Shown here: piece after piece, positions 1-22,726 of the stretch | How positions within the stretch are numbered: position 1 is the stretch's first letter | How the letters are laid out: every line of letters begins with the position of its first letter | Source: Candidatus Electronema aureum | GTDB taxonomy: Bacteria > Desulfobacterota > Desulfobulbia > Desulfobulbales > Desulfobulbaceae | Assembly: GCA_004284765.1 (NCBI GenBank) | Contig: NQJD01000039.1 | Coordinates: 1 to 22,726, forward strand | Direction of reading: 5' to 3' | DNA length: 22,726 bases | The notes under the pieces: generated by a model | Database searches by the model: none | What the model was told of the DNA's origin: nothing | Seen by the model: the letters and a program-made list of their open reading frames with translations, nothing else | Position numbers and translations under genes: made by a program

Positions 1-476
1 ACCCTGGTCGTGGCAGATGAAGGCACGTGGACGGTGAATGCAACAACAGGCGCGATCACCTTCACCCCGGAATCAGGCTTCACCGGCGACCCGACACCGA
101 TCACCTACACCGGCGAAGACGTGCAGGGCAATGTCTCCAATCCGGCGACAGTGACCTTGAACACCAACCCGGTGGCGAGCGACGACACGGACAGCTATAC
201 TCCGACTGTTGCCAAGACGGTGGACGTTCTGGCGAACGACACCGCCGGCGACAAGATCGTGGCGGCCACGGTGAAGATCACCACCGCAGGCGCGGCGGCG
301 GACGGCAAGACCCTGGTCGTGGCAGATGAAGGCACGTGGACGGTGAATGCAACAACAGGCGCGATCACCTTCACCCCGGAATCAGGCTTCACCGGCGACC
401 CGACACCGATCACCTACACCGGCGAAGATGCGCAGGGCAATGTCTCCAATCCGGCGACAGTGACCTTGAGTCATAC
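1..476 (+). repeat. Near-identical intragenic direct repeat. Units are 1-167 and 310-476, with a period of 309 bp (103 codons).
   Basis: The string accctggtcgtggcagatgaaggcacgtggacggtgaatgcaacaacagg... is present at nt 1 and nt 310. Only a few substitutions are visible (e.g. gaagacgtgcag vs gaagatgcgcag). Similarity ends at accttgaac / accttgagt. Confidence 0.9.
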
Positions 477-3027
477 CACTCCGACCTACGCACTGATTAG
501 CTCCTTCAAGGCGTATGTCAATGGGGACAAACAGACCGTGCTGGAATGGAAAACGGATAGCGAAGTTGGCACCATCGGTTTTCTGCTCGAAAGGTTAAAT
601 GAGCAAAGTGGCGAATATGAGTCGGTGACTCAAGACATGCTTCCGGGTATGCTTACCCCACCGCATGGTGGCACCTACCGCTTTGTTGACAAAGCGGCAA
701 TATCCGGTAAAAGCTATACATACCGAGTGATTGAAGTTGCGGTCAACAGTGAGGGTACGATTTCTGGGCCATACACAGTTCAGGCCAAGCAGCAGTTGCC
801 AGTCAACCAAGCTATGTTTGCTGACGGCCCGGAAGGATTCACCTTAGCCCAAGAGCGTCTCTCTACCAAGCAAGTACAACGCGTTGCGGTACGAGAGCAA
901 GCAGAGCAAAGTTTCTCTGCACAAGTAAAGAAAAAAACCGGTAAGGTATTGAGAATACCCGTGAGTAAAACCGGACTGGTTTCACTGACTGCTGATCAGA
1001 TCGTCGCAGCATCTGGCCTGAAGAAACAGCAGATTGTGCAAAATCTGAAGGCCAAAAAATGTTTGGTGACGTTACAGGGAAAACGAATTCCTACCCTGTT
1101 TGCCAGCGAAGGCGGTGCGCTTTGGTTCTATGGCCAAGCTCCGGCCAGAAACGATATCGGGCAGAACATCTACCGGCTTGAAATAGGTATGCAAGGTTCT
1201 GTGATGAAAGTAAATCCGCAATCAGATAACGACAGCGGTCACATCTACAGCGAGCAGTCTTTTGCTGACCGAGTAAAGGCTGAAGAAAATCATCTGCCTT
1301 TCCATCTCTATATCAACAAACCTGTGAAAGATTTCTGGGCTTGGGAATATTTGCTGGCCTCAGGAAAAGATTTTACGGTGACTCATTCCCTTGCCGCACC
1401 GAACATGTCAGGCAGTGGCAGTGCGGCAGTTGCGGTTAATCTGGTAAATATCTCCAGCCGCAATTTAGGGACTTCAGCGCCGTATAAGGTGACGATTTTC
1501 TTGAATGGTACTGATATCGGTGGAGCGGAAACCACTGCAACCGGAGATTGGCAAATCAGGAAAGAAGTGCCGGTGAGCTTGCTCCGAGAAAGCGGTAATG
1601 AGGTAAAAATTGTCTCGCAGCTGAACAGTGGGGTATCCTACTCATTGATTTATCTTGAATCCATTGAGCTGGAGTACCTGCGGAAATATCAAGCCGTGCA
1701 AGGCGAGCTGACTTTCAAGAGCGGCCATTCTAACCAAGTGACTGTAGAAGGCTTCAGCAGCGATACTGTGCTTGCACTTGATGTAACCAATCCTGATAAA
1801 CCGGTGCGGATGCGTCCGACGATTCGCCAAACGGAGTCTGGTAGCTATGCAGTGATGGTTCAGACAAAACCCAACAGCAGCTATTTCATCACCGAGAAAA
1901 CAGCGGCGACAGTGTCGCAAACAATGACCGTTGACACGCCTTCTCAGTTGCGCAGCGGCAAAAATCGGGCCGATTATCTCTTGATCGCACCGCTGCACCT
2001 GATCGACTCAGCTAAACGGCTAGCAGAACGCCGTCAGAGCCAAGGTTTGACCAGCATGGTTGTTGATATTCAAGATGTACAAGATGAATTCAGCTATGGC
2101 TTGGCGGCACCGGAGGCTGTGCATGATTTCTTGGCCTATGTGCATCAAAAATGGGAACAGGCTCCTCGTTATGTGGTACTGGTCGGAGACGGCTCCTATG
2201 ACTACCGCAATCATCTTGGCTACGGCTGGCCGCTGATACCCAGCGTGTTGGTCGCCACGCCGGAAGGTTTCTTCCCCAGTGACAACGCCTTGGCGGACGT
2301 GGTTGGCAATGACGGTCTGCCAGAATTCGCTGTAGGCAGAATTCCAGTATTTGACAAAGCTGAATTTGAGCAGTACATTGACAAAGTAATCAGCTACGAA
2401 CAGTCTGTTCATAACGGTGTCCAGAAGATAGCGGTTGTGAACGACAAGACTGACAAGGCGGCTGGTGATTTTAAAGCCAGTGCCAACTTAGTGGCCGGGT
2501 TGATGCCGGAGCAGGTTGCTGTTACTCGTTTGGATGTTGATACGCTGGGATATAGTGCTGCGGCTGACCAGATCAAAACAGCCATGCAGCAGGGAGTCGG
2601 CATACTCCATTACATCGGACACAGTTCCTTGATTGGACTTGGCAAAAGCAACTCGCTGCTGTCAGCAAGCAAGATTGATACGATGAATCCAGTCGGCCCA
2701 GCTATGCTGATGGTCAGCATGAGCTGCTCGGCAGCTAGTTTCGGTTATCCGGCCATGAATAGCATTGGCGAAAGCGCAGTGTTGCGGGCAGAAGGTGGAG
2801 CAGTCGGTTTCTTTGGCGCAACAGGTTTGTCTCTGAATCCGTTAGCCGACATCGTGACAGAAGGTTTCTATCGTAGTCTGTTTAAACCAGTAAGTCCTCG
2901 TGTCGGTGATGCAGTGCTTGAGAGTAAACGGCATTATCTACAGGTTAAGCAAGGAAGAGATGCTTATACCCTTGATATTTACAACCTGCTTGGTGATCCC
3001 GCTGTGCAGATGCCGACTCATCAGTAA
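1..3027 (+). CDS. Large surface/secreted protein, 5'-truncated by the window edge. It has tandem ~103-aa adhesin-type repeats, an Ig/FN3-like region and a C-terminal peptidase C25 (gingipain-like) domain.
   Basis: The frame is open to nt 1: codons 1-9 (TLV) continue the repeat seen again at 310. The repeat [39 protein letters not shown](V/A)[12 protein letters not shown] occurs twice, and the spacer has the cadherin/VCBS-like motif DVLANDT. The C-terminal part (YLLIAPLHL...[15 protein letters not shown]...LHYIGHSS...MSCSAASFG...LLGDPAV) resembles the C25 fold with His and Cys in the expected contexts. Stop is at 3025-3027. Confidence 0.75.
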
Positions 3028-3036
3028 AGTACATGT

Positions 3037-3075
3037 GATAGCCCCGGACGAGTGATTTCGTCTGGGGGGGCTATC
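3037..3075 (+). terminator. Strong GC-rich hairpin directly after the C25-protein stop. It is a possible transcript boundary but lacks a U-tract.
   Basis: gatagcccc (3037-3045) pairs with ggggctatc (3067-3075), and gacg (3047-3050) pairs with cgtc (3059-3062). The loop is agtgattt. The hairpin is followed by atcaataaagc rather than a T-run, so intrinsic termination is uncertain. Confidence 0.4.
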
Positions 3076-3103
3076 ATCAATAAAGCAAAAAAGGTGAAAA
3101 GAG

Positions 3104-3406
3104 ATGAATGTACAGTCCACAGATGTATTCCGCCGTGCAGACAACATCGTCACCCGTAAGGTGATGGATGAAACCCTGTTGGTACCTGTTTCTGGCGAGC
3201 TGGCTTCAATGGATAATCTGTACACCTTGAATGAGACTGGAGCTTTCATCTGGCAGGCAATCGACGGCACTCGCAGCTTGGCCGAAGTCGGCAAAATGCT
3301 GGAGGATCGGTATGATGCTCCGACAGAGGTGATTGAAGCAGATATGTTGGAGATTGTCAGTGGACTATCAGAAGCTGGTCTGATTATGCCTGTTACCAAT
3401 GCATAA
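3104..3406 (+). CDS. PqqD-family protein, a RiPP recognition element (peptide chaperone).
   Basis: The ~100-aa size fits the family. The pattern is typical of PqqD/RRE proteins: VTRKVMDETLLVPV...LYTLNETGAFIWQAIDGTRSLAEVGKMLEDRYDAP...IEADMLEIVSGLSEAGLI. It lies immediately upstream of a small peptide ORF and a radical SAM gene. An SD-like aaaaggtgaaaagag precedes the ATG. Confidence 0.85.
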   Translation: MNVQSTDVFRRADNIVTRKVMDETLLVPVSGELASMDNLYTLNETGAFIWQAIDGTRSLAEVGKMLEDRYDAPTEVIEADMLEIVSGLSEAGLIMPVTNA

Positions 3407-3423
3407 AAAGAGGGGGAAGAGTC

Positions 3424-3582
3424 ATGCAGAAGAAGGAAGTACAGCAGCCAGAGACGGAGCAAAACAAACGGCATTACGAAAAGCCTTCTTTGTCTGCTGT
3501 TCGGTTGTTTGCAGATATGGTTTTGCAGGTGTGCGGAAATGATACGTGCGGCCCGCCGTATCCTGATATGAGTCCAAGTTGA
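3424..3582 (+). CDS. Candidate RiPP precursor peptide 1 (52 aa).
   Basis: It is absent from the ORF track because it is under 60 aa. ATG 3424 is preceded by the purine-rich SD-like agagggggaagag. It has 52 codons, and the TGA at 3580-3582 overlaps the TTG at 3579. Translation: MQKKEVQQPETEQNKRHYEKPSLSAVRLFADMVLQVCGNDTCGPPYPDMSPS. It shares a collinear motif, Y-E-x-P-x-L-x4-LFAD-x-VL, with the peptide at 4770. It sits between the PqqD and rSAM genes. Confidence 0.7.
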   Translation: MQKKEVQQPETEQNKRHYEKPSLSAVRLFADMVLQVCGNDTCGPPYPDMSPS

Positions 3583-3593
3583 TTATAAATTTA

Positions 3594-4757
3594 ATGAAAA
3601 AGAAATCAGATACGGAATCTTCAGATTGTCTTGGCGGCGAACCAAACGATATCGCTCGTTATATTGCCAAGGCAGCAGAAGTTCGTGTTCCGCTGGCGGT
3701 TTCGTTTGAGCTAACCCGACGATGTAGTTTTCGTTGTGTTCACTGTTATCTTGGTGATCAGGAATCGATCCGTAAACACCGGCAGCAAGAGATGGATACT
3801 ACGTCAATCATCAAACTGATTGATGAAATGGCATCAGCAGGTGTTCTGTTTCTGACGGTGACCGGTGGTGATCCGATGATCCACCCTGATTTCTTAGAAA
3901 TTTATCGTTATGCAGTTCGCAGTGGCTTATTGGTGACAGTCTTCTGCAACGGCTCGCTGATCACCGATGAAATTGTTAGCACGTTCATTCAATACCCGCC
4001 AAGAGCGGTAGAAGTGACGTTGTATGGGGCAAGCCAAGCAACTTTTGAGGCAGTGACGCAACAGCTTGGTTCCTTTGCTGCTTGCATGGCAGGTGTGGAG
4101 AGGTTACGACAGGGTAAGGTACGGTTGCGGCTAAAAACGATGGTGTTGACGTTGAATCAAGCTGATCTACCGGTTCTTTGGCAGCGCGCTGAGGCAATCG
4201 ATGTGCAATTTCGGCATGACTGCTCGATCATCCCGGCTTTGGCCAACGGCGATAACGGTAGTCACAGCAATGCCGGAGATAATCTGCACGACACATTGCG
4301 CTTCCGGCTTGCGCCGGAGCAGGCGGCAGCGGCTGATTTGAGTATCACCCAAGTGAGAGAAAAATTACAGGAACGGGTTTGCATGGCTGCCCCGACAGAG
4401 ACAGGACAACCGTCAAGCAAACTCTACCGCTGCGGCGCAGGCCGGTCATCTTGTCACATTACGCCGTATGGAAAAATGCAGCCCTGCCTGATCACCCTCC
4501 AGCCTTCTTTTGACATTACCGCAGGCAAGGAAGCGTTTCAGGCAGCTTGGCAGAGCATCAGCAGGCTGATTCCTGAGCAGGAAGCGGGAGCGGGTTTCTC
4601 CTGCAACCGCTGCAAGGACAGATCGCTCTGCACGGGTTGTCCAAGCAATTTTTCAGCAGAAACAGGCAACGCGGAACAGGCTGCGGATTTTTATTGCCAG
4701 TATGCCGCCAGCCGCAGAGAAAAATCCGCAAGCCACGAAGCGGCAGTATCATCATAA
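3594..4757 (+). CDS. Radical SAM enzyme with a C-terminal SPASM-type auxiliary Fe-S domain (peptide-modifying maturase).
   Basis: CSFRCVHCY matches the CxxxCxxC radical SAM motif, and VTGGDPMIHPDF is GGE-like. The C-terminal cysteine clusters YRCGAGRSSCHITPYGKMQPC and FSCNRCKDRSLCTGCP are typical of SPASM domains. The start is ambiguous: ATG 3594 (MKKKSD) or TTG 3579, which overlaps the precursor stop. Confidence 0.9.
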   Translation: MKKKSDTESSDCLGGEPNDIARYIAKAAEVRVPLAVSFELTRRCSFRCVHCYLGDQESIRKHRQQEMDTTSIIKLIDEMASAGVLFLTVTGGDPMIHPDFLEIYRYAVRSGLLVTVFCNGSLITDEIVSTFIQYPPRAVEVTLYGASQATFEAVTQQLGSFAACMAGVERLRQGKVRLRLKTMVLTLNQADLPVLWQRAEAIDVQFRHDCSIIPALANGDNGSHSNAGDNLHDTLRFRLAPEQAAAADLSITQVREKLQERVCMAAPTETGQPSSKLYRCGAGRSSCHITPYGKMQPCLITLQPSFDITAGKEAFQAAWQSISRLIPEQEAGAGFSCNRCKDRSLCTGCPSNFSAETGNAEQAADFYCQYAASRREKSASHEAAVSS

Positions 4758-4769
4758 CCAAGGGAAAAA

Positions 4770-4937
4770 ATGATGAAAGAATTGAACAGTAATGTTGAGT
4801 TAAGCAAAGGTAAAGGCGAGAAGGTGCCTTACGAAAGTCCTCAACTCAAAGTAATCAAATTATTTGCTGATCAAGTGTTAGGTGGTAGCTGCTTCGGCTC
4901 AGTGGTGGATTGCGGCGGTTCTAAGGATCTTAGTTAA
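4770..4937 (+). CDS. Candidate RiPP precursor peptide 2 (55 aa), a paralog of the peptide at 3424.
   Basis: It is absent from the ORF track. The ATG at 4770 has an SD-like aagggaa just upstream. It has 55 codons and ends at TAA 4935-4937. Translation: MMKELNSNVELSKGKGEKVPYESPQLKVIKLFADQVLGGSCFGSVVDCGGSKDLS. The leader motif and its spacing match peptide 1 (Y to LFAD = 10 residues in both). It has two Cys and a C-terminal Ser. Confidence 0.7.
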   Translation: MMKELNSNVELSKGKGEKVPYESPQLKVIKLFADQVLGGSCFGSVVDCGGSKDLS

Positions 4938-4983
4938 CCAGCTCACTCAAGAAGATAACCTGAACGTGTATCGACAAATAGAT

Positions 4984-5856
4984 ATGCTATTAGGTGGTTT
5001 TTCCATTAAAATAATGGATGACAGTAATATTCCATGCAAGCAACATCACTTGGTAGATGTTTTTTCATGTCCCGTTAAAAAGAAAAATGTTCTTTGTCAG
5101 GCTATAGAGCTTTCGCTTAAGGAGCTGATGCAAATCAACTTTCCTGCCAGCGAGAGGAATATATTATATGCAGACTGTAGGGTGACTCTCTGTAGAACAG
5201 AAACAGATTCATTCAGGCTTTTATGCCTGAATGAATCTGGAAATGACACATTGTGGAATCTAAATTTTGATTCAAATTTTTCTCAATTTGAATACGGCCT
5301 TTCCCACGAAGCAATAGAACAGGGCGACCTTATTCAATTAGCTTTTAATCGGTTTCTTCTTCAGCATACCTTCATCAATCACCACGGCCTGATCATTCAC
5401 GCCGCAGGTGGTTCTATTCACGGCAAGGGCATGGTCTTTCCCGCCGTCTCCGGCACTGGCAAATCAACACTCAGCCATCTGCTGCTGCCGCATCCTGAAA
5501 ATCAGCTTTTCAGCGAAGAGCGGATCATCATGCGCCGGACGGATGACGGTTGGCATTTGTGGGGCACTCCGTGGAAAGGAACCGGCGTGATCGCCCGCAA
5601 TGAATCAGCACCGCTGAATGCCTTAGTTTTTCTCAGTCAGGCCCCGGAAACAAAAATCTCAAAACTGCCGCCCTCCGCCGCCCTCCGCCGTCTGCTGGAG
5701 ACGGTCTCCATTCCTTGGTACAGTCAAGAGTGGACCGACAAGGGCCTATCCGTCTGCGAATCCCTGCTGCGCGACATTCCTGTATTTGAGCTGGCATTCC
5801 GTCCTGATCAAACTGCGGTGCAAGCCGTGGCTGATTTAGCTGCTTCATTAGACTGA
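4984..5856 (+). CDS. HPr kinase/phosphorylase C-terminal-domain-like P-loop protein (putative peptide Ser kinase).
   Basis: HAAGGSIHGKGMVFPAVSGTGKSTLSHLL resembles the HprK P-loop region (G-x-S-G-x-G-K-S). The ORF-track start (GTG 4882) would overlap the precursor-2 gene. The first ATG after that gene's stop is 4984, but the true start is uncertain. Confidence 0.7.
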   Translation: MLLGGFSIKIMDDSNIPCKQHHLVDVFSCPVKKKNVLCQAIELSLKELMQINFPASERNILYADCRVTLCRTETDSFRLLCLNESGNDTLWNLNFDSNFSQFEYGLSHEAIEQGDLIQLAFNRFLLQHTFINHHGLIIHAAGGSIHGKGMVFPAVSGTGKSTLSHLLLPHPENQLFSEERIIMRRTDDGWHLWGTPWKGTGVIARNESAPLNALVFLSQAPETKISKLPPSAALRRLLETVSIPWYSQEWTDKGLSVCESLLRDIPVFELAFRPDQTAVQAVADLAASLD

Positions 5857-5873
5857 GCGAGCATTCGAGGTCG

Positions 5874-6356
5874 ATGAGCCACTCGGTTATCGGTATTCGC
5901 GAACCCGGCGCATTAGATTTAGTGCAGTCCCTACTTCGGCAGGGTTTTAGTGTTCACATCCGAGTTTCTGGTGACTCCATGAAGCCGCTGCTTCGGGGTG
6001 GTGAGCTTGTTGAAGTGGCACCTTTAAGAGATGCCCGTCCCAAACTTGGCGATATTCTTTTTGTCCGCAGTCGTCAAAACACTCCGCTTGTCCATCGCTT
6101 AATTTGGCGACGTAACCAAAACGGCATTTCTCACCTATTGACCAAGGGTGATGCCTGTGCAGGTTTTGACGGTTTTATTCCTGCGAACAAGGTGATAGGC
6201 CGCGTTGATCGGATTATAATTGCCGATCAAAAATCAATCAGCCTGCAAGTACCGCTGATGCGGCTACGAGCTGTTTTGTCTGTCAGCCGTGTTTTACTTG
6301 CTCATGCTTGGCGCAAATTGAACGCCTATAAAAAAGAATACCCGCCGAGTATATAA
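5874..6356 (+). CDS. S24/S26-family serine peptidase (signal-peptidase-I/LexA-like fold). It is a putative leader peptidase.
   Basis: SGDSMKPLLRGGELVEV matches the catalytic-Ser motif G-x-S-M-x-P of S24/S26 peptidases. A downstream LLTKGDA supplies a candidate general-base Lys. SD gagg lies at 5867-5870. The gene is 17 nt after the preceding gene. Confidence 0.7.
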   Translation: MSHSVIGIREPGALDLVQSLLRQGFSVHIRVSGDSMKPLLRGGELVEVAPLRDARPKLGDILFVRSRQNTPLVHRLIWRRNQNGISHLLTKGDACAGFDGFIPANKVIGRVDRIIIADQKSISLQVPLMRLRAVLSVSRVLLAHAWRKLNAYKKEYPPSI

Positions 6357-6361
6357 CTTCC

Positions 6362-6391
6362 TTGCAATTTTTGCATGTTCTGTCTTATCAT
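6362..6391 (+). promoter_or_regulatory. Sigma70-like promoter candidate for the gene at 6434.
   Basis: ttgcaa (6362-6367), an 18-nt spacer, then tatcat (6386-6391). It lies in the AT-rich gap between the peptidase stop and ATG 6434. This is pattern only. Confidence 0.3.
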
Positions 6392-6433
6392 AGAATCTAT
6401 GAAAAATATTTTAACTCTCACGGAAAAACAAAC

Positions 6434-7825
6434 ATGAAAAATCAAGCTGAATGCCACTTTTCTTGGCTTGTAGCCATTCTGTTCGCTGCGCTTTCCATTT
6501 TTCATCCTCTGACGGTGAAAGCGCAGGTGTCGTCCGGTACCATAACAGGCACCGTGACGACTGTAGATACAGTTCCTCTGGCAAGTCTGGCGGTGGGTGT
6601 GTACCGTGCTGATGATGAAAGTACTCGGCTGAAAGCCGTACGGACAAACACTGCGGGTATTTTTACGCTGACGGGTCTGCCAGCGGGTAATTATAAAATA
6701 AAATTCTTCACTACTGGTATTAATTATGTCGGAGGATGGTATAAGCAAAATACTTCCCCTCCAGCCTCAGCGGTAGCCACATTTGGCGAAGGTAATATCA
6801 TTACGCTGACCTCAACAGCCGGAGCTGATGTAGGGGAGACACGACTTGATCTCGGTTTGCAGATCAAAGGAAAAGTGAATGATACCTCCTCGCCAAGTAA
6901 TCCTATTGCTGGAGTCTATGTTCAGGCATATCGCAACGGAGTTTGGGAAAGAACTTCTGATGCTGCCACCATCATTGCTGATGGCTCATACATCATTAGC
7001 GGCCTGAGAGCAGGTGACTACACCATACGTTTTTGGGCGTATCAAACCAGCTATACTACGGAATGGTATTCTTCAACTACTCCAACAAACACTGTTCCTG
7101 ATGCTACCAGTGCTGCTTCTGTGGCGGCAGGGAGTATTAACATAAACGCCCAGCTATCTACAGGCGGTAACATTCTTGGCACGGTTTACGATAAGACAGG
7201 GACGGTACCTGTTGTCGGCGCATTAGTGACTGTTTATGATAATGTATCTCCTTACACGTTTAGAGGCTTCACCACCACGTTAGCAACAGGCACATACACA
7301 GTGCGAGGTCTTCCTCTTACAGGAAATTATCTTGTCCAGTTTTATGAAAAATATGTCAATAACGTGGGGACGGGCCTAACTGAATGGTACAACGATAAGT
7401 CTGATAGGGCCAGTGCAGCGGCTGATTTTGGCAGTGTTGTTGTCATTAACCAAGCAACAGGATACATCGACAATATTAATGCTACGCTTGATCGTGGACC
7501 TATTTCTGGCAAGGTCACCTACAAGACAGGCTCGCCTGTCGTAGGCATGTTGATTAGTGTATATGACAGCAATCAAGTTTTGAAACTATCTACAACCACC
7601 GATACCAAAGGACAGTATATCACTGGGGAACTGCCCGCAGGAACTTATAAAGTGCAGTTTGGTACTGCCAGTTGGTATAATGGAAAAGATAATTTTAACG
7701 AGGCTAATGCAGTGCAGGCGGGAGCTGCTGGAATCAATGCTATCATAGAACAGCCGACACTCCTCTTCCATGTCTACAATATCCTCCTTATGAAAAAACA
7801 TTGCACGGCAGCTGATTGCCAATAA
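6434..7825 (+). CDS. Secreted protein with four carboxypeptidase-regulatory-like / Cna-B-like beta-sandwich repeats.
   Basis: The start at ATG 6434 gives a signal-peptide-like N-terminus (MKNQAECHFSWLVAILFAALSIFHPLTVKAQV). There are four ~100-aa repeats of the type G(T/K)V...G.PV.GA.V.VY......T...G.Y...GLPAG.Y.V.F....Y..EWY. The longer ORF-track start (6362) lacks any support. Confidence 0.7.
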   Translation: MKNQAECHFSWLVAILFAALSIFHPLTVKAQVSSGTITGTVTTVDTVPLASLAVGVYRADDESTRLKAVRTNTAGIFTLTGLPAGNYKIKFFTTGINYVGGWYKQNTSPPASAVATFGEGNIITLTSTAGADVGETRLDLGLQIKGKVNDTSSPSNPIAGVYVQAYRNGVWERTSDAATIIADGSYIISGLRAGDYTIRFWAYQTSYTTEWYSSTTPTNTVPDATSAASVAAGSININAQLSTGGNILGTVYDKTGTVPVVGALVTVYDNVSPYTFRGFTTTLATGTYTVRGLPLTGNYLVQFYEKYVNNVGTGLTEWYNDKSDRASAAADFGSVVVINQATGYIDNINATLDRGPISGKVTYKTGSPVVGMLISVYDSNQVLKLSTTTDTKGQYITGELPAGTYKVQFGTASWYNGKDNFNEANAVQAGAAGINAIIEQPTLLFHVYNILLMKKHCTAADCQ

Positions 7826-7852
7826 TCTCGTTTCACTTATTTCTACAGATTT

Positions 7853-7889
7853 ATGCTGGTAGGATATTTTCCTATCAGCATATTTTTTT
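7853..7889 (+). terminator. Rho-independent terminator.
   Basis: atgctggtagga (7853-7864) pairs with tcctatcagcat (7870-7881) at 11 of 12 positions. A run of seven T follows at 7883-7889. Confidence 0.7.
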
Positions 7890-7911
7890 AGCTTTCTGAG
7901 CCAACAGCACC

Positions 7912-9801
7912 ATGATTGATTTCGACATCGCCGTCATTGGCGCGGGCCATGCAGGCTGTGAGGCCGCACTTGCCGCCGCCCGCATGGGCTGTACAACCTT
8001 AGTCTGCGTGATCAACGCCGACACCATCGGGGCTATGTCCTGTAATCCGGCTATCGGCGGCCTTGCCAAAGGCCATTTAGTCCGCGAGATCGACGCGCTG
8101 GGCGGTGAGATGGCGAAAAACATCGATGCCACCGGCATTCAATTTCGTCGGCTCAACACCAGCAAGGGACCAGCAGTGCGTTCCTCCAGGGCGCAGGCGG
8201 ATCGACGGCTCTATCAGCAGCGAATGAAGACCGTGCTGGAACATCAGCCGAATTTAGTCATCCGCCAAGCTGTGGTAGATGAAATCCTCACCGAGCAAGG
8301 CCGAGTCACTGGCATTCACACCTCGTTAGACGAGATTATTCCGGTGCGGGCCGTGGTGGTGGCCACGGGCACCTTTCTCAATGGGCTGATTCATATCGGT
8401 CTGAAGAACTTTCCCGCCGGTCGGATGGGCGACGCACCCTCAACCAAGCTGGCACAATGGTATCGCCACATTGATTTCAACGTAGGCCGGATGAAAACCG
8501 GCACTGTGCCGCGATTAGACAGTAAAACCATCGACTATTCTGGCTTAGAGCCGCAATACAGCGACGATCCGCCCGTGCTTTTCTCCTTTGCCAACCGCAA
8601 GCGGCAGACCCCAGAGCTGCCCCAGCTGCCCTGTCACATCACCTACACCAATGAGCAGACGCACGCGATCATTCGCAGTTTCATTAGCCAGTCGCCGCTG
8701 TATGCAGGAATTATCGAAGGGGTAGGGGCGCGTTATTGCCCTTCAATTGAAGACAAGGTGATGCGCTTCCCGGAAAAAGGGCGGCACCAAATATTTCTTG
8801 AGCCGGAAGGCGTGGAAACAGCAGAGGTCTATCCCAACGGTATTCCCACCAGTTTGCCGATTGAGGCCCAGATCGCTTTGGTGCATTCTATTCCTGGCTT
8901 GGAAAACGCACGAATCATCCGGCCTGGCTACGCGATTGAATATGATTACGTTGACCCGCTGGAGCTAAAGCCCTCACTGGAAACCAAGCGGATCAGCGGT
9001 CTTTTTCATGCTGGCCAGATCAACGGCACTTCTGGCTACGAAGAAGCCGCTGCGCAGGGCCTGATGGCAGGTATTAACGCGGTTCATTTTGTAAGAGAGC
9101 AAGAAGCACTGATTCTTGACCGCTCGCAGGCCTATATTGGCGTGCTGATCGACGATCTTGTCACCCTTGGCACTAAAGAGCCGTACCGTCTCTTCACCTC
9201 TAGGGCCGAATACCGCCTGCTGTTGCGCGAAGACAACGCTGATTTGCGCCTGCGCGACATTGGCTTTCAGATTGGACTGGCTGACGAGCAGGAAAAGCCG
9301 GAGTTTCTCGCCCGCAAAAAGGCGATTGAGGAAGGGCTGGTTCAGTTAGAACAGCTTCGCATCAAGCCGTCCGCAGCGGTAAATGCGTGCTTGAGCGAAT
9401 GCAACAGTACGCCGCTCACCCAGACGATGACGTTGACCGAATTACTGCGTCGGCCTGAAATCGGCATGATTGATCTTTGCCATTTGGCGAAACTGAGTGG
9501 GATTAAACCACCTCTGCCTGAAGAAGACCCCAGCGTTGCCGAAGAAATTGAGCTACATATCAAATATTCTGGCTATATCAAACGCCAGCAGGAACAGGTT
9601 GACCGCTTCCGCAAGTTAGAGCGCACTCGCCTGCCGGAGGATATGCAGTACAAAGGATTGCCCGGCCTGTCTAATGAAGTGGTGGAAAAGCTGAACCGAA
9701 TCAGACCGATGTCGTTGGGACAGGCATCGCGTATCTCCGGCATCACCCCAGCGGCGGTATCTGTACTTCAAGTGCATTTAAAAAAGATGGGTCGCCTTTA
9801 A
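7912..9801 (+). CDS. mnmG: tRNA uridine 5-carboxymethylaminomethyl modification enzyme MnmG (GidA).
   Basis: The N-terminal FAD fold is [23 protein letters not shown]. The characteristic motifs [35 protein letters not shown]-like ([12 protein letters not shown]) and [19 protein letters not shown] are present. The 629-aa length is typical. Confidence 0.97.
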
Positions 9802-9930
9802 TTCGCAATGACGGGCATTTCTCCCTTGCAGACAGCAGCTTCTGAGCATATAACAAAAGAAAGAGGACAGTCTGCTGCCGTACTATAGACATCTTTCATG
9901 CTGTTAGCATTACTGAAAAAGGGAAGAAAT

Positions 9931-10227
9931 ATGCTAAAGAAAAGTTATACCGCCACAGGGAAAAAATGCCGAGTCACGTTTCACTATCCCAACCATGAGC
10001 AGGTCGCTTCAGCTGCCTTGGCAGGTGAATTTAACGGCTGGTCTGTGACTGAAACCCCGATGCACTTGCTGAAAACTGGAGTTCTTTCTATCAGCGTTAC
10101 CTTAGATGCGGGCCGAGAATACGCCTTCCGCTATGTGTTAAACGGCCAGCACTGGGTGAACGATCCAGAAGCGGACAAGTACGTGCGCAATGAATTTGGC
10201 GAAGAAAATTCGGTAGTGGTAGTGTGA
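9931..10227 (+). CDS. Small CBM48 / AMPK-beta glycogen-binding-domain-like (isoamylase N-terminal-like) protein.
   Basis: KCRVTFHYPNHEQVASAALAGEFNGWSVTETPMHLLKTGVLSISVTLDAGREYAFRYVLNGQHWVNDPEA fits the E-set/CBM48 pattern (GxFNxW ... Y.FrY.vdG.W..Dp). ATG 9931 has SD gggaag. The ORF-track start at 9898 is less likely. Confidence 0.7.
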   Translation: MLKKSYTATGKKCRVTFHYPNHEQVASAALAGEFNGWSVTETPMHLLKTGVLSISVTLDAGREYAFRYVLNGQHWVNDPEADKYVRNEFGEENSVVVV

Positions 10228-10230
10228 ACA

Positions 10231-10284
10231 TCAGTAGCTGATGTACTGCACGGGATCCTTCATCCCCGTCTCAGCATCCTCCTC
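10231..10284 (-). pseudogene. Relic copy of the queC 3' end (displaced C-terminal codons).
   Basis: The minus-strand frame reads EEDAETGMKDPVQYISY*. AETGMKDPVQY (10243-10275) matches the QueC C-terminus [11 protein letters not shown] (10899-10931). At the DNA level, cacgggatccttcatccccgtctcagc aligns with caccggatctttcatccccgcctcagc. The offset is 656 bp. Confidence 0.6.
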
Positions 10285-10310
10285 TCAGCAGAAGGATGCT
10301 AAGATTCAGC

Positions 10311-10832
10311 TCATATTGGCAGAGCAGCTTTCACCGCTTCAACAAAAAGCCCGGCTAAAACATTCGGTGTTACGTCGGCAATCATTGATTTCACCGAATC
10401 AGTGAGACTTTTCTTCTTTTCAGCGGGAAGATCGGACTTATCTATAACTTCCATGAGGTGTTGAATAATTTTCTCCGCATCCGCATTGTTGGTGATATTG
10501 ATATCACGTCCAGCAAAATTCAGAGTTCCAGAAGCATTGTTCAGAACTCCTATATTAAACACTTGCGAAGACTGCTCGTTCTGTCCTTCCATGAATTTCC
10601 TCCCTTCCTTGGTGATCTCAATACCAAGAATGTATAATATCATGCCACGATTTTCACGCATGTTGCCCCAACTGGGTGTGGCTTCAATAAAACCTCTCTG
10701 TTTCAGCTCCATCAGGAAGTTACGAAAATCTTGCTCTTTACCATTTGGCACCTCAAAATTTTTTTCTTCCAATGGGTTAGGAAAAGACTCTATCAACTTC
10801 TGCAACACATTACGGGTTCTTTCTTTGTCCAT
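10311..10832 (-). CDS. Hypothetical protein. It may have an N-terminal winged-helix (DUF2513-like) domain. It is an AT-rich single-gene cassette.
   Basis: The 173-aa ORF has coding-like composition. FLMELKQRGFIEATPSWG...ILGIEITKEGRKFMEG loosely resembles DUF2513-type wHTH proteins. By eye it is much more A/T-rich than its flanks. I recognise no catalytic motif. Confidence 0.55.
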   Translation of the reverse strand: MDKERTRNVLQKLIESFPNPLEEKNFEVPNGKEQDFRNFLMELKQRGFIEATPSWGNMRENRGMILYILGIEITKEGRKFMEGQNEQSSQVFNIGVLNNASGTLNFAGRDINITNNADAEKIIQHLMEVIDKSDLPAEKKKSLTDSVKSMIADVTPNVLAGLFVEAVKAALPI

Positions 10833-10877
10833 TTCAGTTTATTACCATTGTTATGATCGGTTGTCAAAAAACGGCAT

Positions 10878-11570
10878 TCATTTTACTGCTTGCTGCAAAT
10901 AGTTCACCGGATCTTTCATCCCCGCCTCAGCAAAGCCCTTCAGCCGCAGAATGCAGGCATCGCAATGCCCGCAAGCCAAGCCCTGCACCGGATCGTAGCA
11001 GCTGTGCGTCAGCGAGTAATCCACGCCCAGCCGCATCCCGACCTCAATAATTTCCTTCTTGCTCAATTCAATCAGCGGGGCGTGCAAGCGGAACGGGCTG
11101 CCGGTGCTGCCTGCTTTGGTGCCGAGATTCACCGCCAGCTCAAAGGCGCGGAGGAAATCCGGGCGGCAGTCCGGGTAGCCGCTGTAATCCACCGCGTTGA
11201 TGCCGAGAAAGATGTCGGCCGCGCCGAGCACCTCCGCCCAAGCGACTGCCTGAGAAAGAAAGATGATGTTACGGGCAGGCACGTAGGTCACAGGAATGCC
11301 CGCGCTGATTTCTTCCGCCTTACGGTCTTTCGGCACTTCGATGGCCGATGTCAAGGCCGAGCCGCCGATCAGGCCCAAATCCAGCCGGAGAATCAGATGC
11401 TGCTCGGCCCGCATCGCCTTGGCGATGACAGCCGCCCGCTCCAGCTCAATATCCTGCTTCTGGCCGTAGCGGAAGCTGAGGCAATGGCACTGAAAGCCAC
11501 GGCTCCGGGCAATCGCTAAAACCGTACTGGAATCCAGCCCGCCGCTGAGAAGAACAACTGCTTTTTTCAT
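10878..11570 (-). CDS. queC: 7-cyano-7-deazaguanine synthase QueC.
   Basis: [19 protein letters not shown] is the PP-loop SGGxDS motif. The C-terminal Zn cysteines are SCYDP...[11 protein letters not shown]. The start is taken at ATG (rc) 11568-11570. The 40-codon upstream extension in the ORF track is not QueC-like. Confidence 0.93.
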
Positions 11571-11662
11571 GGAGAAATTTTCGGCACAATCTGGTTTGAT
11601 ATTGTCAGAAACGCATTTATCACCTATCATAGATAGCTGAATCAGCGCATCATACCGCTCTT

Positions 11663-11678
11663 TGTGAAAATATTCACC
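11663..11678. promoter_or_regulatory. CRP/FNR-family-like operator palindrome in the divergent queC-gap intergenic region.
   Basis: tgtga-aaatat-tcacc follows the TGTGA-N6-TCACA pattern with one mismatch. It lies about 73 bp upstream of the gap ATG. This is pattern only. Confidence 0.3.
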
Positions 11679-11750
11679 TGAACTTTGCACGCAGCCGTCC
11701 TGTCATGGGGCGGAAAACATATTGACAGCACACCACAGGAGAACCCAAGC

Positions 11751-12971
11751 ATGAAACTCGGCATCAACGGTCTGGGCAGAATCGGCAAACTTTCCCTCTG
11801 GCATCACGTTTCCCGGCAGCATTTCTCAGAAATCGTCGTCAATCTGGGCCGTCAGGTCGGCAGCGGCTTGGAGGACATCGCCGCTGTGATCGAGAAGGAT
11901 TCCACCTACGGCAAGCTGGCCACCTATCTGCACGGCCACAAGGGCGGGCGGGTGATTGAGAATCTGAACGAGGCCGCTGGCACCATGACCGTCAACGGCG
12001 TGCCGGTGACAATGCTGCGCGAGGCCCGTAATCCGAAAGATATCAAGTGGCAGGAGAACAATGTCCGCATTGTTGTGGACACCACCGGCGTGTTCAAAGA
12101 TCCGACCTCTGATGCTGACGCAAAGAGCGGCTCGGTGCGCGGCCATCTGCAAGCCGGCGCGGAGAAAGTGCTGGTCTCCGCGCCCTTCAAGATCAAATCT
12201 AAGGGTCTTGACATGCCCGCCGACGCGCTCACTGCGGTGATGGGCATCAATGATGACGACTACAAGCCGGAGCAGCACGCGATTATCTCCGCCGCCTCCT
12301 GCACCACCACCTGTTTGTCTTACATGATCAAGCCGCTGCTCGATCATTTTGGCGCGGAACGCCTGCTGACCGCCTCAATGGTCACTGTTCATGCCGCCAC
12401 CGGCAGCCAGAAAGTGCTGGACGCAGTGCCTGCCGCCGGAGCCATTGATCTGCGCAAGAACCGTTCCATTCTCAACAACATCATTCTGACGACCACCGGC
12501 GCGGCCAAAGCCCTCGGCTTAGTCATCCCGGAGATGAAGGGCATCGGCTTCATTGCCGAATCCGTCCGCATTCCGACAGCCAGCGGCTCGCTGATCATTC
12601 TGGTGCTGAACTTTCAAGACGAGATCGAAAATCCGATCAAGCGCGATCTGATCAACGGCATCTACCGCGATTATGCCGTCTCCTCGCCCTATCTGCAATA
12701 CTCCGAGGAGCAGAATGTCTCCTCCGATATCGTCGGCACGCCGCAGGCCGCAGCGGTGATTGAGGCCACAGAAACCCACACCCGCACCGCCTCGCTCAAG
12801 CTGCATCTTGATCATCTGAAAAGCTGCAACTTCGCGCCCGGCCAAGTGCCGCCAGTGCTGGAAATCCCCATGACGCAGGCGGTGATTTATGGCTGGTACG
12901 ACAATGAGCTTGGCAGCTATACCAACATGCTCGGCGACCTGACTGTTTCCGTCGCCAATCAGATGGTTTAA
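11751..12971 (+). CDS. gap: Glyceraldehyde-3-phosphate dehydrogenase, long divergent form (406 aa).
   Basis: MKLGINGLGRIGKL is the NAD-binding N-terminus. SAASCTTTCL contains the catalytic Cys, and VTVHAATGSQ and WYDNELGSY are present. SD aggaga precedes ATG 11751. It is longer than canonical ~335-aa GAPDH because of internal insertions. Confidence 0.85.
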   Translation: MKLGINGLGRIGKLSLWHHVSRQHFSEIVVNLGRQVGSGLEDIAAVIEKDSTYGKLATYLHGHKGGRVIENLNEAAGTMTVNGVPVTMLREARNPKDIKWQENNVRIVVDTTGVFKDPTSDADAKSGSVRGHLQAGAEKVLVSAPFKIKSKGLDMPADALTAVMGINDDDYKPEQHAIISAASCTTTCLSYMIKPLLDHFGAERLLTASMVTVHAATGSQKVLDAVPAAGAIDLRKNRSILNNIILTTTGAAKALGLVIPEMKGIGFIAESVRIPTASGSLIILVLNFQDEIENPIKRDLINGIYRDYAVSSPYLQYSEEQNVSSDIVGTPQAAAVIEATETHTRTASLKLHLDHLKSCNFAPGQVPPVLEIPMTQAVIYGWYDNELGSYTNMLGDLTVSVANQMV

Positions 12972-12986
12972 GCACAGGAGGAAGCC

Positions 12987-14162
12987 ATGAAGACGATTCG
13001 CGATCTGGAGCTGAAAGGAAAACGGGTGCTGATCCGCACGGATTTCAACGTGCCGATGAACGAGCAGGGCGAAATCACCGATGACCTGCGCATCCGCATG
13101 GTGCTGCCAACTTTGGAATACGCGCTGGCGCAAGGCGCAAAGGTGATCATCGCCTCGCACATGGGGCGGCCCAAGGGCAAGCCGGTGGAGAAATACTCGC
13201 TCGCGCCGATTGCCAAACGGCTGGCCGAGCTTATCGGCAAAGAGGTCAAGCTGGCAAATGATTGCGTCGGGCCGGAAGCGAAGAAAGCGGTTGCCGCCCT
13301 GAATGCTGGCGAAATTTTGTTGCTCGAAAACCTGCGCTATCACGCTGAAGAAGAGGCCAACGACGCGGCCTTCTCCCAGCAGCTGGCCGCGCTGGCGGAT
13401 GTGTACATCAACGATGCCTTTGCTGTCTCGCACCGGGCGCACGCTTCGGTGGAGGGCATCACGGCGCATGTGAAAGAGAAGGCCGCCGGGCTGCTCCTGC
13501 ACAAGGAGTTGGATTATTTCCACCGCGCCATTGACGCGCCGCAGCGGCCTTTAGTGGCCATTGTCGGCGGAGCCAAGGTTTCCAGCAAGCTCAACGCCTT
13601 GACCCGGATGCTGGACAAGGTGGATAAAATGCTGATCGGCGGGGCAATGGCTAACACCTTCCTGAAGAGCCAAGGGCTGGCGGTCGGGGCTTCCAAGGTT
13701 GAGGACGATCTCTTGGACAGCGCACGGCAGATTTTGGCGGACGCGAAAGCCAAGGGCGTGAAGGTCTATCTGCCGGTGGATGTGATTGCCGCTGACCGTT
13801 TCGCGCCGGATGCGGTCTGCAAGCAGGTGACAGTGCAGGACATCCCGGACGGCTGGATGGCCTTGGACATCGGCTCGGCCTCGGTGATTTGCTTCTCGGA
13901 AGTGCTGGCCGATGCGAAGACCATAGTCTGGAACGGCCCGATGGGTGCCTTTGAGATGGATGCCTTCGCACGCGGCACAATGGCTCTCGCGCACGCCGTG
14001 GCCTCGTCGCACGCCCTGAGCATCACCGGCGGCGGCGATTCCAACGCGGCAGTGACGCAGTCCGGCGAGGCGGACAATATTTCCTACATGTCCACCGGCG
14101 GCGGCGCGTTCTTGGAGCTGATGGAAGGAAAGGTGCTGCCGGGAGTGGCGGCGTTGGAGTAA
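12987..14162 (+). CDS. pgk: Phosphoglycerate kinase.
   Basis: Characteristic motifs: RVLIRTDFNVP, IIASHMGRPKG, LENLRYHAEEE, IVGGAKVSSK, WNGPMGAFE, STGGGAFLE. SD aggagg lies upstream. The 391-aa length fits. Confidence 0.97.
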   Translation: MKTIRDLELKGKRVLIRTDFNVPMNEQGEITDDLRIRMVLPTLEYALAQGAKVIIASHMGRPKGKPVEKYSLAPIAKRLAELIGKEVKLANDCVGPEAKKAVAALNAGEILLLENLRYHAEEEANDAAFSQQLAALADVYINDAFAVSHRAHASVEGITAHVKEKAAGLLLHKELDYFHRAIDAPQRPLVAIVGGAKVSSKLNALTRMLDKVDKMLIGGAMANTFLKSQGLAVGASKVEDDLLDSARQILADAKAKGVKVYLPVDVIAADRFAPDAVCKQVTVQDIPDGWMALDIGSASVICFSEVLADAKTIVWNGPMGAFEMDAFARGTMALAHAVASSHALSITGGGDSNAAVTQSGEADNISYMSTGGGAFLELMEGKVLPGVAALE

Positions 14163-14172
14163 ATCTTTTTGT

Positions 14173-14200
14173 AGGGGCAGAGATCTGTGTCTGCCCTTTA
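14173..14200 (+). terminator. Hairpin after pgk, a candidate terminator.
   Basis: gggcaga (14175-14181) pairs with tctgccc (14190-14196). The loop is gatctgtg, and tttataaattt follows. Confidence 0.5.
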
Positions 14201-14222
14201 TAAATTTGCAGGAGGAGCTGCA

Positions 14223-14564
14223 ATGAAAACGGACGATTGGCCAGAAATCAGCAAAGAAGACTACGAGGCTGAACTGGAGAACCTGCCGAAAAGCGAAACA
14301 GAACTGATCGCTGTGGCCAAGAGGCTCATTGCCCTGCTGACCGACGATCCAAGGTTTGCCGGGCTGCCGGTTTCAGCAGCCGAGATGCAAAAGCGGCTGG
14401 ACAAGCTGATTGCCGCCCGCAATGCGGAAGACGCTATAAATGTTGCTTTGCTGCAAGCCAAAGCAGCCGCGCAAAAGGCTATGGATGAGCTGCATGATGC
14501 TTGGCAAAGGCAGAAGAAAGCCAATGGCGGCAAATCGTCGGTGCCGCCAATTCTGTGGCATTGA
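14223..14564 (+). CDS. Paralog P1: short helical protein homologous to the N-domain of the protein at 17339 (no FN3 part).
   Basis: SETELIAVAKRLIALLTDDPRFAGLPVSAAEMQKRLDKLIAARNAE aligns with P3 (SEAEIIALAEKMIAGLTDNPNFPSPPVSAAELRKMLDKFIALRNAE) and with P2. SD aggagg lies upstream of ATG 14223. Confidence 0.6.
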   Translation: MKTDDWPEISKEDYEAELENLPKSETELIAVAKRLIALLTDDPRFAGLPVSAAEMQKRLDKLIAARNAEDAINVALLQAKAAAQKAMDELHDAWQRQKKANGGKSSVPPILWH

Positions 14565-14646
14565 TTCTTACGAATTCAGGGCGCGGCAAAGCAGTTCTCT
14601 CAGAGAAAAGATGACCGGAGCTGAGGCTGTTGCGCTGGTTCGTGCC

Positions 14647-14700
14647 TTCTTGGAGCTGATGGAGGGAAAGGTGCTGTCGGGCGCAGCGGCGTTGGAGTGA
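14647..14700 (+). pseudogene. Relic copy of the pgk 3' end.
   Basis: ttcttggagctgatggagggaaaggtgctgtcgggcgcagcggcgttggagtga aligns with pgk 14109-14162, ttcttggagctgatggaaggaaaggtgctgccgggagtggcggcgttggagtaa. The offset is exactly 538 bp and the stop is in register. It encodes FLELMEGKVLSGAAALE* versus FLELMEGKVLPGVAALE*. Weaker similarity continues to about 14730. Confidence 0.8.
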
Positions 14701-14803
14701 TTTTTTTGGTGGCACAGACCGTTGTGTTTCATAAGTTGAGTCTGCCAAGCTACCTCACGTTCCACGAAGGCTCCGTCTCGATCAAATCTTACAAAAATCA
14801 AAA

Positions 14804-15925
14804 ATGGAAAATATTATGAGCCTTACAGAGCAGATCAATAAAAACTCAGCAACGGTAAAGACACAATCGTATTCAATGTCGCTGGGTGAAATGGCTGCGA
14901 TGTACCAAGCCGGTGAACTCGAACTGCACCCAGAATTTCAGCGTTTCTTTCGCTGGACACCTGAACAGAAGTCGCGGCTTATTGAGTCGATCCTGCTTGG
15001 CATTCCTGTGCCGCCCGTATTTGTGGCAGAAAGAAGGTTGGATGCAAAATGGGATGTGATTGACGGGCTGCAACGGCTTTCAACGATATTAGAACTCATG
15101 GGTGAACTTCAAGGAGAAGATGGCAACAAGAAAGAACCGTTGCAGCTCACGCGAACACATTATCTGCCTGATTTGGAGGGAATGTACTGGTCTCATGAAG
15201 ATGAAAGTAAATGCCTTCCAGAGTTTGCTCAGATAAAGATAAAACGTGCTCGTATTGATGTCAATATCGTCAGCAGTACAAGCGATGAGGTGGTGAAATA
15301 CGAAGTTTTTCAACGTTTGAACACAGGAGGCGCAAAGGCGACTGACCAAGAGGTGCGCAATTGTCTTCTTGTAATGATTAATAACAGCTACTTCAACTGG
15401 ATGAAAGGTCTAAGTGAAAATGAATCGTTTCAGAACACTCTCTCGCTGACGGATCGTGCGCTCGCTGAGGCTTTCGACATGGAACTTGTAGCTCGATATC
15501 TCGTCATGATTCAAAAAGAACCAGACAAACTCAAGAAAATCGATGAACTTGGAACGTATTTGAATGAGGAATGTATAGCGCAAGCGAAAGATTCAGCATT
15601 AGACAGGGATGCGATTGCAAAGAGCTTTTTTGAAACATTCACATTCCTTGCGAATGAGCTGAAAGAAAACGCTTTCCGCAGGTTTGATATGAAACGGCAG
15701 TGCTATAGCGGCCCGATGCTTGTTTCAATTTTTGAGGTTGTCGCTGTGGGATTGGGGCATCGGTTGTTGAATGGGGGAGCACTTCCTGACCAAGCCTCTT
15801 TTGCGGAAAAACATCGCTCGTTGTGGGACGAGCTTGGAAAAACATCATTTGTCGGATCGGGTGTGCGTTCCTCAACTCGGATACAAGAGACAATTCGCTT
15901 TGGGCGGGAGTGGATTGCACGGTGA
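14804..15925 (+). CDS. DUF262 (ParB/GmrSD N-terminal-like) domain protein without a DUF1524 nuclease domain.
   Basis: LHPEFQRFFRWTPEQKSRLIESILLGIPVPPVFVAE...WDVIDGLQRLSTILE matches the DUF262 signature (FQR..vW ... DGQQRLTT). VFQRLNTGGAKATDQEVRNCLL is also present. I see no H-x-x-P His-Me finger C-terminal domain. Confidence 0.85.
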   Translation: MENIMSLTEQINKNSATVKTQSYSMSLGEMAAMYQAGELELHPEFQRFFRWTPEQKSRLIESILLGIPVPPVFVAERRLDAKWDVIDGLQRLSTILELMGELQGEDGNKKEPLQLTRTHYLPDLEGMYWSHEDESKCLPEFAQIKIKRARIDVNIVSSTSDEVVKYEVFQRLNTGGAKATDQEVRNCLLVMINNSYFNWMKGLSENESFQNTLSLTDRALAEAFDMELVARYLVMIQKEPDKLKKIDELGTYLNEECIAQAKDSALDRDAIAKSFFETFTFLANELKENAFRRFDMKRQCYSGPMLVSIFEVVAVGLGHRLLNGGALPDQASFAEKHRSLWDELGKTSFVGSGVRSSTRIQETIRFGREWIAR

Positions 15926-16572
15926 AGATTCGAGCCGCACAGGAACTCATTAATTTCCTTAGCGAGAGAAAACAAAATCGTAAAAGGGAGCTGATATCGC
16001 TCTCGCAGGATTTATCGCCGCCAAAGGGCCATCCGACGGCGCATACATGCAAGGCCGCTGTCGTTCTTGCCTATGCTCACTGGGAAGGATTTGTGAAAGA
16101 GGCAGCTCAAGCCTATGTTAATCTTGTGGCCCATAAATCTAAAAGATTAGACGCATTGGCTCTCAGTTTCCAAGCTCTGGTGTTCCGTCAAGAACTACTT
16201 GCAGCCCAATCTGCAACCCGTCGGATACAACAGCATCTGTCCCTTACAAAACGTTTCACTGACGATATCACGTCAAGCTGCAAAATTGATCATGACAGAG
16301 CAATAGACACAGAATCGAATCTTAACGCTGAGGTCTTTGAAAACATCTGTCTATCTGTTGGACTGGACTATCAAACTTACTGGGCTGTGCACGGGCATCG
16401 AATGGATGATCTTGTAGCAAACCGTTGCGCAATCGCACACGGTGAAATGTCGACACCTGAAGATAAATATGCCAGAGAAGCAGTAAATTTCGTTATTAAG
16501 GCTATAGACCAATTCTCAACCGATATCGAAAACGCTGCCACGCTTGAGCAGTATCTCAGGAAAACGAGCTGA
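15922..16572 (+). CDS. HEPN-domain protein (RiboL-PSP / MAE_28990-like family), a putative RNase effector.
   Basis: The start GTG 15922 overlaps the DUF262 stop (gGTGA, 4-nt coupling). The protein is helical and carries the R-x4-H motif in VANRCAIAHGE near the C-terminus. Size (216 aa) and DUF262 adjacency fit that family as I recall it. The ORF-track start at 15823 is an in-gene overlap and is unlikely. Confidence 0.65.
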   Translation: MKIRAAQELINFLSERKQNRKRELISLSQDLSPPKGHPTAHTCKAAVVLAYAHWEGFVKEAAQAYVNLVAHKSKRLDALALSFQALVFRQELLAAQSATRRIQQHLSLTKRFTDDITSSCKIDHDRAIDTESNLNAEVFENICLSVGLDYQTYWAVHGHRMDDLVANRCAIAHGEMSTPEDKYAREAVNFVIKAIDQFSTDIENAATLEQYLRKTS

Positions 16573-16659
16573 ATTACGAGGATTATCATTGAGGAAGGCG
16601 AAGGCAGATTGGGGCTTGGCTGTTGGCCAAACTCCGCTTTCAATTCGCGGGCTGGAACA

Positions 16660-16896
16660 ATGAGAATCGCGCAAGTCACACCAAAGGAAAATGGATTGCT
16701 TCACATTGTTGCCGAAGACGGACGCAATGGTGTTTTTGATGTGCGGCCATATTTGAATTCTGAGGCGTTCAGGCCGCTGCAAGACTGGCATGAATTTTCC
16801 TGTATCATCAACGGCAGCTATTTTATTGAGTGGAAATGCGGAGCTGATCTGTCAGCAGACACCATTGAAGCTAAATGGCAAATATATGCCGCTTGA
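16660..16896 (+). CDS. DUF2442-family small protein.
   Basis: MRIAQVTPKENGLLHIVAEDGRNGVFDVRPYLNSEAF...FIEWKCGADLSADTI fits the ~80-aa DUF2442 pattern (v..v.p..d..L.v.f.dG....d......). ATG 16660 is preferred over the 16609 start. Confidence 0.6.
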   Translation: MRIAQVTPKENGLLHIVAEDGRNGVFDVRPYLNSEAFRPLQDWHEFSCIINGSYFIEWKCGADLSADTIEAKWQIYAA

Positions 16897-16905
16897 TTTG
16901 ATTGC

Positions 16906-17312
16906 GCTGCGGCAGCCGTCGGACAGATAAGCCATCCATCGTTCAGGCAGGCCGCGCAGTATTTCCTGCGCCTCGATGCAAACTTGCTGCATGGCGTTTC
17001 AGGCTTGGGATGCGGCATCTGCTGGACAGGCAAAGCAGCCGTATTGCAAATAAACCGCTTGAAATTTTCGCATCTCATGGTAAAAATGATGTGCGGCATT
17101 TCAAATATGCGACGCGGCAGCCGTCGTTCAGGCAGCTTATCTGTCTGACAGACGGGCCGCCGAAATTTCAGCGCAGCGGCGCAAACTTGCTTCAGGGCAT
17201 TCTCAGTTTGCAGCGCGGCATCTGTCGTTCCGATGCGCCGCCGGTCTTTCGGGCCAGCCGCCTGAAGCGCAGGTGCCGCGCCGCAACGCTGAACTGCCGC
17301 ATCTGACTATCC
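16906..17312. repeat. Diverged tandem duplication (2 units of ~203-205 bp) in a GC-rich non-coding spacer. It contains a 15-bp inverted repeat.
   Basis: Three anchors recur at a constant offset: gcggcagccgtcg (16909 and 17114), gcaaacttgct (16978 and 17181) and gcggcatctg (17012 and 17215). gtcggacagataagc (16918-16932) is the reverse complement (14 of 15) of gcttatctgtctgac (17135-17149). Confidence 0.75.
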
Positions 17313-17338
17313 CATCTTAACCGCAGAAGGAGCGCAGC

Positions 17339-17962
17339 ATGGCGACATTTCCTGTCCGCGAGGCGGACATCATGGCACTGGCGCAAAGCATCATCGCCGG
17401 GATGACGGAAAATCCAGATTATCCTTCGCCGCCGCTTTCGCCAACAGAGCTACGCGCCCGGCTGGATGCGTTCAGCGGATCAAGCGACGCGCAGGCATCG
17501 GCCCAGTCTGCGGCGCAGCAGGCCACGGAAACCAAGCGCACGGATTTGGAAGAGCTGATTGCGGGCATGAAGGCCGCCATGCTGCATTATGCCGAAGACG
17601 CGGTGCGCGGCAATGATGCCAAGCTGGCCGCTCTGGGCTGGAGCGGTCGCGCGCCCCGCACGCCGCATGTGCCGCAGCTGCCCGGCCAGCCGCGCAATGT
17701 CAGGGCGCAGCAGCAGGGCGAGGGCAGCATGACGCTGGCGTGGGATGAGGCTGAGAACGGCGACGCTGCTGCCTGTTACAAGGCCGAACGCCGCAGCCTG
17801 AACAACGGCGTGTGGAGCGCATGGCAGATCGTCGGCACAGCGGTCAGCACGAGCATCGCGCTGTCCGGCCAGCCGCGCGGCAACACGCTGGAATACCGCA
17901 TCATCGCCATCAACAACGCGGGCGAAAGCCTGCCGAGCAACACCGCGACGGCAGTGCTGTGA
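17339..17962 (+). CDS. Paralog P2: full-length helical N-domain plus a C-terminal fibronectin type III-like domain.
   Basis: The N-terminus FPVREADIMALAQSIIAGMTENPDYPSPPLSPTELRARLDAF is homologous to P1 and P3. The C-terminus PGQPRNVRAQQQGEGSMTLAWDEAENGDAAACYKAERRS...LEYRIIAINNAGESLPSN is a typical FN3 pattern. SD gaaggag lies upstream. Composition is GC-rich. Confidence 0.8.
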   Translation: MATFPVREADIMALAQSIIAGMTENPDYPSPPLSPTELRARLDAFSGSSDAQASAQSAAQQATETKRTDLEELIAGMKAAMLHYAEDAVRGNDAKLAALGWSGRAPRTPHVPQLPGQPRNVRAQQQGEGSMTLAWDEAENGDAAACYKAERRSLNNGVWSAWQIVGTAVSTSIALSGQPRGNTLEYRIIAINNAGESLPSNTATAVL

Positions 17963-18028
17963 ATTTTTGTGAATTTTTTCCGGCAGAAAAATTTGCAGTC
18001 GAATTATCTGCCCCCTTCTTTTTCGCAG

Positions 18029-18075
18029 AGCACGTGTGCTTTTGCATCTCAAACACACGTGTTTTCATTTTTTAA
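18029..18075 (+). terminator. Hairpin plus T-rich tail between P2 and the methyltransferase gene. It is a terminator or an operator.
   Basis: cacgtgtg (18031-18038) pairs with cacacgtg (18054-18061). The loop is cttttgcatctcaaa, followed by ttttcatttttt. Each arm contains the palindrome CACGTG. It lies inside the unsupported N-terminal extension of ORF 17969. Confidence 0.5.
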
Positions 18076-18088
18076 TTCATCGAGTATT

Positions 18089-18955
18089 ATGCCTTCCTGT
18101 TTAAACCCCATTGAAACATCTGATTCAACTATAAACAATCTCGATGAAAAAAGATGGAGCGTTTACAACGGAGATGCAGTTCAAGTTTTAAAAACTCTTC
18201 CAGATAATTCATATAATTGCATAGTCACTTCTCCGCCGTATTACTGGCTTCGAGATTATGGAACAGATGAGCAAATCGGAAAAGAAGATACTGTAGAGCA
18301 ATACATTTTTTCTGTATGCGCTGTTTTTGATGAAATTTATAGAGTAATGAAAGATGATGGATTAGTTTTTATCAATCTTGGCGACACCTATTATTCAGGA
18401 AAAGGACAATCTCATGGCGTTGACAAAAAGAGCAGAAAAAGACGCTTTGGCTTAAGAGCTGTTGATAAAAGCGGAGGGCTTGATATCGGGATTAAACCAA
18501 AATCATTGATAGGTATTCCTTGGAGAGTCGCTTTGGAAATGATGAAGCGAAATTGGACACTTCGGAGTTCAATTATTTGGTATCGTAAATATTCGCTTCC
18601 AGAATCGGTGAAGGATCGCCCGAAAAGAAGTTACGAACATATATTTATGTTCGTAAAAAATCGTAAATATTATTTTAATCAAAGTGCATTTGGTGCCGAT
18701 GAGCAAGGAGATGTGTGGACAATTGTTCCCCGGCCAAAATCGGCGCACTTGGGAACAGCACCGTATCCCGATGAGCTTGTGCAGCGATGTCTTGATATGG
18801 GTTGTCCGCCTGGCGGTTCGGTTTTAGATCCGTTCGCGGGCAGCGGCACAACCTTGCGTGTTGCTGTGCAGTCCGGTCGTTTTGCCACAGGGATTGATAA
18901 CAATCCAGAATTTTGTCAATTTATGTCTAGTGAATTGCAAAGGATTTCAAAATGA
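18089..18955 (+). CDS. DNA methyltransferase, beta-class N4-cytosine/N6-adenine (N6_N4_Mtase family).
   Basis: Motif IV is IVTSPPYY near the N-terminus, and motif I is VLDPFAGSGTT near the C-terminus. That is the circular permutation of beta-class amino-MTases. The start is taken at ATG 18089. The stop overlaps the next gene's ATG (ATGA at 18952-18955). Confidence 0.9.
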   Translation: MPSCLNPIETSDSTINNLDEKRWSVYNGDAVQVLKTLPDNSYNCIVTSPPYYWLRDYGTDEQIGKEDTVEQYIFSVCAVFDEIYRVMKDDGLVFINLGDTYYSGKGQSHGVDKKSRKRRFGLRAVDKSGGLDIGIKPKSLIGIPWRVALEMMKRNWTLRSSIIWYRKYSLPESVKDRPKRSYEHIFMFVKNRKYYFNQSAFGADEQGDVWTIVPRPKSAHLGTAPYPDELVQRCLDMGCPPGGSVLDPFAGSGTTLRVAVQSGRFATGIDNNPEFCQFMSSELQRISK

Positions 18956-20865
18956 AATCAATATATTTCAGTCAAGACATAATCCACCAGTCTTTGTCAA
19001 AATTAGAAAAAATCAATCCATTTTATGGCATCTGTTTTCTTGTCTTCAAGCAAGGGAATCTTCCTGTCGGTGAAGCCGTTAATTTTCCTGCTGATCGCAA
19101 CGATGATGAATTCCTGAAAAAATATTACCATCCAGACCAGCAGTCTAATCATTTTTTCAGAGTGTTCCGTGGGGCGGATAAAAAAAAGTATTGGCTGAGT
19201 CCTGATTATGCCTCAAGCGGACTTCAAGCTGTCAGAACGCAAACCTTCCGAGACACATTGCTGCATGAATCCGGCAGCACGCAATGGGGATGGAAAGACA
19301 ATTATTTAGCGGTACTGAAAGAAAAACCAAAAAAGCAATTATTGCCAGCTTTTTATATGGCTGTCTGGCTTTATCGTGAAGAGCCTTGGCAAGAAAATAG
19401 CACCTGCGAGGAAGTTGTCAGAAAGTTTTTTAGTGATTTCAATATTAACGAAAATGAACAAGGAGAACTTTTTGATGCTTCCGTCCCGCAGAATGTGCAG
19501 GACTGTTTTGCTGATGAACTTTTCTCGTGGCCGAAGTTAGTCAACGCACTTGGGATTCCAGACCCTCCAGATTCCCCGCCTGAAGAAGGGGCGATACTAT
19601 CTTCTTTGTCACTACAAGAAGTAGGGCCGGCTCATAGCCTTCAAATCAATTTAGCTGAGAGGGTGAATTTATTTACCGGCGACAATGGACTTGGAAAAAG
19701 TTTTCTGCTGGAGATTGCCTATTGGACAATAAGCGGCATCTGGCCAGGTTTTCAGGCGTATCCAAGGACAAATGCGGCTGAATCTGCCATCTCTTTCAAT
19801 CTGCTTGGACCATCTGGCAAAATTAAGGAGCACACATCAACGTATGACTGGACAAGGCAGCATTGGCAGCATAAAAAATCAATAAGGGCGGGCTTGCTGG
19901 TGTATGGCAGGGCAGATGGTGCTTTTGCTGTTTGGGATCCGGCAAAGGATTGTTGGCCGGACTCTGAAAAGAAAAAAATAATTTTTTCCAGGGAAGAGAT
20001 ATGGGAAGGTCTTCAAGATAAAACTGGTGGCAAGACAAGTTATGTGGCCAATGGATTAATTGCTGATTGGGTTCATTGGCAAAACAGTCCAGATAAAAGT
20101 GCCTTTGAAATCTTGCGAAATGTTTTGAAACGACTTTCTCCGCCTGATTTGACACGGGGAGACTTAGGGATTTTGGAACCCGGCCAGCCGGTCAGAATTT
20201 CGGGCGACAGCCGATGGATGCCCACCATAAAGCATCCGTATGGTGAAACACCATTAGCATATGCCTCTGCGGGTGTTCGCCGGATTGTTGCCTTGGCATA
20301 TATAATCGTTTGGGCCTGGCTGGAACACAAAGAACAATCAAAGTTGATGCACAGAAATCCGCAGAAAAGCATGATGATTCTCGTGGATGAAATCGAAGCG
20401 CATCTGCATCCAAAATGGCAGCGCAGAATTTTGCCTTCCCTGCTGGAGGTTCAGAAGGATTTGTCTTCCGAAGAGCTTCGGGTGCAATTGTTAGCCGTCA
20501 CGCATTCGCCGCTGGTCATGGCTTCCGCCGAGCCGTTTTTTGATTCTGAAAAGGATGCTTGGTTTGATCTTGATCTTGTTGAGAACGGCGATGATCAAGA
20601 TCACCTCGTGGCTTTAAGCAGACGGCCCCTACTCCGGCGGGGCGATGCCTCAAGCTGGCTGACCAGCGAGGCATTTGATATGGCCAGCGCACGGTCAGCG
20701 GAAGCGGAGCAAGTTCTTGAAGATGCGGCCATAGCCTTGAGCGACGAATCCTTTACTGCTGCTCAGGCAGGAAAGCTCGACGCAGAGCTGAGAAAGGTCT
20801 TGGGCGACACAGACCCGTTCTGGATGCGCTGGCGGTTCATTGCCGAGAAAAAAGGATGGCTTTGA
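18952..20865 (+). CDS. ABC/AAA_21-type ATPase (PtuA/Septu-like) with an uncharacterised ~200-aa N-terminal domain.
   Basis: Walker A is LFTGDNGLGKSFLLE (from nt 19678). Walker B is MMILVDEIEAHLHPKWQ, and the H-loop region is LLAVTHSPLV. The N-terminal 200 aa match nothing I recognise. A Pro-rich linker, PDPPDSPPEEG, separates the domains. Confidence 0.85.
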   Translation: MKSIYFSQDIIHQSLSKLEKINPFYGICFLVFKQGNLPVGEAVNFPADRNDDEFLKKYYHPDQQSNHFFRVFRGADKKKYWLSPDYASSGLQAVRTQTFRDTLLHESGSTQWGWKDNYLAVLKEKPKKQLLPAFYMAVWLYREEPWQENSTCEEVVRKFFSDFNINENEQGELFDASVPQNVQDCFADELFSWPKLVNALGIPDPPDSPPEEGAILSSLSLQEVGPAHSLQINLAERVNLFTGDNGLGKSFLLEIAYWTISGIWPGFQAYPRTNAAESAISFNLLGPSGKIKEHTSTYDWTRQHWQHKKSIRAGLLVYGRADGAFAVWDPAKDCWPDSEKKKIIFSREEIWEGLQDKTGGKTSYVANGLIADWVHWQNSPDKSAFEILRNVLKRLSPPDLTRGDLGILEPGQPVRISGDSRWMPTIKHPYGETPLAYASAGVRRIVALAYIIVWAWLEHKEQSKLMHRNPQKSMMILVDEIEAHLHPKWQRRILPSLLEVQKDLSSEELRVQLLAVTHSPLVMASAEPFFDSEKDAWFDLDLVENGDDQDHLVALSRRPLLRRGDASSWLTSEAFDMASARSAEAEQVLEDAAIALSDESFTAAQAGKLDAELRKVLGDTDPFWMRWRFIAEKKGWL

Positions 20866-21465
20866 ATGATTCCTGTGCTTGAACAGTCTGAACCGGCAGA
20901 CTTTGATGCGAAGGTGCGGCAGAAAGGGCTGGCGTTTCTGCGTAAGAAAGGCATCGCGCTGGATCAGCCTCTTCCGGACAAGGCTGATATTGCCCCGTAT
21001 TGGCGTGACTGTCTTGATGATTTGCATTCACTGTATCATGGCTGCTGCGCTTATCTCGCCATTTTCATCGAGCGTGTCACTGGAGACGCATCTGTTGATC
21101 ATTTCATAGCCAAATCTAAACAGGCTGATCTTGCGTATGAATGGAGCAATTATCGTCTTGCCTGCCTGACGATGAACAGCCGCAAGCGGAACTATGATGA
21201 TGTTCTTGATCCGTTCTCTGTCCAATCTGGCTGGTTTCATCTTGAATTAGTCAGCGGACGCATTTATCCGAATTCTAATTTGCCATCGAACACAAAGAAG
21301 CAGATAGAAGAAACGATCGAACGCCTGCATTTGGATGACGCAGGAAACAGAGAAATACGGTCTCGCCATTATTATGAATATGCTGCAAAAGGATACCCGA
21401 CTGACTATCTCAAAACAAGATCGCCATTTGTTTATACAGAAGCACTGCGGCAAGGTCTTTTGTAA
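20866..21465 (+). CDS. TIGR02646/PtuB-like HNH-type nuclease homolog with a degenerate zinc-cysteine set.
   Basis: The ATG immediately follows the ATPase stop (tgaATG). CCAYLAIFIERVTGDASVDHFIAKSKQADLAYEWSNYRLACLTMNSRKRNYD follows the family pattern C.YCE...(D/I)H..P......W.N...AC..CN..K. However, the second Cys of each pair is replaced (CAYL, CLTM). Confidence 0.65.
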   Translation: MIPVLEQSEPADFDAKVRQKGLAFLRKKGIALDQPLPDKADIAPYWRDCLDDLHSLYHGCCAYLAIFIERVTGDASVDHFIAKSKQADLAYEWSNYRLACLTMNSRKRNYDDVLDPFSVQSGWFHLELVSGRIYPNSNLPSNTKKQIEETIERLHLDDAGNREIRSRHYYEYAAKGYPTDYLKTRSPFVYTEALRQGLL

Positions 21466-21546
21466 CTACATATCAACACCGTGACGGTGGTGCTGTGACA
21501 GGGCAATAAAGGCAGTGAATTTTATTTACCGCAAGGAGGATGCGCC

Positions 21547-21816
21547 ATGGAATTCCCGACCAGCGAGGCGGAAATCATCGCCTTGGCCGAAAAAATGATC
21601 GCCGGGCTGACCGATAACCCGAATTTCCCTTCGCCGCCGGTTTCAGCAGCCGAGCTGCGCAAGATGCTGGATAAGTTCATCGCTCTAAGAAACGCGGAGA
21701 CTGCTGCGGAAATTGCGGAGATACAGTCCACAGCCGCCGCAGAAAAGGCCCTGAATGAGCTGTTTGATGCTACGGAGAAAAGCGCGACACCGACACGGCC
21801 AGTTCAATGGAATTGA
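21547..21816 (+). CDS. Paralog P3: short helical protein homologous to P1 and to the P2 N-domain.
   Basis: MEFPTSEAEIIALAEKMIAGLTDNPNFPSPPVSAAELRKMLDKFIALRNAE. It shares an 18-nt identical stretch, ccggtttcagcagccgag, with P1. SD aaggagg lies upstream. Confidence 0.6.
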   Translation: MEFPTSEAEIIALAEKMIAGLTDNPNFPSPPVSAAELRKMLDKFIALRNAETAAEIAEIQSTAAAEKALNELFDATEKSATPTRPVQWN

Positions 21817-21875
21817 TGCTCACAAATAGAACTGCCTCTGCGCACAGCGGCTGCACCAAGCATGTGTGCGATGTA

Positions 21876-21897
21876 GGGGCGAAAGATTTTTCGCCCC
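21876..21897 (+). terminator. Perfect 9-bp GC-rich hairpin. It is either a terminator of P3 or a REP-like target hairpin at the IS border.
   Basis: ggggcgaaa (21876-21884) pairs with tttcgcccc (21889-21897). The loop is gatt, followed by ttgtatta. Confidence 0.5.
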
Positions 21898-21900
21898 TTG

Positions 21901-22103
21901 TATTATGAGATTGGGATGGATTAGCATAATCCATCTTTATGGAAGGAGAGTCGGATGCCGTTTCGCCCCTTGGACCCAAGAGTTCGCGACGTAGATAATG
22001 CACCGGCATCTCCTGTTTTTCCTGCTGGAACTTGGACAGTATCAATGGCCCGACTGAGTCGGAAGCCCGCATCCACAAGGTTAAGTTTGCAGGAGGTTTT
22101 ATC
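21901..22103 (+). ncRNA. Candidate IS110-type bridge RNA / structured left non-coding end of the IS.
   Basis: About 200 nt of non-coding sequence lie directly upstream of an IS110-group recombinase gene. It contains stem-loops gatggatta-gca-taatccatc (21915-21935) and ccgac-tga-gtcgg (22049-22061). An internal 12-mer, tttcgccccttg (21961-21972), is identical to the flank at 21889-21900. Boundaries and existence are inferred only. Confidence 0.3.
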
Positions 22104-22726
22104 ATGAGTGTCAGTCAGATGCGCATCCTCGGAATCGACGTTGCAAAGGCCAAGTTAGACATCGCTCTGCTGCTCCCGGACGGAAAATTCAGAAGCGAGG
22201 TCATTGCCAACACGCCGGAAGGCTTTGAAAAACTGGCCGCATTTCTCGCGGAAAAGGGCCATGCCGTGAGCGTGGTCAATCCGGCCCAGATCAGCGCGTT
22301 CGGCTCCGCAGCCCTGAGCCGCACCAAAACTGATAAAAAAGATGCCCGACTCATCGCCCGTTTCTGCGCCGAGCGGAGGCCGCCGCTCTGGGAGCCGTCT
22401 CCGCCTGTTCCTGCGGAACTCCGATCCCTTGTCATACGCCGCGACGCGCTGGAGCGCATGAGGACGCAGGAGATGAACAGGCTGCATGTCGCCCGCGCTG
22501 AAGTCCAGCAGAGCGTCGAACGCCATGTCGCGTATCTTGAGCGGGAGATCAAGGAGATCGACTCGGAAATTCAGAGAAAAACCGACGGCGATGCCAGCCT
22601 GAAAAAGCAGCGGGTGCTGCTGGACAGCGTCCCCGGTCTCGGAGCCAAGACCATCCCTGTTCTGCTCTCTTTCTTCAGCGGAAAACGCTTCCGCAGCTCC
22701 CGGCAGGCGGCGGCTTACGCAGGGCT
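22104..22726 (+). CDS. IS110-family (DEDD) transposase/recombinase. It is 3'-truncated by the window edge and apparently carries an internal in-frame deletion.
   Basis: It is not in the ORF track because it has no stop within the window. ATG 22104 has SD aggagg at 22091-22096. Translation: MSVSQMRILGIDVAKAKLDIALLLPDGKF...VSVVNPAQISAF...SRTKTDKKDARLIARFC...LDSVPGLGAKT. It has the GIDVAK and KTDxxDA motifs of the IS110 RuvC-like domain and the PG(I/L)G motif of the Tnp domain. The segment that normally carries the E-A-T-G motif is missing. Confidence 0.9.
   Translation, partial: MSVSQMRILGIDVAKAKLDIALLLPDGKFRSEVIANTPEGFEKLAAFLAEKGHAVSVVNPAQISAFGSAALSRTKTDKKDARLIARFCAERRPPLWEPSPPVPAELRSLVIRRDALERMRTQEMNRLHVARAEVQQSVERHVAYLEREIKEIDSEIQRKTDGDASLKKQRVLLDSVPGLGAKTIPVLLSFFSGKRFRSSRQAAAYAG

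Follow-up and report, generated by a model that had tools for sequence, protein, structure and literature searches.

The question raised by this locus is what is made by six co-directional genes lying within bases 3104–6356 of a 22,726-nt contig of Candidatus Electronema aureum (the whole contig is the window referred to below), which encode a PqqD-type protein, two homologous precursors, a radical SAM/SPASM enzyme, an HprK-fold kinase and a Ser/His/Asp peptidase. A first-pass annotation had listed these six ORFs as a candidate RiPP pathway of no known class, and the ORF listing returned all of them at the coordinates it gave, on the plus strand (Table 1). The pathway is real, widely conserved and uncharacterised, with a small, chemically modified peptide as its probable product. 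Our preferred reading, to which we assign a probability of roughly 0.6, is that of a RiPP-type maturation cassette working with a giant secreted C25 peptidase/adhesin.

Table 1. Features of the cassette and its flanks, in window coordinates
Feature	Position	Strand	Basis
Giant secreted adhesin-like protein, 3' part, with a C25 (gingipain/PorU-type) cysteine-peptidase domain at its end	10..3027	+	Pfam Peptidase_C25
RNA hairpin between the C25 and PqqD genes	3035..3077	+	dG -27.5 kcal/mol, z -4.9
Discrete PqqD-family RiPP recognition element (predicted leader binder), 100 aa	3104..3406	+	Pfam PqqD
Precursor A1, 52 aa, ...HYEKPSLSAVRLFADMVLQVCGNDTCGPPYPDMSPS	3424..3582	+	family HMM E 8e-13
Radical SAM/SPASM peptide maturase without fused recognition domain	3579..4757	+	Pfam Radical_SAM 67.1 bits
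Precursor A2, 55 aa, ...PYESPQLKVIKLFADQVLGGSCFGSVVDCGGSKDLS	4770..4937	+	family HMM E 3e-12
HprK-fold P-loop kinase, Pfam ScmC family (likely start)	4984..5856	+	PF27840
Soluble Ser35/His74/Asp93 peptidase, archaeal/ER signal-peptidase-I type; predicted leader peptidase	5874..6356	+	NCBIfam sigpep_I_arch
Secreted CarboxypepD_reg/SdrD_B-type repeat protein	6434..7825	+	Pfam CarboxypepD_reg 106.7 bits
Terminator-like hairpin and T-run	7852..7882	+	13-pair stem then TTTTTTT

The cassette is kept in 52 species-level genomes of at least eight phyla. The hosts in this genome set are cable bacteria, Acidobacteriota, Verrucomicrobiota, Kiritimatiellia, Lentisphaerota, Gemmatimonadales, Gammaproteobacteria and Desulfobacterales, and the cassette is additionally present on metagenome contigs of Myxococcota. 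Counted over evaluable loci only, with denominators that vary by gene between 44 and 51, the PqqD gene is present in 51/51, a precursor in 50/50, the kinase in 49/50 and the peptidase in 39/44; four of the five loci without the S24/S26 gene are of Acidobacteriota type. In one peptidase-less locus (L019), a gene of the metallo-beta-lactamase fold adjoins the kinase. A search for other shared gene families in 53 related loci found none beyond 14 of the 53. Database gene calls show a four-base overlap of the PqqD and radical SAM genes.

Both of the small ORFs that had been described as homologous and flanking the radical SAM gene are called as genes, A1 in the source genome. Their homology is borne out (their leaders are 41% identical, E 8e-7), and each is preceded by a purine-rich, Shine-Dalgarno-like sequence. 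Across four Electronema genomes their pN/pS values are 0.37 (A1) and 0.33 (A2), which indicates that they evolve as coding sequences under purifying selection. A1 is an extra copy specific to Electronema, while the position of A2, directly 3' of the radical SAM gene, is kept in nearly all loci. In the loci examined, inspection of the stretch that follows this gene showed small ORFs bearing the family motif, and HMM detection then returned a family member in every evaluable locus. The RiPP-type reading is supported. Outside the cassettes, the family HMM had no matches.

The precursor family has no name and comprises 239 clusters at 90% identity, or about 477 representatives at 50%; it has the consensus PYEKPxhxxhxL..E(T/V)L..GCK..C..(G)S. 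Among 59 distinct precursor peptides, 58 have YxxP, all have Leu at Y+10, and 57 have their first Cys at Y+19 or Y+20. A C-terminal Ser is found in 51 of them, including 37 of the 38 from outside the cable bacteria; it is missing in 7 of the 21 cable-bacterial precursors. The core of the most common subfamily is strongly conserved (GCKLGSDSGCVGPPxTAxEGGS), whereas core length and sequence differ widely among clades.

The first gene belongs to the PqqD family (63.3 bits versus the Pfam cutoff of 23.4), with sub-threshold NCBIfam matches to PqqD, lasso B1, ScmD and GeoRSP PqqD. For the radical SAM enzyme, the annotated database start (ATG 3594) gives 387 aa. The CxxxCxxC motif is present as CSFRCVHCY (C49/C53/C56), and in 20 homologues the SPASM-type cysteines C285, C303, C351 and C354 are invariant and C342, C345 and C373 conserved at 90% or above; the Pfam SPASM model itself gave no match at E<0.01. 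By Foldseek E-value, the nearest structures to its AF2 model (pLDDT 88.7) are the peptide maturases SkfB, CteB, PqqE and SuiB; anSME is also among the near structures, and PqqE is the best PDB match by sequence. The first-pass annotation had held that placement with the anaerobic sulfatase maturases would count against a RiPP; here the E-value neighbours speak for a RiPP maturase, but the top TM-scores (0.64–0.70) belong to anSME. In NCBIfam the enzyme scores highest with MftC (110.6 bits versus a cutoff of 265), AhbD and NirJ2, and falls below the cutoff of every named family, including PqqE (58 versus 381). Neither these top NCBIfam scores nor the anSME TM-score favours thioether chemistry.

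The longest ORF of the kinase (4882–5856) begins at GTG 4882. Judged from its homologues, ATG 4984 is the likely start, which removes the overlap with A2. PF27840 is assigned to this kinase and to nearly all of the homologues listed. The P-loop noted earlier, SGTGKST, is invariant among homologues as SGxGK(S/T)T, and H139, S156, G157, G159, K160 and T162 are invariant or nearly so. Against the PDB, the family profile matched HPr kinase/phosphorylase (E 7.5e-7) over a span running from the His through the P-loop to DDR, and the AF2 model (pLDDT 91.3) had PEPCK and HprK/P as its only significant folds, confirming the HprK-like call. The serine peptidase with SGDSMKP is likewise confirmed, and can be placed in the archaeal/ER signal-peptidase-I type: G33, S35, M36, P38, H74, R75 and D93 (GxSMxP, HR and the Asp) are invariant in 22 homologues, G92 and A94 on either side of D93 are nearly so, and the top PDB matches are SEC11C and SEC11A (E 9e-10). 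Its score with sigpep_I_arch, 46.6 bits, is below the cutoff of 51.85, and a reading of the sequence found no hydrophobic N-terminal segment.

The limits of the unit differ from those first drawn. A strong hairpin at 3037–3075 had been taken as its left boundary, leaving out the C25 gene. The hairpin is real (3035–3077; 0/200 shuffles equally stable), lacks a U-tract, does not appear in the terminator scan output, and may be a partial terminator or stabiliser; as a boundary it fails, for the C25 gene lies directly 5' of PqqD in 48 of 50 related loci, across phyla, and in several database gene calls its stop codon overlaps the PqqD start by four bases. The C25 gene is part of the conserved unit, though the link is purely positional, and it is absent from the more distant cassette relatives L057 and L058 and from L018. 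Its product also matches CshA_repeat and Big_9 in Pfam (Peptidase_C25, 246.6 bits), and the full-length protein in the source chromosome has 4014 aa with CLIPPER and CshA repeats. The His871/Cys906 dyad is unchanged in 48/48 homologues; N-terminal signal peptides occur among these, as does, in a single case, a MYXO-CTERM-like tail. To the right, the gap at 6357–6433 exists, but its promoter-like character did not hold up (9 promoter-like sites in the region versus 6.8 +/- 2.6 in shuffles, no enrichment). A better operon end is the hairpin at 7852–7882, where transcription likely stops after the gene at 6434–7825. This gene, called at 463 aa with the signal-peptide-like N-terminus MKNQAECHFSWLVAILFAALSIFHPLTVKA, is found downstream in 11 cable-bacterial loci and is co-located only in cable bacteria. 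In Verrucomicrobiota, Kiritimatiellia and Lentisphaerota, polysaccharide-export (EPS) genes lie 3' of the cassette. Linkage to a signal-peptide-bearing C25 protein and to EPS-export genes points to a role at the cell surface or in the matrix, not to a cytoplasmic cofactor. The window encodes no exporter or transporter, and type IX secretion genes were found neither there nor in the locus annotations examined.

The earlier claim that no characterised class combines these parts is now only partly true. A recognition protein, an HprK-like kinase and a signal-peptidase-like leader peptidase, acting with a YxxP leader, were characterised in 2026 in the linear polyphosphorylated peptide (LPP) pathway of Bacillota (LppA/B/K/S/D/N; Popov et al., Nat Commun 2026;17:6633, PMC13381572). 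Most of the cassette parts resemble this pathway, and three of its four proteins have an experimental precedent in LppB, LppK and LppS. LppS has S29/H68/D93, with the same 39-residue Ser-to-His spacing as the peptidase here; the LPP leader is YxxPx(V/L/I) with E-T at Y+14/+15; and the loci lie among surface-polysaccharide genes with no macrolactam cyclase. However, LPP has neither a radical SAM enzyme nor a C25 partner (zero mentions in PMC13381572), and the core residue phosphorylated there, Ser3 (Y+18), is not kept in the present family. Nor is the Phe at the LPP -3 position matched, which leaves the cleavage site here uncertain. LPP cores are variable and 35–200 aa long, whereas those here have about 20–35 aa, 2–3 fixed Cys and a C-terminal (G)S, and LPP is reported as Bacillota-restricted, while this cassette occurs in nine other groups (eight in the genome set plus the Myxococcota contigs). 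The literature and databases searched described neither an LPP-like module extended by a radical SAM/SPASM enzyme, nor this precursor family, nor the C25 linkage.

Two further systems share parts of the cassette. The uncharacterised SynChlorMet (SCM) cassette of NCBIfam/TIGRFAMs also unites a PqqD homologue (ScmD), radical SAM/SPASM enzymes (ScmE and ScmF) and a ScmC-family protein; PF27840 (ScmC) covers the kinase here, whose UniRef name is SynChlorMet cassette protein. Compared by Scm proteins only, however, SCM has two radical SAM enzymes to the one here, and none of the four equivalog scores comes near its cutoff (ScmC 25.6/125, ScmD 22.3/100, ScmE 63.6 and ScmF 68.2/400). Thioether RiPPs, i.e. 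sactipeptides and ranthipeptides (SkfB, CteB, AlbA, PapB), share the SPASM enzyme, a short Cys-bearing core and the need for a recognition element, and SkfB and CteB are the nearest solved structures. Their recognition element is fused, whereas it is separate here; the cassette further includes a kinase and a signal-peptidase-like leader peptidase, and the radical SAM scores stay below the named maturase cutoffs.

We infer the following pathway, in all its chemical steps and in the role of the C25 protein. The two precursors of about 50 aa would be translated, and the discrete PqqD protein, like the lasso and LPP recognition proteins, would bind the YxxPx(L/I/V) leader motif and hand the peptide to the enzymes. 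The radical SAM/SPASM enzyme would then act on the core, with the two conserved Cys as the most probable sites and a thioether cross-link as one example of the modification. The kinase could phosphorylate Ser, the best candidate being the nearly universal C-terminal one, as PadeK does on paeninodin precursors. By analogy with LppS, the soluble signal-peptidase-like enzyme may cut off the leader shortly N-terminal to the first Cys; a site around Y+15/16 is suggested by the E-(T/V) pair, which lies as far from Y as the leader-ending E-T of LPP.

Another possible, though less probable, arrangement is that the enzymes work on behalf of the giant C25 protein, and that the finished phosphopeptide is a dedicated substrate, covalent tag, activator or inhibitor of this PorU-like peptidase. 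If so, the cassette would be a surface-protein maturation or decoration system with no free natural product. The adjacency and stop/start overlaps, the invariant dyad, the signal peptides and MYXO-CTERM-like tail, and the downstream EPS export genes all suit such a role. The type IX secretion sortase PorU, also a secreted, surface-associated C25 protein with a conserved His/Cys dyad, is the closest NCBIfam model, but at 198 bits against a cutoff of 420, and the C25 domain here is located close to the C-terminal end of a repeat adhesin of 1,200–4,000 aa. The purely positional nature of the link, the absence of a C25 gene from L018, L057 and L058, the lack of any encoded peptide export route, and the absence of leader-like motifs or precursor-HMM matches within the C25 giants also weigh against it. 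A peptide-derived cofactor akin to PQQ or mycofactocin is unlikely: in that case the radical SAM enzyme and PqqD would cross-link or decarboxylate GCK or the C-terminal Gly-Ser, and the peptidase would excise a cytoplasmic small molecule. The discrete PqqD plus SPASM arrangement (as in PqqD/E and MftB/C), the MftC and PqqE matches, the exporterless window and the conserved core of the commonest subfamily would agree with this. Both matches are far below cutoff, however, the precursors have neither the MftA GVY nor the PqqA E-x3-Y signature, cores vary widely among clades, and the neighbours are a secreted adhesin and polysaccharide-export genes instead of dehydrogenases.

We give hardly any credence to the idea that the locus is what remains, incomplete or degenerate, of a paeninodin-type phosphorylated lasso-peptide cluster (PadeK/ThcoK). 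Such clusters do share an HprK-like kinase, a discrete recognition protein, a [Y/W]xxP-type leader (YxxPxL here) and a conserved C-terminal Ser, which in the paeninodin precursor is phosphorylated by the HprK-like kinase (PMC9266682). As the first-pass annotation had observed, though, the window has no Asn-synthetase-like lasso cyclase or transglutaminase-like B2 protease, and no cyclase was found in any related locus, nor any extra conserved family across the 53 loci; ABC exporter and nucleotidyltransferase are missing too, a radical SAM/SPASM enzyme and an S26-type peptidase stand in their place, and the precursors have neither the Thr at -2 nor the Gly/Asp-Glu pattern of the ring. The sole Asn_synthase signal nearby is a weak QueC match. 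Only slightly less improbable is that no RiPP is made, the small ORFs being incidental and the radical SAM enzyme an anSME-like maturase of C25 or another protein. Its top TM-scores and its lack of a fused recognition domain could be taken that way, but the C25 proteins lack the leader motif, RiPP maturases are nearest by E-value, a dedicated PqqD protein is always present, and the small ORFs, selected as coding sequences, keep an invariant motif and a fixed position in all 50 loci.

The cassette in the freshwater cable bacterium Candidatus Electronema aureum is real and strongly conserved, and is neither a fragment of a lasso peptide cluster nor a chance arrangement of genes; the analysis shows its gene content and synteny, its catalytic motifs and folds, and the conservation of its precursors. 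It is best filed as a recognition/kinase/peptidase module resembling that of the linear polyphosphorylated peptides (LPPs), combined with radical SAM/SPASM chemistry and linked with a C25 protein that is giant and secreted. All elements named in the first-pass annotation were found in the window. Source-genome gene calls come from chromosome record OW818638.1, in which the window lies at ~2.43 Mb and both small ORFs, A1 and A2, are called as genes.

Genes of the cassette and its flanks (positions in the window)
Feature	Positions	Strand
3' end of giant gene terminating in Peptidase_C25 domain	10-3027	+
PqqD	3104-3406	+
Small ORF A1	3424-3582	+
Radical SAM enzyme	3579/3594-4757	+
Small ORF A2	4770-4937	+
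P-loop protein (kinase)	ORF from 4882, likely start 4984, to 5856	+
S24/S26-type peptidase	5874-6356	+
Secreted CarboxypepD_reg-repeat protein	6434-7825	+
MnmG	7912-9801	+

The unit had initially been bounded by a strong hairpin on the left and a promoter-like gap on the right. The hairpin is present (3035-3077, dG -27.5 kcal/mol, z -4.9, without a U-tract), but an edge drawn there is too narrow: database gene calls show 4-base overlaps between the C25 and PqqD genes and between the PqqD and radical SAM genes, and the C25 gene is therefore part of the conserved unit. The gap at 6357-6433 could not be upheld as a boundary, with promoter consensus matches no commoner than in shuffled sequence. 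A terminator scan placed a terminator-like site at 7852-7882. Also listed as terminator-like, on the antisense strand, was a perfect 15-bp inverted repeat with a T-rich tail within the kinase gene (CAGATTCATTCAGGC...GCCTGAATGAATCTG; 5204-5239, minus strand). The CarboxypepD_reg-repeat protein (ORF 6362-7825) weakly matches TIGR04134, the NCBIfam 'radical SAM-associated putative lipoprotein' (24.5 bits vs a cutoff of 39.8), and has repeat types in common with the N-terminal parts of the Electrothrix C25 giants.

The PqqD assignment holds at 63.3 bits, above the Pfam threshold, for a stand-alone protein of 100 aa. Equally secure is the radical SAM enzyme (Radical_SAM 67.1 bits, above the Pfam threshold), in which the CxxxCxxC motif corresponds to C49/C53/C56. 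Its predicted SPASM cysteines are also borne out, with C285, C303, C351 and C354 invariant and C342, C345 and C373 kept at 90% or more. There is no fused recognition domain, the core beginning at about residue 40. The enzyme reaches the cutoff of no named NCBIfam family (AlbA, StsB, PapB, WgkB, SbtM and others); maturase models score 47-111 bits against cutoffs of 180-850, the best being MftC (110.6 bits vs 265). The structural neighbours of its model (pLDDT 88.7) are SkfB, CteB, PqqE and SuiB, nearest by E-value, and anSME, nearest by TM-score. Since these span thioether, C-C and formylglycine enzymes, they point to no one product chemistry. Thioether formation is the commonest outcome for enzymes of the radical SAM/SPASM type. 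Close homologues occur in all cable bacteria at 50-88% identity, and others at ~40% in Gammaproteobacteria, Chromatiales and Myxococcota.

The kinase and nearly all of its listed homologues carry precomputed matches to the Pfam ScmC family (PF27840), and residues H139, S156, G157, G159, K160 and T162 vary little or not at all among them; P-loop, His and acidic motif are thus all conserved. Among solved structures, the best relative of the family profile is HPr kinase/phosphorylase (HprK/P; E 7.5e-7, PDB), over His...GxSGxGKS...DDR, and the segment HAAg..G.G..f.G.SGaGKST...lsDDR aligns with the L. casei enzyme (PDB 2qmh, 1jb1); in the Electronema kinase the acidic pair is EE. An AlphaFold2 model (pLDDT 91.3, pTM 0.89) has PEPCK and HprK/P as its only significant structural neighbours, with a TM-score of ~0.5 against the HprK/P catalytic domain. 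The PEPCK-like P-loop domain and signature are those of the HprK/P fold family. By homologue alignment the kinase probably starts at ATG 4984, in which case it does not overlap A2.

In the peptidase, GxSMxP (Ser35), His74-Arg75 and Asp93 are invariant among 22 homologues. Its family profile is closest to SEC11C and SEC11A of eukaryotes (E 9e-10), with the bacterial signal peptidase I and LexA ranking behind these, and the peptidase falls just below the cutoff of the NCBIfam model for archaeal-type signal peptidase I (sigpep_I_arch, 46.6 bits vs 51.85). We read no N-terminal membrane anchor in the window peptidase sequence, and the N-terminal segment LVxxLLxQG is conserved. The gene is absent from five loci, four of them Acidobacteriota-type; at one of the five (L019), a metallo-beta-lactamase-fold gene adjoins the kinase instead. 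In loci of Verrucomicrobiota, Kiritimatiellia and Lentisphaerota the S24/S26 gene lies on the opposite strand. Eight cable-bacterial loci (L008, at 3214-3921, and seven others) have an extra conserved ORF of ~210-235 aa between kinase and peptidase, which has no Pfam match and is absent from the window; these loci lie outside the close Electronema relatives and belong to Electrothrix where identified.

The homology proposed for the two small ORFs was confirmed. An HMM built from small ORFs recovered 59 distinct precursor peptides in 52 loci, all of them within cassettes. A YxxP motif is found in 58 (WxxP in the other), and Leu at the tenth residue past its Tyr (Y+10) in all 59. Y+14 is Glu in 37/38 precursors outside cable bacteria and Gln in 18/21 cable-bacterial ones, and Y+15 is Thr or Val in most. 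Two or three Cys lie past the motif, the first at Y+19 or Y+20 in 57 of the 59, with ~4 to 17 residues between the first two. The C-terminal residue is Ser in 51/59 overall: 37/38 outside cable bacteria, mostly as Gly-Ser, and 14/21 within them. Across four Electronema genomes, the leader block shows pS of 0.65-0.74 and pN of 0.24, a pattern that indicates coding sequence. A1, between the PqqD and radical SAM genes, is a second precursor copy in Electronema. We found no Pfam or NCBIfam model for the family. Clustering it at 90% identity gives 239 clusters, every one either unnamed or labelled 'hypothetical' and without a Pfam domain; clustering at 50% identity gives 477 representatives, nearly all of 45-80 aa.

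The leader part of the precursor profile also matched three long proteins repeatedly: P0360 (1823 aa, 15 times), P0390 (1556 aa, nine times) and P0429 (854 aa, eight times). On reading, P0360 and P0429 were rejected as unrelated repeat proteins with many copies of SDISHPYKSPEIEGISL, whose similarity to PYxxPxIxxIxL is most likely due to chance. A further match, P0430, was set aside as a gene-calling error that joins precursor, PqqD and kinase into one. Parts of the cassette are duplicated in some cable-bacterial loci (L009, 13181-14278; L010, 9788-13566; L016, 9731-10155): precursor and kinase may both recur, a C25 gene may recur together with a precursor, or precursors may stand in tandem.

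Related loci were collected by scanning genomes, one for each species, with a pattern, the radical SAM/SPASM enzyme being the search anchor of every locus. This gave 52 loci, nearly all in metagenome-assembled genomes, from Electronema/Electrothrix, Acidobacteriota (including Vicinamibacteria), Verrucomicrobiota, Kiritimatiellia, Lentisphaerota, Gemmatimonadales, Gammaproteobacteria and Desulfobacterales. The cassette is present in at least 52 species-level genomes of at least eight phyla, almost all uncultured, including 13/13 Electronema and Electrothrix-group genomes of the set. When window proteins were mapped onto the loci with enough flanking sequence, C25 was found in 48/50, PqqD in 51/51, the precursor in 50/50, the kinase in 49/50 and the S24/S26 peptidase in 39/44. 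Beyond the cassette and C25, no family was common to more than 14 of 53 related loci. Two distant relatives, L057 and L058, keep PqqD, the radical SAM enzyme and the ScmC-family kinase without C25. L057 also has a Cys-containing YxxP peptide with a terminal Ser and an S26-like peptidase; L058 has no recognisable precursor and only a weak S24-type match (E 0.002), in a setting of glycosyltransferases with an adjoining MsbA-like ABC exporter.

The full C25 protein is 4014 aa long, with CLIPPER/DUF11, Big_9 and CshA repeats. Its homologues have N-terminal signal peptides, and the His871/Cys906 dyad is kept in 48/48. We know of no RiPP class whose cassette has a giant secreted C25 peptidase/adhesin beside it in nearly every case, and such a partner suggests involvement in cell-envelope or matrix construction, not in antibiosis. 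In Verrucomicrobiota, Kiritimatiellia and Lentisphaerota, the families common to the loci are surface-polysaccharide genes (FecR-domain protein, BBP2 porin, Wza, Wzz/GNVR kinase, Wzy_C ligase and ABC-2 transporter). At L020, L023, L031 and other loci the cassette runs directly into polysaccharide-export genes ~2-10 kb downstream of the radical SAM gene. The Myxococcota C25 protein of locus L003 (2732-7687) ends in ...GGCQSVPSVTWWAVALGIFALRYRRKGSQG, which we take to resemble a sorting tail of the MYXO-CTERM type.

The first-pass annotation held that no characterised RiPP class combines these parts. This stands for the radical SAM enzyme, since the literature searched describes no such addition to the module, and fails for the recognition/kinase/peptidase trio, which is known from the LPPs (Popov et al. 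2026, PMC13381572). In the LPP clusters of Bacillota, a discrete recognition protein, LppB, accompanies the HprK-like LppK, the kinase responsible for polyphosphorylation at core residue Ser3; the clusters are located in capsule loci, and their authors considered LPPs confined to Bacillota and signal-peptidase-like enzymes previously unseen in RiPP pathways (PMC13381572). Three of the four enzymes/adaptors of the cassette match this module: a discrete LppB-like RRE, an HprK-like kinase, and a peptidase with S35/H74/D93 where LppS, compared by its described residues, has S29/H68/D93, the Ser-to-His spacing being 39 residues in both. Both have a YxxPx(L/I/V) leader, and E-(T/V) at Y+14/+15 here takes the position of the LPP E-T cleavage site. 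The LPP leader motif is YxxPxVLxHQxIxFETxxS, with phosphorylation of the Ser at Y+18 (PMC13381572). The cassette precursors agree with it in part, lacking its HQ, the Phe at Y+13 and the Ser at Y+18, and they have a fixed Cys pattern. The cassette differs further in its C25 partner, in a phylogenetic range entirely other than Bacillota, and in its radical SAM/SPASM enzyme, a predicted further core-modifying enzyme that sets it apart from the linear LPPs, the word 'radical' being absent from the LPP paper. Neither an LppN-type NTP-transferase nor an LppD MsbA-like exporter was found among the window ORFs or the families common to related loci; an ABC exporter occurs only in the distant relative L058.

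Other known systems account for the locus less well. A lasso origin would fit the RRE, the YxxP leader, which conforms to [Y/W]xxPx[L/V/I/F/A] (motif definition from PMC13381572), and the conserved C-terminal Ser, the residue that PadeK phosphorylates in the paeninodin precursor (PMC9266682). Against it, neither an Asn-synthetase-like cyclase nor a transglutaminase-like B2 protease occurs in the window, as had been noted at the outset, or among the conserved families of the 53 loci. The uncharacterised SynChlorMet cassette (NCBIfam TIGR04248-04251) is an architectural cousin, but it has two radical SAM/SPASM genes where the cassette has one, and the broad ScmC family of Pfam is the sole match; the NCBIfam scores are 25.6 vs 125 for ScmC, 22.3 vs 100 for ScmD, 63.6 vs 400 for ScmE and 68.2 vs 400 for ScmF. 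Membership in the SCM, GeoRSP, HPr-rel-A, mycofactocin and PQQ systems is rejected on NCBIfam scores that all lie far under their cutoffs (for example, 58.2 bits vs 381 for the PqqE model on the radical SAM enzyme). The mycofactocin precursor MftA ends in GVY and PqqA carries E-x3-Y; both signatures are absent from the cassette precursors, which end in (G)S. With the maturases of sacti- and ranthipeptides, the enzyme shares the CxxxCxxC cluster and a seven-Cys SPASM motif, and the precursors offer two or three conserved Cys.

The C25 protein could itself be the substrate of the radical SAM system, but an HMM search relaxed to E<=10 found no precursor or leader-like motif in the C25 ORFs, and we reject this reading. 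Its likeness to PorU lies in the conserved C25 catalytic dyad, at 198 bits vs 420 for NF033707, and neither the window nor the locus annotations examined showed any T9SS genes. Because of the Cys pairs, and because the peptidase weakly matches the maturation protease of NiSOD (24.2 bits vs 63.25), a link to the nickel cofactor of the conductive fibres of cable bacteria, or to NiSOD, was considered. As a main reading this was rejected, given that the family is widespread outside cable bacteria, the Cys spacing is variable and there is no His-Cys N-terminal hook. As the cassette is not confined to cable bacteria, it should not be taken for a part of the conduction machinery.

Under the LPP-like assignment, PqqD would bind the YxxP leader and the radical SAM enzyme would modify the Cys-bearing core, whether by thioether, C-C, formylglycine-type or other chemistry. 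The kinase would phosphorylate Ser, the C-terminal one being favoured, as in paeninodin, and the soluble signal-peptidase-like enzyme would cut shortly before the first Cys to release the leader. With the trio and radical SAM chemistry in one cassette, a new class of peptide, both cross-linked and phosphorylated, is the expected product. A bolder reading, to which we give a probability of roughly one in five, is that the cassette and C25 form one unrecognised surface system, in which a peptide made in the cytoplasm, cross-linked by the radical SAM enzyme and phosphorylated at its C-terminal Ser, is used extracellularly by the PorU-like C25 peptidase. The peptide might then be a substrate that C25 ligates to the adhesin or to surface polysaccharide, or else a cognate activator or inhibitor of C25. 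If true, this would tie RiPP chemistry to surface-protein or matrix assembly across cable bacteria, Verrucomicrobiota, Kiritimatiellia, Lentisphaerota, Acidobacteriota and others.

We found no name and no literature for the cassette. In the literature searched, no paper treated HprK and radical SAM together, and nothing relevant was found for HPr kinase with RiPP, PqqD or SPASM, for ScmC/SynChlorMet or for the CDV28 locus tags; the cable-bacteria papers checked do not mention the cassette, and none in the literature searched brings up radical SAM in this context. The precursor family, with ~477 representative clusters, is unnamed, widespread and experimentally tractable. The cassette also takes the trio, described in 2026 and thought to be Bacillota-restricted, far beyond that phylum.

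Elsewhere in the window, a small protein of 109 aa with a CBM_48 carbohydrate-binding module is encoded directly past mnmG (9898-10227). At 14804-16572, what looks like a defence gene pair encodes first a GmrSD_N-domain protein (373 aa) and then, in an overlapping gene, a HEPN protein (RiboL-PSP / MAE_28990-type). An N6/N4 DNA methylase, an AAA_21/AAA_15 ATPase (637 aa) and a 199-aa protein without a Pfam match are encoded in tandem at 17969-21465, where a drop in GC from 0.62 (17001-18000) to 0.40 (18001-19000) suggests an acquired island.

Follow-up and report, generated by a model that had tools for sequence, protein, structure and literature searches.

The window analysed here is an entire contig of 22,726 bp from a Candidatus Electronema aureum MAG, and the genes described below lie on its forward strand. 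Two small open reading frames flank a gene for a radical SAM (rSAM)/SPASM enzyme (positions 3594–4757). The first, P1, occupies 3424–3582 (52 aa, stop codon at 3580–3582) and is divided into a leader (residues 1–34, 3424–3525), which ends in KRHYEKPSLSAVRLFADMVL, and a core (residues 35–52, 3526–3579), which reads QVCGNDTCGPPYPDMSPS. The second, P2, occupies 4770–4937 (55 aa, stop codon at 4935–4937), its leader (residues 1–37, 4770–4880) ending in KVPYESPQLKVIKLFADQVL and being followed by the core GGSCFGSVVDCGGSKDLS (residues 38–55, 4881–4934); an alternative ATG at 4773 would shorten the peptide to 54 aa. Shine-Dalgarno-like sequences precede both frames, GAGGGGG at 3410–3416, 7 nt 5' of the P1 ATG, and AAGGGA at 4760–4765, upstream of P2. 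Both peptides had been reported in a first-pass annotation of this DNA, with positions and translations identical to ours. Its description of them as unannotated needs correction, because the public record already holds both as hypothetical proteins: P1 is 100% identical to P0001 (CDV28_1393), and P2, which from its second Met equals P0008, is CDV28_1395.

Upstream of P1 lie the gene for a discrete PqqD-family RiPP recognition element (RRE, 3104–3406) and the 3' part of a gene for a large secreted or surface protein (10–3027), whose 5' end is cut by the contig end. Downstream of P2 follow the genes for a ScmC-family HprK-like P-loop kinase homologue (4984–5856, with a likely start at ATG 4984 in a frame open from 4882), a SipW/Sec11 (archaeal/ER)-type signal peptidase I homologue that is a candidate leader peptidase (5874–6356), and a secreted protein with four Pfam CarboxypepD_reg repeats (6362–7825). 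The latter is the last gene ahead of a terminator-like hairpin (7852–7882), apart from which a scan for promoters and terminators returned none above background.

A PorU-like C25 protein, the PqqD protein, the rSAM/SPASM enzyme, the precursor(s), the ScmC/HprK-like kinase, and the SipW/Sec11-type peptidase homologue constitute a conserved six-gene cassette, which is kept in four lineages, namely the cable bacteria, Gammaproteobacteria, Chromatiales, and Myxococcota. All named genomes of Electronema and Electrothrix that our searches recovered contain it, and the next relatives of the cable-bacterial cassette among named organisms belong to other phyla. Wherever the contig is long enough, the precursors are located beside PqqD, rSAM, and ScmC. 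In every locus examined, a peptide gene occupies the P2 position, directly 3' of the rSAM gene, and the PqqD gene lies directly 5' of the rSAM or the precursor gene; P1 orthologues are found 5' of the rSAM gene in loci L001–L003. The first-pass pairing of the peptides with an rSAM/SPASM enzyme is thus borne out, as a discrete PqqD and an rSAM adjoin the peptides in every full-length locus examined. The C25 protein adjoins the cassette in the cable-bacterial contig and in L001–L009, including L009, where the C25 and signal-peptidase genes are rearranged yet linked to the cassette. No exporter is found in the cassette, either in the contig or in the loci examined. Sequence similar to the 6362–7825 protein is restricted to L001 and L003, and this protein, judged by its distribution, is a lineage-specific addition outside the conserved cassette.

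The precursor family

The block YExPxLxxxxLFADxVL reported for both peptides is real. The strict motif Y..P.L....LFAD.VL has two matches in the six-frame translation, compared with 2e-7 expected from composition, and none in 300 shuffles. In BLASTP, P1 and P2 align within the leader only (E=8e-07, with 12 of 29 residues identical). Searches with the Pfam and NCBIfam models gave no match for either peptide or for the distant three-Cys members. Judging from the sequences, P1 and P2 are genuine precursors, two paralogues within one peptide family.

An exhaustive profile search (E<=1e-3) with clustering at 50% identity shows that this family comprises at least 159 clusters, a word-index search having given 67 matches. 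Even the weakest precursor match among the matches listed is located inside a full cassette. Over the 188 unique members used for the conservation statistics, the leader KxxYEKPxLxxVxLFADQVL is almost invariant, with an entropy of 0–0.8 bits in the leader columns versus 3.2–3.9 bits in the core columns. At the codon level, the leader block has a pS of 0.82, at which synonymous sites are saturated, versus a pN of 0.33; by this measure, the leader is under purifying selection. The proposal of a fixed leader followed by a hypervariable core is therefore well supported across a broad family. Within the YxxPxL motif, Y and P are invariant, and L, V, or I dominates at +5. Motifs of the form YxxPx[L/V/I] are bound by the discrete recognition proteins of lasso peptides and by the recognition protein of the linear polyphosphorylated peptides (LPP) (PMC13381572; PMC10368454). 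With these precedents and a discrete PqqD next to the peptides, the first-pass identification of YxxPxL as a lasso-type RRE motif appears sound.

The cores, which are about 16–31 aa long, have in common a Cys close to the leader. In 187 of the 188 members a Cys is found by core position 6, and in nearly all of them one Cys lies 2–4 residues past the leader. Two Cys are present in 132 members, three in 47, and one in 8, so that a uniform ring topology cannot be drawn. The spacings given earlier for P1 (C-x4-C) and P2 (C-x6-C) are correct, and across the family the spacing ranges from x4 to x12. An Asp just before the second Cys, which had been noted for both peptides, is indeed present in P1 and P2 but is not a property of the family: among the two-Cys members it is found within 2 residues before that Cys in 31/132 and directly before it in 6/132. 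As neither Cys has a conserved Asp nearby and the spacing varies, we reject, as a feature of the family, the freyrasin-like Cys-to-Asp link that the first-pass annotation had suggested.

The C-terminal residue is Ser in 127/188 members (68%), compared with 12.9% Ser in the core composition, and 40 members end in GS. This preference is consistent with the presence of a kinase in the cassette. The C-terminal Ser did not figure in the first-pass annotation, nor did the HprK-like kinase, the SipW/Sec11-type peptidase, or the PorU-like C25 protein.

Two conventional ways of releasing a leader were considered. P2-type cores frequently begin with GG, and P1-type cores do not; a double-glycine leader with a C39 transporter was rejected on this ground and because the cassette has no C39 transporter. 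Such a transporter is found in locus L009 only, about 6.5 kb away and on the opposite strand. The "-3/-1 small residue" rule for the cleavage site is not followed by the cable-bacterial peptides; it fits the three-Cys subtype, which has A/G/S-x-G before Cys.

The proteins of the cassette

The protein at 3104–3406 is a PqqD, as had been assigned earlier, with a Pfam PqqD E-value of 2.7e-17; the NCBIfam models for PqqD, lasso PqqD chaperones, and ScmD all score below cutoff.

The rSAM/SPASM enzyme (Pfam Radical_SAM) is read from the ATG at 3594, and an alternative start, TTG at 3579, would overlap with the stop codon of P1. In 40 homologues, the CX3CX2C motif (C44/C48/C51) and the C-terminal SPASM cysteines C280, C298, C346, and C349 are invariant, while C337, C340, and C368 are conserved in at least 90%. 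The AF2 model (pLDDT 92.6) has PqqE, SkfB, CteB, SuiB, and anSME as best fold matches, PqqE being the top PDB match both by fold and by sequence. The chemistry cannot be read from this fold search, because these enzymes all match alike. With its CX3CX2C motif, seven SPASM Cys, and modelled fold like that of RiPP SPASM maturases, the enzyme looks catalytically intact. It passes no cutoff among the curated NCBIfam models, including those of sacti- and ranthipeptide maturases. The best scores (bits/cutoff) are obtained with MftC (110.6/265, full-length alignment) and AhbD (108/500), and NirJ2 is also among them, followed by StsB (65/625), AlbA (62.7/850), and PapB (53.7/340). The orthologues behave likewise, although the ranking differs among them, StsB being second for L009.

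In NCBIfam, none of the matches of the kinase homologue reaches its cutoff (HprK-related kinase B, 3.6e-08; kinase A, 1.2e-06; ScmC, 6.9e-06), and precomputed Pfam assignments place PF27840 (ScmC) on nearly all of 120 homologues. A PDB sequence search with the ScmC profile was not decisive, as it gave mostly generic P-loop matches, with HprK no better than E=0.003. The fold was settled by a fold search of the AF2 model (pLDDT 90.8), which matches PEP carboxykinase and HprK/P (1knx, 2qmh, 1kkl). The H-K-D/E-D/E motif, which is reported to be essential in the lasso kinases (PMC9266682), is represented by H139 (56/57), K160 (57/57), [DE]178 (49/57), and [DE]179 (57/57). The kinase thus looks catalytically intact, as far as the modelled HprK/PEPCK fold and the motif indicate. 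A natural fusion of ScmC and PqqD (P0425) also exists.

The signal-peptidase homologue scores 46.6 against the NCBIfam model sigpep_I_arch (TIGR02228, cutoff 51.85), and its L009 orthologue reaches 54.6, above the cutoff. A PDB profile search places SEC11C/SEC11A first (2.6e-9). S35, H74, and D99 are invariant, and their spacings of 39 and 25 residues are identical to those of S29/H68/D93, the catalytic residues of LppS (PMC13381572). With a triad spaced in this way, the peptidase also looks catalytically intact.

The protein at 10–3027 contains CshA/Big_9 repeats and a C-terminal PorU-like Peptidase_C25 domain (Pfam E=6e-73). It scores 198 bits with the NCBIfam model for the T9SS sortase PorU, below the cutoff of 420. 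Among solved structures, it matches PorU 6za2 best (E=6e-13), and in this match the His (IGHS) and Cys (SMSC) of the catalytic dyad are aligned. The full-length homologues bear N-terminal signal peptides, and the Myxococcota protein has a C-terminal tail resembling a sorting signal.

Relation to known peptide systems

The closest experimental precedent for the non-radical part of the cassette is the LPP system (LppA/B/K/S) of Bacillota, to which it is described as limited, where an RRE, an HprK-like kinase, and an SpI-like leader peptidase act on a YxxPxV leader (Popov et al., Nat Commun 2026, PMC13381572). Shared features are the discrete RRE, the HprK-like kinase with His-Lys-Asp-Asp, the archaeal SipW-like signal-peptidase homologue (the leader peptidase in LPP), a Y-x-x-P-x-[L/V] leader with a conserved hydrophobic block after the motif, C-terminal parts that are hypervariable, and 1–3 precursors per cluster. 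The present cassette alone contains the rSAM/SPASM enzyme and the PorU-like C25 protein, whereas the NTP transferase and the MsbA-like exporter of LPP are missing from all cassettes examined. Its leader continues as xxVxLFADQVL instead of HQxIxFET, its cores are short (~16–31 aa) and Cys-bearing, and its hosts are Desulfobulbaceae, Gammaproteobacteria, and Myxococcota rather than Bacillota. The LPP paper (PMC13381572) does not mention rSAM enzymes, and it gives core Ser3, not the C-terminus, as the phosphorylated residue.

Lasso peptides of the paeninodin type (PadeK, ThcoK, SyanK, PsmK, BsfK) similarly share the YxxPxL leader, a PqqD-like protein (the lasso B1 binds the leader), an HprK-like kinase with His-Lys-Asp-Asp, and a conserved C-terminal Ser of the precursor. 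Their tailoring kinases act on the linear precursor and phosphorylate this Ser (PMC10368454; PMC9266682). The present leaders, in contrast, lack Thr at position -2, their conserved block having D-Q-V-L as its last residues; no ring-forming Asp/Glu pattern is apparent, and the rSAM enzyme stands in the place of the cyclase. Neither a B2 protease nor a C macrolactam synthetase is present in the 22,726-bp contig or in L005–L010, the sole Asn_synthase-like match in the contig being QueC. A lasso peptide was rejected, the contig being without B2 and C genes.

With the sactipeptides and ranthipeptides (AlbA, SkfB, CteB, PapB), the cassette shares an rSAM/SPASM maturase with an RRE, Cys-containing cores, and the SkfB/CteB-like fold. 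In those classes, however, the RRE is an N-terminal domain of the maturase and not a separate protein, and the present cores have only 1–3 Cys and do not conserve the Asp acceptor of freyrasin. We know of no kinase, signal-peptidase homologue, or C25 protein in these classes.

The SynChlorMet (Scm; TIGR04248–04251) and GeoRSP (TIGR04302–04303) cassettes, which have been defined bioinformatically, also combine a PqqD-like protein, rSAM/SPASM enzymes, and a ScmC-family protein (PF27840). They contain two rSAM enzymes, whereas the present cassette contains one. The NCBIfam scores, in bits against the cutoffs, are 25.6/125 for ScmC, 22.3/100 for ScmD, 63.6/400 for ScmE, 68.2/400 for ScmF, and 63.5/400 for the GeoRSP rSAM. 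By these comparisons, the present cassette is a sister system of SynChlorMet/GeoRSP and not a member.

Finally, mycofactocin (MftB/MftC) and PQQ (PqqD/PqqE) biosynthesis likewise pair a discrete chaperone of the PqqD family with an rSAM/SPASM enzyme that acts on a small peptide. Their cores are conserved, following a cofactor logic, whereas those of the present family are hypervariable; the present peptides also have no Gly-Val-Tyr or Glu/Tyr motif and mostly end in Ser, and the enzymes score below the cutoffs. Membership in SynChlorMet, GeoRSP, mycofactocin, PQQ, AlbA, SkfB, or PapB was rejected, as all NCBIfam scores are far under cutoff. Nothing relevant was found in literature searches on SynChlorMet, on GeoRSP, or on HprK together with radical SAM.

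Proposed pathway, alternatives and meaning

We consider it reasonably probable that P1 and P2 are precursors of an uncharacterised RiPP pathway that is run by the six-part cassette in five steps. This assignment builds on the observed gene content, conservation, catalytic residues, and peptide conservation pattern, to which the chemistry of the mechanism is added as a proposal. In the first step, the PqqD protein would bind the leader through KxxYEKPxL, as suggested by homology and motif identity, in the manner of lasso B1 and LppB on YxxPx[L/V]. The RRE-bound peptide would then be presented to the rSAM/SPASM enzyme, and the core would be modified at or through the near-invariant Cys 2–4 residues past the leader. 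Our best guess for the product is a sactionine-like thioether from Cys to a backbone or side-chain carbon, a link for which no conserved acceptor is needed. In the third step, the HprK-like kinase may phosphorylate a core Ser. The C-terminal Ser is the best candidate, given its presence in 68% of the family and its being the target of the homologous lasso-tailoring kinases. The SpI-like peptidase would then cut close to the end of ...LFADQVL and so remove the leader, by analogy with LppS, and the product could finally meet the extracytoplasmic PorU-like C25 protein as a substrate, ligand, or inhibitor.

Several observations count against this explanation. The rSAM enzyme scores highest with MftC, AhbD, and NirJ2 and not with thioether synthases, and no acceptor residue is conserved in the cores. 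The C-terminal Ser is missing in 32% of the members, and the LPP phosphosite is Ser3. The C25 partner is secreted, yet the cassette has no exporter.

In an alternative chemistry, the peptides are rSAM substrates whose Cys is not a thioether donor. The enzyme could instead perform an MftC/AhbD-like C-terminal oxidative decarboxylation, a C–C or C–O crosslink, or an epimerisation, with the Cys forming disulfides or binding metal. The ranking of MftC (110.6 bits), AhbD, and NirJ2 above StsB, AlbA, and PapB, the conserved C-terminal residue (Ser or GS), and the variable x4–x12 spacing, which is typical of disulfide loops, agree with such a reading. We nevertheless find it unlikely, since every NCBIfam score is far under cutoff and the ranking shifts among orthologues, the peptides lack the C-terminal Tyr that mycofactocin precursors have, and the position of the first Cys is essentially invariant even in the eight one-Cys members, in which an intramolecular disulfide is impossible because there is a single Cys.

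A further alternative concerns function and not chemistry, and is compatible with the five-step pathway: an LPP-type phosphopeptide system, in which the exported, modified peptide would be processed or attached to the envelope by the PorU-like transpeptidase, or would regulate or inhibit the C25 protein. The linkage of C25 to the cassette in the contig and L001–L009, even in the rearranged L009, the dyad aligned with PorU, the signal peptides, and the sorting-signal-like tail in Myxococcota speak for this partnership. Its probability is nonetheless low, considering that the cassette has no exporter, the 50–60-aa peptides carry no recognisable PorU-type C-terminal-domain signal, and the hypervariable cores are hard to square with a single conserved protease active site.

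Class III and IV lanthipeptide synthetases are known to use a phosphorylation–elimination route. A corresponding route here would lead from phospho-Ser, produced by the kinase, to dehydroalanine and then to Cys addition, leaving the rSAM enzyme as a separate tailoring activity. The co-occurrence of a kinase, Cys, a Ser-rich core, and a conserved C-terminal Ser is in line with it, but we regard it as very improbable: neither a phospholyase nor a cyclase homologue is present in the cassette, the homologous lasso/LPP kinases leave a stable (poly)phosphate on Ser (PMC13381572; PMC9266682), and the most conserved partner, the rSAM/SPASM enzyme, would be left unexplained. That P1 and P2 are chance reading frames or regulatory leader peptides, as their shortness and the lack of Pfam/NCBIfam matches might suggest, is effectively refuted by the double occurrence of the motif, the at least 159 homologous clusters and their constant neighbours, the codon-level selection on the leader, and the Shine-Dalgarno-like site before each frame.

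Turning to the meaning of the five-step pathway, the precursor family is new to Pfam, NCBIfam, and the literature searched, and with its definition a set of "hypothetical proteins" becomes a biosynthetic pathway that can be tested. The trio of RRE, HprK-like kinase, and SipW-like peptidase reaches beyond Bacillota, and its joining to radical-SAM chemistry is a clear case in which lasso-type leader recognition is reused as a module by enzymes of an unrelated class. As far as our searches reach, a strict link to a PorU-like C25 surface protein is without precedent among RiPP clusters. Once the chemistry is known, the fixed leader with hypervariable cores of 16–31 residues would offer a scaffold for peptide engineering.

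It is conceivable, although we give it little weight, that a new class of RiPPs is defined by the cassette, with a lasso/LPP-type module and an rSAM/SPASM enzyme together yielding a Cys-modified, phosphorylated peptide that is passed to a PorU-like surface transpeptidase. This would amount to a ribosomal peptide for which the cell envelope is the site of covalent processing or anchoring. A fixed cofactor role is argued against by the hypervariable cores. A literature search on cable bacteria with rSAM, PqqD, or C25 gave nothing relevant. Most speculatively, a thiol-bearing peptide may take part in the envelope or periplasmic chemistry of cable bacteria, for example in sulfur-ligated metal sites. 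The conservation of the cassette in these organisms provides a concrete target where envelope biochemistry draws wide interest.

The precursor peptides and their family

P1 (3424..3582, plus strand; MQKKEVQQPETEQNKRH-YEKPSLSAVRLFADMVL-QVCGNDTCGPPYPDMSPS) and P2 (4770..4937, plus strand; MMKELNSNVELSKGKGEKVP-YESPQLKVIKLFADQVL-GGSCFGSVVDCGGSKDLS) are present where the first-pass annotation placed them, and their translations match exactly the sequences it quoted. They had been described there as unannotated, but both are deposited in GenBank as 'hypothetical protein' (CDV28_1393 and CDV28_1395, respectively), and the two peptides are thus uncharacterised rather than unannotated. The window covers the whole 22,726-bp contig of a Candidatus Electronema aureum MAG. 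Shine-Dalgarno-like sequences lie upstream of P1 (GAGGGGG, 3410-3416) and of P2 (AAGGGA, 4760-4765), the spacing in P2 being better for the second ATG (4773). The BLASTP alignment of P1 with P2 is limited to the leaders (E=8e-07), and a six-frame translation of the window contains two matches to the strict motif Y..P.L....LFAD.VL, compared to 2e-7 expected and to none in 300 shuffles.

A scan of reference genomes anchored on the rSAM enzyme gave four loci, two from Ca. Electronema and two from Desulfobulbaceae MAGs, all of which contain small ORFs with a P1/P2-type leader and differing two-Cys cores. A nine-peptide profile retrieved 67 proteins from a word-indexed database, many of them from named Electronema and Electrothrix species, while a profile of 64 sequences, searched exhaustively with HMMER, gave 159 clusters (50% identity) at E<=1e-3, 45 of them at E<=1e-10. 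The weakest match listed (E=6.7e-4) belongs to a full cassette, flanked by the rSAM and ScmC genes. The family members tested match no Pfam or NCBIfam model, and one homologue is labelled 'RiPP' in UniProt.

Among 188 unique members, the leader Y and P are invariant and K(-3), K(+2), L(+10), A(+12), D(+13), V(+15), and L(+16) have entropies of at most 0.8 bits, while every column past +16 has 2.9-3.9 bits, except for the Cys at +19/+20. The leader followed by a hypervariable core, as first read from P1 and P2, is supported by the homologues found by profile. In the 20-codon leader block, the synonymous differences between 12 DNA-level homologues are saturated (pS 0.82, pN 0.33), so that it is the encoded protein, and not the nucleotide sequence, that is conserved. 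The cores contain two Cys in 132 members, three in 47, one in 8, and four in 1. All members but one (187 of the 188) have a Cys at one of core positions 1-6, and the spacing in the two-Cys cores is x4 to x12. The C-terminal residue is Ser in 127 members (68%), compared to 12.9% Ser in the core composition. The Cys-to-Asp crosslink suggested earlier is not borne out by conservation across the family.

Two subtypes can be distinguished, a cable-bacterial one (...LFADQVL-x(1-3)-C-x(4-12)-C-tail) and a more distant one (...L[VA]ADEVL-xxGCK...C..C...GS). A subgroup of P1-type peptides (P0010, P0048, P0067, P0224, and P0235) shares the single-Cys core x-C-[DN]-P-x(3-5)-G-D...[LI][SA]F, in which an intramolecular disulfide is impossible; this subgroup may mark a distinct product type. 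P1 and P2 belong to a widespread, uncharacterised precursor family, and the find is richer than first described.

Gene order, spread, and the C25 partner

In the window, the cassette genes are all on the plus strand. The gene for the large C25 protein (10..3027), which is cut by the contig end, is followed by PqqD (3104..3406), P1, the rSAM/SPASM enzyme (3594..4757), P2, the ScmC-family protein (about 4984..5856), the S24/S26-like peptidase (5874..6356), and, as the last gene of the operon, a lineage-specific, secreted CarboxypepD_reg-repeat protein (6362..7825). Homologues of the rSAM enzyme with at least 47% identity are found across Electronema and Electrothrix, and the next-nearest ones (~40%) in Gammaproteobacteria, Chromatiales, and Myxococcota MAGs. 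These distant loci have the same gene set, i.e., a C25 protein, PqqD, rSAM, ScmC, a peptidase of 160-200 aa, and a YxKPxL peptide immediately 3' of the rSAM gene. The pairing of the precursors with PqqD and an rSAM/SPASM enzyme holds in the window and in the distant loci alike, and the cassette is conserved across cable bacteria, of which Candidatus Electronema aureum is a freshwater member. Locus L004 and the distant loci have the downstream precursor copy alone; P1, upstream of the rSAM gene, is an Electronema-lineage duplication.

The C25 gene adjoins the cassette in the window and in all nine of the homologous loci L001-L009, and in the metagenomic L009 the C25 and peptidase genes are relocated downstream with cluster membership kept. 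Among solved structures, the C25 domain is closest to PorU, the sortase of type IX secretion (6za2, 6e-13), and the two catalytic residues, His and Cys, align as well; full-length homologues have signal peptides. The Myxococcota C25 protein (L007, 2828-7687) ends in ...GGCQSVPSVTWWAVALGIFALRYRRKGSQG, which we take to resemble a MYXO-CTERM/PEP-CTERM-type sorting signal; this tail supports a predicted cell-surface location of the C25 partner. At its in-window start (10-650), the C25 protein has two near-identical ~100-aa repeats of the CshA/Big_9 adhesin type, which also give rise to spurious, mirrored ORFs when the other frames are read. In L005/L006, a 114-aa ORF (5088-5432) separates the C25 gene from pqqD and repeats the C-terminal tail of C25 (...DIYDLLGDPVTIMK); a past duplication or a frameshift probably left it there.

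In L009, which is from a JGI metagenome (features at 1-2679 on the minus strand, 10385-11092, and 11448-11582), ScmC and C25 are separated by extra genes, one of which encodes a CxxCxxCC-domain protein (PF03692) and the other a 44-aa product that includes a double-glycine-like motif (...LDNVAGG-AKKTKEY). Some 6.5 kb upstream, on the opposite strand, are an ABC transporter of the C39-peptidase type and its HlyD-like partner; these genes may belong to a further peptide system or serve in export. The CarboxypepD_reg protein is present in some Electronema loci only. Its sub-threshold match to NikL, a nickel/cobalt ECF-transporter subunit (42.5 bits, cutoff 100), is mentioned here as nickel-sulfur chemistry is under discussion in cable bacteria; the match is probably merely a shared fold. 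The run at 14804-21465 resembles a defence island (GmrSD_N (DUF262), RiboL-PSP/MAE_28990 HEPN, N6/N4 DNA methylase, AAA_15/AAA_21 ATPase) and is unrelated to the peptide cassette.

Recognition protein and enzymes

The window PqqD (Pfam E=2.7e-17) is about as far from PqqD proper as it is from the lasso B1 chaperones and from ScmD, and falls under every NCBIfam cutoff. Across 40 rSAM homologues, the CX3CX2C motif never varies, and each of the seven C-terminal Cys of a full SPASM domain is retained in all or in no less than 90% of the sequences. The AF2 model of the enzyme (pLDDT 92.6) suggests PqqE, SkfB, CteB, SuiB, and anSME as fold relatives. The enzyme is a member of no curated NCBIfam family: the top scores are MftC (110.6 bits, cutoff 265), AhbD (108, 500), and NirJ2 (100, 500), with StsB, AlbA, PqqE, and PapB below these at 54-65 bits, and the ranking differs between orthologues. 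Its chemistry is not readable from homology. By the curated thresholds, the system belongs neither to SynChlorMet, GeoRSP, or mycofactocin nor to any of the known families of thioether synthases. Many uncharacterised rSAM-RiPP families exist.

Nearly all of 120 ScmC homologues carry precomputed Pfam PF27840, and the window protein matches HprK-related kinases A and B and ScmC weakly in NCBIfam. Its AF2 model (pLDDT 90.8) resembles PEP carboxykinase and HprK/P, which share one P-loop kinase fold. The conserved H139 (56/57), K160 (57/57), [D/E]178 (49/57), and [D/E]179 (57/57) match the His-Lys-Asp-Asp motif found essential by mutagenesis in lasso-tailoring kinases (PMC9266682). In one natural fusion protein (P0425, 376 aa), PqqD and the ScmC kinase-like domain are on a single chain, which is consistent with a recognition protein that hands its peptide over to the kinase. 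Within the stretch of the window gene that encodes the N-terminus, two 15-bp arms form a perfect inverted repeat around a 6-nt loop (5204-5239; CAGATTCATTCAGGC-ATAAAA-GCCTGAATGAATCTG), scored as terminator-like on the minus strand in a scan.

In the peptidase, S35 (GxSMxP), H74 (xHRx), and D99 are invariant. SEC11C and SEC11A head the profile search of the PDB (2.6e-9), and the orthologue from L009 scores above the cutoff of the archaeal-type signal peptidase I model.

Proposed mechanism and related systems

Linear polyphosphorylated peptides (LPP) have been described in Bacillota by Popov et al. (Nat Commun 2026, PMC13381572). Their precursors have a conserved leader, YxxPxVLxHQxIxFETxxS, and variable C-termini; the kinase LppK polyphosphorylates core Ser3, and the peptidase LppS (S29/H68/D93) cuts the leader solely when it is presented by the recognition protein LppB. 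The Ser-His (39 residues) and His-Asp (25 residues) spacings of LppS are equal to those of the window peptidase, and the modified Ser3 is at about the same position as the Cys found 2-4 residues past the leader here. The authors state that SpI-like peptidases are new to RiPP pathways and that LPP are Bacillota-restricted; radical SAM enzymes and proteobacteria are not mentioned in their paper. Paeninodin-type lasso kinases use the linear precursor as substrate and (poly)phosphorylate a conserved C-terminal Ser, a residue common to those precursors and the P1/P2 family. A lasso pathway is ruled out here because the B2 and C genes are absent from the window.

What is observed is that the gene set is conserved, that the catalytic motifs are intact, that the peptides follow a leader/core pattern with an invariant proximal Cys, and that Ser is enriched at their C-terminus. 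The mechanism that we propose builds on these observations, and each of its steps is drawn from homology and conservation. KxxYEKPxL would be bound by PqqD, as YxxPx[L/V] is by lasso and LPP recognition proteins, and PqqD would present the peptide to three enzymes. The rSAM/SPASM enzyme would act at or through the Cys 2-4 residues past the leader, the kinase would phosphorylate Ser, probably the C-terminal one, and the SpI homologue would remove the leader near ...ADQVL. For the rSAM product, our guess would be a thioether formed with a carbon for which a conserved side chain is not required.

This model would also accommodate a function in which the C25 protein is central. If the rSAM chemistry did not produce a thioether, and the Cys instead formed a disulfide or bound a metal, this would fit the highest scores being those of MftC and AhbD as well as the variable Cys spacing; however, the first Cys is fixed in position, also in single-Cys members, and we regard this alternative as rather unlikely. 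A kinase-driven dehydroalanine/lanthionine route is highly improbable, as the cassette has no lyase and homologous kinases leave a stable phosphate. That P1 and P2 are spurious ORFs is effectively excluded.

No paper combining HprK, radical SAM, and a precursor peptide was found in the literature searched, and the cassette genes are not mentioned in a comparative genomics paper on cable bacteria (PMC11976967). The system is best classed among the rSAM-dependent, RRE-guided RiPPs. It brings together a recognition-kinase-peptidase module of the lasso/LPP type, an rSAM/SPASM enzyme, and a surface protein resembling PorU. Its points of note are this unusual set of partners, LPP as a recent precedent, and the lineage of the host.

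Follow-up and report, generated by a model that had tools for sequence, protein, structure and literature searches.

Two serine-ending precursors in a compact gene run

The locus analysed here raises the question of why two short peptides, encoded beside a gene for an HPr-kinase-like protein, both end in serine, and whether this serine is the residue on which the kinase-like protein acts. The window, i.e., the whole stretch of 22,726 nucleotides under study, comes from Candidatus Electronema aureum and contains a tightly packed run of genes at positions 3104-6356, all on one strand. Judged from its sequence, this run is best explained as a single operon for the production of a ribosomal peptide with post-translational modifications. 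It encodes the two precursors, a PqqD-type RiPP recognition element (RRE), a radical SAM/SPASM enzyme, a ScmC-family homologue of peptide kinases and an LppS-like peptidase. The genes of the run and its two neighbours are the following:

10..3027, + strand: large protein of surface type, with CshA-type repeats and, at its C-terminus, a peptidase C25 (PorU-like) domain (Pfam Peptidase_C25, E 6e-73)
3104..3406, + strand: discrete PqqD-family RRE (Pfam PqqD, E 2.7e-17)
3424..3582, + strand: precursor 1, 52 aa, MQKKEVQQPETEQNKRHYEKPSLSAVRLFADMVLQVCGNDTCGPPYPDMSPS, ending ...DMSPS (terminal Ser codon 3577-3579)
3594..4757, + strand: radical SAM/SPASM peptide maturase (Pfam Radical_SAM, E 2.7e-18; CX3CX2C motif; Cys-rich C-terminal region)
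4770..4937, + strand: precursor 2, 55 aa, MMKELNSNVELSKGKGEKVPYESPQLKVIKLFADQVLGGSCFGSVVDCGGSKDLS, ending ...SKDLS (terminal Ser codon 4932-4934)
4984..5856, + strand: ScmC-family (PF27840) HprK/PEPCK-fold P-loop protein, LppK-like, a predicted peptide Ser kinase (profile, fold and hhalign)
5398..5520, + strand: predicted catalytic core of this protein, with His139 (5398-5400), Walker A AVSGTGKST (residues 154-162, 5443-5469) and SEER with Glu179 (5518-5520) (family alignment)
5874..6356, + strand: archaeal/ER-type signal-peptidase-I-like (S26) protein, LppS-like, a predicted leader peptidase (NCBIfam sigpep_I_arch, TIGR02228, E 3.3e-12)
6434..7825, + strand: secreted carboxypeptidase-regulatory-like (prealbumin-fold) repeat protein (Pfam CarboxypepD_reg, E 7.6e-31, 4 repeats)

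Re-reading the open reading frames of the window returned both precursors as the first-pass annotation had given them, in coordinates and sequence and in their common terminal Ser. Each is preceded by a Shine-Dalgarno-like sequence and combines a leader carrying the YxxPxL RRE-binding motif (YEKPSL in precursor 1, YESPQL in precursor 2) and LFAD with a core containing two Cys. No Pfam or NCBIfam model matched either peptide, and their database entries are hypothetical proteins (CDV28_1393 and CDV28_1395, Candidatus Electronema aureum). Among homologous precursors, the leader is conserved and the core is hypervariable, with an invariant Cys pair.

The RRE shows weak NCBIfam matches to lasso-type PqqD chaperone models and is kept in every cable-bacteria locus that includes the region upstream of the kinase gene (13/15). 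The open reading frame of the radical SAM enzyme opens with TTG at 3579, with ATG 3594 being the likely start. Its best NCBIfam matches are MftC, AhbD, NirJ2, sactipeptide maturases and PqqE, all far under cut-off, and the closest solved structures are those of PqqE and SkfB. All 6 homologues compared keep Ser35, His74 and Asp93 of the S26-like protein, which hhalign aligns with LppS (98.6%, E 1e-15); the catalytic residues of LppS are S29, H68 and D93 (PMC13381572).

Conservation of the terminal serine

The common terminal Ser of the 2 window peptides might be a coincidence, given that Ser is the commonest core residue (13.9%) and both of 2 peptides would end in it about 2% of the time. However, 20 of the first 27 precursors, collected by hand, end in Ser, compared with 3.9 expected from core composition, and none of 200,000 simulations matched to that composition reached the observed count. 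Positions -2 to -8 of the same precursors hold only 1-7 Ser, with no enrichment comparable to that at the terminal position. In a search blind to the C-terminus, for which the HMM was built with the last four precursor residues removed, terminal Ser was found in 61 of 68 distinct homologous precursors, including 45/45 outside the cable bacteria. The residue spans clades whose cores cannot be aligned with each other (cable bacteria, the Acidobacteriota-type ...GS, the soil ...K-x-S, and loci L018 and L021) and is the sole hydroxyl residue that the precursor family conserves throughout. The simulations and the blind search together rule out chance as the cause of the terminal Ser, so that coincidence in the window pair carries a negligible probability. 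The suggestion that this shared residue would hardly arise by chance is thus borne out, and its conservation extends to the homologous precursors.

The seven precursors without terminal Ser are all cable-bacterial (Electronema-type), and 6 of the 7 carry Ser at positions -2 to -4; endings in Electronema JC, JM and halotolerans include ...SSTP, ...SSIG and ...GQSG. In three Electronema genomes (L001, L002 and L004), neither precursor ends in Ser. The kinase genes that accompany such precursors are intact and highly conserved.

An LppK-like protein of the HPr kinase fold

The protein encoded at 4984-5856 had been credited with an HprK-type P-loop region and its gene with a place directly after precursor 2. 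Both attributions hold, as the gene begins 46 nt past precursor 2 and AVSGTGKST is present and aligned with HprK by the family profile. The start at ATG 4984 agrees with the N-termini of homologues, the deposited gene model being of 324 aa with a GTG start at 4882 and overlapping precursor 2. Against the HPr kinases of L. casei and S. xylosus, the family profile aligned over the His, the P-loop and ADDR/SEER (E 1e-4 to 2.5e-4), the L. casei HprK/P counterpart of the catalytic core reading MHGV...GDSGVGKSE...ADDR. The catalytic residues are kept: in 26 diverse family members, His139, Ser156, Gly159, Lys160 and Thr162 are invariant, and position 179, which falls opposite the second Asp of ADDR in HprK, holds either Asp or Glu in all of them. 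The counterpart of HprK Glu163 is an invariant Thr in this family. HprK was reached by the family profile only, with single-sequence phmmer against the PDB returning noise; the locus search was run with narrower alignments, the diverse family alignment being too variable.

The PF27840 (ScmC) assignment is a precomputed one, carried by P0001, which is identical to the window protein, and by almost every homologue. A direct Pfam scan, with a copy that did not include PF27840, gave no match, including none to Hpr_kinase_C (PF07475), which 3/26 relatives match weakly (E 0.03 or higher), whereas NCBIfam returned weak matches to HprK_rel_B, HprK_rel_A and ScmC. The AF2 model of the protein (pLDDT 87.5) has PEPCK and HprK/P as its top Foldseek matches. 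Using LppK, PbaK and BsfK sequences rebuilt from a machine-read supplementary figure, with a few residues absent, hhalign aligned the family profile with LppK along the entire kinase domain (99.3%, E 4.6e-20, 142 columns) and with the lasso-cluster kinases PbaK (96%) and BsfK (96%). The protein shares with HprK/P and ATP-dependent PEP carboxykinase the P-loop fold and the order His...GxSGxGKS...[DE][DE]R, but differs from HprK/P in its N-terminal domain as well as in the Hpr_kinase_C match and the Glu163 position, and its predicted substrate is a leader-bearing peptide rather than HPr. By these comparisons, it is better seen as a relative within the fold than as a member of PF07475. A minus-strand match that might have signified a second kinase copy in the window is the antisense frame of the same gene. 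A homologue search started from P0096 returned only the large Lachnospiraceae-type ScmC clade.

The ScmC-like protein could nevertheless be no protein kinase: it might be a phosphorylase-type enzyme, or else an ATPase or scaffold that aids either the radical SAM enzyme or the peptidase. This would fit a sequence similarity to HprK/P and PEPCK that is detectable only around the P-loop, the lack of a Pfam Hpr_kinase_C match and the Thr in place of Glu163. It would also fit the SynChlorMet cassette protein ScmC, the namesake of PF27840, to which the TIGR04249 model description, to our knowledge, gives no function. We consider this very improbable: the homology to LppK, loss of whose gene abolishes phosphorylation, covers the full domain, and the two residues active in HprK catalysis, the His and the acidic one, are retained.

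Relationship to lasso, SynChlorMet and linear polyphosphorylated peptide clusters

The precedent for a C-terminal modification comes from paeninodin-type lasso clusters, and the use made of it in the first-pass annotation is sound: their kinases phosphorylate the C-terminal Ser, on its side chain and in the linear precursor, of peptides that share little else (PMC8498205). As in the window, the HprK-like kinase of such clusters (PadeK, ThcoK, PbaK, PsmK) adjoins a discrete RRE, and the precursors share little past the leader motif and the C-terminal Ser. The combination of an HprK-like kinase with precursors having a C-terminal Ser is, however, a lasso-type feature of a cluster that otherwise departs from this type. 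The window genes scanned gave no Asn-synthase-like match for a macrolactam cyclase (the Asn-synthetase-like C protein), and the cluster genes include no B2 cysteine (transglutaminase-like) leader peptidase, the peptidase present being S26/SpI-like. With neither cyclase nor B2 peptidase, we rejected identity as a lasso cluster. The window cluster is also unlike the paeninodin type in its more distant kinase (96% for PbaK), its Cys-containing cores and its radical SAM enzyme.

The SynChlorMet (SCM) cassette (ScmC TIGR04249, ScmD TIGR04248, ScmE/F TIGR04250/04251) similarly combines a ScmC-type protein, a PqqD homologue and radical SAM/SPASM enzymes. Scores of the window proteins against the SCM equivalogs lie far under the cut-offs (ScmC 25.9 vs 125 bits, ScmD 22.3 vs 100, ScmF 68 and ScmE 64 vs 400), and the window has one radical SAM gene rather than two; membership in the cassette was therefore rejected. 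The window further differs in its S26-like peptidase and in having identified precursors, whereas we know of no precursor assigned for the SCM cassette.

The closest characterised counterpart of the kinase is found in the linear polyphosphorylated peptides (LPPs) produced by lppAKBSDN of Paenibacillus alginolyticus (Popov et al., Nat Commun 2026, PMC13381572). Deletion of lppK abolishes Ser phosphorylation, the target of LppK is Ser3 of the core (FETxxS), LPP C-termini are highly variable, and LPPs as described are restricted to Bacillota (PMC13381572). Supplementary Data 2 of that study annotates LPP and paeninodin kinases and SpI by the same TIGRFAM models as were returned here, TIGR04249, TIGR04352, TIGR04355 and TIGR02228 (PMC13381572). 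Both systems have a discrete PqqD-type RRE, although pairwise BLASTP gave no alignment between the window RRE and LppB; the window kinase is homologous to LppK, and the leader peptidase to LppS with a common Ser/His/Asp triad. The leaders share the YxxPx[LVF] motif followed by F-x-[D/T], and soil relatives of the window cluster carry FET itself. With an RRE, an LppK-like kinase and an LppS-like peptidase, the cluster carries the LPP core trio plus a radical SAM maturase.

The differences from LPPs are equally clear. The LPP product is linear and its cluster has no cross-linking enzyme, whereas the window cluster encodes a radical SAM/SPASM maturase and precursors with two invariant core Cys. 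Searches of the window found neither an NTP_transf_5 transferase nor an MsbA-like exporter. In place of a conserved Ser, position 3 of the core after LFAD (FET in the soil clade) holds Leu, and a near-invariant Ser stands at the C-terminus. In addition, window-type clusters come from cable bacteria of the Desulfobulbaceae, from Acidobacteriota and from soil metagenomes, whereas the LPPs described are confined to Bacillota. The idea that the lasso-type tailoring chemistry would here be transferred to a non-lasso scaffold stands as far as the scaffold is concerned, but that move had already been made by LPPs in 2026. New here is that the LPP core trio is combined with 2-Cys precursors and a maturase of the radical SAM/SPASM type.

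Sactipeptide and ranthipeptide systems (SkfB, AlbA, PapB) resemble the window cluster in their RRE-dependent radical SAM/SPASM enzymes and short Cys-containing cores. Both the class of the enzyme and the invariant Cys pair are compatible with a predicted thioether of the sacti- or ranthipeptide type. We know of no characterised sacti- or ranthipeptide cluster that encodes an HprK-like kinase or a leader peptidase of the SpI type. Literature searches on SynChlorMet, on cable bacteria with radical SAM, PqqD or HPr kinase, and on HPr kinase with radical SAM precursors returned no description of the system.

A putative pathway and the role of the terminal serine

In the pathway that we propose, the precursors would bind the discrete PqqD-type RRE through the YxxPxL leader motif, and the radical SAM/SPASM enzyme would then modify the core with its two Cys, thioether cross-links being the likeliest modification. 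The ScmC/LppK-like kinase would use ATP to phosphorylate, possibly repeatedly, the side-chain hydroxyl of the C-terminal Ser. Finally, the LppS-like Ser/His/Asp enzyme would cut off the leader, probably past LFAD, to judge from the analogous F(-3) E(-2) T(-1) site in LPP precursors.

Phosphorylation of the C-terminal Ser by this kinase is the best-supported mechanism and, on the comparisons available, a reasonably probable one. It is favoured by the homology to peptide kinases, the conservation of the terminal Ser, the core trio in common with LPPs and the absence of the Ser3 site of LPPs, core position 3 being Leu in both the window and the soil clade. Against it, LppK, the closest characterised relative, targets core Ser3, the C-terminal-Ser lasso kinases being more distant (96% vs 99.3%), and the seven cable-bacterial precursors without terminal Ser coexist with intact kinase genes. 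Nor does the 22,726-nt window encode an NTP transferase or an exporter like those that go with phosphorylation in lasso and LPP clusters.

The same observations bear on a different reading, in which another step, i.e., the radical SAM/SPASM enzyme, export or proteolysis, needs the terminal Ser, and the kinase acts on another residue or substrate. Since the kinase and the radical SAM enzyme are both present in every locus examined, the terminal Ser cannot be assigned to either of them by co-occurrence, and both the Ser3 specificity of LppK, with the variable C-termini of LPPs, and the retention of the kinase where precursors do not end in Ser agree with this reading. The radical SAM enzyme could, for instance, perform MftC-like chemistry on the C-terminal residue or take Ser as a thioether acceptor. 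MftC, the mycofactocin maturase, acts on the C-terminal residue and is the best NCBIfam match of the enzyme (E 9e-32), but at 110 bits this match falls far below the 265-bit cut-off, and the invariant Cys pair suggests Cys-based cross-linking rather than C-terminal decarboxylation. Moreover, the kinase would be left without any other Ser/Thr target conserved across clades, and C-terminal-Ser specificity is documented for kinases of the same superfamily. We regard this reading as fairly unlikely.

Phosphorylation of the terminal Ser might also be transient, with the phosphate serving as a leaving group (giving C-terminal dehydroalanine and then an amide) or as a handle, so that the mature product is no phosphopeptide. 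Elimination of phospho-Ser is established chemistry of class III/IV lanthipeptide synthetases, and an enzyme of the NTP-transferase family decorates the phosphate further in lasso and LPP systems. However, neither a lyase nor an NTP_transf_5 gene is found in the window or in the syntenic cable-bacteria loci, making a transient phosphate improbable.

With C-terminal phosphorylation as the preferred reading, we tentatively propose, with rather less confidence than in the modification itself, an undescribed class of ribosomal peptides: radical-SAM-cross-linked two-Cys peptides with a (poly)phosphorylated C-terminal Ser. Their production would rely on machinery drawn from the lasso/LPP lineage, namely an RRE, an LppK-like kinase and an SpI-like peptidase. 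Phosphorylated peptide natural products are rare, the cases documented so far being some lasso peptides, cyanobactins and LPPs. If the proposal is correct, the RRE-guided kinase and the signal-peptidase-type leader protease would also serve radical SAM peptides, and thioether-type cross-links would be combined with C-terminal phospho-Ser in a new way. The ScmC family would gain a function in radical SAM clusters, including the long-unexplained SynChlorMet-type cassettes. A simple mining rule would also follow: precursors with a YxxP leader motif, two Cys and Ser at the C-terminus, encoded beside ScmC. Dozens of clusters from soil, peat and Acidobacteriota, all uncharacterised, agree with it.

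Distribution and genomic neighbourhood

Operon synteny is kept in all 15 cable-bacteria species sampled (one genome per species), and related clusters are widespread in soil and peat metagenomes and also occur in Acidobacteriota genomes. The C25 gene is the conserved upstream neighbour, syntenic in the 13/15 cable-bacteria loci that have the upstream flank; of the other two, L006 retains only the last ~50 residues of the C25 protein, and L009 begins within the kinase gene. Downstream, the gene for the prealbumin-fold repeat protein, which has a signal-like sequence at its N-terminus, is likewise a conserved, syntenic neighbour in cable bacteria. The fixed position of the locus beside these surface-protein genes in all 15 species hints at an envelope-related rather than an antibiotic role of the product, which may thus matter for the unusual envelope biology of cable bacteria.

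The C25 protein is one of three window ORFs of at least 600 aa, together with MnmG and an AAA ATPase, and its NCBIfam PorU-like match scores under cut-off. A C25 gene also adjoins ScmC/radical SAM clusters of another clade.

A six-gene cluster with two precursors that end in serine

In Candidatus Electronema aureum, a freshwater cable bacterium, six closely spaced genes on the + strand (window 3104-6356) encode two small peptides and their putative maturation proteins.

Genes of the peptide cluster and its flanks
10-3027, peptidase C25-domain protein, 1005 aa, upstream of the six-gene cluster
3104-3406, +, PqqD-family protein, a RiPP recognition element (RRE) (Pfam PqqD, E 2.7e-17)
3424-3582, +, precursor 1, deposited as hypothetical protein CDV28_1393
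3594 (ATG) to 4757, +, radical SAM/SPASM enzyme (Radical_SAM, E 2.7e-18)
4770-4937, +, precursor 2, deposited as hypothetical protein CDV28_1395
4984-5856, +, P-loop kinase-like protein, 100% identical to MAG protein CDV28_1396
5874-6356, +, S26-type peptidase, 160 aa (NCBIfam archaeal-type signal peptidase I, E 3.3e-12)
Downstream of the six-gene cluster, secreted protein of carboxypeptidase-regulatory-like repeats, with mnmG after it

Both precursor genes are preceded by Shine-Dalgarno-like sequences, and their products, which matched no Pfam or NCBIfam model, combine a common leader (YE[KS]PxLxxxxLFADxVL) with short, divergent cores containing exactly two Cys each. Precursor 1 ends in ...DMSPS and precursor 2 in ...SKDLS, and the kinase-like gene directly follows precursor 2 on the same strand, both as observed in the first-pass annotation, which proposed that an HprK-like kinase phosphorylates the C-terminal Ser of the two peptides. 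ATG 4984 is preferred as the start of the kinase-like gene over the deposited GTG 4882 (324 aa model), because homologues start a few residues ahead of a conserved LGG motif; the extra stretch of the deposited model (window 4882-4983) shares DNA with the end of precursor 2 but reads it in a different frame.

The terminal serine is conserved among homologous precursors

The gene order C25, PqqD, (precursor), radical SAM, precursor, kinase, S26-like, CarboxypepD_reg recurs in 15 species of cable bacteria, in which leaders are conserved and cores hypervariable, yet 16 of the 23 precursors end in Ser. Two Acidobacteriota genomes combine a radical SAM gene and a kinase gene (ScmC) with precursors ending in ...RSIGS and ...RAIGS. 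Loci L018 (PqqD-rSAM-precursor-ScmC-S26-like) and L021 (precursor-ScmC-rSAM) encode the ends ...KVKVS and ...SVFGS, respectively. A metagenome scan yielded 80 more loci with two prominent clades, a large one from soil and peat (precursor-S26-like-ScmC-PqqD-rSAM) and one with the order C25-PqqD-rSAM-precursor-ScmC.

To avoid choosing precursors by eye, an HMM was built iteratively from the tails of all ORFs after their last four residues had been trimmed. In the set recovered with this HMM, blind to those residues, 61 of 68 distinct precursors, including 45/45 outside cable bacteria, terminate in Ser. Among the first 27 precursors, 20 end in Ser against 3.9 expected from core composition, a number reached in 0 of 200,000 simulations, and Ser occurs at positions -2 to -8 only 1-7 times. 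Hence, the terminal Ser is conserved and its sharing can hardly be a coincidence, as the first-pass annotation had argued; given these counts, we consider the chance explanation negligible. Across clades, only the two Cys and the terminal Ser are common core features. Precursors of the soil clade (L044-L105) are highly regular (KKPYxKPxF-RxExVF(E/V)T-xALxCGK-x8-9-C-x5-6-S), usually with Lys at -3 (K-x-S-COOH) and with a conserved Thr four residues ahead of the second Cys (T-Q/E-x-x-C), both being candidate recognition or cross-link positions.

The seven exceptions all come from Electronema-type cable bacteria (last residues P, V, G, A, P, G, A).

Coordinates of the seven precursors lacking a terminal Ser
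L001: 3345-3560 and 4714-4887
L002: 3043-3234 and 4372-4548
L004: 3414-3605 and 4791-4967
L007: 2693-2869

Six of these carry 1-3 residues beyond the last Ser (S-TP, S-V, S-IG, S-KNA, S-DP, S-G), and the kinases are still intact in three genomes without any Ser-terminal precursor. This pattern may stem from trimming at the C-terminus, from a kinase that tolerates such ends or from a requirement that was lost.

The kinase-like protein is related to HPr kinases

A Pfam-A scan (with a copy lacking PF27840) and a single-sequence PDB search gave no match for the kinase-like protein, and its NCBIfam matches (HprK-related kinase B, HprK-related kinase A and ScmC) were weak and local. The newer Pfam family PF27840 (ScmC) is assigned to the identical public protein and to nearly all homologues. 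A profile of 26 diverse members matched the HPr kinase/phosphorylases of both L. casei and S. xylosus (E 1e-4 to 2.5e-4) in an alignment that spans MHGV/IHAAG, the P-loop (GDSGVGKSE/AVSGTGKST) and ADDR/SEER. The predicted HprK-type P-loop is present, and the catalytic residues are kept: His139, Ser156, Gly159, Lys160 and Thr162 are invariant in the 26-member alignment, with an acidic residue, Asp or Glu, at position 179 in 26/26. A non-kinase role of this ScmC-like protein appears very improbable. The confident AlphaFold2 model (pLDDT 87.5) resembles, as its best PDB matches, ATP-dependent PEP carboxykinases and HprK/P, two families that the P-loop fold is known to unite.

Relationship to kinases of linear polyphosphorylated and lasso peptides

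Linear polyphosphorylated peptides (LPPs), described in 2026, carry phosphates on core Ser3, and their phosphorylation is abolished on lppK deletion; the leader peptidase LppS requires the RRE plus leader residues F-3, E-2 and T-1 (PMC13381572). Supplementary Data 2 of that study annotates HprK kinase genes by TIGR04249, TIGR04352 and TIGR04355 and SpI by TIGR02228 (PMC13381572), models that the window proteins also match. The sequences of LppK and of the lasso-cluster kinases PbaK and BsfK were rebuilt from the machine-read Supplementary Figure 23 (PMC13381572), with a few residues lost. Against the ScmC-like profile, rebuilt LppK aligned over the entire kinase domain (99.3% probability, E 4.6e-20), and rebuilt PbaK, from a paeninodin-type cluster, and BsfK each reached 96% (E 4e-9). 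The S26-like protein matched LppS (98.6%, E 1e-15), and its Ser35, His74 and Asp93, invariant among homologues, are counterparts of the catalytic S29, H68 and D93. The cable-bacterial kinase clade is homologous over its full length to a Firmicutes clade in LPP-type gene orders (hhalign 99.9%). Two loci with such orders and no radical SAM gene in view are L025 (183-2145; ScmC-PqqD-S26-like-NTP_transf_5) and L024 (3455-5233; Wzz/CpsD-type genes-ScmC-S26-like-ABC transporter); the L024 kinase (P0096) has >2000 relatives in public data, the few named ones being Lachnospiraceae and Eubacteriales.

The window cluster shares with LPP clusters the trio of RRE, kinase and SpI-type peptidase and an LPP-like cleavage motif in the leaders (FET in the soil clade, FED in L018, FAD in cable bacteria). 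Unlike LPP clusters, it adds a radical SAM/SPASM maturase, the LPP NTP transferase and exporter are absent from the window, and core residue 3, the Ser acceptor in LPPs, is Leu. With these differences and its position outside Bacillota, it is not an LPP cluster as defined in PMC13381572. Nor is it a lasso cluster, because no cyclase turned up among the scanned genes and no B2 peptidase among those of the cluster, or a SynChlorMet cassette, as NCBIfam equivalog cut-offs are missed and one radical SAM gene is present versus two. Functionally, it resembles a cross between a tailoring module of the LPP/paeninodin kind and a maturase of the sacti/ranthipeptide type. Full-text literature searches turned up neither an account of a system like this nor one of the locus in cable bacteria. 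The suggested transfer of this chemistry to a non-lasso scaffold was partly anticipated by LPPs; what is new, and testable, is the family-wide terminal Ser beside a radical SAM enzyme.

Proposed maturation pathway

The RRE would bind the leader through its YxxPxL motif, the radical SAM/SPASM enzyme would cross-link the Cys-containing core, the LppK-like kinase would act on the C-terminal Ser, and the LppS-like peptidase would cut the leader after LFAD. Phosphorylation of the terminal Ser is the best-supported reading and, on balance, a probable one. C-terminal specificity has precedent, because lasso kinases phosphorylate only the C-terminal Ser, on linear precursors with little other sequence in common (PMC8498205). 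Against it stand the use of Ser3 by LppK, the nearest characterised homologue, and the seven Electronema-type precursors with another C-terminal residue beside intact kinases. That phosphorylation of this Ser is transient seems improbable. Somewhat less unlikely, but still doubtful, is that another step needs the terminal Ser: the best named match of the radical SAM enzyme, far below cut-off, is MftC, which acts on a C-terminal residue, and kinase and radical SAM enzyme always co-occur in the sampled loci, so that co-occurrence assigns the requirement to neither.

Locus variants and neighbouring genes

Modules are duplicated in two cable-bacterial loci: L007 (2693-5864) carries the precursor-plus-kinase unit twice in a row, with an S26-like gene in between, and in L011 (7202-10804) one further copy each of the C25, precursor and CarboxypepD_reg genes follows downstream, the additional precursor also ending in Ser. 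In protein P0094, a precursor-like N-terminus (...KKLPYERPQLGSIRLFADQVLGHCRFIAPCMPIAPIKS...) is fused to kinase-like sequence, probably because the precursor stop codon was read through in gene calling or assembly. The C25 (PorU/gingipain-family) gene, which adjoins the ScmC/rSAM cluster in cable bacteria, also lies directly upstream of PqqD/rSAM in L030-L032, L038 and L045 and occurs at the P0089 locus; it may encode an alternative leader peptidase or functional partner. The non-cable C25 clade is separate, with precursors ending in ...GS, leaders without the FET/FAD motif and no S26-like peptidase seen. Unrelated to the peptide cluster, window 14804-21465 (+ strand) is a probable defence island encoding a GmrSD N-terminal domain protein, a RiboL-PSP-type HEPN protein, an fn3-containing protein, an N6/N4 DNA methylase and an AAA_21/AAA_15 (AbiEii-like) ATPase.

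Follow-up and report, generated by a model that had tools for sequence, protein, structure and literature searches.

A methyltransferase, long PtuA and PtuB operon of Candidatus Electronema aureum, apparently a form of Septu of restriction-modification type not described before

Three adjoining genes in the 22,726-nucleotide stretch of Candidatus Electronema aureum DNA analysed here (the window) encode a DNA methyltransferase (MTase), a PtuA ATPase with a long N-terminal domain (NTD), and a PtuB HNH nuclease. This trio looks like an undescribed restriction-modification (R-M)-type version of Septu, and no published description of an MTase, long PtuA and PtuB trio was found in the literature. 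We lean, though only slightly, towards the reading that the three genes form one defence system, in which the MTase would mark DNA, the NTD would read it, and PtuB would cut it. The evidence comes from the linkage of the MTase to long PtuA proteins, from the occurrence of the NTD in relatives of a known R-M system, and from the mosaic structure of the window copy.

The operon and its products

The features of the operon and its flanks, all on the plus strand, are:

17938-17962, plus strand: left-hand copy of a direct repeat of 25 nt, formed by the 3' end of the fn3 gene upstream (repeat search)
about 18030-18076, plus strand: terminator-like hairpin, stem GCACGUGUG...CACACGUGU, then a U-run (RNA fold)
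18089-18955, plus strand: MTase open reading frame (ORF), 288 aa
18952-20865, plus strand: PtuA ORF, 637 aa
18952-19596, plus strand: PtuA NTD, ~215 aa, Trp-rich, putative DNA-specificity or reader module (predicted structure, homology)
19597-20466, plus strand: PtuA ABC/OLD-type ATPase core, residues about 216-505 (AAA_21, AAA_15 and AAA_23 matches)
20467-20865, plus strand: PtuA C-terminal part, with H-loop, recombination breakpoint and predicted PtuB-binding C-terminal domain (CTD) (sliding-window identity)
20866-21465, plus strand: PtuB HNH nuclease ORF, 199 aa (PADLOC, TIGR02646)
21474-21498, plus strand: right-hand copy of the same 25-nt repeat, immediately beyond the stop codon of PtuB (repeat search)

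Public gene calls for the identical chromosome give the same three ORFs. The MTase and PtuA genes meet in an ATGA at 18952-18955, and the PtuA and PtuB genes in a TGAATG at 20863-20868, so that the three stop/start-coupled genes described in an earlier note on this DNA were borne out in their ORFs, coordinates, strand and both junctions. That note had also placed the genes in an AT-rich cassette preceded by a hairpin or terminator. The composition holds for the 5' half (GC 0.37-0.43, compared with 0.59-0.65 directly upstream) but not for the 3' part, where GC rises to 0.47-0.55. The hairpin was recovered, with its U-run, between the stop codon of the fn3 gene and the MTase ATG, and the RNA fold of 17940-18090 has an energy of -39.4 kcal/mol (z = -2.8 against shuffles). 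An alternative MTase start, GTG 17969, is formally possible and would read through the hairpin; ATG 18089 is the probable start, backed by homologues and by the public annotation. The two copies of the direct repeat, identical at 22/25 positions, bracket the cassette. A scan for sigma-70 promoters and terminators yielded no decisive signal at the operon, a tRNA scan of the window was empty, and an Rfam scan of the window returned no family at gathering score and hence no retron ncRNA. The surrounding islet also carries GmrSD_N and HEPN genes together with an IS110 element.

The first protein matches N6_N4_Mtase (PF01555, 1e-41) and, over its full length, the PADLOC model MTase_II (PDLC03387, 1e-83). 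Motif IV, SPPY, occupies residues 48-51 and motif I, DPFAGSGTT, lies near the C-terminus, the order and motifs by which beta-class N4-cytosine MTases are recognised (IV before I, SPP[YF] in IV, FxGxG in I). Among its closest relatives of solved structure are chains that were deposited as cytosine-N4 MTases. SPPY or SPPF is present in 47/47 orthologues, which points to a predicted N4-cytosine rather than N6-adenine type; of the beta-class N4C/N6A assignment made earlier, the class stands, and the N4C alternative is favoured over N6A. Every catalytic motif is likewise kept in all 47, indicating that catalysis is under selection. No other part of the triad is as conserved as the MTase with its basic insert (54% mean identity), and such conservation is unusual for R-M systems, which normally diversify specificity.

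The second and third proteins match the PADLOC models of PtuA (PDLC00270, 7e-207) and PtuB (PDLC00348, 2e-73) over their full lengths, in agreement with the earlier identification of both Septu components. PtuA carries Walker A (GDNGLGKS) and Walker B (ILVDEIEAHLHP) in invariant family columns, as expected from the PtuA-like ATPase first read from the letters, and it matches PF13304 and PF13175, with invariant GDNGLGK and DE motifs; its profile also matches solved Septu and retron PtuA chains, the Septu structures being 8EE4-8EEA. PtuB had been called TIGR02646-like, and it scores 47.6 bits against that family (1.7e-12), just under the cut-off of 52.15; the invariant residues of the conserved core DHF...K...N.R...N..K...DPF are all present.

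The NTD was modelled by AF2 with high confidence (pLDDT 93, pTM 0.89). It belongs to no Pfam or PHROG family, and its match is limited to positions 1-212 of PDLC00270. A Foldseek search with the model against PDB and BFVD gave nothing significant (best E-value 0.5); the best matches, winged-helix proteins and the FokI recognition domain, were rejected as a guide to the fold (E of at least 0.5), and we claim none. Residues W81, W112, W114, W139, W146 and Y118 are invariant, and the domain is otherwise the most variable segment (35% mean pairwise identity), a variability as expected of a putative specificity module.

Linkage of the methyltransferase to long PtuA

The earlier note had proposed a survey of PtuA homologs for linked MTases, and this was carried out in both directions. 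The forward survey covered 80 genomic PtuA loci, with 58 assessable long PtuAs and 19 short canonical PtuAs. An orthologous MTase lay directly upstream in 47 of the 58 long-PtuA genome loci and in 0/19 of the short (Fisher p = 1e-10). The linked MTases are 37-75% identical, lie on the same strand, and overlap or abut PtuA, and the trio is spread over about 20 phyla and one archaeon. For the reverse survey, metagenome relatives of the MTase at or above about 54% identity were taken, and a long PtuA was found directly downstream in 37 of the 38 assessable loci. On viral contigs, two of three long forms kept the MTase; the plasmid and phage collections held short PtuAs only or nothing, with no annotated long form. 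The linkage of MTase and PtuA is not chance, and the presence of the MTase tracks the ~215-aa NTD, which is missing from the short PtuAs that also have no MTase. The view that canonical Septu has no MTase agrees with these short loci, and the orphan, unlinked MTase that the earlier note had envisaged is contradicted by the adjacency in both surveys.

It could still be argued that the genes are neighbours by coincidence, with an orphan or Type II MTase lying beside an ordinary two-gene Septu, since defence genes cluster and the islet has GmrSD_N, HEPN and IS110 neighbours. We regard this as barely credible, because 47 genome, 37 metagenome and 2 viral loci from about 20 phyla share the adjacency, strand and overlap of the genes, because short PtuA is never accompanied by the MTase, and because the MTase varies together with the NTD and core of PtuA. 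The linkage statistics effectively refute it.

A cyanobacterial clade has no adjacent MTase (L005, L009-L011, L013, L014 and L016). Remnants of the MTase are present at L010 and L005, and at the MTase-less loci PtuA and PtuB are whole, with Walker, H-loop, HNH and NTD residues intact. Some cyanobacteria have lost the MTase yet keep an intact PtuAB, which weakens the earlier expectation that the ATPase and HNH proteins would be toxic without it.

The N-terminal domain in McrB-like proteins and a mosaic in the window

An exhaustive profile search with the NTD returned 283 representatives in two architectures, the NTD joined to an ABC ATPase (PtuA) or to AAA_5 (McrB-like). Mid-length matches of 390-470 aa were considered as a third architecture and rejected, being contig-truncated PtuAs. 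The McrB-like group includes P0159, an orthologue of R1.LlaJI, whose residues 1-203 are the NTD (35% identity to that of the window, E = 3e-47) and whose residues 230-584 share 54% identity with R1.LlaJI of pNP40; the N-terminal halves of P0159 and R1.LlaJI show no similarity. By this comparison the NTD takes the place of the DNA-specificity domain in R1.LlaJI orthologues. R1.LlaJI alone confers specificity on its system, which restricts DNA that is unmethylated (PMC1459862), and the N-terminal domains of the McrB family are DNA-binding modules that can be interchanged (PMC7680126, PMC12707154) and that often read modified bases (PMC7680126).

McrB-like genes that carry the NTD are found no more than about 1.6 kb from MTases with 51-53% identity to that of the window. 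At one locus (L126) the McrB-like gene is on the same strand as the MTase and about 1.5 kb upstream, separated from it by a McrC-like gene; at another (L124) the two are convergent, about 1.6 kb apart. More distant MTase relatives precede McrB/McrC-like pairs that match the NTD over roughly their first 60 residues, and AAA_5/McrC pairs occur only beside MTase relatives of the more distant kind. When the NTD of the McrB-like protein of L124 was used in a word-indexed search, a single fragment came back, which was uninformative. An association of McrBC with MTases has been called surprising for a Type IV system (PMC11090510).

Within the window, sliding-window comparison showed that the ATPase core is nearest the long-form lineage (70-85% identity to L001), and that PtuA beyond about residue 520 is 53-70% identical to short forms and 26-47% to long forms; none of 120 long homologues exceeded 46% identity over the whole CTD (residues about 520-637). 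These identities place a recombination breakpoint at about residues 500-530. The window PtuB shares 69% identity with its counterpart in a Desulfobulbus two-gene Septu, against 37% with the triad PtuB of Ca. Electrothrix sp. YB6, which like the window's host is a cable bacterium. The window copy is a natural chimera, whose PtuA CTD and PtuB derive from a two-gene Septu lineage. The breakpoint falls exactly between two co-varying blocks, with the MTase, NTD and core on one side and the CTD and PtuB (partial r = 0.51) on the other, and the PtuA CTD touches PtuB in Retron-Eco7 (PMC12673091). Given the core, the partial correlation of MTase and NTD in a mirror-tree style analysis is only 0.19-0.22, too weak to separate DNA reading from MTase docking.

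Comparison with known systems and possible modes of action

Septu type I reportedly consists of a PtuA ABC/OLD-like ATPase and a PtuB HNH protein (Doron 2018). The window resembles it in the full-length PADLOC matches given above, in a CTD and PtuB block 53-71% identical to that of two-gene Septu systems, and in the position of ptuB directly downstream of ptuA. It differs in its upstream m4C-type MTase and 215-aa PtuA NTD, and canonical Septu is described as ATP-gated, without a methylation component; the window clade is not a self-contained pair of genes free of any modification component. LlaJI-type systems combine MTases with R1, a McrB-like GTPase with an N-terminal DNA-specificity domain, and R2, a McrC-like nuclease. 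The operon logic is shared, in that an MTase accompanies an NTPase with a (here putative) N-terminal specificity domain and a separate nuclease, the NTD has a homologue in R1.LlaJI orthologues such as P0159, and relatives of the window MTase adjoin McrB/McrC-like pairs. However, the window motor is an ABC-type ATPase rather than an AAA+ GTPase (AAA_5), its nuclease is HNH rather than PD-(D/E)XK, and it has one beta-class amino-MTase where LlaJI has two m5C MTases.

In Septu type II and type I-A retrons, PtuAB also follows a third, upstream sensor or regulator gene, and the PtuA N-terminus is the interface with the upstream module; the upstream gene of the window is an MTase (PF01555) and not a reverse transcriptase (RT), and the retron PtuA NTD has 63 residues against 215 aa, a comparison of length alone. 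Hma (helicase HmaA, DUF1156 MTase HmaB and ATPase HmaC) is an MTase-containing system known to co-localise with Septu, often beside it. It is a separate three-gene unit with a DUF1156 rather than a PF01555 MTase, whereas the window MTase gene is translationally coupled to ptuA and the Hma helicase and DUF499 genes are missing from the operon. The earlier note had allowed that the triad might prove to be a classified R-M system or named subtype, but the defining parts of the candidates are absent. Type I/III R-M was rejected since neither HsdR/HsdS nor an SF2-helicase Res with Mod is present in the operon or flanks; retron I-A, since there is no RT upstream and no Rfam match in the window; and BREX, DISARM, MADS and Hma, since no PglX/BrxC, DrmABC, mad1-8 or HmaA/HmaC was found among the best 25 PADLOC matches per protein. 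The MTase matches mad2 weakly (3e-16, against 1e-83 for MTase_II).

In the mechanism that we slightly favour, the MTase would mark self by methylating a short motif in host DNA, probably as N4-methylcytosine, and the NTD of long PtuA, acting like the N-terminal domain of R1.LlaJI or McrB, would engage DNA that does not carry the mark. By homology to characterised Septu, the ABC-type ATPase would assemble with PtuB through the CTD, and the HNH nuclease would cut foreign DNA. ATP binding probably restrains the nuclease in healthy cells, as reported for canonical Septu, which would explain why loss of the MTase is not always lethal. The MTase, NTD and ATPase core would form one exchangeable block and the CTD and PtuB another, the latter having been swapped in the window for one from a local two-gene Septu. 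The R-M-like logic on a Septu effector that the earlier note suggested is something we infer, and the homology of the NTD to the domain in the specificity position of R1.LlaJI orthologues lends it independent support. Three observations weigh against it: a simple R-M system should not tolerate the cyanobacterial loss of the MTase, unless a trans-acting MTase or ATP gating protects the host; the MTase is unusually conserved; and the NTD model matches no known DNA-binding fold. PtuAB effectors, moreover, are not all DNA-targeting, since Retron-Eco7 PtuAB cleaves tRNA-Tyr (PMC12673091).

The same conservation and the tolerated loss would suit a different role, which we consider unlikely, in which the MTase is a regulatory partner, instead of or besides marking self, that is held by the NTD and keeps PtuAB latent, until phage anti-restriction proteins or SAM depletion hit the MTase and free the nuclease for abortive infection. 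Precedents are the EcoprrI R-M system, which restrains PrrC, and RT-msDNA, which restrains PtuAB in type I-A retrons. Upstream add-on sensors are established for PtuAB (Septu type II is RT plus PtuAB; PMC8565338), the Retron-Eco7 PtuA N-terminus contacts the upstream RT-msDNA sensor (PMC12673091), and the first 60 or so NTD residues, common to all proteins downstream of the MTase family, are what would be expected of a docking element. A purely regulatory MTase is harder to square with the catalytic motifs kept in every orthologue, with an NTD still conserved at loci that have no MTase to dock, and with its replacement of a known DNA-binding domain in orthologues of R1.LlaJI, LlaJI being a true R-M system. 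Docking could also serve targeting as in Type III R-M, with the MTase recognising the sequence for the PtuAB motor-nuclease and sensing the methylation state, and the NTD not reading DNA. Strict co-occurrence of NTD and MTase in two unrelated NTPase contexts, and a conserved DNA-contact insert in the MTase beside a variable NTD, would fit such an arrangement, but MTase-less long PtuAB would then lose its targeting and yet is kept in seven cyanobacterial loci, and all McrB-family proteins characterised so far bind DNA directly with the domain in the N-terminal position; we rate it somewhat lower than the regulatory role. Finally, the many invariant Trp and Tyr residues of the NTD could form an aromatic cage that recognises methylated bases in a Type IV-like manner, as McrB N-terminal domains often do and as the noted McrBC-MTase association might suggest, the operon MTase then serving another purpose. 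This is very improbable, since a nuclease directed against the product of a co-translated MTase would be suicidal, and since LlaJI, the nearest characterised motor relative, cuts unmethylated DNA.

The R-M reading can be widened to an unrecognised, widespread R-M class, which we judge a little short of evenly balanced. A portable m4C-type MTase and a new DNA-reading domain would be mounted on unrelated motor-nucleases, mostly the Septu ABC ATPase and HNH pair and otherwise LlaJI-type AAA+ McrB/McrC-like proteins. The swappable docking block would be the PtuA CTD with PtuB, its exchange exemplified by the window chimera, and ATP gating would add a second key, so that both an unmarked target and the state of an infected cell would be needed.

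The variant is hidden in the databases, not absent from them. Since PADLOC PDLC00270 already spans the long form of PtuA, the pair would be called plain Septu by current tools and the MTase reported apart from it. With these loci annotated as plain Septu next to a stray MTase of Type II, censuses of defence systems miss the variant and count its MTases as orphans. Septu is one of the commonest defence systems. If the R-M reading is true, one and the same PtuAB effector is able to work by discriminating methylation states, an ABC-ATPase/HNH architecture joins the known R-M enzymes, a new DNA-specificity domain common to McrB/LlaJI-type enzymes is defined, and the trio clearly illustrates how defence systems exchange modules.

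The coupled genes and their linkage

Three coupled open reading frames at 18089-21465 of the window, a DNA methyltransferase (MTase) gene, ptuA and ptuB, form the triad considered here.

Features of the triad
∼18030-18076, upstream of the MTase start: terminator-like hairpin
18089-18955, +: DNA methyltransferase, 288 aa; beta-class PF01555, 1e-41; PADLOC MTase_II PDLC03387, full length, 1e-83
18952-20865, +: PtuA, 637 aa; PADLOC PtuA model PDLC00270, whole length, 7e-207
20866-21465, +: PtuB, 199 aa; PADLOC PtuB model PDLC00348, 2e-73

The earlier note had placed three stop/start coupled genes here, and had named them an MTase and the ATPase and HNH components of Septu. All three were found exactly at these positions, in agreement with public gene calls, and their junctions are an ATGA overlap (MTase/ptuA) and TGAATG (ptuA/ptuB). 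The domain and PADLOC matches bear out each identity, and those of the ATPase and HNH proteins to the PtuA and PtuB models are full length. The same genes are called in the identical chromosome of a cable-bacterium MAG (OW818638.1), and the identical MTase protein carries the name Ca. Electronema aureum in public records. Catalytic motifs are intact across the triad proteins. The cassette had also been described as AT-rich and preceded by a hairpin or terminator; the hairpin is present, and the AT-richness holds for the 5′ part, with GC content higher in the 3′ part.

To describe linkage, 19 homologues of the 637-aa PtuA were aligned, and 80 genomic loci were fetched. Long PtuAs, which cover residues 1-635, were present at 61 loci, three of which were cut upstream by a contig end, leaving 58 assessable; the short form, of ∼430 aa and equivalent to window residues 211-637, was present at 19 and is that of canonical Septu. 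Window-type MTase orthologues (37-75% identical to the window's) were found at 47 of the 58 assessable long-PtuA loci, in contrast to none of the 19 short-PtuA loci (Fisher p = 1e-10); they share the strand of ptuA in every case, and most overlap it or lie within ∼30 nt. Among the hosts are Chloroflexota, Cyanobacteria, Acidobacteriota, several Proteobacteria classes, Bacillota, Verrucomicrobiota, Planctomycetota, Bacteroidota, Spirochaetota and Methanosarcina. Carriers available in culture are Pseudoflavonifractor phocaeensis An507, Methanosarcina sp. KYL-1, Sphingopyxis sp. JAI128, Pontiella sulfatireligans F21, Trinickia soli GP25-8, Rhizobium sp. P38BS-XIX and Bradyrhizobium semiaridum WSM1704. 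In the converse search, which started from an MTase alignment and scanned metagenome contigs, long PtuA directly followed the MTase at 37 of 38 loci of close relatives (at least ∼54% identity) with room downstream. Of three long forms on viral contigs of IMG/VR, two have kept the MTase. These genome, metagenome and viral counts exclude chance adjacency, and the genome and metagenome linkage also excludes the unlinked orphan MTase that the earlier note had considered.

The N-terminal domain of long PtuA

The presence of the ∼215-aa N-terminal domain (NTD) of PtuA is tracked by that of the MTase. No family in Pfam or PHROG corresponds to this domain, and PADLOC PDLC00270 is the only model that spans it. 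An AlphaFold model of the NTD was confident (pLDDT 93, pTM 0.89), and comparison with PDB and viral structures gave no significant match. When 1.84 billion cluster representatives were searched exhaustively with a profile, 283 members emerged in two architectures, the NTD joined to an ABC ATPase (long PtuA, which makes up most of them, along with truncated fragments) and the NTD joined to a McrB-like AAA_5 domain.

One protein of the second architecture, the R1.LlaJI orthologue P0159, matches the window NTD over residues 1-203 (35% identity, E = 3e-47) and R1.LlaJI over residues 230-584 (54% identity, E = 3e-123); the N-terminal halves of P0159 and R1.LlaJI have no similarity to each other. 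The R1.LlaJI gene is located on Lactococcus plasmid pNP40, adjoining two MTases and the LlaJI nuclease gene. LlaJI targets unmethylated DNA for restriction, and its sole specificity subunit is R1, whose N-terminal half is unique (PMC1459862). In the McrB family, N-terminal domains are interchangeable DNA-binding modules that are structurally unrelated (PMC7680126; PMC12707154). The P0159 homologies, taken with this literature, place the window NTD in the DNA-reader slot of a bona fide restriction-modification (R-M) motor.

At two loci, L124 and L126, an MTase with 51-53% identity to that of the window lies no more than ∼1.6 kb from an NTD-bearing McrB-like gene; in L126 both are on the same strand with a McrC-like gene between them, and in L124 they are convergent. 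Between the MTase and the NTD + AAA_5 gene of L124, a 523-aa protein (5342-6913) is encoded that has no Pfam or PADLOC match. MTase relatives 45-51% identical to the window's have a McrB-like and McrC-like pair directly downstream, and the first ∼60 residues of proteins in those pairs match the NTD profile (hhalign probability 66%). At another locus (L099, 631-3380), the gene after an MTase with 58% identity to that of the window encodes not PtuAB but a 631-aa GmrSD_N + HNH fusion, in which no NTD was detected; the fusion is a possible third type of effector for this family of MTases.

The window copy and its genomic setting

The window copy of the triad is a natural chimera, with a breakpoint that sliding-window comparison puts at PtuA residues ∼500-530 (nt ∼20450-20540). 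Upstream of this point, the protein is closest to long forms (70-85% identity to that of homologous locus L001). Downstream, it is 53-70% identical to short two-gene Septu PtuAs versus 26-47% to long forms, and all 120 long homologues compared stay at or below 46% identity across the entire C-terminal domain (CTD). The window PtuB is 69% identical to that of a Desulfobulbus two-gene Septu, and only 37% identical to that of the full triad in the cable bacterium Ca. Electrothrix sp. YB6. GC content climbs across the breakpoint, and among 44 triads the CTD co-varies with PtuB (partial r = 0.51), as the MTase, NTD and ATPase core do with one another. The breakpoint, identity split, GC rise and co-variation therefore indicate two exchangeable blocks, with their junction at the PtuB-docking interface.

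Features surrounding the cassette
14804-15925: GmrSD_N (DUF262) protein; PADLOC NsnA match, 5.5e-58
∼15954-16572: RiboL-PSP / MAE_28990-type HEPN protein, after the GmrSD_N gene
17339-17962: fn3 gene, upstream of the cassette
17938-17962 and 21474-21498: 25-nt direct repeat, 22/25 identical, flanking the 3.5-kb cassette; 3′ end of the fn3-domain gene
21547-21816: truncated paralogue of the N-terminal part of the fn3 gene, after the cassette
22104-22726: IS110-family transposase gene (DEDD_Tnp_IS110 + Transposase_20), directly downstream of the islet and running past the window end

This arrangement suggests that the cassette was inserted into, or recombined within, two fn3 genes in tandem. The cassette is part of an ∼8.8-kb islet, running from the GmrSD_N/NsnA-like and HEPN genes through a DUF2442 gene, the fn3 gene, the triad and the fn3 fragment to the IS110 transposase, and splitting the otherwise conserved gap-pgk-tpiA-secG cluster of the host chromosome between pgk and tpiA (window 14804-22726; locus L225, 1865-10046). 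The GmrSD_N and HEPN genes are probably a separate two-gene defence module; the HEPN partner matched no PADLOC model. The non-coding stretch at 16900-17300, between the DUF2442 and fn3 genes, holds many short repeats, both direct (spaced ∼100-200 nt) and inverted (e.g., 16918-16932 with 17135-17149, 93% complementary), and matched no Rfam family. In Ca. Electrothrix sp. YB6 (CP178758.1; L224, 4155-7546), a complete long-type triad is located between DnaJ-domain and hemerythrin genes, an unrelated locus, from which it follows that the triad moves among related cable bacteria.

Proposed mechanism and relation to known systems

The best-supported reading of the triad is an R-M-type Septu, which builds on gene content, coupling, intact catalytic motifs, conserved linkage and domain homologies. 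The MTase would mark host DNA by methylation, with cytosine N4 as the predicted site of modification: motif IV is SPPY or SPPF in 47 of 47 orthologues, which is the N4-cytosine signature among beta-class amino-MTases, and chains deposited as cytosine-N4 MTases are among the nearest solved relatives of the enzyme. The NTD would read DNA, binding it and discriminating unmethylated targets. The ABC ATPase of PtuA would assemble with PtuB via the CTD, the reported PtuB assembly site (PMC12673091), and PtuB would cut DNA.

A simple R-M model is complicated by a cyanobacterial clade (L005, L009-L011, L013, L014, and L016) in which long PtuA and PtuB have no adjacent MTase; genomes of this clade include Anabaena sp. 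WFMT, Dolichospermum circinale AWQC310F and Limnofasciculus baicalensis. In L010 (5703-5946) and L005 (5864-5959), degraded MTase remnants immediately precede an intact long ptuA-ptuB pair, indicating that the gene was lost secondarily, and Walker A/B, H-loop and HNH residues and NTD tryptophans are intact in L005, L010, L011, L013, L014, and L016. MTase-less PtuAB may be tolerated either because an MTase acting in trans covers the motif, or because ATP gating, as reported for canonical Septu (PMC12673091), silences PtuAB in healthy cells, or because the MTase is a regulator and not a protector. The last of these amounts to a guard or brake on PtuAB, which we consider unlikely. It is also the MTase that is the most conserved triad segment (mean pairwise identity 54%; its basic insert is nearly invariant), versus 35% for the NTD, the least conserved. 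In a Type III-like arrangement, the NTD would dock the MTase and the MTase would supply recognition, a model that we regard as improbable. Both rivals are kept live because of the cyanobacterial loss, this conservation pattern, and the finding that tRNA, not DNA, can be the target of retron-linked PtuAB (PMC12673091).

The effector pair is Septu by homology, whereas the triad fails the two-gene definition of Septu. Since the PADLOC PtuA model spans the long form, current tools would call the pair Septu type I, with the MTase listed apart from it. Septu type II (retron I-A) is ruled out, as neither an RT nor an ncRNA is present, and the best 25 PADLOC matches per protein, with the domain matches, rule out Hma, MADS, BREX, DISARM and Type I/III R-M; the possibility that the triad was an already classified R-M or named defence subtype thus found no fit among these. 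A full-text literature search, with most subscription journals outside its reach, found no published MTase-PtuA-PtuB system, and an earlier description is possible; none was found either in the PADLOC paper, in an R-M review from 2025 or in a McrBC census, which says only that MTase-associated McrBC systems await publication. The triad is not a member of LlaJI-type R-M, because its motor and nuclease belong to other superfamilies; in the logic proposed here from sequence, however, the R-M-type Septu would work alike.
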